Source: Clostridia bacterium
Lineage (GTDB): Bacteria > Bacillota > Clostridia > UBA1381
DNA length: 64,000 nt
Assembly (NCBI GenBank): GCA_045612845.1
Contig: JAZKZV010000023.1
Coordinates: forward strand, 71,819-135,818
Direction of reading: 5' to 3'
In this document: one piece after another, positions 1-64,000 of the stretch
How the letters are laid out: every line of letters starts with the position of its first letter
Numbering within the stretch: position 1 is the first letter of the stretch
Translations under genes and position numbers: made by a program
The notes under the pieces: model-generated
Seen by the model: only the letters and a program-made list of their open reading frames with translations
The model's database searches: none
What the model was told of the DNA's origin: nothing

Positions 1-214
1 TGAGATTGAAAAATATATAAATGACAGCCAAAGAGTAAACGATTTTGTGGTAGAATATGACTATTTTAGGATAAATGATTAAAATAACGTAAAAACAGGT
101 AATATATTCATTATGTTTTAGTTAAAAAGTGTATTCACAAGTGAGAAAAAATGTGGTACAATATATAATGAGTAAATTTTTTGTTATATATGGGTAGATG
201 AAAGGATTTTTGTT

Positions 215-685
215 ATGCCAAGAAACGATGAAGAAAAAAAGGGTCTTAGTCTTTTAGGAAATAAAAAAACAGTATATAAGGACACATACTGTCCTGAGGT
301 GCTCGAAACATTCATAAATAAGCACCCCGAAAATGACTATATGGTAACTTTCGATTGTCCTGAATTTACTTCGCTATGTCCTATAACGGGTCAGCCCGAT
401 TTTGCAAAGATAGTAATAAACTATATTCCGTCAGAGAAAATGGTTGAGTCTAAATCATTAAAGTTGTATCTTTTTGGTTTCAGAAATCAGGGCGATTTTC
501 ACGAGGACTGCATAAATATCATCATGAAAGACTTAAAAAAGCTTATGGACCCTAAGTATATCGAGGTAAAGGGCATATTTACGCCAAGAGGCGGAATTGC
601 AATATATCCGTTTGCAAACTATGGCAAAGCGGGAACAAAATACGAAAAAATTGCTGAGGAAAGATTATTCTCAAGTTTAAAATAA
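215..685 (+). CDS. queF: NADPH-dependent 7-cyano-7-deazaguanine reductase (preQ0 to preQ1)
   Basis: 156-aa ORF of the unimodular QueF type (Cys region [22 protein letters not shown]). First gene of a que cluster. Confidence 0.9.
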
Positions 686-705
686 ATTCTACGGAGGGGA
701 TTAAA

Positions 706-1356
706 ATGCGTAAATGTCTGGTAGTTTTAAGCGGCGGTCAGGACAGCACAACTTGTCTTTATTGGGCAATAGCTCATTACGGAAAAGAAAATGTAAGTGC
801 AGTTGGCTTCGATTATGGTCAAAGACACCTTTTAGAGCTTGACTGTGCAAAAGAAATTTGCGATGATGTTAATGTTCCCTTTGAGGTAATAAAAACACCT
901 ATAATAAACGAGTTAAGCGCAAATGCACTTACAAGAGACGACATAGAGGTTGACGAGGAAAAACCGCAAGATACGGTTCCTAATACATTTGTTGAGGGAA
1001 GAAACCTGTTGTTTTTAAGTTATGCGGCAATCTATGCAAAAACCCATGGTATAACAGATTTGGTAACAGGTGTGTGCGAAACGGATTTTTCCGGTTATCC
1101 TGATTGTCGGGATATGTTTATAAAATCACTTAATGTAACGCTCAATCTTGCGATGGACTATGATTTTGTTATTCATACACCGCTTATGTGGCTTACAAAA
1201 GCACAGGTGTGGGAGATGGCACACAAGCTTGGTGTGCTTGATGTAATAAAGAACAAGACGCTTACATGTTATAACGGAGTAAAAGGCGAGGGCTGCGGTA
1301 ATTGTCCGTCATGTAAGCTAAGAAAAAAAGGTTACGAAGAATTTTTAGAAATGTGA
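706..1356 (+). CDS. queC: 7-cyano-7-deazaguanine synthase
   Basis: PP-loop SGGQDS near the N-terminus and a C-terminal Cys cluster (CYNG...GCGNCPSC). Sits in the que cluster. Confidence 0.9.
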
Positions 1357-1367
1357 GATAAAAAGAT

Positions 1368-1700
1368 ATGTATGAGGTTAAAAAAAGACTGGAGATAAGT
1401 GCTGCACATAAGCTTGTGCTTGACTATGACTCAAAATGTACAAATCTTCATGGACATAATTGGATAATTGAGGTGTATTTAAAAAGCGACACACTCGATA
1501 AAAATGGTATGGTAATGGATTTTACCCACATAAAAAACAAAATTGTGGATAAGTTCGACCATAAAGTGATAAACGAAGTGGTGGATTTTAATCCTACCGC
1601 GGAGAATTTAGCAAAATACATTTGTGATGAGCTATCACCATACTGTTATCGTGTAGATGTGCAGGAGAGTGAAAACAACACTGCCACATATTACAAATAA
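1368..1700 (+). CDS. queD: 6-carboxy-5,6,7,8-tetrahydropterin synthase
   Basis: 110-aa PTPS-like ORF (HKL...LHGHNW). Sits between queC and queE. Confidence 0.85.
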   Translation: MYEVKKRLEISAAHKLVLDYDSKCTNLHGHNWIIEVYLKSDTLDKNGMVMDFTHIKNKIVDKFDHKVINEVVDFNPTAENLAKYICDELSPYCYRVDVQESENNTATYYK

Positions 1701-1724
1701 TATTTTAAAGGGGTGTTATAGCTT

Positions 1725-2399
1725 TTGAAGGTTGTAGAGATTTTTGACTCTGTCGAGGGTGAGGGTAAAAGAGTAGGACAAAGTGCCACCTTTATACGAT
1801 TTGCGGGTTGTAATTTAAGATGCTCGTATTGCGACACAACATATGCTCTTTTTGGTGAAGCAGAGGATTGTGTATATACTGATATGAGCGTAGAAGAAAT
1901 TCTAAAAAAAGTAAATACTGACTATAAGCGTGTAACACTAACGGGCGGTGAGCCTCTTATGCAGGAGGGTATAGATACACTTATACAAAAGCTTTGCGAT
2001 ATGGGTATTGAGGTGAATATAGAAACAAACGGTACTATAAATACTAAAAAATACTCAGACAACCCCAACGTGTTTGTTACAATAGATTACAAGCTGCCAT
2101 CAAGCTCTGAAAGTGATAAAATGGATACAAATAACTTTATCTGTCTTGATAAAAATGACGTAATAAAATTTGTTGCGGGAAATCGTGAAGATATTGATGT
2201 TATGGAAAACGTTGTGGCTAAACTAAAATGCACATATTCCCCCGATAAACTGCCTATTATGTATACGGGTGCAGTTTTTGGCGAAATAGAGCCGAGTGAG
2301 CTTGTTAATCAGATTTTAAATTCAAAGACTTTAAAAGACGTAATATTTCAGTTGCAGATTCATAAATTCATATGGAATCCAGAAGAGCGCGGAGTTTAA
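1725..2399 (+). CDS. queE: 7-carboxy-7-deazaguanine synthase (radical SAM)
   Basis: TTG start. Radical-SAM cluster motif CNLRCSYCDT and the EGEG N-terminal motif. Sits in the que cluster. Confidence 0.85.
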   Translation: MKVVEIFDSVEGEGKRVGQSATFIRFAGCNLRCSYCDTTYALFGEAEDCVYTDMSVEEILKKVNTDYKRVTLTGGEPLMQEGIDTLIQKLCDMGIEVNIETNGTINTKKYSDNPNVFVTIDYKLPSSSESDKMDTNNFICLDKNDVIKFVAGNREDIDVMENVVAKLKCTYSPDKLPIMYTGAVFGEIEPSELVNQILNSKTLKDVIFQLQIHKFIWNPEERGV

Positions 2400-2426
2400 A
2401 TATATAACTGTGGAAGGAGAATGTGG

Positions 2427-3005
2427 ATGAAAAGAGAATTCAACCACGAAAAAATTAAAGCGGCAATACGTACCATTATAACAGAATTGGGAGATGACCC
2501 TGAAAGAGAGGGGCTAAAAGAAACTCCCGAGCGTGTTGCAAAGATGTATGACGAAATATTTGAGGGTATGCGCTATACTAATGACGAAATTGCCGACATG
2601 TTTGATAAATGCTTTGAAGATGTGGAATCAGGCGATATGGTAATAGTTAAGGATATAGAGGTATTCAGTCATTGCGAGCATCATATGGCACTTATGTATA
2701 ATATGAGATGCCACGTTGCATATCTTCCCAACGGAAAGGTTATAGGTCTTTCGAAAATTGCACGTATATGCGATATGGTTGCAAAAAGATTGCAGCTTCA
2801 GGAGAGAATTGGCTCGGATATTGCGTATGTTATGCAAAAGGTATGCGATACAGACGATGTAATGGTTGTAATAGAGTGTGAGCATAGTTGTATGACAGCG
2901 CGCGGAATACGTTCACGCGGCTCAAAGACAACCACAACTGCAGTAAGAGGTAAATTCGGAACAGACTTTGAACTGAGAAACAGTGTCTATTCACAGATAA
3001 AGTAA
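2427..3005 (+). CDS. folE: GTP cyclohydrolase I
   Basis: Zinc/active-site region [10 protein letters not shown] and the PERVAKMY motif. The second ATG (2427) has better spacing from the GGAAGGAGA RBS than the ATG at 2421. Confidence 0.9.
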
Positions 3006-3026
3006 AATTGGAGTAATTAACAACAT

Positions 3027-3674
3027 ATGAGAATGAGAAAAAAGAAAAACTGTGGCGCAAGAATGGAGCGTTGCAGTGATATCTGGATAAAAAATCCCGA
3101 AGAAAACAAAGGTAAATGGTCATCCGTATTCGGTAATGATAATCCTATACACATAGAAATAGGTTGCGGAAAGGGTAATTTCATCCTTGGAATGGCAAAG
3201 ATGTATCCCAACATTAACTTTATAGGCATAGAAAAGGTCGAGGACGTGCTTGTTATGGCTATGGAAAAGGTAACAGACGCAGAGCTTACAAATGTTCTTT
3301 TTATGGATATGGATGCCGAGAGGATAGAAGAGTTTTTTGCTAAGGGCGAAATAGAGAGAATATATCTTAATTTCAGCGACCCATGGAAAAAGAAAAAGCA
3401 GGCAAAACGTCGTTTAACACATAAGAACTTTTTAGATAAATATAAAAATGTGCTAAACGAGGGCGACTATATATACTTTAAGACAGACAACAGACCGTTA
3501 TTTGAATTTTCACTAAACTCATTTTGTGAGGAAAATTATAAGCTTTCAAATATTTCTCTTGATTTACATAACTCAAATTTTGAGGGCAATGTAATGACAG
3601 AATACGAGGAGCGGTTCTCAAAAATGGGTATGCCTATATACCGTCTTGAGGCAAAATATATAGGCTGGAAATAA
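3027..3674 (+). CDS. trmB: tRNA (guanine-N7)-methyltransferase
   Basis: 215-aa ORF with the TrmB-type SAM fold (EIGCGKG, NFSDPWKKK). Confidence 0.85.
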   Translation: MRMRKKKNCGARMERCSDIWIKNPEENKGKWSSVFGNDNPIHIEIGCGKGNFILGMAKMYPNINFIGIEKVEDVLVMAMEKVTDAELTNVLFMDMDAERIEEFFAKGEIERIYLNFSDPWKKKKQAKRRLTHKNFLDKYKNVLNEGDYIYFKTDNRPLFEFSLNSFCEENYKLSNISLDLHNSNFEGNVMTEYEERFSKMGMPIYRLEAKYIGWK

Positions 3675-3712
3675 AAAGAAGTAATATCAGGTATTTTTTT
3701 ACTAAAAAGGTG

Positions 3713-3741
3713 TTGACAATCCTTAAATTCACTGATAAAAT
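3713..3741 (+). promoter_or_regulatory. sigma-A type promoter upstream of ilvB
   Basis: TTGACA (3713-3718), 17-nt spacer, TAAAAT (3736-3741). Confidence 0.5.
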
Positions 3742-3911
3742 AATATATTATACGATTTTTTTCGACACCATAAAAAGGTGTCGCTTCAGTGCATTTAACT
3801 ATACGTTAATGCAATATATAAAAACTGTTTATGCAGCGGTTTTATGCAGACGCCCATAAATTATATGTCTGCACAAAAACATTTTATTGTACTTGAAAGG
3901 GGGAATTTTCT

Positions 3912-5582
3912 TTGAAAATGACCGGTGCCCAAATGGTTGTAAAGACCATGGAGGAGAATGGGGTTAAGATTGTTTTTGGATACCCCGGGGCAGCAAACTG
4001 CCCTATTATAGATAAACTCTCTTTTTCTTCAATAAAGCATATTTTAACAAGAAATGAGCAAGGTGCCGCACATATGGCATCAGGATATTCGAGAGTTACA
4101 AAAGAGGTTGGTGTATGTACAGCAACTTCAGGACCCGGAGCTACAAATCTCATAACGGGTATTGCAACTGCATATATGGATTCAATTCCTATGGTTGCGC
4201 TCACAGGTCAGGTAGGCACAAAGCTTATAGGCAAGGACGCATTCCAGGAGGTTGACATAACAGGTGCAACATTGCCCATTACAAAACACAGTTATCTTGT
4301 GAGTGATGGTTTGGAAATTCCAAATGTTGTAAATGAGGCTTTTTACATAGCAAAAACCGGACGTCCGGGACCTGTTTTGATAGATTTTCCAATGGATATT
4401 CTAAAGGCGGAGTTTGACTATCCCGATGAAGCTGAGGAAATCAACATAAGAGGTTATAAGCTTGTAGGTAAAGCAAATGAGTCGCAAATCAAAAAGGTGA
4501 GCGAAGCTATAAAGAAGTCAAAATGCCCTGTTATACTTGCAGGCGGCGGAATTGTACATTCCGATGCAGTGGAGGAATTCAGAGCACTTGTTGATGCGAC
4601 AAACATACCTGTTGTTTCTACTATGATGGCAATAGGTGCTGTTCCGTCAAACGATAAGAACTATTTTGGTATGATTGGCTCGCATGGCTCAAAACGTTCA
4701 AATCTTGTTCTTAACAAGGCAGACCTTGTTATTGTAATGGGTTCAAGACTGGGCGATAGAAGTGTTGCGCATGCAAAGGGCTTTGAAAATAACAAAACAA
4801 TAGTACATATTGATATTGACCCTGCAGAAATTGGTAAAAACGTACAACCCGATATCCCTATAGTAGGTGATATAAAGGATGTTGTATCACAGCTTTTACC
4901 GCTTGTAAAGGATTATAATGTCCCTGCAGAGTGGACCAGTAAGGTAAATGAGATAAGAAACGAGTATCCGGCAGTTGTAAGAAGTGATGATTATGGTACA
5001 GTAAATCCGAAGTACTTTATGCAAAAGCTTGCTGAGCATACAAACTCTGATATATATGTTTCAACAGAGGTTGGACAAAATCAGATATGGGCAGCAAACT
5101 ACTTTAATTACACAGACCCGCGTTCGCTATTGACATCAGGTGGTTTTGGTACAATGGGTTATGGTTTGCCCGCGGCAATCGGCGCGGCAAGTATAGCTAA
5201 AAAGCCTGTTGTTGCAATAATGGGTGATGGTTCATTCCAGATGGACTTACCTGAGCTTGGTACAATGTGTCAGTGGGATATTCCCGTAAAGATGGTTGTA
5301 TTTAAAAACAATCGTTTAGGAATGGTACATGAGCATCAGTATCTGTTGTATAACTCAAACTACCAGGCTGTATATCTTGACGGAAGTCCTGACTTTAACA
5401 AGCTTGCTGAGGCTTATGGTATCCAAAACGGATATATAAGCGAAAACAGTGAAATCGAAAAGGGAATAGAGCAAATGATGAGTTCAAAAGGCTCATATCT
5501 GCTTGTTGTAAGTGTCAGCCCATATGAGCCGACAGGTGATGCCCTTAACGAAAATCTTCTTCCTAAAAAGGAGGGCGAATAA
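3912..5582 (+). CDS. ilvB: acetolactate synthase large (catalytic) subunit
   Basis: 556-aa ThDP enzyme with the GDGSFQM ThDP motif. Followed by the small subunit and ilvC. Confidence 0.85.
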   Translation: MKMTGAQMVVKTMEENGVKIVFGYPGAANCPIIDKLSFSSIKHILTRNEQGAAHMASGYSRVTKEVGVCTATSGPGATNLITGIATAYMDSIPMVALTGQVGTKLIGKDAFQEVDITGATLPITKHSYLVSDGLEIPNVVNEAFYIAKTGRPGPVLIDFPMDILKAEFDYPDEAEEINIRGYKLVGKANESQIKKVSEAIKKSKCPVILAGGGIVHSDAVEEFRALVDATNIPVVSTMMAIGAVPSNDKNYFGMIGSHGSKRSNLVLNKADLVIVMGSRLGDRSVAHAKGFENNKTIVHIDIDPAEIGKNVQPDIPIVGDIKDVVSQLLPLVKDYNVPAEWTSKVNEIRNEYPAVVRSDDYGTVNPKYFMQKLAEHTNSDIYVSTEVGQNQIWAANYFNYTDPRSLLTSGGFGTMGYGLPAAIGAASIAKKPVVAIMGDGSFQMDLPELGTMCQWDIPVKMVVFKNNRLGMVHEHQYLLYNSNYQAVYLDGSPDFNKLAEAYGIQNGYISENSEIEKGIEQMMSSKGSYLLVVSVSPYEPTGDALNENLLPKKEGE

Positions 5583-5583
5583 T

Positions 5584-6084
5584 ATGGAAAAACATACAGT
5601 TTCAGTTCTTGCCGAAAACCATGCAGGTGTTCTTTCACGAGTTGTAGGAATGTTCAGCCGCAGAGGCTTTAACATAGACTCATTATCGGTTGGTACTACA
5701 GTTGATGAGAATATATCCCGTATTACTATCGAAGTTTTGGGCGACTCGCAGGTGGTTGAGCAAGTAGGCAAACAACTTTCCAAAATTGTTGAGGTTATTA
5801 AGGTTAAGACCTTAAAGGATAACGAGATGGTTAAAAGGGGTCTTTTGCTTTGCAAGGTAAAAACAACTGCAAAAACGAGAGGCGAGATTATGGAGATAAC
5901 AAATGTCTTTCGAGCAAAGATAGTTGATATATCGCAGACCACAATAACTATTGAGATGACAGGCGGCGAGCAAAAGCTTGGAGCATTCCTTGAGATGATA
6001 AAGCCTTACGGGATTGAGGAAATTTCAAGAACAGGTATGACAGCTTTGGAGAGAGGCTCTAACATACTCAAAATTGATAAATAA
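5584..6084 (+). CDS. ilvN: acetolactate synthase small (regulatory) subunit
   Basis: Starts at MEKHTVSVLAENHAGVLSRV (ACT domain) behind an AGGAGG RBS. The longer track ORF from 5512 overlaps the ilvB end. Confidence 0.85.
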   Translation: MEKHTVSVLAENHAGVLSRVVGMFSRRGFNIDSLSVGTTVDENISRITIEVLGDSQVVEQVGKQLSKIVEVIKVKTLKDNEMVKRGLLLCKVKTTAKTRGEIMEITNVFRAKIVDISQTTITIEMTGGEQKLGAFLEMIKPYGIEEISRTGMTALERGSNILKIDK

Positions 6085-6130
6085 TTATTAAATAATTACT
6101 TATATAAATAATTTAAGAAAGAGGTAATGA

Positions 6131-7138
<1,008 letters not shown>

Positions 7139-7150
7139 TACATAATTTAA

Positions 7151-7190
7151 AAGGGCAGAAACAATTTTGTTTCTGCCCTTTATATTTTTT
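7151..7190. terminator. bidirectional intrinsic terminator between ilvC and cdaR
   Basis: 13-bp stem AAGGGCAGAAACA / TGTTTCTGCCCTT with a 4-nt loop, followed by a T-rich tract. Confidence 0.8.
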
Positions 7191-8376
7191 ACTGTAGTAC
7201 AACCTCAATATACTTATCCTCGTACGAGAAAATATTGTTGCCCTCTAATGTAATTTTTACTCTGTTATTGCCTTTGGTTGCATTTTTTAAATCTACTGTT
7301 GCACTTATGTTTGACTCTGTTACATTCTCATCACATTCCACAGTTAATGTTTGCATAGCCTCAAATTGAGCATTCATGCCTGATGGTGTGTTTAGTGCTT
7401 TTACCTGAACATTCATTGTTTTTGTTGCACGCTTTAACAATACAGACTTGATGCCTATGATAGAATTGTTATATGGTATATAAACACCAGCTATATCTGT
7501 TGTTGCTCTGTATTCTGTTGCCTGAGTTGTATCGCTTGTTATAAGCACCTCTACAAAATCAATATTTGTACCCTCGCTTACACCAATTTCTATCTGAGAT
7601 GGGGAAATTGAGCTTTCTTTACTGTCAAGAGCATAATCTTTTGATAATTCCTCCGAGAGAACTGCAACTACAGGCACTGTCTTTTTGGGGTATATTGTAT
7701 TCTTTACAACTACATCTGTTATATTCGAATATACGGAACTGATGTTGGAAACCCTATCATCATTTGAATCGCAAAAGTATATATCTTCTATAACATCGCA
7801 GTCATGAGTTATATTCGTTATGTTGATATCGGTCATTGCATATGTTATTAAATCTATTTCCTCTTTTGCTCCTTTAATTGTTATTTCGGGAGTTTTTGGC
7901 TCTGATTTTATAACATACTCCTTGTTTGCTCCGGTCTGCTTTGTGTAAAGCTTTATGGTCTTTTGTGCAAGTGATGACACCTCCACGGGGATTGTCGAGT
8001 TTATGCCTTTTTCAAGTGTAATATAAACACTTGGCATATTAACAACACCATTGAGCTTTTGTGTGCCTGTACTTGTTATGCCCGAGACATCAATATCTAT
8101 TGTTATACGGTTCATATACTCAACCAAATCGCTGCGTCGTCCGCTTATACGCACATTGTATTTTGGGATATTTTCTTTCTCCTTTATAATGAGACCGCTT
8201 TCGTTTAAAACATCTTCATTTAAAAACCTTACGGGGATGTTTTTTGCGGTTATTGTTATACTTGGGTCGTCAACATATACCGCCACAAGCCATATTGCAA
8301 TGGCAACTATAACGGAGAAGATAAGAGTTGTTATTTTACCTGTGTAAAATCGTTTTGTTTGTTTATCCTTACTCAT
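7189..8376 (-). CDS. cdaR: YbbR-domain protein, CdaA regulator-like
   Basis: N-terminal transmembrane segment followed by repeated beta-rich YbbR-like modules. Overlaps the upstream cdaA stop by 4 nt. Confidence 0.7.
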   Translation of the reverse strand: MSKDKQTKRFYTGKITTLIFSVIVAIAIWLVAVYVDDPSITITAKNIPVRFLNEDVLNESGLIIKEKENIPKYNVRISGRRSDLVEYMNRITIDIDVSGITSTGTQKLNGVVNMPSVYITLEKGINSTIPVEVSSLAQKTIKLYTKQTGANKEYVIKSEPKTPEITIKGAKEEIDLITYAMTDINITNITHDCDVIEDIYFCDSNDDRVSNISSVYSNITDVVVKNTIYPKKTVPVVAVLSEELSKDYALDSKESSISPSQIEIGVSEGTNIDFVEVLITSDTTQATEYRATTDIAGVYIPYNNSIIGIKSVLLKRATKTMNVQVKALNTPSGMNAQFEAMQTLTVECDENVTESNISATVDLKNATKGNNRVKITLEGNNIFSYEDKYIEVVLQ

Positions 8377-9242
8377 TTTTTCTCCTTTCCCTCATCATTT
8401 GATGAGTTCCAGAACTTTAGTTTAGATAGCGATGCATCGCTACTGCTTAGGTTTTTAAGCATAACCTTATTAAGTACCCTTAACAAACCCTCATATGTAA
8501 GATTTCTTGTAAGTGTGCCTCTCATAGCAATAGATATTTTGCCCGTTTCTTCCGAAACAACGACTACAACCGCGTCGGTAGTCTCGCTAAGACCTAATGC
8601 GGCACGATGTCTTGTACCAAGGTCAGGTGATATATTTGTATTTGCACTAAGAGGTAACACGCAGGCTGCGGTTATTATTTTATCACCGCGTATGATTACT
8701 GCACCATCGTGTAGGGGTGTGTTGTGTACGAATATATTTGTAAGCAGTCTGTCGGAAATATCTGCATTAAGCAATGTGCCTGTAGAAAGATATTCGCCAA
8801 GCTTTGTTTCTCTTTCCAGAACCATAAGAGCACCTGTTTTTGTTTTTGACATATTACTTGCCGCAACTGCCACTGCATTTATTGCAGTTTCCGATTGCTT
8901 TATTTTTTCATCAGCACTTGATGATATTATATTTGATAGTACATTAAAACGTCCTAAACGCTCTAACATATTTCTAAGCTCGGGTTGGAAGATAACCACA
9001 AGTGCAAACAAACCAACCTGAATTGTGCTTGTAAGTATATAATTAAGTGCAGTAAGCTTTAGCATAGAGCTTATCAGGAATACTGCGCCAATAAACAAAA
9101 GTCCCTTAAAAAGCTGCATTGCACGTGTCTCGCGTATAAGCTTTATAAGATAATATACAAGCAAGGAAACAACCACAATATCAATAAGGTCATTTATTCG
9201 TATAATCTGAATATATTTACTGAATATATCAAAAAACTGCAT
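8373..9242 (-). CDS. cdaA: diadenylate cyclase (c-di-AMP synthase)
   Basis: Three N-terminal transmembrane segments plus a DAC domain with the HDGAVII and GTRHRAALG motifs. Confidence 0.9.
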   Translation of the reverse strand: MQFFDIFSKYIQIIRINDLIDIVVVSLLVYYLIKLIRETRAMQLFKGLLFIGAVFLISSMLKLTALNYILTSTIQVGLFALVVIFQPELRNMLERLGRFNVLSNIISSSADEKIKQSETAINAVAVAASNMSKTKTGALMVLERETKLGEYLSTGTLLNADISDRLLTNIFVHNTPLHDGAVIIRGDKIITAACVLPLSANTNISPDLGTRHRAALGLSETTDAVVVVVSEETGKISIAMRGTLTRNLTYEGLLRVLNKVMLKNLSSSDASLSKLKFWNSSNDEGKEKK

Positions 9243-9263
9243 ATATAATCACCTGCTTTCTTT

Positions 9264-11006
9264 TTATATATCTGTGTACATGCTGTACATGTTGTAATAC
9301 AGACCCTTTTTTGCCATAAGCTCCTCGTGTGTGCCTCGCTCCTCAATACCATTTTCGGTAAGAACAAGTATAAGAGAAGCACTCTTTATGGTTGTAAGTC
9401 TGTGTGCTATTGTAAAGACGGTTCTTCCGTGCGCCAAGCGCTCAAGCGATTGCTGAACAAGTCTTTCGCTTTCGTTATCAAGTGCCGAGGTTGCCTCGTC
9501 AAGTATAAGGATAGGCGGATTCTTTAAGAATACTCTGGCTATTGAAATTCTTTGCTTCTGACCGCCCGAAAGCTTAACACCACGCTCACCTACATACGTA
9601 TCATATCCGTTTGGCAAGGCGCAGATAAATTCATGAGCACCCGCAAGCTTTGCTGCCTCAATAACCATGTCTCTCGATGCACCGGGAAGTCCGTAGACGA
9701 TATTTTCATAAACAGTACCCGAGAAAAGGTAAACATCCTGTTGTACCATGCCTATGTTATTTCTTAAAGAATGAAGTGTAATATCGCAGATATCGTGTCC
9801 GTCAATTAAAATTCTTCCCTCGCTCAAATTATAAAACCTGGGGATAAGATTACAAAGTGTAGTTTTACCGCTGCCTGACGGGCCAACAAGCGCAACGCTT
9901 TCGCCTTTCTTTATATCTAAATTTATATTCGATAAAACTTCAGTATCGCCATCTTCATAGTGAAAGCTTACATTTTCAAATACTATATTACCCAAAACGT
10001 CTTTAAGGTCGTATGCGTTATCTTTTTGGGTGATTTCAGGCATGGTGTCCATTATTTCAACAAAACGTTCTATACCTGTAATTCCTCTTTGGAATTGCTC
10101 TGTAAATTGCAGAATAGTTCTTACTGATGCAAAAAGTGAGCCGACATATAAAAGGTATGCGGTCATATCGGCAGCATTTATTATTTCTTTTCTCATAAAT
10201 ATACTGCCTGCAATTATAACTATTAAGTACATAAACCCCTCAAAAAATCTGTTTGAGGTGTGAAAGCCACCCATGTACAGATAGCCCTCGCGCTTTGAGG
10301 AGAAGAATTTTTTGTTACCCTCTTCGAATTTTTTGTTTTCTATATCTTCGTTTGCGAATGACTTTACAACGCGTATTCCGAGCAGTGAATCTTCGACATT
10401 TGAATTTACTTCACCAATTTGTACACGTTGCTTTTTAAAAGCATCTTTCATCTTCTTGTTGAAGAATTTAACAAAGAAAAACACCAATGGTAATGATGCA
10501 AATATAATAAGTGTAAGCACTATATTTACGTTACATAGAATAATAAACGAAACAATAAATTTTAATCCGCAGATAAAAAATTCCTCGGGACAATGATGTG
10601 CAAATTCCGTAACATCAAATAAATCGCTTGTTATTCTTGACATAAGAGTTCCGATTTTGTTGTTGGAAAAGAAAGAATACGAAAGCTTTTGAAAATGTGC
10701 AAACATATCACGTCGCATATCGGTTTCTATATTTGCACCCATAACATGCCCATTATATGCCATATAGAAGTTGGCACAGCTATCAATTATGCGTAAAATC
10801 AGATAAAAAGCACCGATTTTTAATATCAGGGATAATGTGAGTGAAGCCGGATTTGTTATGCCTATATTTGTTATATGTCTTACAATGACAGGGAAAACAA
10901 GCTCACATACAGTTGTGAGTGATGCGCAAATAAGGTCAAGCACAAGAATTGCCTTATAATCCTTAAAATATGGAATAAATCTCTTTATAAGATAGCTTAT
11001 TTTCAT
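9264..11006 (-). CDS. ABC exporter, fused permease/ATPase (MsbA/multidrug type)
   Basis: N-terminal six-helix membrane domain. Walker A GPSGSGKTT, signature LSGGQKQR, Walker B ILILDEATS. Confidence 0.85.
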   Translation of the reverse strand: MKISYLIKRFIPYFKDYKAILVLDLICASLTTVCELVFPVIVRHITNIGITNPASLTLSLILKIGAFYLILRIIDSCANFYMAYNGHVMGANIETDMRRDMFAHFQKLSYSFFSNNKIGTLMSRITSDLFDVTEFAHHCPEEFFICGLKFIVSFIILCNVNIVLTLIIFASLPLVFFFVKFFNKKMKDAFKKQRVQIGEVNSNVEDSLLGIRVVKSFANEDIENKKFEEGNKKFFSSKREGYLYMGGFHTSNRFFEGFMYLIVIIAGSIFMRKEIINAADMTAYLLYVGSLFASVRTILQFTEQFQRGITGIERFVEIMDTMPEITQKDNAYDLKDVLGNIVFENVSFHYEDGDTEVLSNINLDIKKGESVALVGPSGSGKTTLCNLIPRFYNLSEGRILIDGHDICDITLHSLRNNIGMVQQDVYLFSGTVYENIVYGLPGASRDMVIEAAKLAGAHEFICALPNGYDTYVGERGVKLSGGQKQRISIARVFLKNPPILILDEATSALDNESERLVQQSLERLAHGRTVFTIAHRLTTIKSASLILVLTENGIEERGTHEELMAKKGLYYNMYSMYTDI

Positions 11007-11083
11007 GGCATTTCCCCCAATGTAATTATTATATATTAAATCAAATTAAATGTCAATGTTTTCAAATGGTTAAAGTAAAAAAA

Positions 11084-12010
11084 TCACATATGAAAATGTA
11101 TAGTATTATCAGACACAAACTCTTTACCGTTAAGGTATTCCAGTATGGAGCCATCTGTGATAAAATCAAATTTTAATTTATAGCTGTGAAGTTGATGATA
11201 CGAGTTTTTTATCGTTTTAGCTCCGTATTTTACATCACCTAAAAGGGGATAGCCTATATGTGATAAATGAGCACGTATCTGGTGTGTTCTGCCTGTAAAA
11301 AGTTCAACCTCTAAAATTGAATATCCGTCCTTTTTCGCTATTACACGATACCCTGTTTTTATTGGCTTTGAATTCGGTGTCGGATAATCAGTTACAATAA
11401 CATGCTTATCCTTTCTTTCGAGGTATGCGCTCAAAATATCTTCTTTTGGAGGGTTACCCTCCACAGCGCACATATAGTATTTGTGTATTTCGCGGTTTTT
11501 GATTTTTTCGTTAATTATGCGGAGTGCTGAGGACGTTTTTGCGGCAATTATAAGACCGCTTGTGTTTTTATCGAGTCGGTTGCATAATGATGGGGTAAAG
11601 GAATGCTCATCAGACGGGACATATTCGCCCTTTTGTATAAGATAATTGTGTATGCGGTTTATAAGAGTATCGCTATCTCTGCTTTCATCTGAGTGCACAA
11701 CAAGACCTGCCTCTTTGTCGGCAATAATAATATTTTCGTCTTCATAAACAATACACGGTGATGGGAGAGAGGTAATGGATATATTGACCTTTTTATCTTT
11801 TGGGAAAAATTCGTCATTCATATAAAGACGAAGAACATCACCATCTTTTAACATATATGCTCCGTCTGTTATATGCTTGTTGTTAACACGTACACACTTT
11901 TTTCTGAGACTTTTATACAGCATTGATGTGGGGAGTGATGGCATATATTTTGCAAGAAATTTATCTAATCTCTGCCCTGCATCATTTTTGTTTATAGTAA
12001 GCTCTCTCAT
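11084..12010 (-). CDS. RluA-family 23S rRNA pseudouridine synthase (RluD-like)
   Basis: N-terminal S4-like region plus the catalytic motif NRLDKNTSGL and THQIRAHL. Confidence 0.85.
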   Translation of the reverse strand: MRELTINKNDAGQRLDKFLAKYMPSLPTSMLYKSLRKKCVRVNNKHITDGAYMLKDGDVLRLYMNDEFFPKDKKVNISITSLPSPCIVYEDENIIIADKEAGLVVHSDESRDSDTLINRIHNYLIQKGEYVPSDEHSFTPSLCNRLDKNTSGLIIAAKTSSALRIINEKIKNREIHKYYMCAVEGNPPKEDILSAYLERKDKHVIVTDYPTPNSKPIKTGYRVIAKKDGYSILEVELFTGRTHQIRAHLSHIGYPLLGDVKYGAKTIKNSYHQLHSYKLKFDFITDGSILEYLNGKEFVSDNTIHFHM

Positions 12011-12129
12011 TCATTTTACCTCTTAAATAATTATATAAATATTTTAACATAAAACAATAATATGGTCAAGGATAATAAACAAAAAAAGGTTGTTTTAAAA
12101 TTCAACAACCTTTTTTGTTAGAGAGTTCC

Positions 12130-12600
12130 TTACTCCTTAATTTGTGATTCTATTTCGTCTGCTTTCTCAAAGCTGACCCCTTCGATATGAATATTGACTT
12201 TTTCAACACTAAGACCTGTCATGGTTTCTACATTGTTTTTAACACTTTCTTGTATTTCCCATGCAAGCTCAGGGATTCTTACACCGTAATCCACCACGAT
12301 ATAAATATCAATTCTTACGCAACCTTCGCCCATTTCTACCTTTACGCCTTTAGAAGGATTTTTTTTGGCGACAAACTTTTCGGCAACAGAGCCAGCAAAT
12401 GACGAGTACATTCCCGCAACTCCGTTTATCTGAGAGGCAGCAATACTCGAAATTGTTGCGACAACGTCAATAGAAATCTTTACATTGCCTACATCACCCT
12501 CCTCAGCATCATTTTGTATATCGAGGTCGGGAGTTGCTTCTTCAACGATTTCTTCAACAACTTCTTCGTTTTTTGTGATTTCGTCCATTGTATTTACCAT
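12130..12600 (-). CDS. Asp23/Gls24-family protein (YqhY-like position downstream of spoIIIAH)
   Basis: Asp23-type core (ISIDVVATISSIAA...VNIHIEGV). An Asp23-family gene follows spoIIIAH in the same way in Bacillus. Confidence 0.8.
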   Translation of the reverse strand: MVNTMDEITKNEEVVEEIVEEATPDLDIQNDAEEGDVGNVKISIDVVATISSIAASQINGVAGMYSSFAGSVAEKFVAKKNPSKGVKVEMGEGCVRIDIYIVVDYGVRIPELAWEIQESVKNNVETMTGLSVEKVNIHIEGVSFEKADEIESQIKE

Positions 12601-12685
12601 AGCCTTTCTGTCCGCAAATTTTTATAAAGATAACGTATGCGAACTTACGTTATTTTTCTATTATACATATATTATAACAGAAAAT

Positions 12686-13294
12686 TTACTTAACTTCAAC
12701 TATTTTTATAGAATTTGCAGATAAATTTAATGTATCAGTTACAATTTCGGTAAGTTTTAATACGTCGTCAGCACAAAAACCTTCTTTCTTTACTGTTATT
12801 CTTGCACTGTCATCGCTTACATATGCACATATTTCGCTATAACCTTTTGATTGTGCTATGCTTTCAATTTCATTCTCTGCCTCTATTTCGGAAGAAATAT
12901 TTATTATCTTATCACCTGCCTTTTTTCTTATTTCTTCGTCAAAGTTTGTATTAGCGGCTGTTGCATTAAGAATTTCCATAGACTTTGAGCGTGCGCTCTC
13001 GCGCTCTAAACGTGCCCGTTCGAAATACCCTCCGTCAGTATCAGTAACGCTTTCTACTGTTGAAGCGGCTTTGTCGTCATCAGAAGCGTCCTCTTCTGAT
13101 TCCTCGTTGATTTCCTCCACATCTTCCTCAACATTTGAAACAAATTGTGCCTCGCCAAGCTTTTTGCCGGTTTCTATGTAGCTTTCGCCATCACTTACCT
13201 CTATTGTATCCTGATACGACCAGTTAAGGTATCCTGCAATTCCTATGAGCAGTACCAATGACGCTGCTACTATTTCTTTCTTTTTAAAAACCAA
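12686..13294 (-). CDS. spoIIIAH: stage III sporulation protein AH
   Basis: Last gene of the spoIIIA operon. Has a transmembrane anchor, an acidic linker and a YscJ/FliF-like C-terminus. Preferred start is TTG at 13294, 7 nt after an AGGAGG RBS; the track ORF extends to 13345. Confidence 0.65.
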   Translation of the reverse strand: MVFKKKEIVAASLVLLIGIAGYLNWSYQDTIEVSDGESYIETGKKLGEAQFVSNVEEDVEEINEESEEDASDDDKAASTVESVTDTDGGYFERARLERESARSKSMEILNATAANTNFDEEIRKKAGDKIINISSEIEAENEIESIAQSKGYSEICAYVSDDSARITVKKEGFCADDVLKLTEIVTDTLNLSANSIKIVEVK

Positions 13295-13295
13295 A

Positions 13296-13805
13296 TCAAT
13301 TACCTCCTTTTTTGTAAATACATATTTTGTGTGCGTCCACATCAAGGGCTGCCATAACAGCTCGGGTGAGTTTTTCCTCTACAGAAGCATTATCAGCACC
13401 CTGTGCAGTTACAATAACGCCCTTAACTTGGGGATACACCTCGTTTATAACCATAGGTTCACCGTCGTTCATAACAGCTTTTTCGTCGTAGCTTTCATTT
13501 CCGCTACCAACCAATGTGGTGTTTTTTCGTTTCTCGTAGGCTATGTTTTTCTCGTTTGTCCCGTAGTAGGTTATCATTACACTTACTTTGCCTGCACCGT
13601 CTATGTCTTCGAGGATTTCCTTTAAACGTTCCTCCTCGCTTTCCGAGACAGGTGCAGAAACCTGGGTTGTAACATTGTCCTTTGTGGAGCCGCCAATAAA
13701 AGAAATAAAGATAAGTCCTATTATAACTATTAAAATTAACACACGATTATTCTTGTTTTTAATTATTTTTTTTAGCATGTCTTTTTCCATTTGCAACCAC
13801 CTCAT
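13296..13805 (-). CDS. spoIIIAG: stage III sporulation protein AG
   Basis: Operon position, a single transmembrane segment and a conserved C-terminal domain (VKGVIVTAQGA). Confidence 0.7.
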   Translation of the reverse strand: MRWLQMEKDMLKKIIKNKNNRVLILIVIIGLIFISFIGGSTKDNVTTQVSAPVSESEEERLKEILEDIDGAGKVSVMITYYGTNEKNIAYEKRKNTTLVGSGNESYDEKAVMNDGEPMVINEVYPQVKGVIVTAQGADNASVEEKLTRAVMAALDVDAHKICIYKKGGN

Positions 13806-14226
13806 TAACGTTATATACTTCCATAAGTCTTTGTATTATTTTACTGTCATGCACAGGAGAGTGCAGTGAAATCTCACTTATGCTTTTTATGTTTCCGTCT
13901 TCTGTTAAAAGCTTTATTGATACATTGCCTGTATAGTCAAACTCATCTTTTAATCTTTCTTTTATATCTTTTTCTATTCTTTGGGATATGGCATCAGAAA
14001 CAGAAGCAGAATAAATCCGGGTATAATTTTGGGTATTGGCGCTGATATCGTCTAAGCCTGAGAAAATATTGATATCTGTAAGAGCTGATAACGGTGCAAT
14101 AATTGCACTTATAATTATAAAGCCTGTTATTATGCTTACATACTTGCGCATACTTTCGGGAGTAAGCATAACACCTACAGACGAAAGCAATGTTGCACCG
14201 ATTATTGTGATTATGTAGCTCTTCAT
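13759..14226 (-). CDS. spoIIIAF: stage III sporulation protein AF
   Basis: Operon position and two N-terminal transmembrane helices. Confidence 0.65.
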   Translation of the reverse strand: MKSYIITIIGATLLSSVGVMLTPESMRKYVSIITGFIIISAIIAPLSALTDINIFSGLDDISANTQNYTRIYSASVSDAISQRIEKDIKERLKDEFDYTGNVSIKLLTEDGNIKSISEISLHSPVHDSKIIQRLMEVYNVNEVVANGKRHAKKNN

Positions 14227-14374
14227 TTTTTAGTAATTCCTTTCTGTACCTGATGAGACAAAATCAAGTCTGCAAGAAAATTGTTTGAATTGTTATTTGA
14301 AAAAGCGACGACGTATGTTGATACTCCAAGCTTTTGAAAATGGCAAGGCAGGCAATTTAATTCAGACTTATCTC

Positions 14375-15433
14375 CTATGTACTAAAGCCGATTATCATAG
14401 CTATGTTTACTATAAATAATACTGCCACCATAATTACAATAGCAAAAAGAGTAGTAACAGACTTGCTCATATCCCAAATCATTGAGCTTATTTTTGTATC
14501 TGTAACAGGCTCGCACATAGCCCCTACAAGCCTTAGTATAAATTGTATTATTCCTATTTTTATTACGGGTATAGCACATATGCCGACAATAGCAATAATG
14601 CCTGCTGTACCCGTTGCATTCTTCATTATTCTTGCACCGCCGATGAGTGTTTCCAATGTGTCGGATAAAAATCCGCCTACAACCGGCACAAGCGTGCCAA
14701 TTGTAAATTTTACAGACTTTGCACTCATTGCATCAAGAGCGGGTGCATTAAGACCATAAATTGCGTTTACACCTGTGAATATAGTTATAACTGCGGCTAA
14801 GAGCCATTTCGAAACGGAGTTTATTACCTTGGAAAAACCGCCTAATTTTACACCTGAGCTCATGTTTGATGCAATGCTTAAAATAGCACCAAACACAATA
14901 AGCGGTATCAGTGTTTTTTCTATAATAATAGAAATCACATAAACAGTTCCTGATAAGACTGGCTCGAATGATGCGGCGCTTACGGGCTTTCCGCTTATTG
15001 CAAGTGTAATCATTATCGCGGGGGAGAGCTTTGTAATAAAAGTACACATGGTGGATGTTACGTCTACTGTGTATTCGAGTGCAATAGAAAAGCATTTTAA
15101 ACAAAGAGCACTCATGAGAGCATAAACGGTAAAAAATGCCGCCTCTGCGCTTGTTTTTTCGCCAAGCGATGTTGAGAGTACATTGGTAATTGAGCTTATA
15201 ATTGCAATGATTATCATGGTAAGCATAAAATGTGCTTCGTTTTTTAATTCGTCTGTAAGGTTAAAAAACAAAAGCTCTAATATCTTTATGGGATTAAGAG
15301 TAAAATCACCATGGCTCAGAGACGTAACTGCATCATTAAAAAGCTCTTCGCCCTCTATGTGTGGAATTTCTGCACCTGAGGCAGTAGCACAGAATATGAG
15401 AAATATAAAACTAAATATAACCAATCGTTTCAA
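14375..15433 (-). CDS. spoIIIAE: stage III sporulation protein AE
   Basis: Signal sequence followed by a polytopic membrane protein. Operon position fits. Confidence 0.8.
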   Translation of the reverse strand: MKRLVIFSFIFLIFCATASGAEIPHIEGEELFNDAVTSLSHGDFTLNPIKILELLFFNLTDELKNEAHFMLTMIIIAIISSITNVLSTSLGEKTSAEAAFFTVYALMSALCLKCFSIALEYTVDVTSTMCTFITKLSPAIMITLAISGKPVSAASFEPVLSGTVYVISIIIEKTLIPLIVFGAILSIASNMSSGVKLGGFSKVINSVSKWLLAAVITIFTGVNAIYGLNAPALDAMSAKSVKFTIGTLVPVVGGFLSDTLETLIGGARIMKNATGTAGIIAIVGICAIPVIKIGIIQFILRLVGAMCEPVTDTKISSMIWDMSKSVTTLFAIVIMVAVLFIVNIAMIIGFST

Positions 15434-15803
15434 TGCATACCTCCAGAAAACCCTCTATAATTGGCATTGTCATAAACAGTATAAATACCTTACCTGCCAG
15501 GAAAACCTTTTGTGCAATGGCATTCTCCCCGCAGTCGCGAAGTAGTTCTCCGCCATATTGGGTTATATAAGATGTACCTACAACCTTTATAATTATTTCA
15601 AAATACTTCTTGTCCACACCGCTTCTTTGAGTAATTTCAAAAATTGAATTAACAACAGAAATCACAACCTCTGCAGTGTACGACATTATTATAATTGCAC
15701 ACACAAGCGAAACACCTATTGCAAATTCTTTTCTGTATTCTCTCAAAAACAGGGACAGTAAACCGCCTATTAGTGCAATACCTATAACCTTAAAAATATC
15801 CAT
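15411..15803 (-). CDS. spoIIIAD: stage III sporulation protein AD
   Basis: 130-aa integral membrane protein at the expected operon position. Confidence 0.7.
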   Translation of the reverse strand: MDIFKVIGIALIGGLLSLFLREYRKEFAIGVSLVCAIIIMSYTAEVVISVVNSIFEITQRSGVDKKYFEIIIKVVGTSYITQYGGELLRDCGENAIAQKVFLAGKVFILFMTMPIIEGFLEVCIETIGYI

Positions 15804-15805
15804 AG

Positions 15806-16000
15806 CTACAAATTAAAAATAGTCTTTACAGTTTCAAACAGTGTGCTTATTTCTTCTATTATAATTAAAAGCACCGCAATAAGTCCGGCAATGGTGGTCA
15901 TAAGTGCCATGTCATCACGCCCGGCGCGCGATAAAAGCTGATTTAGTACAGCAATTACAATACCTACACCTGCAATCTGAAAAATTAAATCTACATTCAT
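15806..16000 (-). CDS. spoIIIAC: stage III sporulation protein AC
   Basis: 64-aa two-helix protein starting MNVDLIFQIAGVGIV. The longer track ORF (to 16111) would overlap spoIIIAB. Confidence 0.7.
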   Translation of the reverse strand: MNVDLIFQIAGVGIVIAVLNQLLSRAGRDDMALMTTIAGLIAVLLIIIEEISTLFETVKTIFNL

Positions 16001-16004
16001 AACG

Positions 16005-16508
16005 CTACACCAGAACCAGACACAAAAATGCCCCTGTAAGAATACCGCCGCTGCTGTATAATCTGCAATATTTTTGGCACTCGTAACGTGCGGAGGTAAT
16101 ATGTATATCAAGCATATTCATAACACATTCTATTGTTTTTACCTGTTCATTCTCGTCTGTCATACCAAGTTTTGCACCAAGTAAAGAAAGTGTATGTATA
16201 TCCTCTTTGTTAAGACATAATTGAGATGCATTTTTATTTATGGAAAATTGCCATGCCTTAGATGCGCCCATTTCTTTTATGTTGTCAGACACACTCTTAA
16301 AAATCCCTGAGGTATCGGATAGCTTGTGTGCCTCTAAAAAAGCTTTTGATATATCGGTGTAAGTAAAGCGAATGCAGCTTTCTAAAATTCTCAGTGCGTT
16401 TTTTATCTCGGTAAGATTTTTTAATCTGCTCTTTAGCTTAAAGCTTTTATAAAATCCGTAGGTAGAGCAAACAATAAGCAGTAGAAAAGCAAAAATAAAT
16501 TTAAACAT
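16005..16508 (-). CDS. spoIIIAB: stage III sporulation protein AB
   Basis: Operon position, an N-terminal transmembrane segment and a GspF-like soluble part. Confidence 0.7.
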   Translation of the reverse strand: MFKFIFAFLLLIVCSTYGFYKSFKLKSRLKNLTEIKNALRILESCIRFTYTDISKAFLEAHKLSDTSGIFKSVSDNIKEMGASKAWQFSINKNASQLCLNKEDIHTLSLLGAKLGMTDENEQVKTIECVMNMLDIHITSARYECQKYCRLYSSGGILTGAFLCLVLV

Positions 16509-16529
16509 AAAATTAGTGTCCCCTTTGTT

Positions 16530-17483
16530 TCATAAAACAGTATCGTTTTTGTGTATTTCCATCTTAAATTCTGAAGTCTTATAGTTTCGTGATAAAACTG
16601 CAAAAACATCAAAGAAATCTACAAGAGATGCAAGGTCGCCACGCCTTCTTATATCATCTGGGTTAAAACCATGTATAGTGGTAATAATTCTTACACCGCA
16701 GTTTATAATGTCCGAAATTGCTTTTATATCCCCGGGTGTACCGATTTCGTCAGTTGCTATTACCTGCGGGGACATGGACCTTAAAGCCATCATCATACCG
16801 GTGGATTTTGGAACTGAGGCAAGAATATCGGTATTTAATCCTAAATCAAAATGTGAGCGTCCCTCGCTTAAGGATGCTATTTCGTCGCGTTCATCAATAA
16901 CACTTACCCTCATGCCTTTGTCTGAAACTTGTCTTATAGCATCACGCAGAAGTGTGGTTTTTCCTGCACCTGGAGGTGCAATAATAAGTGTATTTTTAAT
17001 ATCATTGTCTTTATATATGCTTTCAATAAGCTTGTCCGCACATCCCTTTGCCTCGTATGCAAGGCGATAGTTCAGGGTGGATATGTCTTTAATGAATGTA
17101 ACCTTGTCCTCTTTTATAACACCGCTTCCGCATATACCTATTCTGTGTCCACCGTCTATTGTTATAAATCCTTTTGATATACTGTCTTGTTTGGCATACA
17201 TAGATGATTTTGTTGCAATCTCTATTGCCTCATCTATATGTGCTCGTGTAATCTTGATTGTCCCTTTAAGACTTTTGGTTAAAAAACCTGTGGAATTAAG
17301 ATAATATGTACCATCACTGTAATATAGCATGAGAGGCTTGCCCAAGCTCATACGTATTTCATAGGCCTCCTCAAAATTTATGCGGTACATGTATTTTCGT
17401 ATTGATGCTGGCATAAATGCAAGTATCCCTCTGCATGCATTCTGTTGTGTTGCAACGTACATCTGGTGTATAGCTCCTTTCAA
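16530..17483 (-). CDS. spoIIIAA: stage III sporulation protein AA (secretion-type ATPase)
   Basis: Walker A APPGAGKTT and Walker B region VIATDEIG. First gene of the operon. Confidence 0.85.
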   Translation of the reverse strand: MKGAIHQMYVATQQNACRGILAFMPASIRKYMYRINFEEAYEIRMSLGKPLMLYYSDGTYYLNSTGFLTKSLKGTIKITRAHIDEAIEIATKSSMYAKQDSISKGFITIDGGHRIGICGSGVIKEDKVTFIKDISTLNYRLAYEAKGCADKLIESIYKDNDIKNTLIIAPPGAGKTTLLRDAIRQVSDKGMRVSVIDERDEIASLSEGRSHFDLGLNTDILASVPKSTGMMMALRSMSPQVIATDEIGTPGDIKAISDIINCGVRIITTIHGFNPDDIRRRGDLASLVDFFDVFAVLSRNYKTSEFKMEIHKNDTVL

Positions 17484-17554
17484 TTATATGTATAAATAAT
17501 CTATTATGAAAAAAATGAAAATATTACTCTTTATCAGATTCTCATGGGACAAAC

Positions 17555-17722
17555 TTATTCACATATACGTGGATAAAATTATGAAATTGGCATAAAAAGG
17601 AAAAAATAAATAATACATAACGTGGATAAGTGCGTGGATAAGTAGGATAGTAAAATTTCTGTAATTAAAAAGTAAATAAAATATACGAATAATATTAGAA
17701 AGTGTTAATATGAAGTGGATAT
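17555..17722. promoter_or_regulatory. cluster of DnaA-box-like 9-mers in the spoIIIAA upstream region
   Basis: TTATTCACA (17555-17563). CGTGGATAA three times (17568-17576, 17621-17629, 17633-17641). Weaker AGTGGATAT (17714-17722). The consensus is TTATCCACA / TGTGGATAA. Confidence 0.45.
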
Positions 17723-17840
17723 GAGTGCAATTATAAAATCAAAGCAACTACTTGAAATATACGCTCATTTATGTTAAAATGTTCTAAGTTTATACATAAG
17801 ATTGGCATAGCGGGGGGGTAATACTCCAAAGAGGTTTTTT

Positions 17841-18701
17841 ATGAAAGAGATATTTCCGAATTACTATAGAAAATTTAAATGCATTGCCGGGGAGTGCAAA
17901 CATAACTGTTGCATAGGCTGGGAAATTGATATTGATGAAGACACAATGGATTTATACAGTTCCCTTACAGGTGAGTTTGCCGAAAGGATAAGGGGAAGTA
18001 TTGAGGGCGAAGTTCCGCATTTTGTGTTAAAAGATGGTGAGCGTTGTCCGTTTCTTAACCAAAACGGTCTTTGTGATATTATATGCGAGCTTGGTGAAGA
18101 TGCAATATGCGATATATGTTATATGCACCCGAGGTTTTGTAATTTTTATGAAGATTTTACCGAAGTGGGATTGGGGCTATGTTGCGAAGAAGCAGCAAGA
18201 ATTATACTAACAGAAAATGAAAAATTTTCGCTCAGCTTGCCCGTCGCAACAGAAAATGACGGATTTTTCAGAGAACGTGCAGAGGTTTTTGATATTTTGC
18301 AAGAAAGAAATATATCTATTCTTGAAAGGCTTAAAAAACTTGCTAAGAAATATAATCTCAAAACAGAATTTTCAAATGAGGAGTTATATAATTTTTACAT
18401 ATCCCTTGAAAGACTTGACAATAGCTGGGAAGATAAGCTAAAAAAACTAAAAATTGCAGATGATGCAGATATATTTAAAAGAGAGGATTTACAAATTTTT
18501 TTTGAGCAGCTTGCGTGCTACTTCGTATTCCGACACTTCCAGAGCGGTGTTGGATTTGCCATTTTAGGTTGCCGGGTAATAGGAAAAATATGCGCTGCTT
18601 GTAAAAATTCAGAAGAAATGCTTGAAGTTGTAAGAATGTATTCCGCTGAAATAGAATACTGCGAAGAAAATGCCAAAAAAGTAAAAGAGTATCTTAAGTG
18701 A
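17841..18701 (+). CDS. Cys-rich FliB-family protein (putative lysine-N-methylase-like)
   Basis: N-terminal pattern YYRKFKCIAGECKHNCCIGWEIDID, typical of this family as I recall it. Confidence 0.45.
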   Translation: MKEIFPNYYRKFKCIAGECKHNCCIGWEIDIDEDTMDLYSSLTGEFAERIRGSIEGEVPHFVLKDGERCPFLNQNGLCDIICELGEDAICDICYMHPRFCNFYEDFTEVGLGLCCEEAARIILTENEKFSLSLPVATENDGFFRERAEVFDILQERNISILERLKKLAKKYNLKTEFSNEELYNFYISLERLDNSWEDKLKKLKIADDADIFKREDLQIFFEQLACYFVFRHFQSGVGFAILGCRVIGKICAACKNSEEMLEVVRMYSAEIEYCEENAKKVKEYLK

Positions 18702-18734
18702 TTTATTTTAAGAATGAAAATATTATGAATGATA

Positions 18735-18766
18735 AAAATGAGCATAAAAATATGCTCATTTTTATT
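18735..18766 (+). terminator. intrinsic terminator
   Basis: AAAATGAGCATA / TATGCTCATTTT stem followed by a T-run. Confidence 0.75.
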
Positions 18767-18849
18767 TACACAAAAAATTGACTTATATAATAAGGTTTAT
18801 AAATATTGGACTGACAGAGCATAATAAATAAAAAGGAAGTGATTTAAAA

Positions 18850-19524
18850 ATGGAATTTATTAAGGTTATTCTTACTTCATTGCTCTCAGTAGTATCATTA
18901 TTTGTGATTGCTAAAATAATGGGACATAAACAAATGGCGCAGCTTGATTTTTTTGACTATATTACAGGTATTACCATTGGCTCTATAGCAGCTGAGCTTG
19001 CAACTGAACTGGAAGCACCGGAAAAACCTCTTATTGCAATGATAGTTTATGGTCTTGTTGCAATTGGGCTTACAATGCTTGCACATAAATTTCCCAAAAC
19101 GCGTAAATATGTAAACGGAACCCCGACTATTGTAATGGATAATGGAAAGTTATATCGGAAGAATATGAAAAAAGCAAAGCTGGAACTTTCTGAATTTATG
19201 GTTTTATGCCGACAGGAAGGATATTTTAATATAAATGATATTCAAACAGCCATTTTTGAGTATAACGGAAGAATTACAATTTTACCTAAAAGTGAAAAAA
19301 GACCGCTAACGCCTGAGGATATGAATATTACACCTGAAAAAGCGCAAATATGCACGGAGATTATTATGGACGGTCGGATTATGCATGCAAATCTGAAAAA
19401 GCTTGGTCTTGATTTGACGTGGCTTGATAAACAATTAAAAAAGCAAAAATATAACAACGCAAAAGAGATATATTTGGGAATTTGTGATAAAAACAACAAC
19501 CTTACTTTATTCTCCATAAATTAG
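18850..19524 (+). CDS. DUF421 (YetF/YdfS-like) membrane protein
   Basis: N-terminal transmembrane helices, the FDYITGITIGSIAA motif and a soluble C-terminal domain. Confidence 0.7.
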   Translation: MEFIKVILTSLLSVVSLFVIAKIMGHKQMAQLDFFDYITGITIGSIAAELATELEAPEKPLIAMIVYGLVAIGLTMLAHKFPKTRKYVNGTPTIVMDNGKLYRKNMKKAKLELSEFMVLCRQEGYFNINDIQTAIFEYNGRITILPKSEKRPLTPEDMNITPEKAQICTEIIMDGRIMHANLKKLGLDLTWLDKQLKKQKYNNAKEIYLGICDKNNNLTLFSIN

Positions 19525-19567
19525 TTGTTTGCATTTTGCTACATTCATAATGAGAGGGGTCTAAAGG

Positions 19568-19906
19568 TTATGAATTTATAAAATCCTCTGCCACATCTCT
19601 TAGATGTATCAATGAAAGTTCTTTGTTATTGCATAAATCAACCAGTGATTTTACATTTTCAAATTCAGTAGATAAATCTAAAATGTAATCTGCTATTTCT
19701 CCGTTTTTTATAGCGCCTATACCATATGTATCATATGTTACATCTTCGATTTCGACTTTGCTGGACAGAGTAAAATAAAAAACACTGTCGTTCTTTATGT
19801 GGGGTTGTAATATTTCTTTGATTTTAGCTGATAGAAATATTAAACTATTATATGTAATAACCCCATACTCTTTAAATGTTTTCTCGTCATATTTGTAGCT
19901 AATCAT
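19568..19906 (-). CDS. hypothetical protein
   Basis: Start chosen at ATG 19906 (MISYKYDEK), 7 nt after an AAAGGAG RBS. The longer track ORF has no RBS. Confidence 0.4.
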   Translation of the reverse strand: MISYKYDEKTFKEYGVITYNSLIFLSAKIKEILQPHIKNDSVFYFTLSSKVEIEDVTYDTYGIGAIKNGEIADYILDLSTEFENVKSLVDLCNNKELSLIHLRDVAEDFINS

Positions 19907-20237
19907 TTCTACGCTCCTTTTCGACATGTAATGTTTCGTTTCGTTTCGACCTTTTAATGTTACATGAAGTTTACAAAAAAATAAAGGGGCAAGTTTGACT
20001 ATTATGGTGCAAATATAATTTTTAAGGCTCAAAAACCATAAAAAAATATAATACTTTTGGTATCAAAAATGATACTCAATAACTTAAATGCGTTGAAAAT
20101 ACAAGGAAATTTATACATTAAAAAAGTATCAAATTTAATACATGCTGTCGGATATACTGATAGGAATGTTTTCTTGTATAAAAACAAAATTGCCGGGTTT
20201 TTAAACATTTAGATACAATATATTTTGTCAAAAAAGG

Positions 20238-20266
20238 TTGTTATTTTCGACTTTATATGCTATAAT
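20238..20266 (+). promoter_or_regulatory. sigma-A type promoter driving modular element copy 1
   Basis: TTGTTA (20238-20243), 17-nt spacer, TATAAT (20261-20266). The same GGT(A)TTGTTATTTT context occurs at copy 3. Confidence 0.6.
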
Positions 20267-20269
20267 GAA

Positions 20270-20403
20270 TTCAACAAAGTTAAATTCAGCTAAATTCGCG
20301 TTCCGCGAGCTAAATGTGCTGACGCACGCTAAATTACTTCGTAGCTAAATTGACCTTCGGTCAGCTACAAGGCGAATTTAATTTAGTTACTCCAAAGGAG
20401 TTA
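20270..20403 (+). ncRNA. modular AGCTAAAT/mini-hairpin element, copy 1 (candidate structured RNA or leader)
   Basis: 5' box TTCAACAAAGTTAAAT. AGCTAAAT-type units at 20288, 20308, 20328, 20343 and 20363, each followed by a 10-12-nt self-complementary segment. TAAATTCGC (20291-20299) pairs with GCGAATTTA (20372-20380). Terminal hairpin ACTCC-AAA-GGAGT. Confidence 0.5.
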
Positions 20404-20404
20404 G

Positions 20405-20620
20405 AAAGCCTCGGTTTTAAAAATGCCTATATGGGCATTTCATGGTGCAGAGGATACGGTTGTCAGCCCGACACAATCGGATGAAATGGTTCTGTAATTA
20501 CAGGAAGCAGGCATGGACGTAACATATACCAGAATCGACGGGGTGGGGCACAATATCTGGGAAAATGCATACAATAAAGAACTGTTAGAATGGTTATTAA
20601 GTAAAAAAAGAAAAGGATAG
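20405..20620 (+). pseudogene. 3' fragment of an alpha/beta-hydrolase (esterase / S9-type) gene with an in-frame stop
   Basis: Translation ...MPIWAFHGAEDTVVSPTQSDEMVL*LQEAGMDVTYTRIDGVGHNIWENAY...LLEWLL carries the Asp (HGxxD) and His (GVGH) regions. The nucleophile half and a start codon are absent. TAA lies at 20495-20497. Confidence 0.6.
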
Positions 20621-20624
20621 TTAA

Positions 20625-22178
20625 ATGAGCATTTTAAATGTTGAAAATGTAACTCATGGTTTTGGAGGCCGTGAAATTTTAGATAATGCCTCATTCCGTT
20701 TGCTAAAAGGCGAGCATATCGGACTTGTAGGTGCTAATGGTGAGGGAAAGTCTACCTTCCTTAATATAATTACAGGTAAACTTCAGCCGGACTCGGGCAC
20801 CGTTGAATGGTGCAATCATATAACAACAGGGTATCTTGATCAATACTCTACTCTCGAAAAAGGAAAATCCATTCGTGATGTGCTCCGCGATGCATTTTGT
20901 CATCTTACAGACCTCGAAGCTCAAATGCTTGCAATTTATGAGAAAATGTCAGATGTATCGGAAACTGAGATGAACGAAATGATGGAGGAAGTAGGACAAA
21001 TTCAGGATATTCTTGATACTTCGGGGTATTATATAATAGATTCTAAAATAAATGAATGTGCTAACGGACTTGGACTTAACGATATAGGTCTTGACAGGGA
21101 TGTTACCGAACTTTCGGGCGGACAGAGAGCTAAGGTACTTCTTGCTAAACTTCTGCTTGAAAATCCTATGATCCTTATTTTGGACGAGCCTACAAACTTT
21201 CTTGATGAAAATCACATTATTTGGTTGAAGAACTTTCTTAAGGAATATGAAAATGCATTTATCCTTGTATCACATGATATTCCTTTCTTAAATGATGTGG
21301 TAAATGTAATATATCATATAGAAAACTGTGTTTTTACACGTTATACAGGCAATTATACTGACTTTGAACGCATGTACGAATTAAAGCAAAAGCAGATTAA
21401 GCAAGCGTATAACAAGCAACAGAAAGAGATAGCTGATTTAGAAGAGTTTGTCGCAAGAAATAAGGCCAGAGCCGCAACTGCAACGCTTGCAAGGTCAAGG
21501 CAACGTCAGCTTGACAAAATGGATATTATTACTCTTGCGCCAGAAAAGGTTAAGCCCAGTTTTTCTTTTAAAACAGCAAGGACACCAGGTAGGGTAGTTA
21601 TTGAGGCTAAGGATTTGGTTTTGGGTTACAATGAGCCGCTTACCAGTCCATTTGACTTCCTTATTGAAAGAAATAAGAAAGTGGCTATAAAAGGGACTAA
21701 TGGCATAGGCAAATCCACACTGATGAAAACGCTTTTAGGCATTATTCCGCCTTTTAATGGCAGTGTAAGTCGGGATCAGTTTGTTGAAGAGGGATATTTT
21801 GAACAGGAAGAAACTGCAAGTGATAAGACTGCACTCGCAGAAATATGGGATGAGTATCCGTCTATGACAAATGCAGAGGTGAGGGCAGCACTTGCCAGGT
21901 GCGGTCTTACTACAGAACATATTACATCGCAGATGAAGGTGCTTTCGGGTGGAGAAAATGCCAAGGTTCGTCTTTGTCGTCTGATGCTCAAAGAAATAAA
22001 TCTTTTAGTGCTTGACGAACCTACAAACCATCTTGATGTTATGGCAAAGGAAGAACTTAAAAAGGCACTATCCGAGTTTCGCGGAACAGTTCTTCTTGTA
22101 AGTCATGAACCTGAATTTTATGAGGACATAGTGGATGAGATTGTAAACCTCGAAAATGTGTCAAATAAATGTGTTTGA
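20625..22178 (+). CDS. ABC-F family ATPase (translation-factor type, no membrane domain)
   Basis: Two ABC cassettes (GANGEGKST / LSGGQRAK and GTNGIGKST / LSGGENAK) separated by a charged linker. Confidence 0.85.
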   Translation: MSILNVENVTHGFGGREILDNASFRLLKGEHIGLVGANGEGKSTFLNIITGKLQPDSGTVEWCNHITTGYLDQYSTLEKGKSIRDVLRDAFCHLTDLEAQMLAIYEKMSDVSETEMNEMMEEVGQIQDILDTSGYYIIDSKINECANGLGLNDIGLDRDVTELSGGQRAKVLLAKLLLENPMILILDEPTNFLDENHIIWLKNFLKEYENAFILVSHDIPFLNDVVNVIYHIENCVFTRYTGNYTDFERMYELKQKQIKQAYNKQQKEIADLEEFVARNKARAATATLARSRQRQLDKMDIITLAPEKVKPSFSFKTARTPGRVVIEAKDLVLGYNEPLTSPFDFLIERNKKVAIKGTNGIGKSTLMKTLLGIIPPFNGSVSRDQFVEEGYFEQEETASDKTALAEIWDEYPSMTNAEVRAALARCGLTTEHITSQMKVLSGGENAKVRLCRLMLKEINLLVLDEPTNHLDVMAKEELKKALSEFRGTVLLVSHEPEFYEDIVDEIVNLENVSNKCV

Positions 22179-22216
22179 TGTTGGCTGTTTAAGATTATAA
22201 AATTTTACATATGTTA

Positions 22217-22256
22217 TAAAAAACCTCAGAAACTGCATGGTTTCTGAGGTTTTTTA
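22217..22256. terminator. intrinsic terminator (left copy of a duplicated hairpin)
   Basis: AACCTCAGAAAC / GTTTCTGAGGTT stem with flanking A- and T-runs. Confidence 0.8.
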
Positions 22257-22259
22257 TAA

Positions 22260-22308
22260 TCGGGAATACAGGATTTGAACCTGCGGCCTCGTCGCTCCGA
22301 AAAAGCTC
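22260..22308 (-). pseudogene. tRNA-Pro 3' fragment (duplicate of 26938-26968, then decaying similarity)
   Basis: 31 nt identical to the 3' end of the intact tRNA-Pro (TCGGGAATACAGGATTTGAACCTGCGGCCTC), followed by about 17 nt of partial similarity. Confidence 0.8.
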
Positions 22309-22453
22309 TAAAGCCTGATATATAGCGGTTATTACTTTTTTTAGCACTTTCCGCTACATACAACATACTCTTTGGACATCATATCTCTGCTGTTTCCATA
22401 TACTCCAGGGCCAACTGTGGGATAACATGTGGTCAAAATCATGCGTAATTATC

Positions 22454-22822
22454 TTATAACAGCATAGTCATGTACAATGGTAAGTATGTTATTCCATTTT
22501 TATCTTTAAAATCGCTGGCATGCAAGACATAAGAAATATGTGTTTGCTCAGTGAATTTATCTTTGAATTTGTTTAAAGATTTTACTGTATAGTTTTTGCC
22601 GGATTTTACTTCTATAGGGGAGATGTTGTGTCTGTTACTTATGTTACTTTTAGAAATAAGAAAATCTATTTCCATTCTTGATGCCGCATCAGTTCTTGAT
22701 GAATTTGAATATAATTCTACATGATATAAGAATATAAAATACCAACGCAAATGTGGCCGTAGGTTTAAATCAGGGATGTGGAGCTGGCAGAATAGCACAT
22801 ATTCCAAGAAATAGGTTGTCAT
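22454..22822 (-). pseudogene. C-terminal remnant of a DUF4143-type AAA ATPase
   Basis: Only the tail (EIDFLI...SPIEVKSGKNY) is recognisable. The N-terminal ATPase part is absent. Confidence 0.5.
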
Positions 22823-22931
22823 TTTTGCTTTAATGTGCTATAATAATTGAAAAGCACTTTAAGTAATACTAAAAATAGGTTAAAGAGATTTTTTTGGTCC
22901 TAACACGACATGAACATGTCACCCAAAAGAT

Positions 22932-22958
22932 TTGCATCTAAACCTTATGTGTCACAAT
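22932..22958 (+). repeat. TTGCATCTAAACC-type 27-nt repeat, copy A
   Basis: TTGCATCTAAACCTTATGTGTCACAAT. Confidence 0.8.
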
Positions 22959-23081
22959 TACTAAAAAGCGGCCATATGAAACATATGTCCCTTATAGAAT
23001 GGATTTTGGAATTTGGAGAAGCCTTTTGGTTGTGGCATTGGAATTGAAAGAAATATAGATAATTAAGGAGGTAAGTATATT

Positions 23082-23804
23082 ATGAAAATACTTATTATAA
23101 GACACGCAGAACCGGATTATCCAAATAATACTTTAACAAATAAGGGTTTTGTTGAGGCGGAATATCTTTCGGATAAACTTTTGCACAGTAATATAACACA
23201 TATTTATTCCTCGCCCCTCAGAAGGGCTGTTTTAACAGCAAAGCCAACAGCTGAAAAAATCAATAAAGAAGTTAAAATGTGCGATTGGCTTACGGAGTTT
23301 GAAGGGAAAATAATTTTGAATGACGAAAAAAGAATTCCGTGGAATATGTTGCCTGCAATATGGCAGAAAGAAACAGAAATATTTAATATTAATACATTTA
23401 AAGAAAGCAATTTATATTCATCAAATGATATGCCTGAAAAATATGAGTATGTAACACAACAATTTGATAAATTGTTAGAAGGCCACGGAGCAAAGCGAGA
23501 AAATATAATCTATAAGGGAGAAAATAATAACGATACAATTGCAATTTTTTGTCATTTTGCATTGGGGATGGTGCTTGTATCGCACTTGACGGGCATTTCT
23601 CCGATTCTTTTGTGGCAAACTATGTTTCTTCCTACATCTTCTATTACAGAGTTTGTAACAGAAGAGAGAGTTAAAGGTGAATTTGTATTTAAGTGTAAAC
23701 AAATGGGGGATACTTCTCATTTGTACATAAAGGGCGAGCCGGTTTCAAATTCGGGATTATTCAGTGAATTTTTCGGCAGCGAAGGTGAGGGGGCAAAGGT
23801 ATAA
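23082..23804 (+). CDS. histidine phosphatase family protein
   Basis: N-terminal ILIIRHAEP motif and SSPLRRA. Strong AAGGAGG RBS. Confidence 0.7.
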   Translation: MKILIIRHAEPDYPNNTLTNKGFVEAEYLSDKLLHSNITHIYSSPLRRAVLTAKPTAEKINKEVKMCDWLTEFEGKIILNDEKRIPWNMLPAIWQKETEIFNINTFKESNLYSSNDMPEKYEYVTQQFDKLLEGHGAKRENIIYKGENNNDTIAIFCHFALGMVLVSHLTGISPILLWQTMFLPTSSITEFVTEERVKGEFVFKCKQMGDTSHLYIKGEPVSNSGLFSEFFGSEGEGAKV

Positions 23805-23874
23805 ATTTGCGTTTTAGTCCGTCGTAATACGAACTATATAAAGAATGTCGAATTTTGCGAAAGGGGAATTTGAT

Positions 23875-24273
23875 ATGAAAAAAGCCATAGTAATAATTGC
23901 AGTAATTTTGGCTGTGATAACTGGATTAGTTGTTGCAGGCAATGTTGCTCTTAATTCATTCAGAACTTTTTTAATGGGAGAACCCGATATTATTCAAGAA
24001 TCCGTTTCACCTGATGGAAAATATGTTGCGTATGTTTTTGAAGCAAATGGAGGAGCAACATCAAAATTCACATATAGATTATCAATATTAAAGAATGGTA
24101 AAAAACTCAAAGCAGGGGATGTTGGCAATACATTTATAACGTATGATGAGTTTGATGTTGAGTGGGTCGAGGATGATACACTAAAAGTTAATAATATTTC
24201 ATCAATATACATATTTAAACAAGAAACAAAAATTGATGATGTTAGTGTAAGTTATAATTACATAAAAGAATAA
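23875..24273 (+). CDS. hypothetical membrane-anchored protein
   Basis: Start at MKKAIVIIAVIL behind an AGGGGA RBS. One transmembrane helix followed by a beta-rich domain. Confidence 0.45.
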   Translation: MKKAIVIIAVILAVITGLVVAGNVALNSFRTFLMGEPDIIQESVSPDGKYVAYVFEANGGATSKFTYRLSILKNGKKLKAGDVGNTFITYDEFDVEWVEDDTLKVNNISSIYIFKQETKIDDVSVSYNYIKE

Positions 24274-24315
24274 TTTTTATGTCTGACTTAATATGAACTT
24301 CTTCTTATATTTGGT

Positions 24316-24342
24316 TTGCATCTAAACCTTATGCCTCGCAAT
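24316..24342 (+). repeat. TTGCATCTAAACC-type 27-nt repeat, copy B
   Basis: TTGCATCTAAACCTTATGCCTCGCAAT. Confidence 0.8.
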
Positions 24343-24366
24343 AAATTATTGAATGGGGACCGGTGT

Positions 24367-24500
24367 CATTCGTAGCTGAATTGACCTTGAAGTCAGCTAC
24401 AAGGCAAATTTAATTTAGCAGTTTCAAAGAAACAATTTAGCTATGAAGCGAAGCGGAATAATTTGACTTTGAACGGAGTTCAAAAGAGTCGACAATAAAA
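24367..24500 (+). repeat. modular AGCTAAAT element, copy 2 (5'-truncated, no promoter)
   Basis: Aligns with the last module and 3' region of copies 1 and 3 (CATTCGTAGCTGAATTGACC...AGCTACAAGGCAAATTTAATTTAGCAGTTTCAAAGAAACAATTTAGCTAT...TTGAACGGAGTTCAA). Confidence 0.6.
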
Positions 24501-24582
24501 GTTACAATTTCTAAAACAGAAGATGCTCTGCAGGAATATTTGAAGTTTTTAGAATAACCGCAATAGATAAGGAGAATAAATC

Positions 24583-25395
24583 ATGTATTTGCAAAATTTA
24601 CATACGCATACTGTTTTTTGTGACGGTGCAGATACGCCTGAAGAGATGATTCTCACAGCAATAGACAAGGGGTTTGATTCCCTTGGCTTTTCGGGACATT
24701 CGTTTATGGCTTGTTCGCCTTTGTTCGCTAAAATGGGCGACAGAACGGAACAGTACAAACAAGAGATAATCGAGCTTAAAGAAAAGTACAAGGAACAGCT
24801 TAAGATATATCTCGGATTGGAAGTTGAGCTATATTCCGGGGCGGATATGACAGGCTATGATTATTTGATTGCTTCCATACACTATTTAAAGTTTGAGGAT
24901 GGATTTGTTCCCTTTGACCGCGATGCAGACTTTATGAAGAAGGTTATAGACGAGCGCTTTGGCGGTGACGGAATGTCATACGCAAAGGCATATTATAAGG
25001 CAATGTCCGAAATTCCAAGCTATGGAAATTTTGACATCATCGGCCATTTTGACATAATTACAAAGCATATTGATAACAGTAATTTTTTTGATTATACATC
25101 AAAAGAATACCTGAATGCCGCTTTTGAAGCGGCGGAAGCGCTACGGGGGGAAATACCATTTTTTGAGGTGAATACCGGTGCGGTTTCCCGTGGTTACCGC
25201 AAGACCCCATATCCGTCCATACCAATAATAAAGGAACTCAAAAGGCTTGGGTATGGCGTGGTTATAACCTCCGACTGTCACCAAAAGGATGCCCTTGATT
25301 GTTATTTTGATGAAGCGGCGGAACTGCTCAGATTTTGCGGATTTAAAGAAAAGTATATACTTACAGATAATGGATTTAAGGCGGTAGAATTATAA
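24583..25395 (+). CDS. PHP-domain phosphatase, HisJ (histidinol-phosphatase) family
   Basis: N-terminal LHTHTVFCDG metal motif and GFSGHS, in 270 aa. Confidence 0.75.
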   Translation: MYLQNLHTHTVFCDGADTPEEMILTAIDKGFDSLGFSGHSFMACSPLFAKMGDRTEQYKQEIIELKEKYKEQLKIYLGLEVELYSGADMTGYDYLIASIHYLKFEDGFVPFDRDADFMKKVIDERFGGDGMSYAKAYYKAMSEIPSYGNFDIIGHFDIITKHIDNSNFFDYTSKEYLNAAFEAAEALRGEIPFFEVNTGAVSRGYRKTPYPSIPIIKELKRLGYGVVITSDCHQKDALDCYFDEAAELLRFCGFKEKYILTDNGFKAVEL

Positions 25396-26468
25396 TGATA
25401 TATTTTACAATTATAGTGTTAATGTTTTCTCTGTTGGCGGCGGTTGACAGAATATTCGGCAGCAAACTCGGACTTGGAAAGGAATATGAAAAAGCGTTTA
25501 ACCTGCTTGGAACAATGTCACTTTCCATGATTGGTATGATAGTAATATCACCTGTCATTGCAGATTTGCTGGAACCTGTATCGGAGTTTTTGTCAAACAC
25601 CTTGCATGTTGATGCTTCAATTATTCCTGCATCTCTTTTTGCAAATGATATGGGTGGAGCACCATTGGCTGTGGGAATGGCAAACAATGAAAAAATTGGG
25701 CTTTTCAATGCACTTGTTGTTTCGTCTATGATGGGGTGTACAATATCTTTCACTATTCCCTTTGCACTTGGGGTGGTTAAGAAAGAACAACACAGAGAGC
25801 TTATTTTCGGGCTTTTGTGTGGCATTGTAACAATTCCCATCGGTTGCATTGTGTCGGGAATTATGTGCAGAATTCCGTTGCTTTCTCTGTTGGTGGTCCT
25901 TCTTCCACTGATTGTTTTTGCGGGAATCATCGCATTTGGACTTATCTGTTTCCCTGATGTTAGTGTTAAAATTTTCAAGGTTTTTGGAACTTTCATTACC
26001 GTTTTAATTACTGTGGGACTTTCTCTCGGCATCATAAACTTTCTCTTAAAAGGCGAATTTATAAAAGGTCTGGCAACCTTGGAGGAAGGTGAAATGATTT
26101 GTGTAAATGCGGCGGTAGTGCTCTCCGGCTCATTCCCGATGGTGTTCGTTTTGGCAAAAATTCTTTCAAAGCCCTTTGGTGTTATAGGAAAAAAGATTGG
26201 TGTTAATGAGTTTTCGGTAGTAGGTATCCTCTCAAGTATGGCATCAAGTGCAACATCCTTTGGAATGATGGACAGAATGGACAAAAAAGGCGTGATGATG
26301 AACTCCGCATTCTCTGTGTCGGGTGCATTTATATTTGGTAGCCATCTTGCTTTTACAATGGCATTTAACTCCGGATACATAGCTCCTGTTATTGTTGGAA
26401 AACTGATTTCGGGAGTCCTTGCGGTAGTACTTGCCGGTGCTATTTTCAATAAGTTAAATAAACAGTAA
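25395..26468 (+). CDS. eutH: EutH-family (ethanolamine-type) permease
   Basis: Polytopic. AAVDRIFG, ANDMGGAPLA and MMGCTISFTIPFALG match the E. coli EutH pattern as I recall it. The start overlaps the upstream stop (TAATG). Confidence 0.75.
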   Translation: MIYFTIIVLMFSLLAAVDRIFGSKLGLGKEYEKAFNLLGTMSLSMIGMIVISPVIADLLEPVSEFLSNTLHVDASIIPASLFANDMGGAPLAVGMANNEKIGLFNALVVSSMMGCTISFTIPFALGVVKKEQHRELIFGLLCGIVTIPIGCIVSGIMCRIPLLSLLVVLLPLIVFAGIIAFGLICFPDVSVKIFKVFGTFITVLITVGLSLGIINFLLKGEFIKGLATLEEGEMICVNAAVVLSGSFPMVFVLAKILSKPFGVIGKKIGVNEFSVVGILSSMASSATSFGMMDRMDKKGVMMNSAFSVSGAFIFGSHLAFTMAFNSGYIAPVIVGKLISGVLAVVLAGAIFNKLNKQ

Positions 26469-26657
26469 ATGAAATCTATTATGAAATTGATTATGGAAAT
26501 TTTGAGGTTGATGAAAAAAGGGAGACATCATATATAAAAGTGTGTATGCGCCTGATGAGCGTGTATATATGGAATCAATAGATAAGCTTATTGGATATCC
26601 CACTGTCATAAAAGCAAAAAATAAAAGCCTTCCCCTCAAGGGGAAGCCTTGAAAGGC

Positions 26658-26684
26658 TTGCATCTAAACCATATGCCTCGCAAT
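26658..26684 (+). repeat. TTGCATCTAAACC-type 27-nt repeat, copy C
   Basis: TTGCATCTAAACCATATGCCTCGCAAT. Confidence 0.8.
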
Positions 26685-26895
26685 GTCGAATTTATTAAAA
26701 TCGGGAGGTTTGTAATTTAAAGAAAAGTATATTAATAGGAATCATCTCTCCACTATTATTTGGTTTTTGGGAAAGTATTATGATTTATATAGCAGTGATA
26801 ACTGGTTATGACGATTTTATCGGAATAATATCATTTTTGATTATGTTTTCTAACATATTCATCACCTTTTTATTAAGAATTTATATCAATATAAC

Positions 26896-26931
26896 AAAAA
26901 CCTTAGAAACTGCATGGTTTCTGAGGTTTTT
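26896..26931. terminator. terminator hairpin downstream of tRNA-Pro (right copy of the duplicated hairpin)
   Basis: AACCTTAGAAAC / GTTTCTGAGGTT, with one G-U position relative to the left copy. Confidence 0.7.
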
Positions 26932-26937
26932 ATATAG

Positions 26938-27011
<74 letters not shown>

Positions 27012-27171
27012 ATTTTTGAGTTATGTATTTACAACAGAAGATATTATACTATAAAATCCATGAAAAGTCAACACTTTTTATGGATTTTCCTTTTAAAATG
27101 TTGTTCTGTATGGGTGTTAACAATATTTTTGTTTATTAAAAATTAAGTAGAAAAAGCTCAATAAAAAATTC

Positions 27172-27200
27172 TTGCAAAAAATAAAAAAATATGGTATAAT
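27172..27200 (+). promoter_or_regulatory. sigma-A type promoter of the two-component operon
   Basis: TTGCAA, 17-nt spacer, TGG-TATAAT (extended -10). Confidence 0.55.
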
Positions 27201-27224
27201 TAAGGTGTGTAGATTTTTTTCTAT

Positions 27225-27944
27225 ATGGCAAAAATTTACAGAAAGGACGAACTCATTATGCAAAATGCGAAAGTGTTAATAGTTGATGACGATAAGAACA
27301 TTGTAGAACTAATAAAACTTAACATTGAAAAAGAAGGTTATAACACTGCTGTAGCATATAACGGTACTGAAGCAATCAAGGTGTTCAAAGAAGAACAGAT
27401 TTCTATTATATTGCTTGATGTTATGATGCCTGAAATGGACGGGTTGCAAACATGTCGAGAAATACGAAAGATAAGCAATGTCCCGATTATAATGCTCACC
27501 GCAAAGGGAGAAACTTTTGATAAGGTATTGGGGCTTGAAATGGGTGCGGACGATTATATGGTGAAGCCTTTTGAGTCGAAGGAGCTTATTGCAAGAGTAA
27601 AGGCTGTTCTTCGCAGAAGTGATAGCAAGGAAGAAACAAAGGACGAAGAAATTCACTATAAGAATTTGTCGATAAATATGTCAAATTACGAGTTAAAGCT
27701 TAATGGCAAGGTTATAGATATTCCTGCGCGTGAACTTGAACTTTTATATTTCTTTGCATCAAACCCCGACAGAGTATTCACCCGTGAACAGATTTTAGAA
27801 AAGGTATGGGGTTTTGAATACTACGGAGATACACGTACAATAGATGTACATATAAAACGATTAAGAGATAAACTCGATGGTGTTGAGGGTGATTGGGAGC
27901 TTGTAACAATCTGGCGTGTTGGCTATAAGTTTAAAACGAAATGA
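27225..27944 (+). CDS. OmpR/PhoB-family response regulator
   Basis: Receiver domain (VLIVDDD, LLDVMMP) plus a winged-helix domain (RVGYKF). The true start may be the internal MQNAK at 27258. Confidence 0.85.
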   Translation: MAKIYRKDELIMQNAKVLIVDDDKNIVELIKLNIEKEGYNTAVAYNGTEAIKVFKEEQISIILLDVMMPEMDGLQTCREIRKISNVPIIMLTAKGETFDKVLGLEMGADDYMVKPFESKELIARVKAVLRRSDSKEETKDEEIHYKNLSINMSNYELKLNGKVIDIPARELELLYFFASNPDRVFTREQILEKVWGFEYYGDTRTIDVHIKRLRDKLDGVEGDWELVTIWRVGYKFKTK

Positions 27945-29374
27945 TGAAAAAAGGAATAAGAAAAAACATACTCGGACGTCTTTTTGTTGCATATGTTGCA
28001 GGATTTTTGTGTGTTCAGACAGTAGTATTTTTTATGGTTAGTGCATTTGTCGGAAGTTATTTTGTTAATCATAAGGTTGACAATATAATGAAAATTGCAA
28101 AAGACATAGAAAAATGGACTGTGGCTATGCATATAGATGTTGTTGATACAAGAGCAAAAGCAGCGTTTAAAAGAACGCTTGATATGTGGAGCACTTATCT
28201 TGAATCGGATATTATTATCATCAACAACAATGGTGAAACAACGGAATCTACAAAACGTGAAATCGAAATCCCTCAAGAGTATGCAACAAGGGTTTTGAGA
28301 GGAGAAATAATAAAAGTAACAAGTAAGCTTAATTCGCAGTATCCTCAAAAGGTTGTGTGTATTGGTGTTCCGTTACGTTACGAGGGGAATCAGATAGGAG
28401 CGTTGTTTGTAAATGCATGGGTGCCCGGAATACGAAGTGAGTATACCGCTTTAATATGGGTTTTTGGACTGTTTTGTCTTATATCTGTCATAATATCATT
28501 TATAATAGTTTATATACAGTCAAAAAAAATATCCAGACCCATCCTGCAAATTAACAATGCGGTAAGAGATATTGCGGCGGGTAATTTCACCGAGAGGGTA
28601 AGCATAGACTCATCTGATGAAATTGGTCAGCTTGCCTCGAGTTTTAATTTTATGGCAGAATCTATCGAAAAAGCAGAAGCACAGAGAATGGCGTTTATAT
28701 CAGATGTTTCTCACGAGTTAAGGACGCCTATGACAAGTATCTCGGGGTTTACAGAAGGTATTCTTGATGGCACAATTCCGCCTGAAAGACAGGAGAAATA
28801 TTTAAAAATTATTCTTGATGAATCACGACGTTTATCAAGGCTTGTAAACGACTTGTTTGAAGTGTCAAAAATGGAAAACAGCGAATATAAGCTAAATATA
28901 TCCCAATTTGATGTAAATGAACTTATCCGTATTTGTATTATTGGATTAGAAAGTAAGTTCTGTGAGAAAAATCTTGATTTAAATATAGATTTTGCTGAGG
29001 ATGAGCTTATTGCGATAGGGGATAAGGACTGCATAAACAGGGTTGTCCTAAATATTATGGATAATGCAATTAAGTTTAGCTACCCAAATACAACTGTTAC
29101 AGTTTCAACGTGGACAGAAAAGAGAAAGATATATGTATCTATAGGTAATTTCGGCGGCGGAATTGACAGTAATGATTTAGGAAACATATTTAACCGTTTT
29201 TATAAGACTGATAAATCCAGAAGCAAAGAGAAAAGCGGAGCGGGTCTTGGACTTGCTTTGGTAAAAAATATACTTACAATGCATAAGCAGAATGTATGGG
29301 TTGAATGTAATAATGCAAAAGAAGGGTCCGACGTAAAATACACAAAATTTACATTCACTCTCGAAGTGGCATAA
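27941..29374 (+). CDS. sensor histidine kinase (HAMP-HisKA-HATPase)
   Basis: Two transmembrane segments, a HAMP domain, H-box SHELRTPMTS, and N and G boxes (GAGLGLALV). Overlaps the regulator stop by 4 nt. Confidence 0.85.
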   Translation: MMKKGIRKNILGRLFVAYVAGFLCVQTVVFFMVSAFVGSYFVNHKVDNIMKIAKDIEKWTVAMHIDVVDTRAKAAFKRTLDMWSTYLESDIIIINNNGETTESTKREIEIPQEYATRVLRGEIIKVTSKLNSQYPQKVVCIGVPLRYEGNQIGALFVNAWVPGIRSEYTALIWVFGLFCLISVIISFIIVYIQSKKISRPILQINNAVRDIAAGNFTERVSIDSSDEIGQLASSFNFMAESIEKAEAQRMAFISDVSHELRTPMTSISGFTEGILDGTIPPERQEKYLKIILDESRRLSRLVNDLFEVSKMENSEYKLNISQFDVNELIRICIIGLESKFCEKNLDLNIDFAEDELIAIGDKDCINRVVLNIMDNAIKFSYPNTTVTVSTWTEKRKIYVSIGNFGGGIDSNDLGNIFNRFYKTDKSRSKEKSGAGLGLALVKNILTMHKQNVWVECNNAKEGSDVKYTKFTFTLEVA

Positions 29375-29402
29375 CGTATATATTAAGAAAGGATATATAA
29401 AT

Positions 29403-31106
29403 ATGGAAAATTTAGCAATGTACAAAAAACCTCTTTACGAGGCAAGGAAAATCAAAGACCTCAGAGACATGATAAGAAGCAGTTGTGAAATATATGCTGA
29501 TAAAACTGCATTTTTGTCTAAGGTGGACGGTAAATATGAACCCACCACCTATAAGAAGTATTGGGAGGATATAAAAGCTCTCGGAACAAAGCTTACAGAT
29601 ATGGGCTTAAAAGGTGAAAAAATTGCAGTAGTAGGTGAGGCTTCTTACAGATGGGCACTTACTTATCTTGCAGTAGTATGCGGTGTTGGTGTTATTGTGC
29701 CTTTGGATAAGGAGCTTCCACAAGAGGAAATGAAAAACCTTATAGATATTGCAAATGTTAAGATGATTATATACTCACCAAAGGTTAAGACGATTACAGA
29801 CGATATTGTAGTGGACTACAAAATACCTATGGGAGAGGACTTTGATAAGCTTGTAGAAGAAGGATATGAGTTATTAAAAAATGGCGATACAAGATATCTT
29901 GATGCTACAATAGATGCAGAGGAACTGTCAATTCTTTTATTCACATCAGGTACAACGGGCATGGCGAAAGGTGTTATGCATAACCACCGTACAATATGCG
30001 TAAATCTTGAGTCTATGGTTTCTATGTTTTATATAGGTTCTGATGATGTGTTCCTTTCGGTGTTGCCGATACATCATACATATGAATGTACATGTGGATT
30101 CTTGTGTGCACTTTATCGCGGAAGTACCATTGCATATTGCGAGGGCTTAAAGTACGTTGCAAAAAATCTTAAAGAGGCAAAAGCTACAATAGTTTTGGGT
30201 GTGCCTCTGTTATTTGAGAAAATGTACAACACAATAAACAAGACAATAGATAAAAACGGAATGAGAAAAAAGGTTGACTTTGCAATAAAGCTAAGTAACT
30301 TCTTAAAGATTTTCGGCATTGATGTTACCAAAAAGCTATTTAAACAAATTCATGATAATTTTGGCGGAAACTTAAGAGCGTTCATAAGCGGTGCAGCAGG
30401 TATTGACCCCAAAATTCCAAAGGGCTTCAGAAATTTTGGTATACAGCTTGTTCAAGGCTATGGACTGACAGAGTGCGCGCCTATAGCAGCACTTAACCGT
30501 GATTTTCTGTTCAAGGATGATGCGGCAGGACTTCCTTTACCGGGTGTTGAGCTGAAAATTGACAGTCCGAACGCAGATGGTGTCGGCGAGGTACTTATAA
30601 AGGGACGAAATGTAATGATGGGCTATTACAATGCTCCTGATCTTACAGCCGAGGCAATCGTTGACGGTTGGTACCACAGTGGTGATTTGGGATATATTGA
30701 TGAGGATTCATTCCTACATATCACAGGAAGAATGAAGAGTGTTATTATTACAAAGAATGGTAAAAATGTATTCCCCGAAGAGCTTGAATCATATCTTGGA
30801 AGAAGTAAGTACGTCGAAGAAAGCCTTGTTTTAGGAAAAGAAAACAATGATGACGTAGTTATATCAGTACAGATAATACCTAACTATGCAGAGGTTGAGG
30901 CAGAGCTTGGAAATGATTATACAGAAGAACAGCTTATTAAGCTCCTAAAAGATGAAGTGGCAAAGGTAAATGATGTTGTTCAGGGTTATAAGCGTATTAC
31001 AAAATTCAGCATAAGAACACGTCCGTTCGAGAAAACAACAACCCAGAAAATCCAGAGATTTAAGAGTGAAAATATTTCCGAAGAGGGAAATATAATAGGT
31101 AAGTAA
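29403..31106 (+). CDS. AMP-dependent acyl-CoA synthetase (long-chain fatty-acid CoA ligase-like)
   Basis: AMP-binding motif LFTSGTTGMAKGV, with YGLTE and GDLGYID. Confidence 0.8.
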   Translation: MENLAMYKKPLYEARKIKDLRDMIRSSCEIYADKTAFLSKVDGKYEPTTYKKYWEDIKALGTKLTDMGLKGEKIAVVGEASYRWALTYLAVVCGVGVIVPLDKELPQEEMKNLIDIANVKMIIYSPKVKTITDDIVVDYKIPMGEDFDKLVEEGYELLKNGDTRYLDATIDAEELSILLFTSGTTGMAKGVMHNHRTICVNLESMVSMFYIGSDDVFLSVLPIHHTYECTCGFLCALYRGSTIAYCEGLKYVAKNLKEAKATIVLGVPLLFEKMYNTINKTIDKNGMRKKVDFAIKLSNFLKIFGIDVTKKLFKQIHDNFGGNLRAFISGAAGIDPKIPKGFRNFGIQLVQGYGLTECAPIAALNRDFLFKDDAAGLPLPGVELKIDSPNADGVGEVLIKGRNVMMGYYNAPDLTAEAIVDGWYHSGDLGYIDEDSFLHITGRMKSVIITKNGKNVFPEELESYLGRSKYVEESLVLGKENNDDVVISVQIIPNYAEVEAELGNDYTEEQLIKLLKDEVAKVNDVVQGYKRITKFSIRTRPFEKTTTQKIQRFKSENISEEGNIIGK

Positions 31107-31110
31107 AGAA

Positions 31111-31145
31111 AAAGACCATCTCATTTTATGAGATGGTTTTTTTGT
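31111..31145. terminator. bidirectional terminator overlapping the AraC gene end
   Basis: ACCATCTCAT / ATGAGATGGT stem with flanking A- and T-runs. Confidence 0.7.
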
Positions 31146-31980
31146 TTGTATATATACCCTTATAATATGATGGGGAGTGTTGTTTATATTTTTTAAATAC
31201 TCTGTTAAAATATGATAATGATGAAAATCCAACCTCATAGCAGATATCGGAAATAGTCATATCGGTTTTTAAGAGCTCCTGTGCATGGTGAATTCTGATG
31301 AAGTTTATGTAATCCATAATTGTGTAGCCTGTTGTTTTTTTAAACAATCTGCAGATATAACTTTTATTGAGATTTAACTGACTTGCAAAGAAATCCAAAG
31401 ACAACTTCTCTTTGTAGTTACTAAGTACATATTCAAATATAGGCTTTAGAGTTAAAAATGTATTTTTATCGATATTTATTTCCTCTGCCTTTATAAAACC
31501 TTTTTTATAGAGTAAGGCAGTTATTATATGCATATCTGAAATTACATAATAATCATTTGTGATATTTTTTTCGTTATTTTTCTGATACATATCCTTAATA
31601 CAGTCAAGAAGCTCGCTATATTGGGGGTCGCTCGTTTTAAAGACATACATAGAAACGGGCGTACGTTGCCAGAAGGCGGATAAATATTTAAAATCATCAT
31701 TCAACAAGGATGGGGAGCTGAACTGTACAAGAATCTGTGAAGCGTTGTCGGTCAGATTCTCGGTTGCGTGAGGGATGTTGCTGTTTATAAAAATTATCTC
31801 ATTTTTACTGCCAACAACATCACACTGCTCGTTATAGCATCTTAGCTTGCCTGATGTTATATACAAAAATTCAAGCTCGGGGTGTAGGTGTACATCACAT
31901 ATTATTCCGCGTTTTTTCTTTGAACATGTTTTAACACAAGTGGCTCTGTTGGGATTTAGTTGTATTTTTTCAACATTCAT
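31126..31980 (-). CDS. AraC-family transcriptional regulator (cupin + HTH)
   Basis: C-terminal AraC HTH (ICYEVGFSSLSYFNRVFKK). Divergent from the phosphorylase gene. Confidence 0.8.
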   Translation of the reverse strand: MNVEKIQLNPNRATCVKTCSKKKRGIICDVHLHPELEFLYITSGKLRCYNEQCDVVGSKNEIIFINSNIPHATENLTDNASQILVQFSSPSLLNDDFKYLSAFWQRTPVSMYVFKTSDPQYSELLDCIKDMYQKNNEKNITNDYYVISDMHIITALLYKKGFIKAEEINIDKNTFLTLKPIFEYVLSNYKEKLSLDFFASQLNLNKSYICRLFKKTTGYTIMDYINFIRIHHAQELLKTDMTISDICYEVGFSSLSYFNRVFKKYKQHSPSYYKGIYTNKKTIS

Positions 31981-32144
31981 TTATTTCTCCTTATATGTCA
32001 ATATAGTTCAAATATTTGTCAAAATAAATATAGCTTTTAAAAGGAAATGTTTGATATTATTGTATTATTAAGCAAAATATTTGCTTGCGTAAATTATACC
32101 ATATAAAAGAGTGAATGTCAATATTTTATTTGGAGGATGAAGTG

Positions 32145-34418
32145 ATGTACAACTTTAACGACCTAAAAAGAGAAATTGAAATTAAAAAATATAATACGCC
32201 AACACCATGGATGAACTATCTCTCAAATGGTACATTCCACACAATGATTTCCCAGGCGGGGGGCGGTGTAGCATTTTATAAAAGCCCTCAGATATGGCGA
32301 ATAAATCACTATAAATTCTTTCATATACCAACAGACAGAAGTGGATTTTATATATACATAAAAGACGGTAATGAGTATTGGTGTCCTACAAATGAACCAT
32401 GCAAAACAAAGCCGCAAAAATGGAGTGCTAATCACGGAATGGGATATACCCGTTTTGAAGCGCAAAGAAACGGAATACAAACCACTGCAACATATTTTGT
32501 GGGTAAATATGAAAATTGTCTTATATGGAATCTAACATTAAAATCGGATACGGATAAAAAAATCACTGTTTTCCCATATGTAGAGCTTGGAATGATGGAG
32601 TTTATGCGCGAACTTCAATGGCAATGTTATAATAAGCATCAGCTTACCTGTAAAAATGAAGGAGATATACTAGTCTATACATATGGTGTGGAAAATCAAC
32701 CAAAGCCTGATGAGACACCGCTTGTATACTTTGCAAGTGATGTGCCAATAACTGCATATGATTGCGACAGAGATGAGTTTGTGGGAAGTTACAGAAGTGA
32801 GGAAAATCCGCAGAATGTAGAAAATGGTAGATGCACAAATTCGACAATGTATGGCGGCGACCCATGTTTCGCATTGCAACTTGATATTGAACTTAAAGCT
32901 CACGAGGAAAAAGAGATAAATATATTCCTCGGAACTGAAATGACAAATGAGGGTATACAAAAATCAGTTACACATTGCAGAGAAATGGATTTTGTACAAA
33001 AATCATTTGATGCACTTAACGAGCAGTGGGATACTTACCTCAACAAATTCCAGTGCGAAATCCCTGATAAAGATGCCCAGACGTTAATAAATATCTGGAA
33101 TCCGTATCAGGCGGAAAGAAATTTTCAGTTTTCGAGAAATATAAGCTATTATGCTACGGGAACTTTCAGGGGAGTAGGTGTAAGAGATACTGCTCAGGAT
33201 ATTTTATCAATGGTTCCGTTTGATTTAAGACGTGCAAAGGATAAGCTTAATCTGTTGTTTTCTCAACAGTACAAGGACGGACATTGTAACCACTATTGTT
33301 TCCCTTATGAGGGTTGGGAACCTGTAACACGTATACATTCAGACAACCATTTGTGGCTTGTTATGGCATGCTATAATATAGTTGTTGAGGAGGGTAATTT
33401 AGATTACCTCGATGAAGTTGTTGAATACTACGATGGAGGAGAGGCAACTGTGTGGGAGCATATACAAAAATCTATAGATTTTTGTATGGAAAATCTGGGC
33501 GAGAATGGATTCCCTCTTATGCTTTCGTCAGACTGGAATGATATGCTTTATCGTGTATGTCAAAAGGGAAAGGGTGAAAGTATATGGACATCTATGCAAT
33601 TCGGTACAGTATTACTGCAGATTGCCGAGATTGCCAAATTAAAAGACGGAGATTATAAAAAATATCTTGATATATATAATGAACAAAAGAAATTAGTAAA
33701 TACTGTTGCATGGGATGGTGAATGGTACAGAAGATGTATCACAGATGAGGGTAAATTCATTGGTTCGAAAACAGAGCCGCAGGCAAAAATATGGCTCAAT
33801 ACTCAAAGCTGGTCTGTTATTTCGCAAATGGGTGATGACGGTGAAAAGGCAATGGACAGTGTAAAAAAACATCTTGATACACCACTTGGAATTAAAAAGA
33901 TTGAACCGGCAATGACAACGGATTATCCGACAAAAGAGGGAGCACTCACCTGTTATAATAAAGGTTGTGGTGAGAATGGAAGTGTATTCTGCCATGCAAA
34001 TACATGGGCAATTATTGCAGAGTGTATGCTTAACCGCCCTCAAAATGCATATAAATATTATCACCAACTTATGCCTGTGATTGCACAGAAAAAGGCAGGG
34101 GAGTGGCGGTATAAAGCAGAACCCTATGTATACGCCTCAAACATATTCGGTCCTGAAAGTGATAAATTTGGTCTGGCAAATGTAAGCTGGCTTACCGGTA
34201 CTGCTTCGTGGATGTATATAGCGGTTACTCAATATATGCTTGGTGTAAAAGCTAAATGGGACGGGCTGGATATTTCACCATGCTTGAGTGATGAAATGTT
34301 GCCTGCAAAGGTAACAAGAGAATTCCGCGGATGCAGATATGAGATTACAATAACAAAAAATGAGAAGTTATTTATTCCGCATGTTAAGGGCAGAAAACAA
34401 TTAGAAGTTACTATATAA
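32145..34418 (+). CDS. GH94-like glycoside phosphorylase (cellobiose/chitobiose phosphorylase family)
   Basis: N-terminus TPTPWMNYLSNG...GGGVAFYKS and the SSDWNDML catalytic-Asp motif. Start chosen at ATG 32145, 7 nt after GGAGGA. Confidence 0.6.
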   Translation: MYNFNDLKREIEIKKYNTPTPWMNYLSNGTFHTMISQAGGGVAFYKSPQIWRINHYKFFHIPTDRSGFYIYIKDGNEYWCPTNEPCKTKPQKWSANHGMGYTRFEAQRNGIQTTATYFVGKYENCLIWNLTLKSDTDKKITVFPYVELGMMEFMRELQWQCYNKHQLTCKNEGDILVYTYGVENQPKPDETPLVYFASDVPITAYDCDRDEFVGSYRSEENPQNVENGRCTNSTMYGGDPCFALQLDIELKAHEEKEINIFLGTEMTNEGIQKSVTHCREMDFVQKSFDALNEQWDTYLNKFQCEIPDKDAQTLINIWNPYQAERNFQFSRNISYYATGTFRGVGVRDTAQDILSMVPFDLRRAKDKLNLLFSQQYKDGHCNHYCFPYEGWEPVTRIHSDNHLWLVMACYNIVVEEGNLDYLDEVVEYYDGGEATVWEHIQKSIDFCMENLGENGFPLMLSSDWNDMLYRVCQKGKGESIWTSMQFGTVLLQIAEIAKLKDGDYKKYLDIYNEQKKLVNTVAWDGEWYRRCITDEGKFIGSKTEPQAKIWLNTQSWSVISQMGDDGEKAMDSVKKHLDTPLGIKKIEPAMTTDYPTKEGALTCYNKGCGENGSVFCHANTWAIIAECMLNRPQNAYKYYHQLMPVIAQKKAGEWRYKAEPYVYASNIFGPESDKFGLANVSWLTGTASWMYIAVTQYMLGVKAKWDGLDISPCLSDEMLPAKVTREFRGCRYEITITKNEKLFIPHVKGRKQLEVTI

Positions 34419-34425
34419 TTATGGG

Positions 34426-34458
34426 AAAGGTTGCAAAATATTTTGCAACCTTTTTATA
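34426..34458. terminator. bidirectional terminator between the phosphorylase gene and spoIIID
   Basis: AAAGGTTGCAAAA / TTTTGCAACCTTT stem. Confidence 0.8.
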
Positions 34459-34461
34459 TTA

Positions 34462-34740
34462 TTATTTGTGTATTTTAAGTTCTCTTTGTATGCGATACTT
34501 GTTCTTAGTTGCCAATCCACCGCGTATATGTCGTTCCGCTTTATTAGTGTCAAGAACCTTTTTTGTTTCGGTGTAAAGTTGCGGATTTATCTTTAACAGT
34601 CGTTCGTGCACATCCTTATGTACGGTACTTTTACTTATATTAAAAACCTTTGCGGTCTTCCTGACTGTTGTGTTGTTTTCTGTTATGTATTGTGCAAGCT
34701 CTATTGCTCGTTTTTCTATATAATCCTTCAAAAATTCCAC
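34462..34740 (-). CDS. spoIIID: sporulation transcriptional regulator SpoIIID
   Basis: 92 aa with a GTG start. HTH TVRKTAKVFNISKSTVHKDV and the basic tail RHIRGGLATK. Confidence 0.85.
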   Translation of the reverse strand: MEFLKDYIEKRAIELAQYITENNTTVRKTAKVFNISKSTVHKDVHERLLKINPQLYTETKKVLDTNKAERHIRGGLATKNKYRIQRELKIHK

Positions 34741-34755
34741 CGACCTTTCTTCTAC

Positions 34756-34784
34756 AATATATGAACTTTATAGGTGAATTATGA
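34756..34784 (-). promoter_or_regulatory. possible sigma-E type promoter of spoIIID
   Basis: On the minus strand, TCATAATT then 13 nt then CATATATT, loosely like the ATATT / CATACA-T consensus. Confidence 0.3.
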
Positions 34785-34836
34785 GATGAAATTTTTATTT
34801 GTATATACGCAGTTTCTACAAAATTTAATAACGGTA

Positions 34837-34865
34837 TTGTTATTTTTAAGATGTTGTGGTAGAAT
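34837..34865 (+). promoter_or_regulatory. sigma-A type promoter driving modular element copy 3
   Basis: TTGTTA (34837-34842), 17-nt spacer, TGG-TAGAAT (34860-34865). Confidence 0.6.
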
Positions 34866-34867
34866 AG

Positions 34868-35070
34868 ATTTAACAAAGTTAAATCTATTCAGCTAAATTC
34901 GCCTGACGACGAGCTAAATTGACTTCGTCAGCTAAATTTGTTAACACAAGCTAAATGTGCTTCGCACGCTAAAAGCGAATTTAATTTAGCTGTTTCTAAG
35001 AAACAATTTGGCTATCGAATGAAATGAGATAATTTGGCTTTGAACTTTAGTTCAAAATTTAGCTAAAAAG
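34868..35070 (+). ncRNA. modular AGCTAAAT/mini-hairpin element, copy 3 (most complete)
   Basis: 5' box TTTAACAAAGTTAAAT. AGCTAAAT at 34891, 34912, 34930 and 34949, and GCTAAAA at 34968. Interleaved hairpins TGAC-TTC-GTCA, TTGT-TAAC-ACAA and GTGC-TTC-GCAC. Closing stem TAAATTCGC (34894-34902) / GCGAATTTA (34975-34983). 3' hairpins GTTTC-TAA-GAAAC and TTGAAC-TTTA-GTTCAA. Confidence 0.55.
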
Positions 35071-35263
35071 GTTGACATCTAAATTGTATACTGATTTATT
35101 ACTGATTTCAACAAAGATGAAATCAGAATATAAATCTTTTGAGAGATTTCGATTGTAGAGAAGGAGTTTGCTCCTTCCAAAAAAAACATATCGATTTCAG
35201 GACAGTAAAAATATCGGATAAGCTTTAGTTTGTATATCGGCAGAGTTTAGAAAGGAAGGCAAA

Positions 35264-35680
35264 ATGAAGAAGGTTGTAATGTTTGGAATAATTGCTATGA
35301 TGTGTTTGTTCTTGATATCTTGCGGGAATGAGGCACAAAACATAAGTGTGTGGGAAAGTGCTACATACCTGGAGGATACGACATTTGGTGATGGCTCAAA
35401 AACTGTATTGGTGGAAATTGAGGCAGAGGACAGGTCTGTAACATTTACAATAAACACCGACCAAGAAAAACTTGGTGATGCCTTGCTTGAACATGACCTG
35501 GTATCCGGAGAAAAGGGAGCATATGGACTTTATATTAAAACAGTAAACGGAATTACTGCTGACTATAACATAAATAAAACATACTGGGCTATTACAAAAG
35601 ATGGCGAGAGTATGCTTAGCGGTGTTGATAGTACTGATATCTCAGACGGAGAGCACTATGAGTTGGTTTATACGAAATAA
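35264..35680 (+). CDS. DUF4430-type lipoprotein (transcobalamin-like fold family)
   Basis: Lipobox LFLISCG. Small secreted beta-rich domain. Confidence 0.5.
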   Translation: MKKVVMFGIIAMMCLFLISCGNEAQNISVWESATYLEDTTFGDGSKTVLVEIEAEDRSVTFTINTDQEKLGDALLEHDLVSGEKGAYGLYIKTVNGITADYNINKTYWAITKDGESMLSGVDSTDISDGEHYELVYTK

Positions 35681-35711
35681 ACTGAAAACTAAAACTGATG
35701 AGGGTTGAACT

Positions 35712-35969
35712 ATGAAAAATAATCATACATATTTTAAAAATACTGAATGTGAATATTTTCCTTGTCATAAAATGAATGGTGAAACTTTTAACTGTCTGTT
35801 TTGCTATTGTCCGTTATATGATTTGGACGACAAGTGTGGGGGAAAGTTTTCTTACACAGAAGACGGGGTAAAGGACTGTTCGGATTGTCTTATTCCGCAT
35901 AGCGAAAATGGATATTCTTATGTAATGTCCAAAATTTCCCGAACAGGCAACAAAAATAAAACCGAATAA
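35712..35969 (+). CDS. cysteine-rich small domain protein (metal-binding)
   Basis: CEYFPCH...CLFCYCPLY...CSDC pattern. Confidence 0.5.
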   Translation: MKNNHTYFKNTECEYFPCHKMNGETFNCLFCYCPLYDLDDKCGGKFSYTEDGVKDCSDCLIPHSENGYSYVMSKISRTGNKNKTE

Positions 35970-35997
35970 AAAAGACCGTTTTCATAAACGATCTTTT

Positions 35998-37323
35998 TTA
36001 TTGTTCAAGACTATATAAAAAATATGTAATTGCAAGCAAATCTGCACACCCACCGGGAGAGAGATTTCTCTTTATAAAAGCGTCATCTATAGATTCAATC
36101 TGTTTTTTTGTCGGTTCGGGGCAGTCCGTTAGCAACTGTCTTGCAGTTTGCATGGCATATTCAGCCCCCTCTGTTCCTCCGCGATGATAAAGGTTTGTAT
36201 CTTTAACGCTTGAAATCAGGTGGAGTAAGGTAATAGCGCCTGCGTCATTTGGACTAAAATTCTTGTTGCTAAAACTTTTGTAACAAGGAAGACTGATTTT
36301 TGTAACAGATTCAAATCCGGTAGCGGCCTCGCCGCGGATTCCTGTCAAACCATATTTTAGATAAAGCCTGCCGCCTGCGGTTGTTGTATCTATTTGTTTA
36401 AAATCCTCTATAACAGCTTTTTTAACCATGTTTGCACATTCTGAACATATATCACAAATACTTCTAAATGGAGCTTGGGGGAGCCATAGTCTTCCAATAG
36501 CGGCACAGAGTATGCCTATAGAATATATAGCGCCTTTATGAGTATTAACTCCGCATGTTGCCTCAAACATAGTTTTTTCGGCTATAATGCCGGCACTACG
36601 CAATTTTAAAAATGTTTCGTCAGGTGAAAGAGCACAGGTGTTTTTACCAATAGAAAAACATTCGTCAAAATAAGGTTTAAGAGCGTGTGCACTTTTTTCA
36701 AAGGTGTTGATATCCATATCTGTATGACTGCCATTATTGCGACAATCCACAAGCCCCGGTTTTGGGGTGGTATATACTTCGTCTAAAAGGCTTTTTACAG
36801 CAAGAGATGAAACTTTTTCTTTGTCTGTGAGGAAAAAATAAATTTCCATTATTTCGTTAGTAACAGCCTGCAGTTCTTTGACCGGATGAGCTCTTGTGGC
36901 TGCGCAAAATCTTCCGGGACTTTTGCAAACAAAACAACTGCGGGGATTTTCTCTTTCGAGTTTAATTCCGTCTGTGTTTATTACATCCATATCAAATAAT
37001 CTTCCTATAGATACGCTTTCCTCGATATGTGTGCAAATTGCTTTTAGTGTTTGTATATCACAATTTACAGAAAATATCGCCTCGCAGCCGGTGGGTTGGG
37101 TAATTATTTCCTGATGAATTATACTGCCTTTAGGTAATTTTTCCTTTAAAAGATGTATGCCCTCAAAAAATGAACGTTCAATCAATGGCGAGGTTTTTAT
37201 AGGACCTGCAATGTTCATTGTAAAGCTGATAAGAGGGTAGTTAAAGCGGTTGAGTGTGTTTTTTTGCCTTTTTGCACGTTCGTCGCGTGCGTCAAGTATC
37301 TGATTAAGAGTAACTGATGTCAT
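35998..37323 (-). CDS. citXG: fused CitX-CitG (holo-ACP synthase + triphosphoribosyl-dephospho-CoA synthase)
   Basis: The N-terminal ~170 aa are CitX-like. The C-terminal part is CitG-like and ends in GGCADLLAITYFL. Confidence 0.7.
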   Translation of the reverse strand: MTSVTLNQILDARDERAKRQKNTLNRFNYPLISFTMNIAGPIKTSPLIERSFFEGIHLLKEKLPKGSIIHQEIITQPTGCEAIFSVNCDIQTLKAICTHIEESVSIGRLFDMDVINTDGIKLERENPRSCFVCKSPGRFCAATRAHPVKELQAVTNEIMEIYFFLTDKEKVSSLAVKSLLDEVYTTPKPGLVDCRNNGSHTDMDINTFEKSAHALKPYFDECFSIGKNTCALSPDETFLKLRSAGIIAEKTMFEATCGVNTHKGAIYSIGILCAAIGRLWLPQAPFRSICDICSECANMVKKAVIEDFKQIDTTTAGGRLYLKYGLTGIRGEAATGFESVTKISLPCYKSFSNKNFSPNDAGAITLLHLISSVKDTNLYHRGGTEGAEYAMQTARQLLTDCPEPTKKQIESIDDAFIKRNLSPGGCADLLAITYFLYSLEQ

Positions 37324-37341
37324 TTTTTTCGCCCGGTATAA

Positions 37342-38277
37342 TTACATAATAAGGTCGGATTGCTTCTTTTGTTGTAAATCGAGCTTTTGAAGATTACTTT
37401 CCGCATTTTTTCCAACACAGCCCACCAACAAATACCGACGGTTAAAACGGTCATATATAAAGTGATTAAGTAAGTGGAAGTTTTCGATCATTCCTGTTTG
37501 ACTAACATGTATTCGCGGACCGGTGCAAAAATGCTGCTGTCCTCCGATGGATATGTGGTTGTTGTCTACATAGTCGACCGGAAGATTTTTTGCAATCATT
37601 TCATTAACCTGTTTCTCAACTTCAAGAATATCAAAATCAGGCTTTGTTTCAGGGAATGTTATAACAAAACCGTGTTTAACATCGTCATGACCGCATCGTG
37701 CCATTTCTTTTTCGGGCATACAAAGCTCGCATAAATCCTCTGCAGTATGAGCCATCAGACGATATGAAAGGGATTCGTATACTCTGTCGCGTATTTCCTG
37801 AGGCTCTGGGCCGAAAATGTTGGGCCTTGAGAGTAATACCTGCTCGCCGACACCTATAATGAGATTAGCATTGAATCCGAGTAATGGATATATAAGGTCA
37901 AAATGTTCTACAATAACTCGTTTTCCGTTGTGCAAGGCCTCTGTAATTGCATCTGCCAGAACGCTCATTTGGGTAAAAGCATTTTCAAAGCGAATATCAA
38001 CGTGATAGGTGTGCGGAGAAAAATACCCGTCATCTTGTTCCAGAAGCGGAAGAGGACGTACATAAACTCCGTCATCGTCGTTGGTAAGTTCAAGACCCGG
38101 GAACATTCCTCTGAGTAAAGCGCTTTTGCCTGAGCCTGCATCGCCCACAACACCGATGAGCTTATCAAAAGGAGAAAGGTATAGTTGAGCAAGCTGCATG
38201 CCGAGGGCATACATACGATGATGTCCTCTAGGTGCAAAATAACTGCTTAAAATATGGTTTTTCTGACGTTCCTGCAT
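37342..38277 (-). CDS. P-loop protein of unknown function
   Basis: Walker A-like GDAGSGKS followed by LELTNDDDGVYV, vaguely like the HPr-kinase P-loop region. 18-19-nt gaps to citC and citXG. Confidence 0.5.
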   Translation of the reverse strand: MQERQKNHILSSYFAPRGHHRMYALGMQLAQLYLSPFDKLIGVVGDAGSGKSALLRGMFPGLELTNDDDGVYVRPLPLLEQDDGYFSPHTYHVDIRFENAFTQMSVLADAITEALHNGKRVIVEHFDLIYPLLGFNANLIIGVGEQVLLSRPNIFGPEPQEIRDRVYESLSYRLMAHTAEDLCELCMPEKEMARCGHDDVKHGFVITFPETKPDFDILEVEKQVNEMIAKNLPVDYVDNNHISIGGQQHFCTGPRIHVSQTGMIENFHLLNHFIYDRFNRRYLLVGCVGKNAESNLQKLDLQQKKQSDLIM

Positions 38278-38294
38278 ATTTAGTTCCTCCTGAA

Positions 38295-39281
38295 TTATAT
38301 TATTCCTTTGTTAATTAGAAAGTTGTATGTTGTATCGGGTACTAATGATTTGACTTCCTGTATGTTTCCCGAATCAATCAAGGCTCTTACCTGGCTTGCG
38401 CTCACAGGTTTATCTGATATTTCTACTCTTGGGATTTCCTTGAGTTCAATACCGCATGCAGGTAAAATTCTCTTTAATTCTGTGTTATATTGTTGTGTTA
38501 TTGTACAATTAGGTTCCGTCCCTACATATCGTGTGGTTATATTAAATTTTGGAGCATAGTATTTTGTAAAAATTTCAATATCTAAAAGGCACTTAATTTG
38601 AGTGGCATTTTCGCATTCCTTAAGAAAATATGTGGGGAAAGTTGCCGACGAAATGAGGTATGGCCCTGTAGGCAGAACTCTGACATTAGGTATATGTGCT
38701 GTTCCTGTTTGTACCATTTTTATTCTGTCCTCTGCAGAAAATCTGCTTTTGTCTTCAGATACAACAAAGACATAAAGGTTAGCACATTCCCTGGCTGCAG
38801 TTTCTATTAAGTATAGGTGGCCTGATGTGAATGGATTGCAGTTCATTACAATACATCCTGTTTTTCCAGGATGATTGTTGACCTCAAAGTCATTTAGGAA
38901 TTTATTTATTCCGTCTTTTTTGTCTTCCATTAAAAGAACTTTTTCACTTTGTGCTACGGGATAAAAAAACAAGTCTGAAAATATCATTTTGTTTTGTGGT
39001 TTAGTATAGAGGAAAAGGTGTCGTATTCCTTGCGAGAAAGCATCTTTCTTTAGGGCAGTAACAAGAGTAGCACTAAGCCCCTCGCCCTGACGTGTTTCGT
39101 CAACTGCAATGCATTTGAGCACATTATTGTCCCTTGAGCCTGCGGCAACGAGTGTGTCATTATCCCATATAAGCACCGTGCGTTCGGAATAAACATCAGG
39201 TTCAAGAGAAGATTTTTTCAAAAAAGATTTCCAGATATTTAATTTAGGTCCATTTAATTTCGAGAGCACTTCAATATACAT
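38295..39281 (-). CDS. citC: [citrate (pro-3S)-lyase] ligase-type ACP acetyl-ligase
   Basis: N-terminal GNAT-like domain (RQGEGL) plus a cytidylyltransferase-like domain (MNCNPFTSGHLYLIE). Confidence 0.8.
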   Translation of the reverse strand: MYIEVLSKLNGPKLNIWKSFLKKSSLEPDVYSERTVLIWDNDTLVAAGSRDNNVLKCIAVDETRQGEGLSATLVTALKKDAFSQGIRHLFLYTKPQNKMIFSDLFFYPVAQSEKVLLMEDKKDGINKFLNDFEVNNHPGKTGCIVMNCNPFTSGHLYLIETAARECANLYVFVVSEDKSRFSAEDRIKMVQTGTAHIPNVRVLPTGPYLISSATFPTYFLKECENATQIKCLLDIEIFTKYYAPKFNITTRYVGTEPNCTITQQYNTELKRILPACGIELKEIPRVEISDKPVSASQVRALIDSGNIQEVKSLVPDTTYNFLINKGII

Positions 39282-39445
39282 ATTCTATACCTTTATAAAT
39301 TATTTTATATTAACATTATAACTCATAATTACCAAAAATGTAAAGAAAAAAATAAAAATAATTGATTTTTTTTAAATTGTGTTATATAATGTATATAAAT
39401 TGAACTATATCTTTTATAAAAAAGCCGAAAGGAGATTCAAAAGAA

Positions 39446-39715
39446 ATGGATATAAAAAAATATGCATCTGCGGGTACGATGGAATCCAGCGATGCTTATG
39501 TAGAGGTTGAACCATGTAATGATGGCATAAATATCGAAATTGAGTCGGTTGTTCAAAAGCAATTCGGAGAACGGATAAAAAATGCTGTAAGTGATGTTTT
39601 AATCGAAAATGGTGTTAAAAATGCTGTTGTTCGGGTTATAGACAGGGGAGCACTGGAATGTGTAATACGTGCCAGAGTTGAAACCGCTGTTCTTCGTGGA
39701 AAGGAGGATAACTGA
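39446..39715 (+). CDS. citD: citrate-lyase-type acyl carrier protein (gamma subunit)
   Basis: 89 aa with the prosthetic-group Ser region AGTMESSDAYVEV. Confidence 0.8.
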   Translation: MDIKKYASAGTMESSDAYVEVEPCNDGINIEIESVVQKQFGERIKNAVSDVLIENGVKNAVVRVIDRGALECVIRARVETAVLRGKEDN

Positions 39716-40599
39716 TGCGTCGCAGTATGTTGTTTTTGCCGGGTAATAATCCGAATATGCTTATAAACGGAAATTGTCTTGGTGCTGATGCGGTTATATT
39801 TGATTTGGAGGATGCGGTTTCTCCGCAGGAAAAGGATGCGGCTCGTATTCTTGTACGGAATACCATGCGGTATATGGATTTTAATGGTTGTGAAATAATT
39901 GTCCGTATAAATTCTGTTGATACAGAATTCTGGAGAGAAGACCTCGATGTTATATTACCTGAAAAACCTGACCTTATACTTTTGCCAAAGACCGGCATGC
40001 CGGAGGATGCTCTTGTTGTAGACGAATATATGGCGGAGATCGAAAAAAAGTGCGGAATAAAAGAGGGTACAATAGGACTTATGCCTCTTATTGAAACAGC
40101 TCTTGGTGTTGAAAATTCCTATAAAATTGCATCATGCTCAAAGCGTATTAAAGCACTTTTTCTTGGAGCTGAGGATCTTACTGCTGACCTTCAGTGCAAG
40201 CGTACCAAATCGGGAAGAGAAATTGAGTATTCCAGAACAAGACTTGTTGTTGCGGCGCGTGCGGCGGGTATTGATGTTTATGATACTCCATTTACTGATG
40301 TGAATGATGACGATGGTATAGTTGAAGATGCTGAATTGGCAAAGGGTCTTGGTTTTGCAGGTAAGGCATCTATTTCTCCACGCCATGTGGAAGTTATAAA
40401 TCGGGTATTTAGTCCCACTGAGGAAGAAATAGATTATGCATACGAGGTTATAGATGCGATAAATTTGGCAAAGGAACAGGGTAAAGGAGCTATTTCTCTA
40501 CGCGGCAAGATGATAGATGCACCTATTGTTGCAAGGGCACAGAGGACAATTTCTATGGCAGAGGCATTGGGTTTGAACAGGAGGGAAGTAAATGAATAA
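39715..40599 (+). CDS. citE: citryl-CoA-lyase-type beta subunit (HpcH/CitE family)
   Basis: RRSMLFLPGNNP...FDLEDAV motif. Confidence 0.8.
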   Translation: MRRSMLFLPGNNPNMLINGNCLGADAVIFDLEDAVSPQEKDAARILVRNTMRYMDFNGCEIIVRINSVDTEFWREDLDVILPEKPDLILLPKTGMPEDALVVDEYMAEIEKKCGIKEGTIGLMPLIETALGVENSYKIASCSKRIKALFLGAEDLTADLQCKRTKSGREIEYSRTRLVVAARAAGIDVYDTPFTDVNDDDGIVEDAELAKGLGFAGKASISPRHVEVINRVFSPTEEEIDYAYEVIDAINLAKEQGKGAISLRGKMIDAPIVARAQRTISMAEALGLNRREVNE

Positions 40600-42004
40600 A
40601 TTAGTAAATTCAATTCGTGAAGCTATTGTTCTTTCGGGATTGAAAGACGGAATGACTATTTCTTTTCATCATCATTTGCGCAATGGAGACTATGTTTTAA
40701 ACATGGTCATGGAAGAAATAGCGGCTATGGGAATAAAAGATATAACCATAAATGCAAGCTCGTTGTTTGATGTACATATGCCATTGATAACGCATATAGA
40801 AAATAAGGTAGTAACGGGTATTGCGACAGATTATATTGCTGCAAATCTTGGAAGAGTGTTTTCGGAAGGTATATTGGAAAAACCTATAGAGTTCCGTACT
40901 CATGGAGGACGACCGGGTGATATTTCTACCGGCAAGACACCGATTGATGTTGCATTTATTGCTGCGCCGGCTGCCGATGTTATGGGTAATTGCTCGGGTA
41001 AATATGGCAAATCTGCTTGCGGAAGTCTTGGTTATGCTTATGCTGATGCGATGTTTGCAAAAAAAACCGTAGTTATTACAGATAATATTGAGCCGTATCC
41101 ATTGCATGATTGGTCAATTTCTGAGGATTATATAGACTATGTGGTCGAAGTGGAGGCTATTGGAGATCCTAATGGTATTGTTTCCGGTACAACTAAGATT
41201 ACACGTGATCCGGTTGGTTTGGTTATGGCATCTCATGCGGCAAGGGTTATAGAGGCCTCGGGACTTTTAAAGGATGGTTTTTCATTTCAGACGGGTGCGG
41301 GAGGTGCATCTCTTGCTGCAGCTAAGTTTTTAAAGGATATAATGCTTAAGAAGAACATTAAGGGAAGCTTTGGACTGGGCGGTATAACGGGGTATATGGT
41401 AGATATGCTTAATGCGGGTTGTTTCCGTAACCTTATGGATGTTCAGTGTTTTGATTTGGCGGCGGTGGAATCAATAAAAAATAATCCGGCGCATAAGGAG
41501 ATATCTGCTATGCAATATGCATCTCCGAACAGTAAAAGTGCGGTTGTTGATAGCCTTGATGTTGTTATCCTGGGTGCAACTGAGATTGACACGGACTTTA
41601 ATGTGAATGTTCATACCGATTCCAATGGATATATTATGGGAGGTTCGGGCGGTCATAGTGATACTGCGGCCGGCTCAAAGCTTTCTATGATTATTGCACC
41701 TATGTTCAGGGCGAGGATGCCTATTGTTACGGACCGTGTAACTTGTATTTCTACCCCGGGCAAGGACATAGATGTTTTGGTTACACAAGGGGGAATTGCT
41801 GTTAATCCTAAAAATATAGACCTAAAAGAACGCCTGGTTAAAGCCGGACTGCCGATTGTGGATATTCTGGAACTAAAAGAAAAGACTGAGAGAATAACCG
41901 GAAAACCACAAAAAATACAAAGGGGAGATAAAGTTGTTGCGGAGGTTATTGGTCGCAACGGTGGTATTCTGGATAAAATATATAATGTACCCCAAAATAA
42001 GTAA
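40592..42004 (+). CDS. citF: citrate-lyase-type alpha subunit (CoA transferase)
   Basis: 470-aa CitF-like sequence following citD and citE. Confidence 0.75.
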   Translation: MNKLVNSIREAIVLSGLKDGMTISFHHHLRNGDYVLNMVMEEIAAMGIKDITINASSLFDVHMPLITHIENKVVTGIATDYIAANLGRVFSEGILEKPIEFRTHGGRPGDISTGKTPIDVAFIAAPAADVMGNCSGKYGKSACGSLGYAYADAMFAKKTVVITDNIEPYPLHDWSISEDYIDYVVEVEAIGDPNGIVSGTTKITRDPVGLVMASHAARVIEASGLLKDGFSFQTGAGGASLAAAKFLKDIMLKKNIKGSFGLGGITGYMVDMLNAGCFRNLMDVQCFDLAAVESIKNNPAHKEISAMQYASPNSKSAVVDSLDVVILGATEIDTDFNVNVHTDSNGYIMGGSGGHSDTAAGSKLSMIIAPMFRARMPIVTDRVTCISTPGKDIDVLVTQGGIAVNPKNIDLKERLVKAGLPIVDILELKEKTERITGKPQKIQRGDKVVAEVIGRNGGILDKIYNVPQNK

Positions 42005-42043
42005 TGCAATAATTGTGTTTATCAGAAAACCGAAAATAATCTT

Positions 42044-42070
42044 AAGGCACTCTAAAGTATAGAGTGCCTT
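42044..42070 (+). terminator. hairpin after citF
   Basis: AAGGCACTCT / AGAGTGCCTT stem. The T-tract is weak. Confidence 0.5.
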
Positions 42071-42145
42071 AATTGTGTCAAATGATATTGACAAAATCGA
42101 GAATAATGGTATAATTGTTATATAACAATTAAAGGAGTGAAAATT

Positions 42146-43123
42146 GTGGAATCAATTTACAAGGTTAATGCAAAGCTTGATATCCCTATATACAGACAGC
42201 TTGTGGATGCCATTTGTGTTGGTATAAAAAACGGTAGTATTGTATCCGGACAACAGCTTCCTACTGTTCAGGAAATGATTGAAGAGGTTGGCGTTGCAAG
42301 AGGTACTGTAAAAAGGGCATATGATGAATTGGAGCGTATTGGACTTGTTGAGAAAGTACAGGGGAGAGGAACCTTTGTAAAATATCAGCCTGTAAATTCC
42401 GGCAGCAGAAAAGAACAGGCAATGGCGGCTATTGATGAAATGCTCGACCGACTGGAAGGTATGGGACTTTCACCATCAGAAATAAATATATTCTTAAATC
42501 TGAAACTTCGTGAACGCTCGCAGGAGGAGGCACATGTGAAGATTGCGGTGGTTGAATGTAATCCTGAAAATTTATCGCAAATGTCAGAACAACTCAGGCA
42601 CATTGATGAACTTGATTTGTATTCTTACACATTCGACAGTGTAAAGCAGTATCCGTATAAATTGGGAGAGGATTTTGATTTAATTGTTACAACATCCTTG
42701 CACTCTCAATATCTGGAAAATGTAGTCCCGGACAAAAAAAGAATAGCCAGGGTTGCGCTAAGGCCTTCTGCCCGTTGCTTGTCGCATATTATAAAACTCC
42801 GTTCGGAAGAAAAAATTGGTATTATAGGGTACAGTGTGCGCTTTGGAGAACTAATATATAATACTTGCCAGATGTATGCAGAAGATGTTATTTTAGATGA
42901 TCCATTGGTTGTTGGTGAAGGTGCAGATGCAGAAAAATATCTTAAGGGAAAAGACACAATCCTTGTTCCTAAAAATTATGAAAAATACTTTGATGTTGCT
43001 ACTGTTAAGCGTATATCAAAATTCAAGGGTGATGTAATAGAATGTAACTACGAAATGGACGAAGGCTCTGTTTTGTACCTTGAAGCTAAAATCAAAAAAA
43101 TACGTGATGAAAAAACTATATAA
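42146..43123 (+). CDS. GntR-family regulator with a C-terminal ligand-binding-type domain
   Basis: GntR HTH (LPTVQEMIEEVGVARGTVKRAYDELE). GTG at 42146 has better RBS spacing than GTG at 42137. Promoter TTGACA, 16-nt spacer, TATAAT at 42088-42115. Confidence 0.7.
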   Translation: MESIYKVNAKLDIPIYRQLVDAICVGIKNGSIVSGQQLPTVQEMIEEVGVARGTVKRAYDELERIGLVEKVQGRGTFVKYQPVNSGSRKEQAMAAIDEMLDRLEGMGLSPSEINIFLNLKLRERSQEEAHVKIAVVECNPENLSQMSEQLRHIDELDLYSYTFDSVKQYPYKLGEDFDLIVTTSLHSQYLENVVPDKKRIARVALRPSARCLSHIIKLRSEEKIGIIGYSVRFGELIYNTCQMYAEDVILDDPLVVGEGADAEKYLKGKDTILVPKNYEKYFDVATVKRISKFKGDVIECNYEMDEGSVLYLEAKIKKIRDEKTI

Positions 43124-43149
43124 AAAATAATTAAAATACCATTTTTTAC

Positions 43150-43178
43150 TTGACAAATGATATATAACATTGTATTAT
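43150..43178 (+). promoter_or_regulatory. sigma-A type promoter of the glm-mal operon
   Basis: TTGACA, 17-nt spacer, TATTAT. Confidence 0.5.
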
Positions 43179-43231
43179 ATAGATATACAACAATTATAGT
43201 TGCGTCTAAAATAATATAATGAGGTATTGAT

Positions 43232-43663
43232 ATGGATAACAGAGAAAAAAAAGTCCTTGTCATCGGTGTCATAGGTGCTGATGTTCATGCGGTGGGTAAT
43301 AAGATTTTGTACCATGCTTTTACAGAGGCAGGGTTTGAAGTTGTTAATCTTGGCGTTATGGTTTCTCAGGAGGAGTATATTGCAGCAGCTATAGAGTCCG
43401 GTGCAGATGCTATAGTGGTATCTTCTCTTTACGGACAGGGTGAGCTTGACTGTCGTGGTATGCGAGAAAAGTGTAACGAAGCAGGACTTAAAGGTATTCC
43501 CTTGATAGTAGGGGGTAATATAGTTATTGGCAAGCAGAAATTCGAAGATGTGGAAAAACGTTTTAAGGCAATGGGCTTTGACAGAGCTTTTCCGCCGGGA
43601 ACTCCGCCTGAGGCTGCCATAGAGGCTCTCCGTGAGCTTTTAAACATGGACGGTGAAGATTGA
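43232..43663 (+). CDS. glmS: glutamate mutase sigma (B12-binding) subunit
   Basis: Close match to clostridial MutS as I recall it ([38 protein letters not shown]). Confidence 0.9.
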
Positions 43664-45054
43664 TGAAGAATGTCTTGCTGATTGATTTTGGCAGTACATA
43701 TACAAAGCTTACAGCTGTTGATTTAGAAAAGGAACAGATTATTGGAACAGCATCGGCTTATACAACAGTTCATTCTGATATAAATGATGGTCTTAATGAA
43801 GGGCTTGGAATTTTAGAGGAATGGACAGGAAAAATCAGATATGATGCGTGCTATGCATGCTCGTCTGCTGCGGGTGGATTACGTATGGTAACAAGCGGAC
43901 TTGTTCCCGAACTTACGGGAGAGGCGGCAAAGCTTGCAAGTCTTGGAGCGGGAGCTAAAGTTACAGGTGTATATGCCTATGAATTGACCGAAGAAGATAT
44001 TGACGAAATCAGAAAAATCAATCCTGATATATTCTTGTTGGTTGGTGGTACAGACGGGGGAAATACCGAGTGTATAATTCATAATGCACAGATGCTTTCA
44101 AAAATGAAGCCTCAGTTTCCGATTGTACTGGCGGGAAATCGTACAGCTGCAAATAAATGCCGGGAAATACTCGGGGATTGCGAAGTCTATGTTTGCCCCA
44201 ACGTAATGCCCAAATTTGGAACTTTGCAGATAGAACCTACACAAAAACAGATTAGAGAGATATTTTTAAATCGTATTATACAGGCAAAGGGATTAAGCAA
44301 GGTCAGAGAACTTCTTTCTGATATAATGATGCCTACACCGTCTGCGGTACTTCAGGCAATGGAGCTGCTTGCGAACGGATGTGAGGACGAAAGCGGAATA
44401 GGGGAACTGGTGGCTGTAGATGTAGGTGGAGCTACCACCGATGTTTATTCGATTGCTGATGGAATGCCCGAGCATATGAATACTGTCTACAAAGGACTTC
44501 CTGAACCCTATGCAAAGCGGACAGTAGAGGGCGATATAGGTATGCGCTACAGTATACAGGGTATTGTTGATGCTAAGGGTATTGAGCGAATATCTGAGCT
44601 TTCCGGACTTTCCGGGGAAGAGGCAATGGAACTGATAGATGATTTAAAAAATAATACAGATAAATTGCCAAATGGAAACAAAGAGCTGGAGGCTCTTGAT
44701 TTTGCACTTGCTTCCTGTGCGGTTGATGAGGCACTTACACGTCATGCAGGTACTATTTCAGAAACCTATACAATGATGGGTCAGACCTTTGTTCAGGAAG
44801 GTAAGAATCTTACCAAGGTAAAACAGATAGTTGTTACAGGAGGAAGCCTTATACACGCTAAAAGGACGGAAGAGATAGCAACTCATGCTTTATACTCTAC
44901 TGCAAACCCTACATCATTAAAACCAAAAAGTGCAGAAATATGGATAGATAAAACATATATTTTGGCTGCAATGGGACTTTTGTCAACGTACCATCCCAAA
45001 GCAGCTTTACGAATTATGAAAAAGGAGCTTAAACATTATGGATATTCAAAATAA
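43660..45054 (+). CDS. glmL: glutamate mutase reactivase/chaperone MutL-like
   Basis: 464-aa ORF lying between the sigma and epsilon subunits, as in the clostridial mut operons. Confidence 0.75.
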
Positions 45055-46489
45055 ACGCCTTTCTGATAACGAGTTTAACAGTCTGCGTCAAGAAGTTCTG
45101 GCACAATGGCCTACAGGAAAAGACGTTAATATTGAAGAGGCAGTTGCATATCATAAAGCTATGCCGGACTCACGAAACTTTTCAAAAAAACTCTTATCAG
45201 CAAAGCGTGATAATCGTACATTGGTGCAACCTCGTGCGGGTGTTCCTGTTGTAGAAGAACACATAAAACTTATGCAGTATCTCGAAGAACACGGTGAGGC
45301 TGATTTATTACCATCAACTATAGATAGTTATACAAGACAGAACCGTTACGAAGAGGCGGAAAATGGTATATCAGAATCATTGCGATTGGAAAGAGCTATG
45401 CTCAATGGTTTTCCTGCGGTTAATCATGGTGTGGCAAAGTGTCGTCAGGTTATTGAAAGCGTTAATGTACCTATGCAGGTTCGCCATGGTACCCCCGATG
45501 CAAGACTTCTTACTGAAATTACATATGCAGGTGGTTTTACAAGTTATGAGGGTGGAGGTATTTCCTATAATCTTCCATACTGCAAAAATATTCCTATGGA
45601 AAGAACAATACGCGACTGGCAGTATGTTGACCGCTTAACAGGCATGTATGAAGAAATGGGTGTTTCAATTAACCGTGAACCATACGGACCTTTAACCGGT
45701 ACGTTAGTCCCTCCTTGTATTTCGCATGCGGCTGCCATTATTGAGGCATTGTTGGCTGCAGAACAGGGTGTTAAGAACATTACAGTCGGATACGGTCAAT
45801 GCGGAAATCTTGTTCAGGATATCGCAGCTATCCGTACATTGCAGGAGCTTACTGATGAATATCTCGAAAAATATGGATATAAAGATGTCGAAGTTACAAC
45901 CGTTCTACATCAGTGGATGGGCGGTTTCCCTGCTGATGAGGCGAAGGCTTTTGGTGTTATATCTTCAGGAAGTCTTATTGCAGCACTTTCTAAGGCGACA
46001 AAAGTAATTGTAAAAACACCGCACGAAGCTGTAGGTATTCCTACTATGGAGGCTAATGCCGAGGGCTTGCGTTGTACCAAGCAGGTTGTTAATATGCTTG
46101 CTGACCAGACATTCCAGGATAAGCGTCTTGAACCTGAAAAAGAAATTATTAAGCTCGAAACACGTGCAATAGTTGATAAATGCTTTGAACTTGGAAACGG
46201 AGATATTGCTATGGGTGTATGTCGTGGTGTCGAAGCAGGTGTTTTGGATGTACCATTTGCGCCATGTCGTTTTAATGCGGGTAAGATGTTACCTTGTCGT
46301 GATAACGATGGGGCAATTCGTATATTGGAGCCGGGAAATCTTCCGTTCTCCAAAGAACTTCTTGATTTCCATAAATCAAAGATAGAAGAACGTGCCAATG
46401 CAGAAAAACGCAAAGCCTCATTCCAGATGGTAATTGATGATGTTTATGCAATTGGAAAAGGCCGACTTGTAGGCCGACCAAAATATTGA
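45038..46489 (+). CDS. glmE: glutamate mutase epsilon (catalytic) subunit
   Basis: 483 aa at the position and of the length of MutE/GlmE. Confidence 0.85.
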
Positions 46490-46509
46490 TAACAGGAGAT
46501 AGTGTAATT

Positions 46510-47769
46510 ATGAAAATTATAGATATTGTTTGTTCACCGGGTCGTACAGGTTTTTACTTTGATGATCAGCGTGCTATTAAAAAGGGTGCAGGTCATGATG
46601 GTGTGTTTTATATAGGCAATCCCGTAACAGAAGGCTTTCAGGCTGTTCGTCAGGCGGGAGAGTCCATCTCGGTAATGATTGTGTTAGAAGACGGACAGGT
46701 TGCGTATGGAGACTGTGCCGCTGTTCAATATTCAGGTGCAGGGGGTAGAGATCCTTTGTTTCTTGCACAGGATTTTATACCGGTTATAGAAAATCACATA
46801 AAACCTCAGCTTGTTGGTAAAGAGGCTGATAACTTCCGCGGATTATGCACAATGATGGAGGCTATTGAGGTGGATGGCAAGCGACTTCATACTGCTATCA
46901 GATATGGTGTATCTCAGGCTATATTGGATGCGGTTGCAAAAGCAACCGGAAGAATGATGTGCGAGGTTGTGGCAGATGAATATGGATGCAGTGTTTCCCA
47001 AAAGCCAATTCCTATATTTACCCAATCCGGTGATGACCGCTATGATAATTCAGATAAAATGATTATTAAAGGTGCACAGGTTCTTCCTCATGCACTTATA
47101 AATAATGTTGATACAAAACTTGGCAGAAACGGTGAAAAACTTAAGGAATATGTAGAGTGGCTACGTAATCGTATTTTAGAATTTCGTTCGGACGAGAGCT
47201 ATTCACCTGTTTTGCACATTGATGTATATGGAACTATAGGAGCAGCCTTTGGTAATAACAATTACAAGGCAATGGCAGATTACATAGAGGAACTTGGCAG
47301 AATTGCAAAACCTTTTAAAATCCGCATTGAGGGACCTATGGATTGCGACTGTGATCGTGAAACACAACTTACAGCTCTGGCGGCTCTTACCAAAGAGTTG
47401 GACGAGCGTGGCTGCGATGTTGAGCTTGTTGCTGATGAATGGTGTAACACACTTGAAGATATCAAGCTTTTTGCTGATAATAAAGCAGGACACATGGTGC
47501 AGATAAAGACTCCCGACCTTGGAGGTATAAACAATACCATTGAGGCAGTGCTATACTGCAAGGAAAAGGGGATTGGTGCTTATCAGGGCGGTACATGTAA
47601 TGAAACTGACCGTAGTGCGCAGGTGTGTGTTCATTGTGCAATGGCTACTCAGCCTGTTCAGATTCTTGCAAAACCCGGTATGGGTGTTGATGAAGGATTT
47701 ATGATAGTATATAATGAGATGAATCGTATATTGGCTATGTCAAAAGCTAAGAAAAACCTTAAGAAGTAA
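46510..47769 (+). CDS. mal: 3-methylaspartate ammonia-lyase
   Basis: Starts MKIIDIVCSPGRTGFYFDDQRAIKKGAGHDG. Also CAAVQYSGAGGRDPLF and KAGHMVQIKTPDLGG, nearly as in the C. tetanomorphum enzyme as I recall it. Confidence 0.9.
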   Translation: MKIIDIVCSPGRTGFYFDDQRAIKKGAGHDGVFYIGNPVTEGFQAVRQAGESISVMIVLEDGQVAYGDCAAVQYSGAGGRDPLFLAQDFIPVIENHIKPQLVGKEADNFRGLCTMMEAIEVDGKRLHTAIRYGVSQAILDAVAKATGRMMCEVVADEYGCSVSQKPIPIFTQSGDDRYDNSDKMIIKGAQVLPHALINNVDTKLGRNGEKLKEYVEWLRNRILEFRSDESYSPVLHIDVYGTIGAAFGNNNYKAMADYIEELGRIAKPFKIRIEGPMDCDCDRETQLTALAALTKELDERGCDVELVADEWCNTLEDIKLFADNKAGHMVQIKTPDLGGINNTIEAVLYCKEKGIGAYQGGTCNETDRSAQVCVHCAMATQPVQILAKPGMGVDEGFMIVYNEMNRILAMSKAKKNLKK

Positions 47770-47801
47770 GCCGCTATATAAATGATTCTTATAATCATAA
47801 A

Positions 47802-47849
47802 AGGGGTATGTTTACCTTGCTCATACGAGTTTGGTATACATACCCCTTA
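47802..47849. terminator. long-loop hairpin between mal and the MATE gene
   Basis: AAGGGGTATGT / ACATACCCCTT stem. Confidence 0.5.
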
Positions 47850-47860
47850 ATTATTGTACG

Positions 47861-49198
47861 TTAATATCCGTATTTTTTTTGTTGTGTTGCAAGGAAGAAG
47901 ACGGACAATAAAACTGCCAGCATTTCTGCAACGGTTACCGATATCCATATTCCGTCTATGCCAAATATCAATGGCAGTGTAAGAACACATATACATTGAA
48001 AAAATAATATCCTCAAAAATGATATAAGTGCAGAAACGAGACCATTATTCAAGGCAGTAAAAAAGCTTGATGTAAAAATAGCAAAGCCTGCAAAAAGGAA
48101 TGAATATGCGTATATCGAAAATGCTCTGCACGTAAGTTCTACAAGCTCATTGTCATAGCCTACAAACATAAGAGAAAACGGTCTTGAAAGAAACTTTGAG
48201 GCAAAGAACATAATTACTGCAAAAAATGCAATAACAACATTACTCTTTTTTAACAGTCCGTGTAACTCATTTTTGTTTTTTGCACCATAGTGATAGCCTA
48301 TTACGGGTGCAGTGCCTACAGAATACCCTATAAACACAGAAACAAACACAAAGTTTACATACATAAGTACACCATATGCCGCAATACCATTCTCGCCTGC
48401 ATACTTCATAAGCTGAAAATTAAAAATCATACTAATAAATGATAATGATATATTAGTCATCATTTCAGAAGAACCATTGGTGCATGTTTTTATAAGTGCT
48501 CCGGTATCAATACTTGTTTTTGTAAGCCTTAACAGACTTGAATTTTTGCCGAAGAAGTATATAAGGGGTATTGTTCCTCCAACTATCTGGCTTATTCCTG
48601 TAGCAAGTGCGGCACCAACAAGACCAAACGAAAAAACACCTACCAAAAGAGCATCAAGTATCATATTTGTAACACCCGAGAGAACTGTAACAAAAAGCCC
48701 TAATTGCGGTTTTTCGGCTGTAATAAAAAAGCTTTGGAATTCCATCTGCAATATAAATGCAGGAAGTGCAAGCAAAATCACTCTCCCGTATATAACACAA
48801 TTTTCTAAAAGATTACCATCTGCGCCTAAAAGTAATGCTATAGGTCTTATAAAAATAATTCCAAGAACGGATAGTACAAATCCTAATGCAATAGAAATAT
48901 ATACAATCATAGAAAATATACGGTTTGCCTCTGGTGAATCGCCCTCACCCAATGTTTTAGATACAAGCGCACTTCCGCCGGTGCCGAACATGAATCCGAT
49001 TGTACCTAAAATCATCAAAAATGGCATAATAAGGTTAACTGCGGCAAATGATGTTTTACCAACAAAATTAGACACAAAAAAACCGTCTACAACACCGTAT
49101 ATTGACGTAAATATCATCATAATTATAGATGGAATTGTAAACCTTAGTAATTTTTTATATGTAAAATGGTCCGATAATCGTATATTTGTTTTATTCAT
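47861..49198 (-). CDS. MATE-family efflux transporter
   Basis: 445-aa, 12-helix protein with a typical MATE N-terminus (KLLRFTIPSIIMMIFTSIYGVVDGFFV). Confidence 0.8.
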   Translation of the reverse strand: MNKTNIRLSDHFTYKKLLRFTIPSIIMMIFTSIYGVVDGFFVSNFVGKTSFAAVNLIMPFLMILGTIGFMFGTGGSALVSKTLGEGDSPEANRIFSMIVYISIALGFVLSVLGIIFIRPIALLLGADGNLLENCVIYGRVILLALPAFILQMEFQSFFITAEKPQLGLFVTVLSGVTNMILDALLVGVFSFGLVGAALATGISQIVGGTIPLIYFFGKNSSLLRLTKTSIDTGALIKTCTNGSSEMMTNISLSFISMIFNFQLMKYAGENGIAAYGVLMYVNFVFVSVFIGYSVGTAPVIGYHYGAKNKNELHGLLKKSNVVIAFFAVIMFFASKFLSRPFSLMFVGYDNELVELTCRAFSIYAYSFLFAGFAIFTSSFFTALNNGLVSALISFLRILFFQCICVLTLPLIFGIDGIWISVTVAEMLAVLLSVFFLATQQKKYGY

Positions 49199-49279
49199 AA
49201 ATATAAAGTCCTTTACTGTTATGTGGCTTAATTATTGTAGCATTAAAAAGAATCTTTGTCAATTTGTTTTATGCATATA

Positions 49280-49306
49280 AAAAATCAGCAAAATGCTGAT
49301 TTTTTA
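49280..49306. terminator. bidirectional terminator at the atpC end
   Basis: AAAAATCAGCA / TGCTGATTTTT stem. Confidence 0.7.
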
Positions 49307-49714
49307 TATATATTTATCTTTTTTTGCTCTCAGTCGACTCAAGGCACGAGCCATATTCTTCTGTGCAATATGATATTCACGTATGCCTGTTTTGTGTAAA
49401 ATAGCTTCGAGTGCCTCTGCGGCTGCACGCTTGGCTCTGTTTTCGTCAATTTCTTCGGGGCGCTCAGCAGTCTCTACAAGAACATGAACATTGTTCTTTT
49501 CAATTTTTGTCCAGCCATGCGAAACAACTACTGTTTGTGTATTACCGTTGCTGTCGGTAAACCTTAAATTTCCCGGTACAATAGTTGTAAGCACATTATG
49601 ATGATCCGCCAGTATTCCGTACTCGCCATCCTGGGTGGGTACAACAAGGGAATGGCACTCGCCTTCATAAAACGGTCTGTCAGCTGATAATATTTTAAGA
49701 TTAAAATTTTTCAT
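49304..49714 (-). CDS. atpC: F1 ATP synthase epsilon subunit
   Basis: 136 aa. Beta-sandwich plus a helical hairpin. Last gene of the operon. Confidence 0.85.
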   Translation of the reverse strand: MKNFNLKILSADRPFYEGECHSLVVPTQDGEYGILADHHNVLTTIVPGNLRFTDSNGNTQTVVVSHGWTKIEKNNVHVLVETAERPEEIDENRAKRAAAEALEAILHKTGIREYHIAQKNMARALSRLRAKKDKYI

Positions 49715-49734
49715 AACCTTTAAGTTCCTTGTGT

Positions 49735-52071
<2,337 letters not shown>

Positions 52072-53823
52072 TTATATTCTATGCTCCTGTTTGATTTTAT
52101 TTATTGCCTTTTGTGCTTCTTTTAATATAGTTTCTTTATCCTCGTCCGATAAAACACCATTATATTCTATGTTGTTGCATATTTCCGGACAAGAATCCTC
52201 AAGATGTAAAAGTATATCTCTCATAACAGAATTTATTATATCCTTTGGGATATCCTCTAAAAGACGGTTTAACACACAAACAAGAATAAGCACCTGTTCG
52301 TATTGCTTGTATGGTGAGGCTTCCTCCTGAATAAGTATCTGCATTAAACCCTCACCGTAGTTAAGTTGTCTTTTTGTTGTACTGTCAAGCTCACTTGCAA
52401 ACTGTGTAAACACTTCCATTTCGTGATATTGTGCAAGGTCGAGTCTTATAGCACCCGATGCCTTCTTCATTGCCTTTGTCTGGGCATTTCCGCCCACACG
52501 CGAAACTGACAGACCAACATTCACCGCAGGTCGCTGACCCGAGAAAAAGAGCTCACTCTCTAAAAAAATCTGTCCGTCTGTGATAGAAATGATATTTGTG
52601 GGGATATATGCACTTACATCTCCCGATTGTGTTTCGGCAATAGGCAGAGCGGTCATTGACCCGCCGCCATTCTCTTCGCTCAAATGTGCACTGCGTTCAA
52701 GCAGTCTTGAATGAAGATAAAATACATCGCCAGGATATGCTTCTCTTCCGGGAGAGCGTCCCAATAACAAGCTTATTGAACGATATGCAACAGCGTGCTT
52801 TGATAAATCGTCATAAACTATTAGAACGTCTTTGCCCTTGTTCATAAAATATTCGCCCAATGCACAACCTGCATATGGAGCAATATACTGCAAGGAGGCA
52901 CTGTCGCCTGCCGAGGCATTTACTATTATTGAATACTCCATTGCACCATTGTTCTTGAGTGTATTAAGAATTTTAGCAACAGAGCTTGCTTTTTGACCTA
53001 TAGCAACATAGATGCAAATTACGTCTTTGCCTTTTTGGTTTAATATAGTATCGACAGCAATAGCGGTTTTACCTGTTTGTCTGTCGCCTATAATAAGCTC
53101 ACGCTGACCTTTGCCGATAGGGAACATAGAGTCTATTGTAAGAATGCCTGTCTCGAGGGGTGTATCAACAGACTGTCTGTCAATTATTCCGGGTGCGTGT
53201 CTTTCTATTGGATAGTAATCATCACATTCTATAGCACCTTTACCGTCAATGGGATTACCGAGTGCGTCAACTACGCGTCCTATAAATGCCTCGCCAACAG
53301 GCATGCCTGCAGTTTTACCTGTTCTTCGTACCGGGGTGCCCTCACAAATGTCATTGTCATTGTCGAACAGTATACAACCGATTTCATTTTCCTTTAAATC
53401 CTGTATCATACCGCGTACTCCGGATGAAAACATAAGTATTTCACCATATTCGGCTCTGTCAAGACCTGATACTGTTGCAATACCATCGCCAACAGTAAGG
53501 ACAGTACCAATTTCCTGGGACAGTGCTTTTGGTGTCCACGAATTTATTGTTTCCTTAAGAAGGGGTATAAGGTCGGAATCGGTTTTTTTTATGTTTTTGA
53601 GTGTATTTTTAAGTTGTTGAAGTCTTCCGTCTAAACTCCAGTCATATACGTCATCGTTGATTTCCAGACGAAAACCGCCCTTTTGCTTATCATTTTGTAT
53701 CCACTCCAGAACAACATCATCACCGTATCTGGACGTTAAAAAGGCATTGAATTTTTCAGTCTGGATTTCGCTTGGCTTTGTTTTTGAGTACAGGCGGGCT
53801 GACTTTACAGATAAATCATTCAT
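52072..53823 (-). CDS. atpA: F1 ATP synthase alpha subunit with an N-terminal delta(OSCP) C-terminal-domain fusion
   Basis: The first ~80 aa resemble the delta C-terminal domain ([23 protein letters not shown]). The rest is a normal alpha (Walker A GDRQTGKT). The ATG at 53823 follows a GAGGTGA RBS and overlaps the atpF stop. Confidence 0.8.
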
Positions 53824-54301
53824 CTGTCTCACCTCGTTCTACTGAACTCAAAAAATCATCAAATATCTCCGAATCTTGTTTTCTTATAAGCTTTTCGGTT
53901 GCTTTTATTGCCATTTCTTCTATTTGTGCCTGTGCAGAATTGATTATCCTTGAATATTCATGCTGTGCTTTTTCTTTTGCCTGTGCAATTATCTTTGCTG
54001 CTTCCTCTTGTGCATTTAATATGCTTTCTTTGTTTAGTTCTTCTGTTCTTTTAAAAGTCTCATTTTTTATATTCATTATTTCATCTTCGGCATTAGAGAG
54101 CTTTTCTTCGTATAGAGCCTGTTTTTCTTTTGCTTTTTCGAGGTTGCTCATAGCCTCCTCGTCGAGACCTTTATAGTAGTCCATGCGCTTTTGCATAAAA
54201 TCCTTTACAGGCTTGTACAACAAAAAATACAATATAGCAAATAATATAACAAAATTCAGAAGATGAAGAAGAATTTGTTGCCAATCTATATTTAACGGCA
54301 T
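53816..54301 (-). CDS. atpF: F0 ATP synthase b subunit
   Basis: Start [21 protein letters not shown]. One transmembrane helix plus a long charged helix. Confidence 0.8.
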
Positions 54302-54317
54302 AATGCTCACCTCACCC

Positions 54318-54674
54318 TTACAGTACAAATATAATCAATATTGCAATAACAAGTGCATAGATTATAGCTGTTTCTATAAATACAAGACCAAGCATGAGGT
54401 TTGTTCTTATTTTACCGTCTGCCTCAGGTTGTCTTGATATGCCCTCGGAAGCCTTTGCGATAGCCCAACCCATAGCAACAGCACCGCCCGCCGCTGCAAG
54501 ACCTATTGCAATGCCTGCCGCTATTGCTTTGCTACCTTTTGTCTGTTCAGTTGCCTGGGTGATAGTTACTTCACTCGTGCCTGATTCAACATCTGCATAG
54601 GATGTTGTTACAAAAGCAGACATCATAACTAAAAGTACAAACAATATTGATAAACCCTTTACTAATCTTTTCAT
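54318..54674 (-). CDS. atpE: F0 ATP synthase c subunit with a ~45-aa N-terminal extension
   Basis: C-terminal 70 aa form a canonical c hairpin (GISRQPE loop, carboxylate in VFIETAIIY). The N-terminus MKRLVKGLSILFVLLVMMSAFVTTSYA looks like a signal peptide. Confidence 0.8.
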   Translation of the reverse strand: MKRLVKGLSILFVLLVMMSAFVTTSYADVESGTSEVTITQATEQTKGSKAIAAGIAIGLAAAGGAVAMGWAIAKASEGISRQPEADGKIRTNLMLGLVFIETAIIYALVIAILIIFVL

Positions 54675-54675
54675 T

Positions 54676-55482
54676 TTACTTTTCCTCTCTTTCTGATACT
54701 TCTCCGTAGAATAGTGCAGTAAGCATTGTTAATACATATGCCTGTATTAAGGCATGCAGAATTGTAAATAATACGCCTACTATTATAGGTAATACAAAGC
54801 TTAAATGCATGTAGTGATACACAAGCTCTGTTACGAGAGCACCGCTTAGCAGAGCTCCGAAAATTCTGAAACTCATAGATATGGGCAGAGAAAAATCCTT
54901 TAGTGTTTTTCCTATGCCTTTTACCTTGTTTGCCATAATTCCGCCCGACAGTATAATGGTGTATGAGAGAAATCCCATCATAATAGCACCGTTTATATCG
55001 GATAGGGGGGCGGGTAATGCTATAGGATTTCCGGTTGTTGTAATTGCCTGAAACCCAAAGAGCTCAAACAATGTTCCTATTGCAATATATGTGCCGGCAG
55101 TAAATATATACGCACCTAAAAATCTGTTCTTGTGGGGACTGTTTGACTTTGACATATTATCAAACATACCTACAGCTGTTTCGAGAACAAGTTGAAACTT
55201 TCCCGGAACATATTTAAATTTGGGGATTGCGAATATTCTTACAATCAAGGCAAATACAAACAGTATGGCACTAACAACAAAACCGGATATAAGACCGGGA
55301 TTTACGTTCTTTATGCCTAAAAGATTGATTTTGTTTTCTTCGTGAAGAACTGCGTCGCGCATAACTGTCTGGATTGACTGATGTGTTATATGAGGTCTTG
55401 GAACCAGAAATACACCAATCAGTAGTAGTACTGTAACTGCCGCAAATATAATAATGCTTATCTTTTTGTGTTTTTTGCTCAC
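54676..55482 (-). CDS. atpB: F0 ATP synthase a subunit
   Basis: 268-aa polytopic protein. GTG start 5 nt after GGAGGA. First gene of the operon. Confidence 0.8.
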   Translation of the reverse strand: MSKKHKKISIIIFAAVTVLLLIGVFLVPRPHITHQSIQTVMRDAVLHEENKINLLGIKNVNPGLISGFVVSAILFVFALIVRIFAIPKFKYVPGKFQLVLETAVGMFDNMSKSNSPHKNRFLGAYIFTAGTYIAIGTLFELFGFQAITTTGNPIALPAPLSDINGAIMMGFLSYTIILSGGIMANKVKGIGKTLKDFSLPISMSFRIFGALLSGALVTELVYHYMHLSFVLPIIVGVLFTILHALIQAYVLTMLTALFYGEVSEREEK

Positions 55483-55520
55483 GCATATCCTCCTTTCTGT
55501 CTTTACAAGCTTTTCTAACT

Positions 55521-55548
55521 ATTATACACCTAATTTAATAAAAAACAA
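55521..55548 (-). promoter_or_regulatory. candidate sigma-A promoter of the atp operon
   Basis: On the minus strand: TTGTTT, 16-nt spacer, TG-TATAAT. Confidence 0.4.
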
Positions 55549-55591
55549 GGCTTAAGCCATATTTATTTTTTAAATTAGCACAATATACAAA

Positions 55592-56866
55592 TTATTTTTC
55601 TACAACATTCTGAGTTGCACACATTATTCCCAATTTTGCGCTTTCATATGTCAGACCGCCCTGCATATATGCGATATATGGCGGTTTGATAGGTCCGTCT
55701 GCGCTAAGCTCTATTGAAGAGCCCTGTATAAATGCACCGGCTGCCATAATAACCTGGTCCTGATATCCGGGCATATCCCATGGCATTGGTGTTACAAAGC
55801 TGTCTATGGGTGAGCCTTTTTGTATACCCTGACAAAACGCAATAACACCTTCCGGTGTACCGAATTTTATGGATTGAATTATATCATATCGGTTTTGGGT
55901 AGGCTTGGGGTCGACCTCAAAGCCTAATTCCTCAAAAACTGCTGAGCATAAAAGTGCCGATTTTATTGCCTGCAGTACAATATGCGGAGCTAAAAACAAA
56001 CCCTGATATAAAGCCTTGTTCATGCCAAGAGATGCACCACACTCTTTACCTATACCAACTGATGTAAAGCGATATGAGCAAAGCTCAACATATTTTGACT
56101 TGCCTGCAATATATCCGCCCGACGGTGCAATTCCGCCTCCCGGATTTTTTATGAGCGAGCCTGCCATAAGGTCTGCACCAAAATCGGTAGGCTCCTTTGT
56201 ATCAACGAACTCACCGTAGCAGTTATCTACTATGCATATTGTCTGTGGTGAAATTTCTTTTACAAAGCTTATTATTTCACCAATTTGTTCTGCACTGTAA
56301 GAGGGTCTCCAGCCATAACCCTTTGAGCGTTGTATCATAACTGCTTTTACAGTGTTTTTGGATAATACGTCTTTTATATTATTATAGTCTACTTGTCCGT
56401 CTTTTAGGTCTATTTGTTTGTAGTTAACTCCAAAATCTTTTAGCGAGCCATCGCCTGCTGTACCTGATATACCTATTACTTCCTCCAGTGTGTCATATGG
56501 CTTACCAGTTATGGCAACAAGTAAATCACCGGGACGTAAAACACCAAAAAGCATTGTAGAGAGTGCATGAGTACCATTTACAAAGCTGTATCTTACAAGT
56601 GCATCCTCTGCACCAAAAATTTGTGCATATACTTTATCTAAAGTATCTCTGCCTATGTCATCGTATCCATATCCTGAAGTTGAGGTGAAGTGTGTTTCGG
56701 ATATGTTATTATCATAAAAAGCCTTCATAACCTTTAACTGATTTATTTGTGCAATATCTTCGGCTCTTTTAAATTGTTCTAAAACTTTTTTTTCGGCATT
56801 GTCTATAAGCTCTAAAACCCTGTCAGATATACCAAAATTATTCTTTATAAATTCATTCTTATCCAT
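55592..56866 (-). CDS. PLP-dependent YnbB / methionine-gamma-lyase-like family protein
   Basis: 424 aa. Overall resemblance to the 'aluminium resistance'/YnbB Cys-Met-metabolism family. Confidence 0.6.
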   Translation of the reverse strand: MDKNEFIKNNFGISDRVLELIDNAEKKVLEQFKRAEDIAQINQLKVMKAFYDNNISETHFTSTSGYGYDDIGRDTLDKVYAQIFGAEDALVRYSFVNGTHALSTMLFGVLRPGDLLVAITGKPYDTLEEVIGISGTAGDGSLKDFGVNYKQIDLKDGQVDYNNIKDVLSKNTVKAVMIQRSKGYGWRPSYSAEQIGEIISFVKEISPQTICIVDNCYGEFVDTKEPTDFGADLMAGSLIKNPGGGIAPSGGYIAGKSKYVELCSYRFTSVGIGKECGASLGMNKALYQGLFLAPHIVLQAIKSALLCSAVFEELGFEVDPKPTQNRYDIIQSIKFGTPEGVIAFCQGIQKGSPIDSFVTPMPWDMPGYQDQVIMAAGAFIQGSSIELSADGPIKPPYIAYMQGGLTYESAKLGIMCATQNVVEK

Positions 56867-57065
56867 TTTTAACAGCCTTTCATTTTTTCTAAAAGTTTAT
56901 CACAAAAAGAAATTTTTGTCAATATAAGCACAAACATAAAAATTGTAGATAAAATGAGCCAAACCTATTGAAATAGGTGGTGTTTTGTAGTATAATAGCT
57001 AATAAGTGTGTTTGCCGATTTTGATGTGCAATATATCACAATCTTATTTGGAGGGGGAAATATAA

Positions 57066-57941
57066 ATGGGGTATAAAAATAAAGCGGCAATATTCATTCT
57101 GGTTGGTCAGTCCAATGCGGTAGGTCATTCGCTTCCTATGTGTGAGGAAGATATAGTTAAGGAGCCTATGAAAAATGTTTTTGGCTTATCCCGGGAATTT
57201 AACCAGTCATTTAATATTACAGAACTTAAATGGAGCGGATATACAAGCTATGGTATGAATCTTGCAGAGGAGCAGGATAATACCTATTCTGTAGCCAACT
57301 GTCTTGCAAAACTCTGGCAGGCTGAAATTGATGCGGGTAATAAACGGAATCTGCCTGATTTACATATTGTTCATATAGCAATAGGAGGACAGGGTGTAAC
57401 TGAAAACTATATGTGGAATCCGAATTATGAGAGAAAGCTTATTCCAGGAAAGCTTGACACGGTTGATATTGCTCTTGCACCGTTTACCAATCATATACTG
57501 TCGCTTTTAAAAGACAGCTTTAATAAAATGGATAAAAGCTTTGATGTTATGGGGATTCATTGGCGTGGCAGCGAAAGTGATACAGTTGCGACGTGGGAGG
57601 TCTTGGAAAATACGGCAAAGAATACACATAAAGGGTTATTTGACAGTTTTTGCCAAAGTATTGGTCAGAATGTACCTGTTATATTACATCTGCTTGCTTC
57701 TCATGAAAGATGTATGGCTTCCGACCCGAGTGGTGATACATTAAAGAAGATGCATTATATAAATCAGATATTTAATGAACTTAGTGCAGAAAACCAAAAT
57801 ATTTCGGTTTTTGATGTGAAAAATTGTCCGCATTATATTCCTGATGACAAAACAAACGGAATATTTAAAGGTGATTTTATACATTATAACGCTCAGACTA
57901 ATTGGTGGGTTGCAGAGCAGATTTTTAATAATTACAAATAA
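57066..57941 (+). CDS. SASA/DUF303-type carbohydrate esterase-like protein
   Basis: N-terminal IFILVGQSNAVGHS motif. Confidence 0.5.
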   Translation: MGYKNKAAIFILVGQSNAVGHSLPMCEEDIVKEPMKNVFGLSREFNQSFNITELKWSGYTSYGMNLAEEQDNTYSVANCLAKLWQAEIDAGNKRNLPDLHIVHIAIGGQGVTENYMWNPNYERKLIPGKLDTVDIALAPFTNHILSLLKDSFNKMDKSFDVMGIHWRGSESDTVATWEVLENTAKNTHKGLFDSFCQSIGQNVPVILHLLASHERCMASDPSGDTLKKMHYINQIFNELSAENQNISVFDVKNCPHYIPDDKTNGIFKGDFIHYNAQTNWWVAEQIFNNYK

Positions 57942-58181
57942 TTGATGAATAAGCATAATATGCTGCACATCAATACAGATTGCTTATAATTCGTAAAATA
58001 TCTTAAAGCTGTTAAAAAGATTGTTGTTTCATTTATAATAACTGTAGATAAAATGGAAAAAGGGACACTAAAATGCTTTATCTTTGCAATCATTGCACTT
58101 TGTTGCAATGGTATGGCGGTAGGAATTATTGCAATTTGTCTTATCGCGATTTAATATAAAGAATGAAAGGAAATTTTTTCT

Positions 58182-59060
58182 ATGGAGAATATACGTCTTT
58201 GTGAGGATTGTGTGTTTTGTCTTATAAACAAATATGCAAAAGTGTACCCTGAGGGTTGTGCCGAGGAGAAAAAGCTCAACTATATAAAGTCGGTTTTAGA
58301 GATTATCTCAAAGGCAAAATTAACTGATAGTGCACCTCTCCTTGTTGAAAGAATCAATAATCTTCAAAGGCAAATGTGGGGAGATTTGGAGGATTATACT
58401 GATATAAAATACCACTTTAACCGCATAATGTTATCTATGGAGGAAAAGATACAAAGTAAAATCAAGGCGGGGAATGACCATATCCAAAGTGCATTAAAAT
58501 ATGCTATGATGGGAAATTATATTGATTTTGGTGCAGTAGAGAATGTCAGTGAGGAAAAACTGTTCGAATATATAGATGGTGCTGAGAATATAGCGGTCAA
58601 TCAAGACGAAATTAAAAATCTGAAAAACGACCTCAAGGACGCAAAAAGTCTTGTATATATTACAGATAATTGTGGAGAAATTGTAACAGACAAGATATTT
58701 ATTAAGAATATAATAAATAAATATCCGCACTTAAAAATTGAGGCAATAGTAAGAGGTAAGGATGTTCTGAATGATGCAACAATGACCGATGCAAAGCAAG
58801 TGGGTCTTTGTGATATAGTAAATGTCTATGACAATGGCACGCAAATTGCGGGAACGTGTATAGATGAAATTAAAGAAGAGGCAAAAACAAAAATTGAGAA
58901 CGCGGACGTTATTATTGCAAAGGGTCAGGGTAATTTTGAAACACTTAGATTTTGTAAAAAGAATGTATACTATCTTTTTATGTGTAAGTGTGAAATGTTT
59001 GCTAAAAGGTTCAATGTTGAGCGTTACAGCGGTATGATTATAAACGATTTAAGAATGTAG
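58182..59060 (+). CDS. DUF89 / ARMT1-like damage-control phosphatase family protein
   Basis: Family-typical length and motifs (ITDNCGEIVTDK, AKGQGNFETL). Confidence 0.55.
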   Translation: MENIRLCEDCVFCLINKYAKVYPEGCAEEKKLNYIKSVLEIISKAKLTDSAPLLVERINNLQRQMWGDLEDYTDIKYHFNRIMLSMEEKIQSKIKAGNDHIQSALKYAMMGNYIDFGAVENVSEEKLFEYIDGAENIAVNQDEIKNLKNDLKDAKSLVYITDNCGEIVTDKIFIKNIINKYPHLKIEAIVRGKDVLNDATMTDAKQVGLCDIVNVYDNGTQIAGTCIDEIKEEAKTKIENADVIIAKGQGNFETLRFCKKNVYYLFMCKCEMFAKRFNVERYSGMIINDLRM

Positions 59061-59218
59061 AAATATAGGTAAGTTTGCATAATGCAGACTTACTTGTTTT
59101 TTTGCAAAAATGGGATATAGATATTTTTGAACATACTCAATAGAATTTATATATTTGCTAAAAATATAAAAAAATAGTATAATAAGACAGTGATATAGGT
59201 GGAAGGGGAGTGGCGTAT

Positions 59219-60121
59219 ATGACAATACAACAGTGTAAATATGTACTCGAAATAGCAAAAACAGGCTCGTTTAATAAAGCTTCTAAGCAACTTTTTGTTG
59301 CGCAGTCATCGCTTTCTATGAGTATTAAGTCTTTGGAGCAGGAGCTTAAAATAAAGATATTCGAACGTAGCGGAAACGGTATCCGGTTGACAGACGAGGG
59401 GTCGGAGTTTGTAAAATACGCAACGCAGATATGTGAAAATAGCGACTTTGTTTCTAACAGATACAGTACCAATAAAATTCAGCAAAAGCTTTATATTGTA
59501 ACACAGCATTATGACTTTATAGCAGATATTTTTGGTAAAATGCTAAGCAAAATAACAGATATTGATGAGTATAAATTTGCGCTTCGTGAAATTCAGACTT
59601 ACGATGTTATCCGTGAGGTAGAAACAGCATATAGCGATATTGGTATTCTTGCCATAAAAGACAGTGATTATGATATTATGAAGCGTTATCTTAGCAAAAA
59701 AGGCTTGCAATTTTCGCCGTTTTTACATGCCAAACCACATGTTTTTATGAGAAAAAACCACCCTCTTGCTAACGACCAAATGTTAAAAATTGCTGATTTA
59801 AAGGAATACCCTTATGTTTCTTATGAACAGGGCGAGCATAACAGTTCATTTTTTACTGAGGAAATAATGAATGTGCCATATGTTTCAAAGCACATAGAAA
59901 TCAGCGACCGTGCAACTCTTATGAATGTACTTTTGCTTACAGATTCCTATACCATTGGTACAGGAATAATGCCGTCTAAACTTAACAGAAAAGACATTGT
60001 GAGCATTCCTCTTCAAAGTGATGAATTTTATATAATAGGCTACATTTTAAACGAGGAACGTAAAATTTCAGATGTGTTGCAAAAGTTTATTGACTTGTTG
60101 GAAAAGTCATCAAATATGTAA
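59219..60121 (+). CDS. LysR-family transcriptional regulator
   Basis: N-terminal HTH ([40 protein letters not shown]). Confidence 0.8.
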
Positions 60122-60138
60122 AGGAGAGGAAAATTTAT

Positions 60139-61173
60139 ATGAAAGCATTAGTAAAAAAATATCCCCAAAAGGGCTTGTGGTTTGAAGATGTAAGTGAGCC
60201 TGAATGTGGAGCTAACGATGTTAAAATCAAAATACATAAGACAGCAATATGTGGAACAGATTTGCATATTTATAATTGGGACGAATGGTCTCAGAAGACT
60301 ATAGAGACACCGAGAATTATCGGTCATGAATACGTTGGTGAAATAGTCGAAATTGGAGATAATGTAACAAACTGGAAAGTGGGCGAAATAGTTTCGGGAG
60401 AGGGACACATAGTTTGCGGAAGATGCAGAAACTGCCTTGCAGGTAACGGTCATTTGTGTAAAGAAACTATTGGTGTCGGAGTAAACCGTGATGGTGCTTT
60501 TGCTCAGTTTCTTGTAATACCTCAGGAGAATGTGAGAAAATGCGAAAAGGATATAGCGGAGGAAATGTATGCTATTTTTGACCCGTTCGGAAATGCTGTA
60601 CATACTGCACTCTCATTTGAACTTACAGGTGAAGATGTATTGATTACAGGTGCAGGTCCGATAGGTATTATGGCTGCAGCTGTATGTAAACACGTAGGTG
60701 CAAGACGTGTTGTTATAACAGATATCAATGATGAGAGATTAGAGCTTGCAAAAAAGCTTGGTATACAACACACAGTAAATACCGCAAAGCAAAACCTTTC
60801 TGATATAATGGAGGAATTATCCGTTAAGGAAGGCTTTGATGTAGGACTTGAAATGTCGGGCAGTGAGATTGCGCTAAATACAATGATAGATAATATGATT
60901 CATGGCGGAAGAATTGCATTGCTTGGTATTTTAAAGAGCGATGCCAAGGTAGACTGGTCAAAGATTATATTTAACGGACTTATTATAAAGGGTATATACG
61001 GACGTCAAATGCACGAAACATGGTACAAGATGTCTGCAATGATTCAGGGCGGACTTGATATATCAAACATAATAACACACAGACTAGACATAACTGACTA
61101 CGAAAAAGGCTTTGAGGCTATGAACAGCGGCAAGAGCGGAAAAGTTATTCTTGACTGGTCATCATTAAATTAA
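60139..61173 (+). CDS. tdh: L-threonine 3-dehydrogenase
   Basis: Zn-ADH fold ([18 protein letters not shown]). Followed by kbl. Confidence 0.9.
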
Positions 61174-61189
61174 CGAAAGGAATATAATT

Positions 61190-62371
61190 ATGAAATCAGC
61201 ACTTGGATATTTTAAACAAACATGCGATACAATAGAAAAAGAGGGACTTACTAAGAACGAAAAAATAATAACTTCACCGCAGGGAGCAAGAGTGAAAATC
61301 AGTGATGGCAGAGAAGTTATAAATATGTGTGCAAATAACTATCTTGGTCTTGCAAATAACAATGAGGTAATAAATGCAGCAAAAGAAAGTTACGATAAGT
61401 ACGGATACGGACTTTCATCTGTACGCTTTATCTGTGGTACACAAGAGCTTCACAAGAAACTCGAAGAAAAAGTAAGCAGTTTTTTGGGAACAGATGATAC
61501 AATTTTATATTCATCATGCTTTGATGCAAACGGCGGACTTTTCGAAACACTTCTTGGCGAGGAAGATGCAATTATAAGTGATGAGCTTAACCATGCAAGT
61601 ATTATTGATGGTATACGTCTTTGCAAGGCAAAGAGATTTCGTTATAAAAACAACAATATGTCAGACTTAAGGGCAAAGCTTGAAGAGGCAAAGGACTGCC
61701 GCATAAAGCTTATTGCAACAGATGGTGTATTTTCTATGGACGGAGTAGTTGCAGACCTTAAGAGCATATGTGATATTGCTGATGAATATGATGCACTTGT
61801 TATGGTTGATGACAGTCATGCTGCAGGATTTATGGGTGCAACAGGCAGAGGTACAGCCGAGTACTGCGGTGTAAGCGGAAGAGTTGATATTATAACAGGT
61901 ACATTCGGCAAGGCCTTAGGCGGTGCATCAGGCGGATTTACATCAGGAAGAAAGGAAATTATTTCACTTCTTCGTCAACGTTCAAGACCATATCTTTTTT
62001 CAAACACTTTAGCGCCGGCAGTTGCTGCAGGCTCATTAAAGGTGCTTGAAATAATTGAAAATGACCTTTCAATGCGCGAAAAGCTTTTTGCCAATACAAA
62101 ACTTTTTGCCGAAAAGATAAAGGAAATAGGACTTGACGTTATGGATGGAGGAACACCTATTATTCCGATAATGCTCTATGATGAACATAAGGCTGTAGAA
62201 ATGGCAAAACGAATGAACGAAAAGGGCGTTTATGTGGTTGCATTTTCATATCCCGTTGTTCCAAAGGGTAAGGCAAGAATAAGAACACAACTCTCAGCTG
62301 CATTAAATGAGGAGGATATCCTCTACATTGTAGAATGTTTTAAACAGGTTAAAGAGAAAATGGGATTATAA
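61190..62371 (+). CDS. kbl: glycine C-acetyltransferase (2-amino-3-ketobutyrate CoA ligase)
   Basis: Alpha-oxoamine synthase family. PLP-Lys region TGTFGKALGG. Confidence 0.9.
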   Translation: MKSALGYFKQTCDTIEKEGLTKNEKIITSPQGARVKISDGREVINMCANNYLGLANNNEVINAAKESYDKYGYGLSSVRFICGTQELHKKLEEKVSSFLGTDDTILYSSCFDANGGLFETLLGEEDAIISDELNHASIIDGIRLCKAKRFRYKNNNMSDLRAKLEEAKDCRIKLIATDGVFSMDGVVADLKSICDIADEYDALVMVDDSHAAGFMGATGRGTAEYCGVSGRVDIITGTFGKALGGASGGFTSGRKEIISLLRQRSRPYLFSNTLAPAVAAGSLKVLEIIENDLSMREKLFANTKLFAEKIKEIGLDVMDGGTPIIPIMLYDEHKAVEMAKRMNEKGVYVVAFSYPVVPKGKARIRTQLSAALNEEDILYIVECFKQVKEKMGL

Positions 62372-62381
62372 GACTTTACAG

Positions 62382-62418
62382 TGCTGCGGTAAAATATATT
62401 ACCGCAGCATTTTATATT
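62382..62418 (+). terminator. intrinsic terminator after kbl
   Basis: TGCTGCGGTAA / TTACCGCAGCA stem followed by a T-run. Confidence 0.8.
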
Positions 62419-62492
62419 TGACTATTTGTGTTTTTTGTGGTATAGTTTATATGTGTTAATTAAACATGTCAGGGAGCAAAATTTCAGATAAA

Positions 62493-64000
62493 ATGAGAAA
62501 ATTTAAATTTATTGTTGTACTTTATATATACATTTTTATGTCGCTTGTTGCAGGTGCACAGGAGAATACATTTTTTAGTCCTGATGAGATTAAAAAAGAG
62601 AGTAAAAATTATTTTGAGCATTCAACCTCATTTATAGACACTATAAAGTGTAAGGGGATTGAGTTGAGAAACGAAAAGCTTATATTTTACATTGATACTG
62701 ATAAAAAACAGATACAACTTGATTTAAGACCAATACCGCTAAATGCTACAAATCGTGATTTTACATATACATCTGCCGATACGTCAATTATATCGGTTGA
62801 TGAAAATGGTTTAATAACATCTATGAACAAGGGCGGAAAAACAAAAATAAAAATAGAATGTGATGGAGCTTTCGATGAATTTGATGTTGAGGTTATAAAG
62901 GCAGTTGAGGGTGTTAAACTGTCTCGCACAGATATGTTGTTTTATATAGACCAATATACAAGCGCACCTTTAAAAGCTGAGGTTTTACCGAGTGATGCAA
63001 CAAATAAGAAGGTGCATTATAAAAGCTCGGATACTGCGGTTGCATACGTAGATGAAAATGGTGTAGTATCGCCCGTAGGTACAGGCAGTGCAAGAGTGAT
63101 TGCAACGACAGATGATGGCGGTTTTACTGCAGAGTGTACAATATACGTAAAAATTGCAAGCCCTCCATATAAGGCATTATTTATAACAAACGCACCGGAT
63201 TCTATGAGGGTGGGCGAGCAGTATACTTTAAACACATATACATACCCTCAAAACCTGGGTAATCTTATATGGCAAAGCTCAAACGAGAGTGTTATTTCGG
63301 TAAATAGCGGGCAAATGAGTGCATTATCCGAGGGAATGTCTATGATAAGTGTATCAACAAATGACGGATATGAGGATTATTTTAACATTGTTGTTTACGG
63401 TGAAAATGAACAGATTTCACCTAAAATTATATCACAAAGTGTAGAGGAAAGACTGTCTTCTATTCAAATGCCGGTAAGTTATTCAAAAAGCAGATACACG
63501 TTGGAAGAGGCAATCTCAAGGCAGATGAATGTATCACCTACCACATTTACAACAAATGCCAAAAAAGCCACGCGTGATGAAGTGGTAAAATATTTAGATA
63601 CAAAAAACCTCAACACAGAATATGGCAGATACCAGTTCCTCGACCTCAAGAGCATAAATGGCATAAGTGAGGACAGATTAAATAAATATTTAAGCGACAA
63701 GGGTATTTTAAGAGGTAAAGCAAAAGTGTTTATAGATGCGGCAAAGTCAAGTGGAATAAGTGAGATATATTTAGCAGTTCATTCGGTTCATGAGAGTGGT
63801 AACGGAACCTCTGAACTTGCCTGCGGAGTTATGCATAATGGTAAAAAGGTATATAATCTTTTTGGTATAGGTGCATATGACGACAACCCTGTCGGCGGCG
63901 GTGCAGAGTATGCATATAAAGAGGACTGGACAAGCATAGATAAGGCTATTTACGGTGCAGCACGTTGGATAAGTAAAAATTACATAAATTCAGGACAAAA
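62493..64000 (+). CDS. secreted Big_2-repeat protein with a GH73 glucosaminidase domain (3' end outside the window)
   Basis: My hand translation is open from ATG 62493 to the window end. It shows a signal peptide, three Ig-like repeats (NATNRDFTYTSAD..., DATNKKVHYKSSD...) and then a GH73-type region (EIYLAVHSVHESGNGTSELA, YNLFGIGAYD). Confidence 0.7.
   Translation, partial: MRKFKFIVVLYIYIFMSLVAGAQENTFFSPDEIKKESKNYFEHSTSFIDTIKCKGIELRNEKLIFYIDTDKKQIQLDLRPIPLNATNRDFTYTSADTSIISVDENGLITSMNKGGKTKIKIECDGAFDEFDVEVIKAVEGVKLSRTDMLFYIDQYTSAPLKAEVLPSDATNKKVHYKSSDTAVAYVDENGVVSPVGTGSARVIATTDDGGFTAECTIYVKIASPPYKALFITNAPDSMRVGEQYTLNTYTYPQNLGNLIWQSSNESVISVNSGQMSALSEGMSMISVSTNDGYEDYFNIVVYGENEQISPKIISQSVEERLSSIQMPVSYSKSRYTLEEAISRQMNVSPTTFTTNAKKATRDEVVKYLDTKNLNTEYGRYQFLDLKSINGISEDRLNKYLSDKGILRGKAKVFIDAAKSSGISEIYLAVHSVHESGNGTSELACGVMHNGKKVYNLFGIGAYDDNPVGGGAEYAYKEDWTSIDKAIYGAARWISKNYINSGQ

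Follow-up and report, generated by a model that had tools for sequence, protein, structure and literature searches.

Hairpin arrays related to the orphan Gut-1 motif in a Clostridia contig and their association with PF05635 genes in relatives

Results and discussion

Copies of the element in the window

The DNA studied is a 64,000-nt stretch of a contig from a Clostridia bacterium, referred to in its whole length as the window. An earlier note had described three homologous plus-strand repeats in it, which raises the question of what this element is and what it may do. A covariance model built from 35 relatives matched the window at these three places and nowhere else, all on the plus strand, with 177.5 bits (E 9e-40) at 34889-35065 (copy 3), 122 bits at 20286-20448 (copy 1) and 82.7 bits at 24318-24491 (copy 2). 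Minus-strand scores at the three places were 73.6, 35.5 and 15.3 bits, so that the plus strand scored 2 to 5 times higher. The motif AGCTAAAT occurred 12 times in the window, versus 4.9 ± 2.1 times in shuffled sequences, none of 100 shuffles getting to 12.

A complete element consists, in order, of a hairpin (hp0), four GCUAAAU linkers with a mini-hairpin after each (the 5′ or F arm), a centre GCGAAUUUA, and a 3′ or R arm made of four AUUUAGC linkers with three larger hairpins between them. Only copy 3 is complete. Copy 1 (20286-20401) keeps the 5′ two-thirds and is truncated past hairpin 5, its covariance-model alignment covering model positions 1 to approximately 125 only; copy 2 (24369-24483) keeps the 3′ two-thirds and has lost what lies 5′ of hairpin 3. 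All three copies use the linker GCUAAAU. There are four units per copy, spaced 16-21 nt apart, and copy 3 adds a degenerate fifth, GCTAAAA. The earlier description is to be corrected in that copies 1 and 2 are truncated and that the 3′ half, which is no mere assortment of hairpins, is a second, reverse-complement arm. We also considered whether a 4-kb insertion had separated a single element into copies 1 and 2; they overlap by approximately 50 nt (hp3/F4 to hp5), and the idea was rejected. A decayed fourth array of another subfamily (linker TCGATAT/ATATCGA) lies 3′ of copy 3 and stops right before the ribosome-binding site of a DUF4430 gene (35264). The features, all on the plus strand, are as follows.

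20238-20266, +: copy 1, predicted sigma-A-type promoter TTGTTA-17-TGcTATAAT (scan 10/12 + TG)
20266-20288, +: copy 1, hp0, TGAATTCAAC-AAA-GTTAAATTCA, with one C.A mismatch
20289-20401, +: copy 1, array overall; homology stops at 20401 and the remaining R arm is absent
20289, 20309, 20328 and 20344, +: copy 1, F arm, GCTAAAT linkers with hp1-hp4
20372-20380, +: copy 1, centre GCGAATTTA, followed by R1 ATTTAGT (20381-20387) and hp5 ACTCCAAAGGAGT (20389-20401)
24316-24328, +: box TTGCATCTAAACC, approximately 40 nt 5′ of copy 2
24369-24483, +: copy 2, 5′-truncated; R4 lost, promoter absent
24375, +: copy 2, F4 GCTGAAT, preceded by the 3′ part of hp3 and followed by hp4 and the centre GCAAATTTA (24404-24412)
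24413, +: copy 2, R1, followed by hp5 (24421-24433), R2 (24435) and hp6 (24443-24459)
24461, +: copy 2, degenerate R3 ATTTGAC, followed by hp7 (24469-24483)
34837-34865, +: copy 3, predicted sigma-A-type promoter, -35 TTGTTA, 17-nt spacer, extended -10 TGgTAGAAT (consensus scan 9/12 + TG)
34862-34890, +: copy 3, hp0, GAATAGATTTAAC-AAA-GTTAAATCTATTC, ending 1 nt 5′ of linker 1; the 5′ arm overlaps the -10 box
34892-34974, +: copy 3, F arm, GCTAAAT linkers at 34892, 34913, 34931 and 34950 with hp1-hp4
34968, +: copy 3, degenerate linker GCTAAAA at the end of the F arm
34975-34983, +: copy 3, centre GCGAATTTA, complementary to TAAATTCGC (34894-34902, the 3′ part of linker 1 and the hp1 5′ arm)
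34984-35063, +: copy 3, R arm, linkers ATTTAGC/ATTTGGC at 34984, 35006, 35032 and 35057 with hp5-hp7 between
35072-35086, +: box TTGACATCTAAATTG, family consensus TGCATCTAAAyyrTTC, which trails many solitary arrays
35102-35240, +: decayed TCGATAT/ATATCGA array, compared with the intact TCGATAT-type elements L029 and L051
35102-35126, +: decayed array, hp0; hp1 AAATCTTTTGAGAGATTT at 35132-35149
35188, 35211 and 35234, +: decayed array, R linkers ATATCGA/ATATCGG

The 27-nt box of 24316 has further occurrences at 22932 and 26658. The TGCATCTAAA box was tried as the right end of the cassette and rejected, only 4 of 71 PF05635 loci (see below for these genes) having GCATC no further than 70 nt from the stop codon; that the box might be a forespore-sigma promoter is only a guess.

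Covariation of the hairpins and the folded strand

A pattern scan gave at least 120 genome loci, and approximately 45 full-length covariance-model matches scored 140 bits or more. The unit number is exactly 4+4 in 35 of 59 relatives, with expanded arrays of 6-13 units in some (L008, L067, L198 and L210). Every spacer is a hairpin: stems anchored at the spacer ends averaged 4.1 bp, compared with 0.65 bp in shuffled sequences. Across 35 relatives, 285 hairpin cells were changed on both sides, versus 87 ± 8 after shuffling and at most 65 with slid partners, and covariation was strong in all seven hairpins. The terminal hairpin reads ACTCC/GGAGT or GTTTC/GAAAC, depending on the copy, a replacement already taken to be compensatory; all four scored pairs were swapped on both sides in 11 to 20 of the 35 family sequences. 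The linkers are invariant, the hairpin sequences are free to vary, and the hairpin positions each retain their own identity across genera. In 41 of 51 relatives a strong hairpin (hp0) runs up to the first linker, with a median z of -6.2.

Mismatches were G.A or A.G in 58 cases and C.T or T.C in 4, and therefore one strand is the folded strand. This call rests on the G.A versus C.T asymmetry in place of wobble pairs, of which there were too few to decide (G.U 10, A.C 4). The purine-rich internal loop of hp6 is likewise G.A-rich in a strand-specific manner, and the covariance-model score of the plus strand is at least twice that of the minus strand. The double-sided changes and the G.A asymmetry agree with the earlier claim that selection acts on RNA or single-stranded DNA structure and not on a coding or duplex-DNA site.

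These data bear directly on the explanation that the array is a set of protein-binding sites in duplex DNA, iteron-, operator- or centromere-like, with four direct and four inverted AGCTAAAT sites. Such an array would account for an invariant 8-9-bp motif that runs first direct and then inverted at a spacing of about two turns, and for a linker type that co-varies with the clade of the adjacent small basic protein. However, palindromic spacers with compensatory substitutions would be needless, strand-asymmetric G.A mismatches would be meaningless in a duplex, and the spacing ranges from 16 to 27 nt; we consider this explanation very improbable.

Pairing between the two arms

The 3′ linkers AUUUAGC/AUUUGGC are the reverse complement of the 5′ GCUAAAU linkers, and this relation between R and F linkers recurs in each of six subfamilies. 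The 9-bp long-range pairing TAAATTCGC/GCGAATTTA, formerly described as enclosing the array, is real. It covaries within the subfamily, and the centre is fully replaced yet still complementary in five other subfamilies, as judged by inspection; in six subfamilies of unrelated sequence, linker 1 together with the hp1 5′ arm is matched by a reverse-complementary centre.

A nested ladder in which both arms pair comes to a mean of -56.4 kcal/mol and is at, or close to, the minimum free energy (-58.4 kcal/mol). The centre helix is topologically incompatible with this ladder and, when forced in a nested fold, is approximately 10 kcal/mol worse; the ladder model therefore leaves its covariation unexplained. 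With the centre helix formed, linkers F2-F4 fall in a multiloop. F:R pairing is imperfect in some elements, R3 being AUUUCGC in 13 of 35 and GUUAUAU linkers facing AUAUCAC with a U.C mismatch. The RNA would be predicted to form eight hairpins joined by invariant heptamers. Its four 5′ GCUAAAU could pair with the four 3′ AUUUAGC to give a rod of short identical helices with four-way junctions between them, and linker 1 plus the hp1 5′ arm could form with the centre an alternative helix that competes with hp1.

Relation to Gut-1

At the Rfam gathering threshold, the sole match in the window was one tRNA, with no rRNA; at E up to 10, matches were noise save a weak one to Gut-1 (RF01706). Copy 3 scored 16 bits (E 2.2) against a gathering score of 50, and copy 1 gave no match at E up to 10. 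Relatives scored 25.8-31.1 bits, also below 50, and a true GTGAAAT array in L024 scored 49.9 bits. The Rfam model has 77 positions and represents the 5′ arm only; the covariance-model alignment with it runs hairpin for hairpin. The earlier remark that the repeat was not recognised as a known RNA family is only half right: the scores stay below the gathering score, but the 5′ arm has the Gut-1 architecture.

Like the window element, Gut-1 comes from the gut microbiome and has mini-hairpins of approximately 12 nt, UUCG-type loops and, between them, an invariant heptamer ending in AAAU; its linker is GUGAAAU/GUGAUAU, whereas that of the window element is GCUAAAU. The flanks of the Gut-1 seed sequences (PMC2864571 supplement; BAAZ01000095 and BAAZ01025322 were compared with copy 3) show the full two-arm layout: hp0, at times directly after a tRNA, four linkers, a centre complementary to linker 1 and the hp1 5′ arm, and four reverse-complement linkers. 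GUGAAAU arrays occur beside GCTAAAT arrays in L024 and 5′ of PF05635 homologues in five loci (L229, L234, L240, L242 and L244). As published, Gut-1 has three hairpins, is found in "human gut only" and has no gene association (Weinberg et al. 2010, PMC2864571). Our search of the literature on the octamer and on "Gut-1" found nothing past that 2010 paper. The element is an unrecognised relative of this orphan motif within a wider Gut-1-like superfamily.

Association with PF05635 genes

The gene lying 25 nt 3′ of a related array belongs to PF05635/TIGR02436, a very large family of four-helix-bundle proteins in which at least 8000 relatives of one protein were found. All 10 tblastn matches in genome loci lay directly after an array. 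Among the upstream regions of 67 metagenomic homologues of one PF05635 gene (48-96% identity), 49 (73%) carried a hairpin array, compared with 20 of 674 control windows (3%). The order F arm, R arm, 15-30 nt with a ribosome-binding site, and ATG was seen in the fully read loci and at all positions that the scan lists. The ORF stands between the arms in 8 of 57 loci, where these form inverted repeats of 50-131 aligned nt. On the PF05635 protein tree, linker type is monophyletic. The co-divergence of linker and protein could be plain co-inheritance. In genomes, the gene stands beside only about one-sixth of GCTAAAT arrays. No PF05635 homologue was found in the window, and the window copies are therefore orphans.

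From this association we infer that the array acts in cis, as the RNA cognate to the adjacent PF05635 gene, a reading against which speaks the rating of Gut-1 as not cis-regulatory by Weinberg et al. (PMC2864571). The array might serve as a multivalent platform for a PF05635 oligomer, leading to feedback control or RNP formation; PDB entries 2rld and 2gsc contain 5 chains each, and S23p is a homopentameric toroid (PMC4990558). It might also, or instead, be a processing stem for a double-strand RNase, like an intervening sequence (IVS).

A parallel is the 23S IVS of Coxiella burnetii, where the S23p ORF lies in the loop of a terminal stem cut by RNase III, with heptameric direct repeats upstream (PMC4990558). 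The protein family is the same (S23p = PF05635). Heptameric direct repeats 5′ of the ORF, an ORF between long inverted-repeat arms (as in the 8 of 57 related loci), decayed ORFs and ORF-less versions are further points in common. Unlike the 23S IVS, which sits in helix 25 or 45 of 23S, arrays follow tRNA, tmRNA, rRNA-operon or protein genes; their arms are built of hairpins and linkers instead of a plain stem, both arms are 5′ of the ORF in most loci, and the window copies are without any ORF. To our knowledge, the only understood PF05635 member is Avd, the accessory protein of diversity-generating retroelements (DGRs). Avd works with a structured RNA. The partner protein is in the same Pfam family; PF05635 is listed as Avd (PMC10053308). 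Unlike DGRs, the cassettes examined had neither a reverse transcriptase nor a template/variable repeat pair nearby.

Promoters and transcription

Near-consensus sigma-A promoters had been proposed for copies 1 and 3, and a consensus scan agrees, with TTGTTA-17-TATAAT in copy 1 (10 of 12 matches) and TTGTTA-17-TAGAAT in copy 3 (9 of 12), both with a TG extension; copy 2 is without a promoter of this kind. Eleven of 51 relatives retain TGnTAKAAT, together with a TTG at -35, within otherwise unrelated sequence, and a promoter is plausible. The linker units themselves are, by reasoning, unsuitably spaced to be -35/-10 promoter pairs. Where a copy bears a promoter, its 13-bp hp0 stem extends into the -10 box. 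A transcript begun approximately 7 nt past that box would be without the 5′ arm of hp0, which is nevertheless conserved as a hairpin, so that a role in DNA, single-stranded DNA or read-through RNA fits better. In many relatives hp0 resembles an intrinsic terminator directly 5′ of the array, leaving no space for a promoter.

The earlier view that the elements lie upstream of and co-directional with downstream genes has weak support: solitary copies were co-directional with the downstream ORF in 24 cases versus 14, which is not significant, and with the upstream ORF in 37 versus 11. Transcription of the plus strand would start, in copies 1 and 3, at the element's own sigma-A promoter with its extended -10, or else come as read-through of the co-directional gene upstream.

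A further suggestion was a sponge: a small RNA acting in trans whose AGCUAAAU repeats, single-stranded between the hairpins, would titrate a protein or an RNA. The strong predicted promoter that copies 1 and 3 have of their own, invariant linkers between variable hairpins, which point to sequence-specific linker recognition, and the release of F2-F4 into a multiloop once the centre helix forms would all suit such a role. However, each AGCUAAAU unit has a complement in the 3′ arm, as linkers do in every subfamily, and the resulting ladder is at or near the minimum free energy. Linkers differ wholly between tandem subfamilies, which indicates pairing specificity and not one shared partner; no terminator that would give a discrete 3′ end was found after copies 1 and 3, and the element is strongly linked in cis to a single gene family. 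A sponge is improbable.

Distribution and possible mobility

Among the matches listed, hosts were mostly Ruminococcaceae, Oscillospiraceae and other Clostridia metagenome-assembled genomes; the range of the superfamily is gut and rumen Clostridia (Oscillospirales). Of 55 pattern matches in viral contigs, only L142 contained the element, which indicates no phage association, and PADLOC defence models gave no match. Subfamilies with linkers unrelated in sequence stand in tandem in one genome.

The copies could instead be a selfish mobile DNA element, with the F and R arms as terminal inverted repeats of repeated subterminal motifs, PF05635 as cargo or mobility cofactor, the 175-nt form as a MITE-like internal deletion, and hairpins acting in a single-stranded intermediate or cruciform, any effect as RNA being incidental. 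A multi-copy family with truncated and decayed members (3 + 1 in the window; a mosaic in L078) lying between unrelated genes would be expected of it, and a recurrent ...CCAG junction was seen 5′ of hp0. Copies also lie near RNA genes: 11 of 59 stand 35-43 nt 3′ of tRNA genes of different kinds, tmRNA, an rRNA operon or tRNA 3′ fragments precede others, one hp0 sequence was found behind different tRNAs, and the same tRNA 3′ end precedes cassettes of different linker types in L219 and L247. The inverted-repeat arms around the ORF in the 8 split loci, the conservation of hp0 even where a promoter would keep it out of the RNA, and the leading-strand and co-directional bias, which also fits single-strand exposure on the lagging-strand template, are consistent with mobility. 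Against it, no integrase, reverse transcriptase or transposase was seen beside the cassettes examined, we know of no catalytic activity for PF05635, and no target-site duplication was recognised. The fixed orientation and the 15-30 nt to the PF05635 start codon would be unexpected of a randomly inserting MITE, and hairpin identity kept across genera together with the strand-specific G.A loop argues for function and not spread alone. We regard this explanation as fairly unlikely.

The element resembles streptococcal BOX, Correia, REP-BIME and RUP sequences in being multi-copy, intergenic, modular and strongly folding, in that it may carry or affect promoters, in its common truncated copies and in encoding no transposase. 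BOX subunits are 45-60 nt, whereas those of the element are approximately 20 nt; its 4+4 number is largely fixed, it has two complementary arms and a consistent partner gene, and the host clade differs, with no known sequence similarity. The BOX-like A-Bn-C modularity suggested earlier probably needs revision: the number is 4+4 in 35 of 59 relatives, with 6-13 units in some others, and the short window copies are truncations.

Proposed role and significance

Taken as a whole, our best reading, with a probability of about 0.5, is that the window elements are orphan copies of a Gut-1-like structured cassette of approximately 175 nt that has a PF05635 partner and folds as RNA in the way proposed above. 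The data show family membership, anatomy, covariation, strand asymmetry and the association with the gene; the transcription of the arrays, their binding by protein and their processing by RNase are what we infer on this reading. At most, the window copies, their gene lost, would now supply unrelated neighbours with a promoter and with a structured leader or trailer.

A bolder version, which we think unlikely, is that PF05635 pentamers bind the heptamer linkers sequence-specifically and that array and protein form an RNP cassette, an "IVS outside the ribosome", cut at the ladder from tRNA, tmRNA or rRNA read-through transcripts and spreading among Clostridia, with orphan arrays, such as the three window copies, as trans-targets that tie in neighbouring genes. 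If true, this version would provide both the Gut-1 motif and the thousands of PF05635 genes outside DGRs with a first function.

For the window, the annotation is that three intergenic repeats and a decayed fourth are explained, with two likely imported promoters, 5′ of an ABC-F gene and of the DUF4430 gene. Since 2010, Gut-1 had been an orphan "certain RNA" without organism, context or function; it is a single arm of a larger element with two arms, whose numerous linker subfamilies occur in gut and rumen Clostridia that can be cultivated. Its link to PF05635 genes is tight and directional, in an arrangement reminiscent of 23S rRNA intervening sequences. Through the neighbouring Avd/23S-IVS-type gene in relatives, the function of the element becomes testable for the first time, and two unexplained objects, Gut-1-like arrays and PF05635 proteins, become one testable, directionally linked RNA-protein system.

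Three copies of the element in the window

The three homologous repeats claimed in the earlier note could be aligned with one another, and the same three places, on the plus strand, were recovered by a covariance model (model R1, distinct from the linker R1 below) built from 35 related elements of other genomes, with which the window was scanned with filters off. These were the only significant places in 64 kb, the next match scoring 10 bits, and the difference between plus- and minus-strand scores gives the element a clear polarity. The octamer AGCTAAAT was present 12 times in the window, compared with 4.9 ± 2.1 times in dinucleotide shuffles, of which 0 of 100 reached 12.

Matches of the window copies to model R1
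20286-20448, plus strand: copy 1, 122 bits (minus strand, 35.5 bits)
24318-24491, plus strand: copy 2, 82.7 bits (minus strand, 15.3 bits)
34889-35065, plus strand: copy 3, 177.5 bits (minus strand, 73.6 bits)
34984, 35006, 35032, and 35057: 3′ linkers of copy 3

Only copy 3 was complete. Copy 1 covered model positions 1 to approximately 125, its homology ending past the ACTCC-AAA-GGAGT hairpin, at 20401, and copy 2 began within hairpin 3 at 24369 and had lost the last linker. The possibility that copies 1 and 2 are halves of one split element was rejected because they overlap by approximately 50 nt. Good promoter-like sites were present in copy 1 (TTGTTA-17-TATAAT with TG, 10/12 matches) and copy 3 (TTGTTA-17-TAGAAT with TG, 9/12 matches); a promoter-like site was looked for in copy 2 and none was present.

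The host is a low-GC (approximately 36%), spore-forming member of the Clostridia with spoIIIAA, EutH, and citrate lyase genes. Copy 1, retaining the promoter and the 5′ two-thirds, precedes a hydrolase pseudogene fragment and an ABC-F gene; copy 2, retaining the 3′ two-thirds, precedes a PHP-domain gene and EutH; and the intact copy 3 precedes a box, TTGACATCTAAATTG, and then a decayed TCGATAT-type array. Tandem arrays, GCTAAAT-type and then a second type, also occurred in L029, L051, L058, L063, and L083 (L-numbers denote related loci in the genome collection or metagenome).

Other features of the window
20434-20560, just 3′ of copy 1: fragment resembling an alpha/beta-hydrolase or peptidase C-terminus (..HGAEDTVVSPTQSDEMVL*LQEAGMDVTYTRIDGVGHNIW)
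22932-22958, 24316-24342, and 26658-26684, plus strand, all intergenic: 27-nt box TTGCATCTAAACC(T/A)TATG(C/T)(C/G)TC(G/A)CAAT
35072-35086: the box 3′ of copy 3, related to the 27-nt box
25395-26468, plus strand: 357-codon ORF, EutH (Pfam E 1e-104)
25376-26449, minus strand: 357-codon ORF on the same DNA, presumably a shadow ORF because the plus-strand ORF is EutH
26938-27011, minus strand: the single tRNA gene, 67.6 bits
35102-35240, directly 3′ of copy 3: decayed TCGATAT/ATATCGA array, reaching the RBS of a DUF4430 gene (35264)

The fragment at 20434-20560, interrupted by an in-frame stop and lacking the N-terminal part, is the remnant of a pseudogene and suggests rearrangement at this site. 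The tRNA gene, approximately 250 nt from the box at 26658, has no array copy beside it, though related arrays are often found 3′ of tRNA genes. A related box, TGCATCTAAAyyrTTC, trails many solitary arrays in other genomes and often ends in ...CCAG before the next hairpin; that either box is an alternative-sigma-factor promoter is only a guess.

Anatomy of the complete element

Searching the genome collection with AGCTAAAT-N7-16-GCTAAAT-N7-16-GCTAAA gave at least 120 loci; among the matches listed, most were from Ruminococcaceae, Oscillospiraceae, and other Clostridia MAGs of rumen and gut, and one layout recurred among the relatives parsed.

Layout of the element, 5′ to 3′
hp0: strong hairpin ending 1-4 nt 5′ of the first linker
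F arm: four GCTAAAT linkers (F1-F4), spaced approximately 21, 19, and 17 nt, each followed by a 9-14 nt mini-hairpin (hp1-hp4)
GCT and 3-7 variable bases
Centre: GCGAATTTA
R arm: four (A)ATTTAGC(T) linkers (R1-R4), spaced approximately 22, 26, and 25 nt, with larger hairpins hp5-hp7 between

The R-arm linkers are reverse-complementary to those of the F arm, a feature overlooked in the earlier note. Exactly 4+4 linkers were found in 35 of 59 elements among the matches listed, and approximately 45 elements scored at least 140 bits with model R1. The 4+4 rule has exceptions: in L198, L210, L008, L067, and L056, blocks of one or two units have been duplicated in tandem, bringing one arm to 6-13 units.

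Folding and strand

Every spacer was an end-anchored hairpin, with a mean stem of 4.1 bp versus 0.65 bp in shuffles, and 22-30 distinct sequences were seen at each hairpin position. Covariation was measured on a MAFFT alignment (A2) over seven hairpins and four linker helices. Standard pairs made up 95.8%, and 285 cells were changed on both sides, compared with 87 ± 8 in column shuffles (0/500 reached the observed value) and at most 65 upon partner sliding. Independent prediction by RNAalifold returned hp1, hp2, hp4, hp5, and linker-linker helices; the linker helices are invariant among GCTAAAT-type elements and thus uninformative there. Conserved G.A/A.G mismatches in hairpin 6 and some hairpin 7 sequences (58, versus 4 C.T/T.C) indicate that the plus strand is the folding strand.

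The 9-bp pairing of TAAATTCGC with GCGAATTTA held up, covarying within the subfamily (TTCGC/GCGAA, TTTGC/GCAAA, TTCAC/GTGAA, and TTCGGC/GCCGAA). Stronger evidence came from other linker subfamilies, which were present both in these loci and in the seed alignment of Gut-1. Despite unrelated sequences, each again has 3′ linkers reverse-complementary to its 5′ linkers and a centre exactly reverse-complementary to the tail of linker 1 together with the 5′ arm of hp1.

Linker subfamilies (5′ linker; 3′ linker; centre)
TCGATAT; ATATCGA; GAGATTTATATC or GAGAATTCATATC
GTTATAT/GTGATAT; ATATCAC; GGCAAATATA or GGCGAATATA
GCGATAT; ATATCGC; GGATTTATATC
ATGAATT; AATTCAT; no clear centre

The hp1 5′ arm has two partners, the centre and, locally, the 3′ arm of hp1; the two helices exclude each other, and both are conserved. 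Mean energies were -56.4 kcal/mol for a nested ladder (F1:R4, F2:R3, F3:R2, and F4:R1, all hairpins retained), -58.4 for the unconstrained MFE, and -46.0 with the centre helix forced; for copy 3 the ladder was the MFE. Linker pairing is flawed in places, R3 being ATTTCGC in 13/35 elements and GTTATAT against ATATCAC giving a U.C mismatch. The long-range fold may be a ladder, a switch, or a pseudoknot.

Relation to Gut-1 RNA

At the gathering threshold of Rfam 15 the element had no match. At relaxed thresholds, Gut-1 RNA (RF01706) recurred on the 5′ arms, with 16 bits for copy 3 and 25.8-31.1 bits for L024, L028, and L029 (gathering score, 50). A true GTGAAAT array in L024, lying 250 nt 3′ of a GCTAAAT element, scored 49.9 bits. 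Gut-1, described from human-gut metagenomes only, was rated "RNA: Y" and "cis-regulatory: n", with 43 representatives and 18 covarying positions (Weinberg et al. 2010; PMC2864571). The hairpin-linker-hairpin layout is common to both, the Gut-1 linker being GUGAAAU, and flanks in the published Stockholm file displayed the full two-arm architecture; in one of them hp0 came after a tRNA. From these scores, layout, and flanks, the window element forms a new linker subfamily within a Gut-1-like superfamily, of which the published model covers one arm only. The element is genuine and more structured than the earlier note described; as a Gut-1 variant, it does not represent a wholly new category.

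Arrays with linkers GTTCGGT, GTGAAAT (near-threshold Gut-1), and GTTATGA lay beside GCTAAAT elements at L024 6990-7040 and 7071-7210 and L078 1260-1330; at L078 300-1800, arrays both intact and decayed form a mosaic with boxes and a PF05635 gene.

Association with PF05635 genes

In nine GCTAAAT elements a conserved ORF, MAESIMLDKAKDF..., begins approximately 25 nt past the last linker. It belongs to PF05635 (23S_rRNA_IVP, E 2e-28) and TIGR02436 (four helix bundle protein), and among solved structures 2rld and 2gsc are closest to it, both with five chains in the deposited entry. In tblastn with this protein, 10/10 matches in the genome loci lay directly behind an array; the 64-kb window gave zero matches, and all three copies are therefore orphans.

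In the reciprocal test, scanning the metagenome with the protein returned 80 loci of 48-96% identity. An array (at least 3 hairpin units, at most 300 nt upstream, on the gene's strand) was present in 49 of the 67 with enough upstream sequence, versus 20/674 control windows; under a stricter criterion, both arms were found in 33/67. Linker type varied with the protein: GCTAAAT, GTKATAT, RTGAAAT (true Gut-1), CAGTGAT, GGTAAAT, GTTCCCG, and CGATGTG were found, each forming one contiguous block on the protein UPGMA tree. All fully read loci, and every position listed by the both-arm scan, had the F arm first, then the R arm, a stretch of 15-30 nt containing an RBS, and the ATG.

In 8/57 loci the arms instead lie on either side of the ORF and form long inverted repeats (L208, 93/102 nt; L210, 105/131); their alignments scored 37-134, versus at most 28 in shuffles. 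These split-arm loci share the topology of 23S rRNA intervening sequences (IVS). In Coxiella, the S23p ORF occupies the loop closed by a 28-bp terminal stem that RNase III cleaves; the ORF is preceded by heptameric direct repeats, and S23p is a homopentameric toroid (PMC4990558).

Genomic surroundings and possible function

Among the matches listed, 11/59 elements lay 35-43 nt 3′ of tRNA genes of differing identities; others followed tmRNA (L069 and L086), an rRNA operon (L094), or tRNA 3′ fragments. Their hp0 is terminator-like, with A- and T-runs on either side (T-run in 22/51), and TGnTAKAAT was present in another 11/51 relatives, as in the window. Solitary arrays were co-directional with the upstream ORF (37 versus 11, p 2e-4); for the downstream ORF, PF05635 excluded, the counts were 24 versus 14 (not significant), so a role as leader of the downstream gene is not generally supported. 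Small XRE-type HTH genes on the opposite strand lay downstream of several solitary arrays (L094 933-1175, L007, and L082), with no integrase seen nearby; in L094, a 391-aa ORF with repeats MORN-like by eye follows (2517-3692).

Family membership, anatomy, covariation, strand asymmetry, and the gene association were observed directly; that the element is transcribed, bound by protein, and cleaved is our inference. The best reading, to which we give a probability of about 0.5, is an RNA working in cis with PF05635. Transcription would start at its own promoter or reach it by read-through from upstream genes with high expression, and the RNA would fold into a hairpin-studded ladder serving as a multivalent platform for the pentameric protein, an IVS-like processing stem, or both. 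The chief difficulty is hp0, whose 13-bp stem overlaps the -10 box in promoter-bearing copies, so that the promoter's own transcript would lack it; in other copies hp0 resembles a terminator placed directly 5′ of the array.

This difficulty favours the main rival, a mobile DNA element with the arms acting as inverted repeats, as do the decay of copies, the association with tRNA ends, and the apparent swapping of cassette types at one tRNA locus. There, approximately 330 nt upstream of the PF05635 gene, L219 and L247 (metagenome) have an identical tRNA 3′ end (..GGGTTCAAATCCCGTCACTCCGACCAG) followed by cassettes differing in hp0, linker (GTTATAT versus CGATGTG), and protein clade, as if one cassette had replaced another at a hot spot linked to the tRNA. 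However, no recombinase, RT, or transposase was found near the cassettes examined, and array-to-gene geometry is fixed; we consider a mobile element possible, with odds well short of even. The sponge sRNA of the earlier note fits the data less well than either and is improbable, and a duplex-DNA iteron array, also a poorer fit, slightly more so.

With RNA action in cis as the preferred reading, the orphan copies of the window would be relics, still able to supply promoters and structured RNA. In the literature searched, the two-arm architecture, linker subfamilies, organismal assignment, and PF05635 linkage appear absent, and foremost among these apparently new points is the linkage of the family to PF05635.

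Follow-up and report, generated by a model that had tools for sequence, protein, structure and literature searches.

Within a 64,000-nt (64-kb) stretch of DNA from a Clostridia bacterium, referred to below as the window, a run of short tandem hairpins termed copy 3 lies between spoIIID (34462-34740, - strand; Pfam PF12116) and a DUF4430 lipoprotein gene (35264-35680, + strand; Pfam PF14478), which is followed by a gene for a Cys-rich small domain (35712-35969; Pfam PF04071). The locus raises the question of whether this run is a leader that belongs to one of its neighbours or a member of a dispersed family with a partner of its own. The word AGCTAAAT that it repeats occurs 12 times in the window against 4.9 expected, and 12 occurrences were reached in none of 100 shuffles. 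A sequence-only reading had described copy 3 as the most complete copy of a modular element in the window, and on reading positions 34400-35600 all of the features that it listed were found to be present. Its ranking is upheld, as copy 3 is the best-preserved copy within the window; it shows slight decay, namely a C.A mismatch in hp1 and two words in variant form.

Copy 3 occupies positions 34837-35064 on the + strand and includes a promoter, the 5' hairpin hp0, four AGCUAAAU+hairpin units, a centre, and three hairpin+AAUUURGCU units. The element is about 230 bases long, and its small hairpins are joined by one invariant 7-base word. The sigma-A-type promoter (34837-34865), TTGTTA-N17-TGGTAGAAT, has a -35 box TTGTTA at 34837-34842, a 17-nt spacer and an extended -10 box TGG-TAGAAT at 34857-34865, and in a consensus scan it scored 9/12 plus the TG motif. 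It begins 97 bp from the GTG of spoIIID (34740) on the opposite strand, as the sequence-only reading had it, and is credible also in that the same module was found before 23 arrays (see below). The promoter is overlapped by hp0 (34862-34890), GAATAGATTTAAC-AAA-GTTAAATCTATTC, a 13-bp perfect inverted repeat referred to as the 'AACAAAG box', which is kept as GATTTAACnnnGTTAAATC in type-a loci. Transcription probably begins within the 5' arm of hp0.

In the 5' half (34891-34967), four AGCUAAAU linkers (the U words), which begin the AGCTAAAT units at 34891, 34912, 34930 and 34949, alternate with the hairpins hp1 (34899-34912, one C.A mismatch), hp2 (34920-34930), hp3 (34938-34949) and hp4 (34957-34967). 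A degenerate fifth unit, GCUAAAA at 34968, leads into the centre GCGAAUUUA-AUUUAGCU (34968-34991 for both). The centre is the reverse complement of U1 together with the 5' arm of hp1, with a 5-nt duplication, and it accounts for the 'closing stem' proposed previously, in which GCGAATTTAATTTAGCT (34975-34991) is complementary to CAGCTAAATTCGC (34890-34902). The four units and the GCTAAAA unit (34891-34968) are thus present as described, together with this stem.

The 3' half (34992-35064) consists of the hairpins hp5 (34992-35004), hp6 (35014-35030, with tandem G.A pairs) and hp7 (35040-35055) alternating with the words V2 AAUUUGGCU (35005-35013), V3 AAUUUGGCU (35031-35039) and V4 AAUUUAGCU (35056-35064), the first word of the series, V1, being located inside the centre (34983-34991). 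This region had been recognised as common to copy 2 (24367-24500) from a GTTTC hairpin, a GGCTAT segment and a TTGAAC hairpin with the loop TTTA in copy 3 and GGAG in copy 2, and all of these were found. The region is itself an array of the word AATTT[A/G]GCT (AATTTAGCT or AATTTGGCT), at 34983, 35005, 35031 and 35056, with a hairpin between each successive pair of words. These V words are the reverse complements of the U words. Hence copy 3 has a bipartite word-and-hairpin organisation, with a 5' array, a reverse-complement 3' array and a mirroring centre.

No terminator-like site was found on the + strand between 34866 and 35263, in agreement with the earlier statement that an intrinsic terminator is missing, and read-through from copy 3 towards the DUF4430 gene is therefore possible. 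The intervening segment is not featureless. A promoter-like box begins with TTGACATCTAAAT (35072-35084; whole box 35072-35100, + strand) and is a variant of the 27-mer GCATCTAAA, which occurs repeatedly in this genome and, in relatives, ahead of genes. Its -10 is poor here (TTTATT/ATTACT), and it was not called on the + strand by the consensus promoter scan; in two loci of relatives (L159 and L160) a box of the GCATCTAAA type ends in TATAAT or TATAAA 20-35 nt ahead of gene starts. The box was considered as a sigma-54, sporulation-sigma or ECF promoter, each of which fitted poorly by eye, and the label 'promoter-like box' was kept. It is followed by a second hp0-type hairpin (35102-35126, + strand), CTGATTTCA-ACAAAGA-TGAAATCAG, a 9-bp perfect inverted repeat that has GATTTnAACAAAGnTnAAATC in common with hp0. 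Both the box and this hairpin had been noted before.

The stretch from 35127 to 35239 (+ strand) is a collapsed, decayed array of another word class, CGAUAUG. It retains a degenerate U1 and hp1 (AAATCT/AGATTT, 35127-35149), CGATTG (35150-35155), a hairpin GAAGGAG/CTCCTTC (35160-35177) and AUAUCG words at 35188, 35211 and 35234, its inner units and centre being lost. In a BLAST comparison of 35130-35263 with relatives, its identity to the 3' halves of complete CGAUAUG arrays from other genomes was 80-91%. The full copies, which were found in five loci of relatives (L156-L160), use the words CGAUAUG and CAUAUCG and have the same grammar as copy 3. As 35127-35239 is a remnant of a third class, accompanied by a box and an hp0-type hairpin, the suggestion of 'tandem or nested members' of the family was right in substance: an hp0-type hairpin is followed by a collapsed sister-class array with CGAUAU/AUAUCG words. 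A second CGAUAUG-class fragment is located elsewhere in the same genome (C17:74111), which additionally contains Gut-1-class fragments.

The genome that includes the window (G000; 1.87 Mb, 37% G+C, 98.8% complete) has 13 array loci. Full 4+4 copies account for only three of them (C6:146791, C23:302 and copy 3), and truncated and internally deleted or decayed copies are frequent. In a pattern scan with one genome per species, the GCUAAAU class was encountered in at least 120 stretches, from over 100 genomes of rumen and gut Clostridia; among the matches listed, the hosts are nearly all rumen/gut Clostridia (Ruminococcus, Oscillospiraceae and Acutalibacteraceae MAGs).

A structural alignment of 39 canonical GCUAAAU-class copies showed four invariant GCTAAAT words, an invariant centre AATT.AATTTAGC and three invariant ATTT.GC words, with (A)GCUAAAU as the linker in 39/39 copies. 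The hairpins behave in the opposite manner. Compensatory changes were observed in all 17 hairpin pairs, 98.7% of cells are paired as compared with 83.9% in shuffles, and the covariation score is 0.365 as compared with 0.089 in shuffles (reached in 0/500) and at most 0.077 when the partners were slid. Arms match their own partner at 84-97% of positions; with the arms of other copies, those of hp2-hp7 match at only 40-56%. From genome to genome, the centre and the hp1 arm covary (TTGC/GCAA, CGGC/GCCG). The linker pairs, in contrast, are without any variation in 21 of 24 cases. A V3 variant, AAUUUCGCU, is present in 12 of the 39 copies and would give a U.C mismatch in a U:V helix; covariation of this variant with the centre was looked for, and no clear pattern was seen. 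The promoter and hp0 form a conserved module, TTGnnn-N17-TGnTAGAAT followed by an AACAnnG hairpin, that precedes 23 arrays in many genomes; across these, the two promoter boxes are conserved at a fixed spacing and the spacer sequences are unrelated.

At gathering thresholds Rfam assigned no family to copy 3, the lone suggestive match being a sub-threshold one to Gut-1 (RF01706) on 34890-34961 with 16.0 bits (E = 0.9-2.2). As the gathering score is 50 bits, copy 3 is not a Gut-1 member by Rfam's rule, and no Gut-1 match was obtained at that threshold anywhere in the window. The best RF01706 match in the whole genome (E = 7.8e-6) is likewise under the cut-off. Among 151 genomes of the same order, 67 contain RF01706 matches (as many as 29 in a single genome), and in 45 of them the cut-off is exceeded. 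Gut-1, an orphan motif since 2010, is listed as 'human gut only' and non-coding with function unknown (Weinberg et al. 2010, PMC2864571).

Examination of the flanks of the 12 best Gut-1 loci revealed hp0, four GUGAAAU+hairpin units, a centre GGAUUUAUUUC-AUUUCAC, and three to four hairpin+AUUUCAC units, the centre mirroring U1 and the hp1 arm with a 5-nt duplication. Since these loci share the two-part grammar, the Rfam model describes no more than the 5' half of the whole element. The three classes that were read fully (GUGAAAU, GCUAAAU and CGAUAUG) agree in having a 3' word that is reverse-complementary to the 5' word and a centre that mirrors U1 and the hp1 arm. Further classes with the same word/reverse-complement pairing (GUGRUAU, UGAAUUG, GUGAAGU, AAUGAUG, AGUUAUG and AUGAAGC) were found upstream of PF05635 genes, as were hairpin-less versions in which tandem heptamers form one long inverted repeat.

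The GCUAAAU class and the class to which Rfam Gut-1 belongs as the 5' half are sisters. Both have tandem short covarying hairpins, an invariant 7-nt linker ending in AAAU and hosts in the same order; both show the full grammar as found here (hp0, four units, a centre mirroring U1-hp1 and reverse-complement 3' units), and both are placed after tRNA/tmRNA genes and have a PF05635 neighbour. The three or more short covarying tandem hairpins by which Gut-1 is characterised are found in the class of copy 3 also. The two differ in the linker, which is GUGAAAU in Gut-1 and GCUAAAU in the copy 3 class.

With ARAGORN, the arrays of 9 of the 12 best Gut-1 loci and of many GCUAAAU loci were seen to lie some 40 nt beyond the end of a tRNA/tmRNA gene, the orientation being the same in every case. 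Between the tRNA and the array is a terminator-like hp0, which moves together with the array, and identical hp0 sequences are found after various tRNAs and in more than one word class. At the 3' flank of tRNA-Asn, a GCUAAAU cassette is present in G000 and a heptamer-type remnant with another terminator in a further genome (G122). Arrays are co-oriented with the downstream ORF in 50/64 cases and with the upstream ORF in 55/68.

In the three closest congeners, which are 79-89% identical over spoIIID, similarity ends at about 34815, about 20 bp before copy 3; no array is present beside spoIIID in any of the three, and the neighbours differ. Another copy in the same genome (C17:255.7k) is a ~200-nt insertion between two conserved genes. 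The flanks of this insertion are joined in two genomes (G151 and G122), giving a precise empty site, and a third (G070) has no array at the site and 73 nt of unrelated spacer instead. The remaining copies in the genome are at synteny breaks or in lineage-specific segments. Thus 13 loci, the empty site at C17:255.7k and the spoIIID site together show the multiple copies and empty sites expected of a MITE-like/mosaic repeat. One copy carries GGGATRT ends together with what may be a 2-bp duplication, and a second element with GGGATRTRCGG ends was searched for and not found; consistent terminal repeats and a transposase were looked for, and neither was found. Viral contigs gave 2 genuine arrays among 119 pattern matches, which provides no phage link.

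A partner for the arrays was found in relatives. A conserved ORF starting MAESIMLDK after several arrays encodes a protein of family PF05635, the 23S rRNA-IVS protein family (E = 2e-28), which in relatives is a small four-helix bundle of the 23S-rRNA-IVS/Avd-like type; the closest solved structures are 2RLD and 2GSC, with 5 chains each. To our knowledge no role is known for this large family of 23S-rRNA-IVS and stand-alone Avd-like proteins. In three loci (L149, L153 and L154), the promoter, hp0 and array of copy 3 are followed by a PF05635 gene about 25 nt on, and in relatives there is no terminator between this module and the gene. As judged by coordinates, many PF05635 genes start within ~250 nt downstream of the 5' half of an array on the same strand. 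The link is strong gene-wise, for a large share of PF05635 genes, and weak array-wise, the gene adjoining 11 of 120 loci (unbiased set, among the matches listed).

The PF05635 family is represented in 74 of the 151 genomes of the order. Co-occurrence of array and gene by genome (both, array only, gene only, neither: 55/20/19/57) gave an odds ratio of 8. In a maximum-likelihood tree of 91 PF05635 proteins whose genes' upstream regions were fetched, the GCUAAAU, GUGRUAU, UGAAUUG, CGAUAU and AGUUAUG classes each correspond to one well-supported clade, and the word labels require 19 changes as compared with 58 in shuffles; both the tree and the co-occurrence figures are drawn from related, physically linked sequences. 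Because array and gene are physically linked, the match of clade to word shows co-inheritance as a unit and is not proof of recognition. Twenty of the 75 array-bearing genomes are without PF05635, and G000 is one of these: no match was obtained at E <= 0.01 in the whole 98.8% complete genome, and none was found in six sampled congeners. Directly downstream of copy 3 on the same strand, the PF05635 gene is not there and the DUF4430 gene is found instead.

Folding of copy 3 gave a minimum free energy of -45.5 kcal/mol, as compared with -35.0 for an idealised ladder of seven hairpins and four U:V helices and -15.8 for the hairpins alone; the ladder is thus 19 kcal/mol better than the hairpins alone, and the best fold uses U:V helices. 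Two A-to-G changes in V2 and V3 of copy 3 keep pairing with the U words, by U.G wobble, on the + strand only, and the tandem G.A pairs in hp6 also count for that strand. Mismatches in the 3' half (5 G.U vs 1 A.C) favour the + strand, whereas those in the 5' half (3 G.U vs 8 A.C) clearly favour neither strand. Overall, G.U in stems amounts to ~0.7% and is no commoner than A.C, and this near-absence of G.U is unusual for selection on RNA alone. As the linker helices are invariant within a class, the U:V pairing rests on comparison between classes and on energy, and DNA binding sites arranged as an inverted pair would produce the same U/V word pattern. Evidence for a + strand RNA is provided by the promoter conserved in 23 loci, the orientation bias and the 5' UTR position before PF05635 genes.

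Taken together, these data lead us, with moderate confidence, to regard copy 3 as a full-length, promoter-bearing orphan of a modular mobile hairpin-array element of the GCUAAAU class, the sister of Gut-1, a reading that includes an RNA platform for the PF05635 protein. The element's own promoter would give rise to a + strand RNA of ~200 nt, predicted to zip into a rod in which four 8-9-bp U:V helices alternate with three four-way junctions carrying the variable hairpins. Where a genome has the gene, the array RNA may act as a specific binding platform for the PF05635 protein or as its autoregulatory leader. The five chains in both structures matching a linked PF05635 protein would fit a pentamer, there being four to five words per half. 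Copies would be spread or exchanged as cassettes. Copy 3 itself is most likely a partner-less relic of a mobile array+gene cassette. In this genome it would retain at most promoter activity; the promoter may still fire and read through the decayed array into the DUF4430 operon.

A more specific form of the proposal is put forward only tentatively, and we consider it rather doubtful as a whole. Each PF05635 clade, probably as a pentamer, would read its own 7-base word shown four to five times on a four-way-junction ladder, and the cassette of array, gene and portable terminator would represent a mobile unit of a new kind, targeting the 3' ends of tRNA, tmRNA and rRNA genes. If true, matched recognition would give a function both to the '23S rRNA IVS protein' family and to Gut-1.

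The alternative that bears most directly on the two neighbouring genes would have copy 3 act as a cis-regulatory leader for the DUF4430 operon, with expression tied to sporulation through the intergenic region shared with spoIIID. The lack of a terminator between the promoter at 34837 and the start of DUF4430 at 35264 would suit such a leader, as would the downstream promoter-like box with its poor -10. However, the module adjoins unrelated genes in many genomes and in relatives leads the PF05635 gene, so that a leader specific to DUF4430 is unsupported, and what precedes DUF4430 is the decayed array of the CGAUAUG class. Within 34760-35280, no riboswitch or leader in Rfam was matched at E < 0.01, and a riboswitch or attenuator leader of DUF4430 was discarded in the absence of a known aptamer match and of a terminator-like site. 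The link to sporulation put forward by the sequence-only reading likewise found no support: the promoter is sigma-A-like, the adjacency to spoIIID is specific to this lineage, there being no array at spoIIID in congeners, and sporulation-coupled expression was rejected on synteny and promoter type. This explanation is very improbable. Only slightly less so is a trans-acting sponge or scaffold sRNA of the CsrB/RsmZ type, in which single-stranded GCUAAAU words titrate a putative host RNA-binding protein other than PF05635. Invariant 7-nt words in four to five copies between variable hairpins, with a promoter of their own, are what such an RNA would show, and a sponge would explain the persistence of arrays in the 20 of 75 array-bearing genomes, G000 among them, that are without PF05635. 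However, the 5' words would be masked in cis by pairing with the complementary 3' words, the word classes track PF05635 clades and not a housekeeping protein, the copies in G000 are often truncated or decayed, and no terminator delimits a discrete small RNA at copy 3.

The main rival, which was kept because template-switch correction of DNA quasi-palindromes could mimic covariation, is a DNA-only mobile or mosaic repeat (MITE/BIME-like). The word arrays would then be sites for a transposase, recombinase or nucleoid protein, the hairpins would be template-switch-corrected quasi-palindromes, and the RNA fold would be incidental. The multiple copies, many truncated or internally deleted, agree with this, as do the precise empty site in two congeners, the differing cassettes at one tRNA-Asn 3' end, the 25-nt direct repeats that flank the element in one locus (L116) and the shuffling of modules (hp0 types, the 27-mer, halves) among loci and classes. 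So do stems that are almost purely Watson-Crick without an excess of G.U, and left and right halves that are mirror images. A repeat acting as DNA, however, would not be expected to show so strong an orientation bias with respect to flanking genes (78-81%) or a promoter conserved exactly at hp0 in 23 loci, and the tandem G.A pairs of hp6 and the G.U-preserving word variants of copy 3 work on the + strand only. In addition, a word spacing of 16-22 bp loses helical phase, neither a transposase nor consistent terminal repeats came to light, and genuine arrays number 2 among the 119 pattern matches in viral contigs. We therefore judge a DNA-only repeat to be unlikely, and prefer the orphan of a transcribed, mobile hairpin array as the explanation of copy 3.

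No description of GCUAAAU arrays or of the link between arrays and PF05635 was found in the literature searched. The new points are the two-part reverse-complement grammar, the tRNA/tmRNA linkage with portable terminators, the orientation bias and the empty site. Gut-1 emerges as only half of a two-part element, one among many parallel word classes. As each class is co-inherited with its own PF05635 clade near stable-RNA genes, the two open questions of the motif and of the protein family become one testable pairing, that of protein X with word X. For G000, copy 3 marks a lineage-specific junction beside spoIIID and may contribute only a promoter.

The REP/BIME elements of enterobacteria, BOX of pneumococcus and Correia of Neisseria are short, multi-copy, intergenic, modular repeats with a variable number of units. 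The arrays resemble them in being imperfect long palindromes that fold when transcribed, in that some copies carry promoters, and in presence or absence varying between close strains. In contrast to these repeats, only a 7-9-nt word is repeated here, and the hairpins between the words covary and are not conserved in sequence; numerous word classes exist side by side, each associated with a protein clade; no mobilising enzyme is known, and the 3' ends of tRNA/tmRNA genes are preferred.

The partner gene belongs to the same family as the ORF of 23S rRNA intervening sequences and as Avd of diversity-generating retroelements. Unlike the ORF of the intervening sequences, which lies within the stem, that of the cassettes is downstream of the paired arrays, and unlike Avd it has no reverse transcriptase or template/variable repeats adjoining it in the cassettes examined; G000, moreover, has no PF05635 gene at all. 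What the systems share is a PF05635 gene beside or inside a stable-RNA gene and next to a long self-complementary RNA segment. One PF05635 locus (L145) lies inside 23S rRNA.

Throughout an alignment of 39 copies of the hairpin array (the GCUAAAU-class mobile element, a sister of Gut-1), substitutions in the hairpin stems were nearly all double, i.e. compensatory, and one-sided G-U intermediates were nearly absent, occurring in 3 of about 650 cells. This scarcity is possibly due to intolerance of wobble pairs by very short stems; palindrome correction at the DNA level is another possible cause.

The arrays also vary in size, with unit expansion or internal insertions at loci L004, L007, L009 and L048; L093, L104 and L119; and L016 and L022. 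Some have grown to 6–12 units, and the near identity of their adjacent hairpins points to recent duplication of units. Other arrays carry insertions of 50–90 nt within a hairpin or at the centre, between the 5' and 3' halves. At window 20404–20600, copy 1 lacks the 3' half and is followed immediately by an apparent C-terminal fragment of an α/β-hydrolase gene (...HGAEDTVVSPTQSDEMVL*), which together suggest a deletion or rearrangement with one endpoint within the array.

Next to copy 3, the spoIIID upstream region (window 34741–34815, minus strand) is kept in congeners. By eye, it includes a sigma-E-like −10 (CATATATT) and −35 (TCATAAT), and the conserved block ends ~20 bp short of the array promoter.

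A promoter-like box of ~27 nt, (T/G)GCATCTAAA(C/T)C.T..G....(CGCAATA or TATAAT), is present at many sites in the genome that includes the window, with those in the window at 22932–22958, 24316–24342, 26658–26684 and 35072–35100. It is frequently located 20–35 nt 5' of gene starts, immediately 3' of arrays, or before 5' hairpins (hp0) of the GCGGTC type, and the array at L116 is flanked by the box as a 25-nt direct repeat. It could be an attachment-like site, or else define a class of promoters in which the spacer is conserved.

Upstream of many genes for PF05635 (23S-rRNA-IVS/Avd-like) proteins there are, in place of hairpin arrays, tandem heptamer repeats, e.g. (GTGAATA)n, which are followed by a short loop and the reverse-complement heptamers to give one long inverted repeat, often immediately 3' of a tRNA gene. 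Heptamer repeats of this kind were recorded at C23:469–500 of the genome that includes the window, outside the window itself, and at loci L146–L151, L162, L199, L210–L215, L225, L228 and L235. A (GTGAATA)3 run also lies 3' of the array at C23:302–468. One PF05635 gene (L145; G035:C9:41037–44354) is located within a 23S rRNA gene, as a classical intervening sequence, and like many other PF05635 genes is preceded by heptamer-like repeats (TAAATAG...).

A distinct repeat of ~100–190 nt (C6:146528–146720; L243 positions 1528–1720) adjoins both arrays on contig C6 of the window's genome, and dozens of copies were found in the congeners G151, G122 and G070. Another repeat, at L242 1028–1305, behaves similarly.

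What the first reader, a model, noticed from the sequence alone, without database searches (positions are those of the whole stretch)
52072..53832. ATP synthase alpha is fused to a delta (OSCP) C-terminal domain, and the operon has no full-length atpH
The ORF following atpF is 583-586 aa instead of about 500.

Evidence for a fusion:
- Its first ~80 residues ([70 protein letters not shown]) align by eye with the C-terminal domain of bacterial delta, for example the Bacillus ...[29 protein letters not shown] region.
- From about residue 83 ([14 protein letters not shown]...[18 protein letters not shown]) it is an ordinary alpha.
- There is no ATG, GTG or TTG in the alpha frame between the delta-like part and the conserved alpha core. 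Alpha therefore cannot be initiated separately.
- The atpF stop overlaps the start of this ORF (ATGAATGA). This leaves no room for the ~100-aa delta N-terminal domain, which normally grips the alpha N-terminus.

Inference: the non-covalent contact between the delta N-terminal domain and alpha has been replaced by a covalent link. Every alpha (three per F1) would then carry a b-binding delta domain. I do not recall this stator architecture from characterised F-ATPases; mycobacteria fuse b to delta instead.

Caveat: the junction (KK) is encoded by a T8 run on the plus strand at 53583-53590, a classic indel-error site. Either +1 or -1 there would leave alpha without any start codon, which argues that the fusion is real.
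Basis: partly seen in the sequence, partly recalled or inferred. Interest (0 to 1): 0.8.

Follow-up and report, generated by a model that had tools for sequence, protein, structure and literature searches.

The report
Natural delta-alpha fused ATP synthase stator
This gut-type Clostridia genome encodes an F-type ATP synthase whose delta subunit has shrunk to its stalk-binding half and is welded onto every alpha subunit. That is the same design engineers used in 2025 to give the enzyme up to three stalks and a doubled ion-per-ATP ratio, and in this genome the rotor subunit gamma is also read through into beta.

Summary
ORF 53823-52072 (minus strand, 583 aa) consists of a delta/OSCP C-terminal domain (residues 6-76; Pfam PF00213, E=4e-8, profile positions 102-172 only), a 7-residue junction, and a complete alpha subunit.

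- The b stop overlaps the start of this ORF.
- No delta N-terminal domain is found anywhere in the 64 kb window.
- There is no in-frame start codon between the delta part and the alpha core.

It is not an indel artefact of the T8 run. The same fusion, without that run, occurs in 66 of 80 related species genomes, including cultured strains, and in more than 100 protein clusters.

It is not unprecedented. Ueno et al. (Nat Commun 2025) built exactly this deltaΔN-alpha fusion in Bacillus PS3 (PDB 9JC1). They obtained up to three peripheral stalks with three a-subunits and an H+/ATP ratio of 5.8. They also noted natural fusions in Acidaminococcus fermentans. The window protein aligns collinearly with the engineered chain.

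Best reading: an obligate deltaΔN-alpha stator, probably multi-stalk, and untested in any natural enzyme.

Unexpected extra: gamma and beta form a single ORF here and in about 42 related protein clusters. All six whose alpha gene could be read lie in delta-alpha fusion operons.

The parts
54676..55482 (-). atpB, Fo subunit a (268 aa)
   Evidence: PF00119 E=1.4e-17. First gene of the operon.
54318..54674 (-). atpE, Fo subunit c (118 aa). It carries an N-terminal signal-peptide-like segment (MKRLVKGLSILFVLLVMMSAFVTTSYA|DV) and a ~20-aa spacer before helix 1.
   Evidence: PF00137 matches residues 51-114 only. The same extension is seen in the fused-clade c subunits examined (14 of the 66 related loci plus L081 and L083) but is absent from canonical operons. 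The ion-site residues are M-F-E-T-A-Y, which is not the full Na+ signature.
53816..54301 (-). atpF, Fo subunit b. The likely start is the ATG at 54301, after GGTGAGGTGA; the mechanical ORF starts at the TTG at 54328. Its stop overlaps the start of the next gene.
   Evidence: PF00430 E=2.8e-17 with no OSCP part, so this is not a mycobacterial-type b-delta fusion.
52072..53823 (-). deltaΔN-alpha fusion gene (583 aa plus stop)
   Evidence: One ORF carrying PF00213 plus PF02874, PF00006 and PF00306. It is 100% identical to NCBI protein P0001. It aligns collinearly with the engineered fusion chain 9jc1_I: residues 38-563 to 36-564, and profile positions 9-113 to chain residues 5-113, E=3.7e-9.
53596..53808 (-). 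delta (OSCP) C-terminal, b-binding domain (residues 6-76 of the fusion)
   Evidence: The domain starts at the equivalent of Bacillus PS3 delta residue ~105, which is the truncation point used in the engineered enzyme.
53575..53595 (-). Junction (residues 77-83, NIKKTDS), containing the A8/T8 run at 53583-53590
   Evidence: The junction is variable in sequence and is 6-17 residues long in nearly all relatives (longer, by a further 7 or so residues, in the L057/L058/L061/L063/L064/L066 group), with no conserved start codon.
52075..53574 (-). alpha subunit proper (residues 84-583), beginning with its N-terminal helix [13 protein letters not shown]
   Evidence: TIGR00962 at 720 bits, residues 83-574. 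49-61% identity to solved alpha subunits in the structure-based alignments (sequence matches).
49735..52071 (-). Single ORF (778 aa) holding gamma (residues 1-291, 51199-52071), a 21-aa linker (51136-51198) and beta (from the ATG at 51135, preceded by AAAGGGAGG)
   Evidence: PF00231 covers residues 3-291 and the beta domains cover 317-752. There is no stop codon between them. The same arrangement occurs in L001 and in ~42 protein clusters.
49304..49714 (-). atpC, epsilon (136 aa)
   Evidence: PF02823 plus PF00401.

Best explanation
The operon a-c-b-[deltaCTD-alpha]-[gamma-beta]-epsilon encodes an F-type ATP synthase with a rebuilt stator.

Shown from sequence:
- The delta N-terminal domain, which normally sits on the three-fold axis on top of alpha3beta3 and limits the enzyme to one stalk, has been lost.
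- The delta C-terminal domain, which binds the b2 stalk, is translated as an N-terminal extension of alpha. All three alpha subunits therefore carry one.
- Alpha cannot be made on its own.

Inferred by homology to the engineered Bacillus PS3 deltaΔN-alpha enzyme (PDB 9JC1), which has the same domain boundaries and a junction only about 3 residues longer:
- Each alpha-borne domain docks a b2 dimer in the canonical way.
- The complex can therefore carry up to three peripheral stalks, each holding its own a-subunit on the c-ring.
- This multiplies ions translocated per turn and lowers the ion-motive force needed to make ATP (or, in reverse, pumps more ions per ATP).
- That would suit a fermenting anaerobe living on small ion gradients.
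For: Fusion anatomy and obligate nature.

Conservation, which excludes an artefact:
- 66 of 80 species-representative genomes chosen by alpha similarity carry the fusion. They include the isolates Lachnospiraceae bacterium YSB2008 and XPB1003 and Vescimonas sanitatis.
- More than 100 clusters of 573-591 aa carry PF00213 plus the alpha domains.
- Invariant delta-domain residues (A9, S13, P17, Q21, F28, Y33, G50, F51, D61, W62, S63, G66) show purifying selection on the domain.

Same design as the engineered enzyme:
- 9jc1_I is the only PDB sequence aligned over both parts.
- It is the top Foldseek hit with 573 aligned columns, against about 470-500 for ordinary alpha subunits.

What the engineered fusion does (PMC12229609):
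- a and b stoichiometry rises 2.2- and 1.8-fold.
- Cryo-EM classes show one to three stalks, each with an a-subunit.
- Equilibrium pmf is 68 mV against 133 mV for wild type, and H+/ATP is 5.8.
- The authors predict the same for the natural fusion in A. fermentans.

A natural two-stalk, two-a F1Fo exists in Chloroflexus, where a shortened delta-N dimerises (PMC12002316).

Three relatives (L058, L063, L064) even carry two tandem delta C-terminal domains per alpha. This points to selection on docking capacity.
Against: - No natural deltaΔN-alpha enzyme has been purified. The number of stalks and a-subunits cannot be read from sequence.
- The operon has single a and b genes, and nothing here shows they are expressed in 3:6 ratio.
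- In the engineered enzyme most cryo-EM particles had fewer than three stalks.
- c-ring size, and hence room for three a-subunits, is unknown.
- A second ATPase, or a stand-alone atpH elsewhere in the genome, is not excluded.
- My full-length AlphaFold model is poor (pLDDT 61, pTM 0.43). Structural arguments therefore rest on the N-terminal domain and on sequence alignment.
Confidence: 0.6

Rival explanations
1. Single-stalk enzyme. The fusion only replaces the lost delta-N anchor by a covalent tether. One of the three delta domains binds the single b2/a module and the other two stay idle.
For: The operon has one a and one b gene in canonical order. Single-stalk particles were common in the engineered preparation. 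Nothing in the sequence forces more than one stalk.
Against: In the engineered enzyme, multiple stalks formed spontaneously from an otherwise unchanged operon, averaging two. Tandem duplication of the domain in L058, L063 and L064 is hard to explain if two of three copies are already surplus. The whole clade shows strong conservation of the domain.
Confidence: 0.3
2. Assembly or sequencing artefact. An indel in the T8 run, or a lost stop codon, falsely joins a truncated atpH to atpA.
For: An 8-base homopolymer lies exactly at the junction.
Against: The same fusion occurs without the run in 66 independent genomes and more than 100 protein clusters, down to ~60% identity. There is no alpha start codon. 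There is no delta-N coding sequence upstream, because b overlaps the ORF start.
Confidence: 0.01
3. Polyprotein. The fusion is cleaved after translation, releasing a free mini-delta and a normal alpha, so stoichiometry is set after cleavage.
For: The junction is short, variable and often Lys-rich.
Against: There is no conserved cleavage motif. A free delta C-terminal domain would have no delta-N to hold it on F1. The engineered uncleaved fusion is fully functional.
Confidence: 0.05
4. A decaying or non-rotary operon, suggested by the rotor gamma being fused to the stator beta in this genome. The F1Fo would then no longer work as a rotary coupling enzyme.
For: Gamma-beta read-through in the window.
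Against: All subunits are 83-94% identical to L001 except b (75%) and the delta domain (70%), with intact catalytic motifs. Gamma-beta ORFs are conserved in ~42 clusters, with in-frame linkers and a retained internal beta start. A gamma C-terminus covalently tied to the stator still rotates in E. coli F1 (PMC3536650).
Confidence: 0.04

Closest known systems
Engineered Bacillus PS3 deltaΔN-alpha fused FoF1 (Ueno et al., Nat Commun 2025, PMC12229609; PDB 9JC1)
   Same: - Delta residues ~105-178 are fused through a short linker to the alpha N-terminus.
- Delta-N is absent.
- There is no free delta or free alpha.
- The chain is 580 aa, against 583 aa here.
- The two align collinearly across both parts.
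   Different: - It is man-made, in a thermophilic Bacillus background with epsilon truncated.
- The natural junction is ~3 residues shorter and has no Gly-Ser linker.
- The natural operon also has a signal-peptide c subunit and a tailed gamma, which is fused to beta in this window.
Natural delta-alpha gene fusion noted in Acidaminococcus fermentans (UniProt D2RLW6) and in G4Q3K6 and A0A1I2C5T3 (Discussion and Suppl. Fig. 9 of PMC12229609)
   Same: A natural atp operon in which delta lacks its N-terminal domain and is fused to alpha. It is found in a strictly anaerobic fermenter and is predicted, but not shown, to be multi-stalk.
   Different: - A. fermentans belongs to a different class (Negativicutes).
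- Sequence relationship to the Clostridia clade found here was not tested.
- The paper reports three proteins. Here the fusion is seen in 66 species genomes and more than 100 clusters.
Chloroflexus aurantiacus F1Fo (Zhang et al., PNAS 2025, PMC12002316; PDB 9ITJ)
   Same: A natural F-type enzyme with more than one peripheral stalk and more than one a-subunit. This is made possible by a reduced delta N-terminal domain. Its delta-C matches the window domain.
   Different: - Delta is a separate protein that keeps a shortened N-domain.
- That N-domain dimerises on top of F1 and gives two stalks.
- There is no fusion to alpha.
Mycobacterial b-delta fusion (e.g. PDB 7JG5 chain d)
   Same: Another case where a stator contact of delta is made covalent. 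Its delta-C part matches the window domain.
   Different: - The fusion partner is b, not alpha.
- Delta-N is retained.
- There is one copy per complex and a single stalk.
- Here b is a separate, ordinary protein.
V/A-type ATPases with two or three EG peripheral stalks
   Same: Several stalks each dock separately on the catalytic head, leaving the top of the head free (as summarised in PMC12002316).
   Different: - The subunits are unrelated.
- The stalks have no membrane anchor.
- There is only one a-subunit, so stalk number does not change the ion/ATP ratio.

Membership tests
F-type ATP synthase alpha subunit (TIGR00962 / PF02874+PF00006+PF00306) | Full-length match above the curated cut-off | tested here: met
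   TIGR00962 scores 720.7 bits (cut-off 484) over residues 83-574. All three Pfam domains are present.
ATP synthase delta/OSCP (PF00213) | C-terminal alpha/beta domain that binds the b stalk | tested here: met
   PF00213 scores 33.9 bits (cut-off 22.3) against profile positions 102-172. A profile of the region hits solved delta C-domains. The fold matches at rmsd 2.5-4 A.
ATP synthase delta/OSCP (PF00213) | N-terminal helical bundle that binds the alpha N-termini | tested here: not met
   Profile positions 1-~95 have no match in the ORF, in the window or in 66 related loci. The b stop overlaps the ORF start.
Natural/engineered deltaΔN-alpha fusion class (PMC12229609) | Delta-C fused in frame to the alpha N-terminus, with no free alpha and no separate atpH in the operon | tested here: met
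   Collinear alignment with 9jc1_I.
Natural/engineered deltaΔN-alpha fusion class (PMC12229609) | Common descent with the A. fermentans protein D2RLW6 | not tested
   The sequence was not retrievable with these tools. The fusion may have arisen more than once: L067 groups with canonical operons in the alpha tree.
Multi-stalk, multi-a F1Fo | Two or more b2 stalks and two or more a-subunits per alpha3beta3, with a raised ion/ATP ratio | not testable with these tools
   This needs purified enzyme (cryo-EM, stoichiometry, pmf threshold). Only the prerequisite, three docking domains and a free axis, is shown.
N-ATPase (alternate F1Fo) | Alternate alpha/beta models above cut-off and the operon order beta-epsilon-Q-R-a-c-b-alpha-gamma | tested here: not met
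   TIGR03324 scores 613.6 against a cut-off of 750.5, and TIGR03305 scores 587 against 752. The gene order is a-c-b-alpha-gamma-beta-epsilon.
Mycobacterial-type b-delta fusion | Delta fused to the C-terminus of a b subunit | tested here: not met
   The b ORF is 161-170 aa and contains PF00430 only.

The most novel reading that the evidence does not exclude
In this lineage the loss of delta-N did two things at once. It freed all three alpha subunits to dock stalks, giving a natural multi-stalk, multi-a ATP synthase. It also opened the top of the alpha3beta3 crown, so that the extended gamma C-terminus can leave along the axis and stay covalently joined to the N-terminus of one beta. The working enzyme would then be alpha'3 beta2 (gamma-beta), with free beta supplied from a conserved internal start. 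The rotor would spin against a flexible peptide swivel. This would be the first natural rotary motor whose rotor and stator are one polypeptide.
Probability: 0.3. Interest if true: 0.9.

Novelty: new member of a known kind. Interest (0 to 1): 0.62.

Why it matters
The ion-per-ATP ratio is a basic constant of a cell's energy budget. It was thought to be tuned in nature only by c-ring size. The 2025 engineering work showed it can also be multiplied by adding stalks and a-subunits, and guessed that nature may do so.

This window, and the survey made from it, show that the enabling mutation (deltaΔN fused to alpha) is not a curiosity of one or two genomes. It is the standard atp operon of a large group of gut and rumen Clostridia, several of them in culture. 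That makes the question [quoted passage not shown] directly testable.

The associated gamma-beta read-through, if the link persists in the assembled enzyme, would be a natural test of how a rotary motor tolerates a covalent rotor-stator tether.

Tried and rejected
- Programmed frameshifting or slippage at the A8 run. Rejected: the run is not conserved, and neither product would supply free alpha.
- Internal initiation of alpha. Rejected: the window and at least 12 relatives have no start codon at all between the two parts, and the rest have none conserved in position.
- Whole-protein AlphaFold model from 44 close homologues. It has low confidence (pLDDT 61.5, pTM 0.43, nucleotide-binding domain disordered). 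It was used only for aligned length, not for geometry.
- Search of the 50%-identity representative library with the N-terminal profile. It returned mostly contig-end fragments, because full-length fusions cluster with ordinary alpha subunits, so it gave no usable count.
- Exact look-up of the window protein's contig. Not on record, so the organism name was not obtained.
- P0002 (832 aa) and P0120 (613 aa), which looked like longer variants. They are alpha subunits with internal duplications, probably mis-assemblies.
- Na+ coupling. The c subunit lacks the Q32 and T67 equivalents (M-F-E-T-A-Y), so I make no claim about the coupling ion.
- Literature searches for a natural gamma-beta fusion. Nothing found.
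Full report
**What is in the sequence**

On the minus strand the window carries one atp operon:
- a: 55482-54676
- c: 54674-54318
- b: 54301 (or 54328) to 53816
- a 583-aa ORF: 53823-52072
- a 778-aa ORF: 52071-49735
- epsilon: 49714-49304

The 583-aa ORF starts at an ATG that overlaps the b stop (gATGAATGA). This ATG lies 6 nt after GAGGTGA.

Pfam places an OSCP (delta) match on residues 6-75. The match is E=4.3e-8, 33.9 bits, above the 22.3-bit gathering score. It covers only profile positions 102-172 of 172. The three alpha domains follow. NCBIfam's atpA model covers residues 83-574.

The T8 run at 53583-53590 is real and encodes the KK at the junction.

**Is the delta-like part really delta-C?**

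Four lines of evidence say yes.
- A profile of the first 113 positions, built from 27 homologues, hits only ATP synthase proteins in the PDB. These are the delta subunits of Bacillus PS3 (residues 105-176), E. coli (111-176), Paracoccus, Pseudomonas and Chloroflexus, the mycobacterial b-delta fusion, and OSCP. All hits fall in the C-terminal domain.
- AlphaFold on residues 1-112 gives strands 7-13, 37-43, 51-55 and 58-61 and helices 19-33 and 64-76, at pLDDT about 80.
- The 44 best PDB matches of that model are all delta/OSCP C-domains.
- An HMM built from full-length canonical delta subunits of related operons matches the ORF only over HMM positions 104-175. It matches nothing else in the 64 kb window. 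tblastn agrees.

**Is it an artefact?**

No.
- The 120 best database relatives are almost all 573-591 aa and carry PF00213 plus the alpha domains.
- In 80 species-representative genomes retrieved by alpha similarity, 66 have the same fusion. Eleven have a canonical full-length delta gene followed by a separate alpha. Three are cut by a contig end.
- Fusion carriers include the isolates Lachnospiraceae bacterium YSB2008 and XPB1003 and Vescimonas sanitatis.
- Junction residues differ between genomes and the A-run is absent elsewhere.
- In the window and at least 12 other loci there is no ATG, GTG or TTG at all between the DWS motif and GDGIA. Elsewhere such codons are scattered and mostly lack a Shine-Dalgarno sequence. 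Alpha can therefore only be made as the fusion.
- The 66/80 figure reflects how the loci were chosen (the best 80 of 434). It is not a prevalence.

**What is known**

A literature search led to Ueno et al., Nat Commun 2025 (PMC12229609).

Their reasoning was that delta-N, sitting on the pseudo-threefold axis, limits FoF1 to one stalk. They deleted residues 2-104 of Bacillus PS3 delta and fused residues 105-178 to the alpha N-terminus. The results were:
- The enzyme had on average about two stalks and about two a-subunits (a and b 2.2- and 1.8-fold wild type).
- Cryo-EM classes showed one to three stalks, each with canonical delta-C/b2 contacts and its own a-subunit.
- The equilibrium pmf was halved (68 against 133 mV).
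- The H+/ATP ratio was 5.8.

Their Discussion notes that the A. fermentans operon has this very fusion (D2RLW6), as do two further UniProt entries. They call a natural multi-stalk enzyme "highly likely" but untested.

The window protein aligns in one collinear stretch with the engineered chain 9jc1_I. Residues 38-563 align to 36-564. The N-terminal profile aligns positions 9-113 to chain residues 5-113 at E=3.7e-9, running through delta-C, the linker and the alpha N-helix. 9jc1_I is also the top Foldseek hit with the longest alignment, though my full-length model is poor.

The natural junction is about three residues shorter than the engineered one.

A natural two-stalk, two-a enzyme is also known in Chloroflexus, where a shortened delta-N dimerises (PMC12002316).

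**Mechanism**

Shown:
- An obligate deltaΔN-alpha fusion, giving three b-docking domains per F1.
- No delta-N.
- Strong conservation of the domain.

Inferred from the engineered homologue:
- Each domain binds a b2/a module.
- The enzyme is therefore multi-stalk with a raised ion/ATP ratio.

I put about 0.95 on the first part and about 0.5-0.6 on the second. The main rival is a single-stalk enzyme with two idle domains.

Three relatives (L058, L063, L064) have two tandem delta-C domains per alpha. That fits selection on docking rather than idle copies.

The neighbouring genes encode methylaspartate mutase, methylaspartate ammonia-lyase and citrate lyase. They suggest an amino-acid or citrate fermenter. 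For such an organism, ATP synthesis at low ion-motive force would be useful. This is an inference.

**Other clade features**

- The c subunit has a signal-peptide-like N-terminus plus a spacer in all the fused operons examined (14 of the 66 loci plus L081 and L083), but not in the canonical ones. Its ion site reads M-F-E-T-A/V-Y in 65 of the 66 fused loci.
- Gamma carries a Lys/Arg-rich C-terminal tail.
- In an NJ tree of alpha the fused operons are nearly monophyletic. L067 groups with canonical operons and has their type of c subunit, so a second origin is possible.

**The unexpected extra: gamma and beta in one ORF**

In the window, gamma has no stop codon. It reads through a 21-aa linker into beta, which keeps its own AAAGGGAGG-ATG start.

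The 85%-identical relative L001 has the same arrangement. Its linker is the same length but only about 45% identical.

A database search with the 778-aa ORF found about 42 clusters of 734-831 aa, at 55-90% identity, that cover both gamma and beta.
- Their linkers are 20-90 aa long, variable and low in complexity. One has QNGG repeats.
- The linkers are always in frame, while both other frames contain stops.
- A conserved Met with a purine-rich upstream sequence marks an internal beta start.
- All six whose alpha gene could be read (window, L001, L081, L082, L083 and the truncated L084) have an alpha gene upstream. The five with a complete alpha have the delta-alpha fusion.

A covalent gamma-beta link need not stop rotation. 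E. coli F1 with the gamma C-terminal helix disulfide-linked to the stator bearing keeps ATPase and rotary activity by forming a swivel (PMC3536650). With delta-N gone, the crown's central concavity is exposed, so a gamma tail could exit there.

Whether the link persists in the mature enzyme is unknown. I found no paper describing it.

**Verdict**

It is a new and widespread member of a kind that was engineered, and noticed in nature, in 2025, but has never been characterised in a natural enzyme. The gamma-beta read-through deserves its own follow-up.

Noticed in passing
window 49735-52071 (-); linker 51136-51198; also L001:7753-10089, L081:7001-9358, L082:2262-4616, L083:5920-8415, L084:914-3238: Gamma and beta are one ORF with no stop after gamma. 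The linker is 21-90 aa and in frame. Beta keeps an internal Shine-Dalgarno sequence and ATG. About 42 protein clusters (P0271-P0313) show this, and every one with a readable complete alpha gene sits in a delta-alpha fusion operon. This would be a rotor-stator covalent fusion. No literature on it was found.
   Followed up: partly
L002-L064 gamma genes (e.g. L010, L013, L043, L044): Gamma subunits of the fused clade, and of some related canonical operons (L065, L068, L069, L071), end in a Lys/Arg-rich tail 5-25 aa beyond the usual C-terminus (e.g. SGARSLKKKKK); canonical Butyrivibrio-type gamma lacks it. The gamma stop often overlaps the beta start. This is the likely precursor state of the gamma-beta read-through.
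   Followed up: partly
window 54318-54674 (-); c genes of the fused-clade loci examined (L001-L016) and of L081, L083: The c subunit has a Sec-type signal-peptide-like N-terminus (cleavage-like SYA|D, AFA|A) and a 20-60 aa acidic/Thr-rich spacer before helix 1. This is absent from canonical operons such as L075-L078. The ion-site residues are M-F-E-T-A/V-Y.
   Followed up: partly
L058:3653-5710, L063:5947-8007, L064:5962-8001: Two tandem delta C-terminal domains precede alpha, giving ~680-aa proteins (Coproplasma-like MAGs). A wider subclade that includes these genomes (also L057, L061, L066) has longer b ORFs of ~235-255 aa.
   Followed up: partly
L067:5950-7728: This fused delta-alpha protein has an alpha that groups with canonical operons (L065, L068-L070) in the tree. 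Its c subunit is of their type, with no signal peptide and ion-site residues ILEATY. The fusion may have arisen independently here.
   Followed up: partly
window 35998-47769: Next to the atp operon lie CitG/CitX, the citrate lyase alpha subunit (CitF), a MutL-like protein, the methylaspartate mutase E chain and a probable methylaspartate ammonia-lyase. This is a citrate and glutamate (methylaspartate pathway) fermentation gene set.
   Followed up: partly
P0002 (832 aa), P0120 (613 aa): These database alpha subunits have long exact internal duplications. They are probably assembly errors in public metagenome contigs. Their bit scores are inflated as a result.
   Followed up: yes
window 32115-34418 (+): A GH94 (cellobiose/chitobiose phosphorylase family) protein of 767 aa. 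It hints at a fibre-degrading gut or rumen organism.
   Followed up: no
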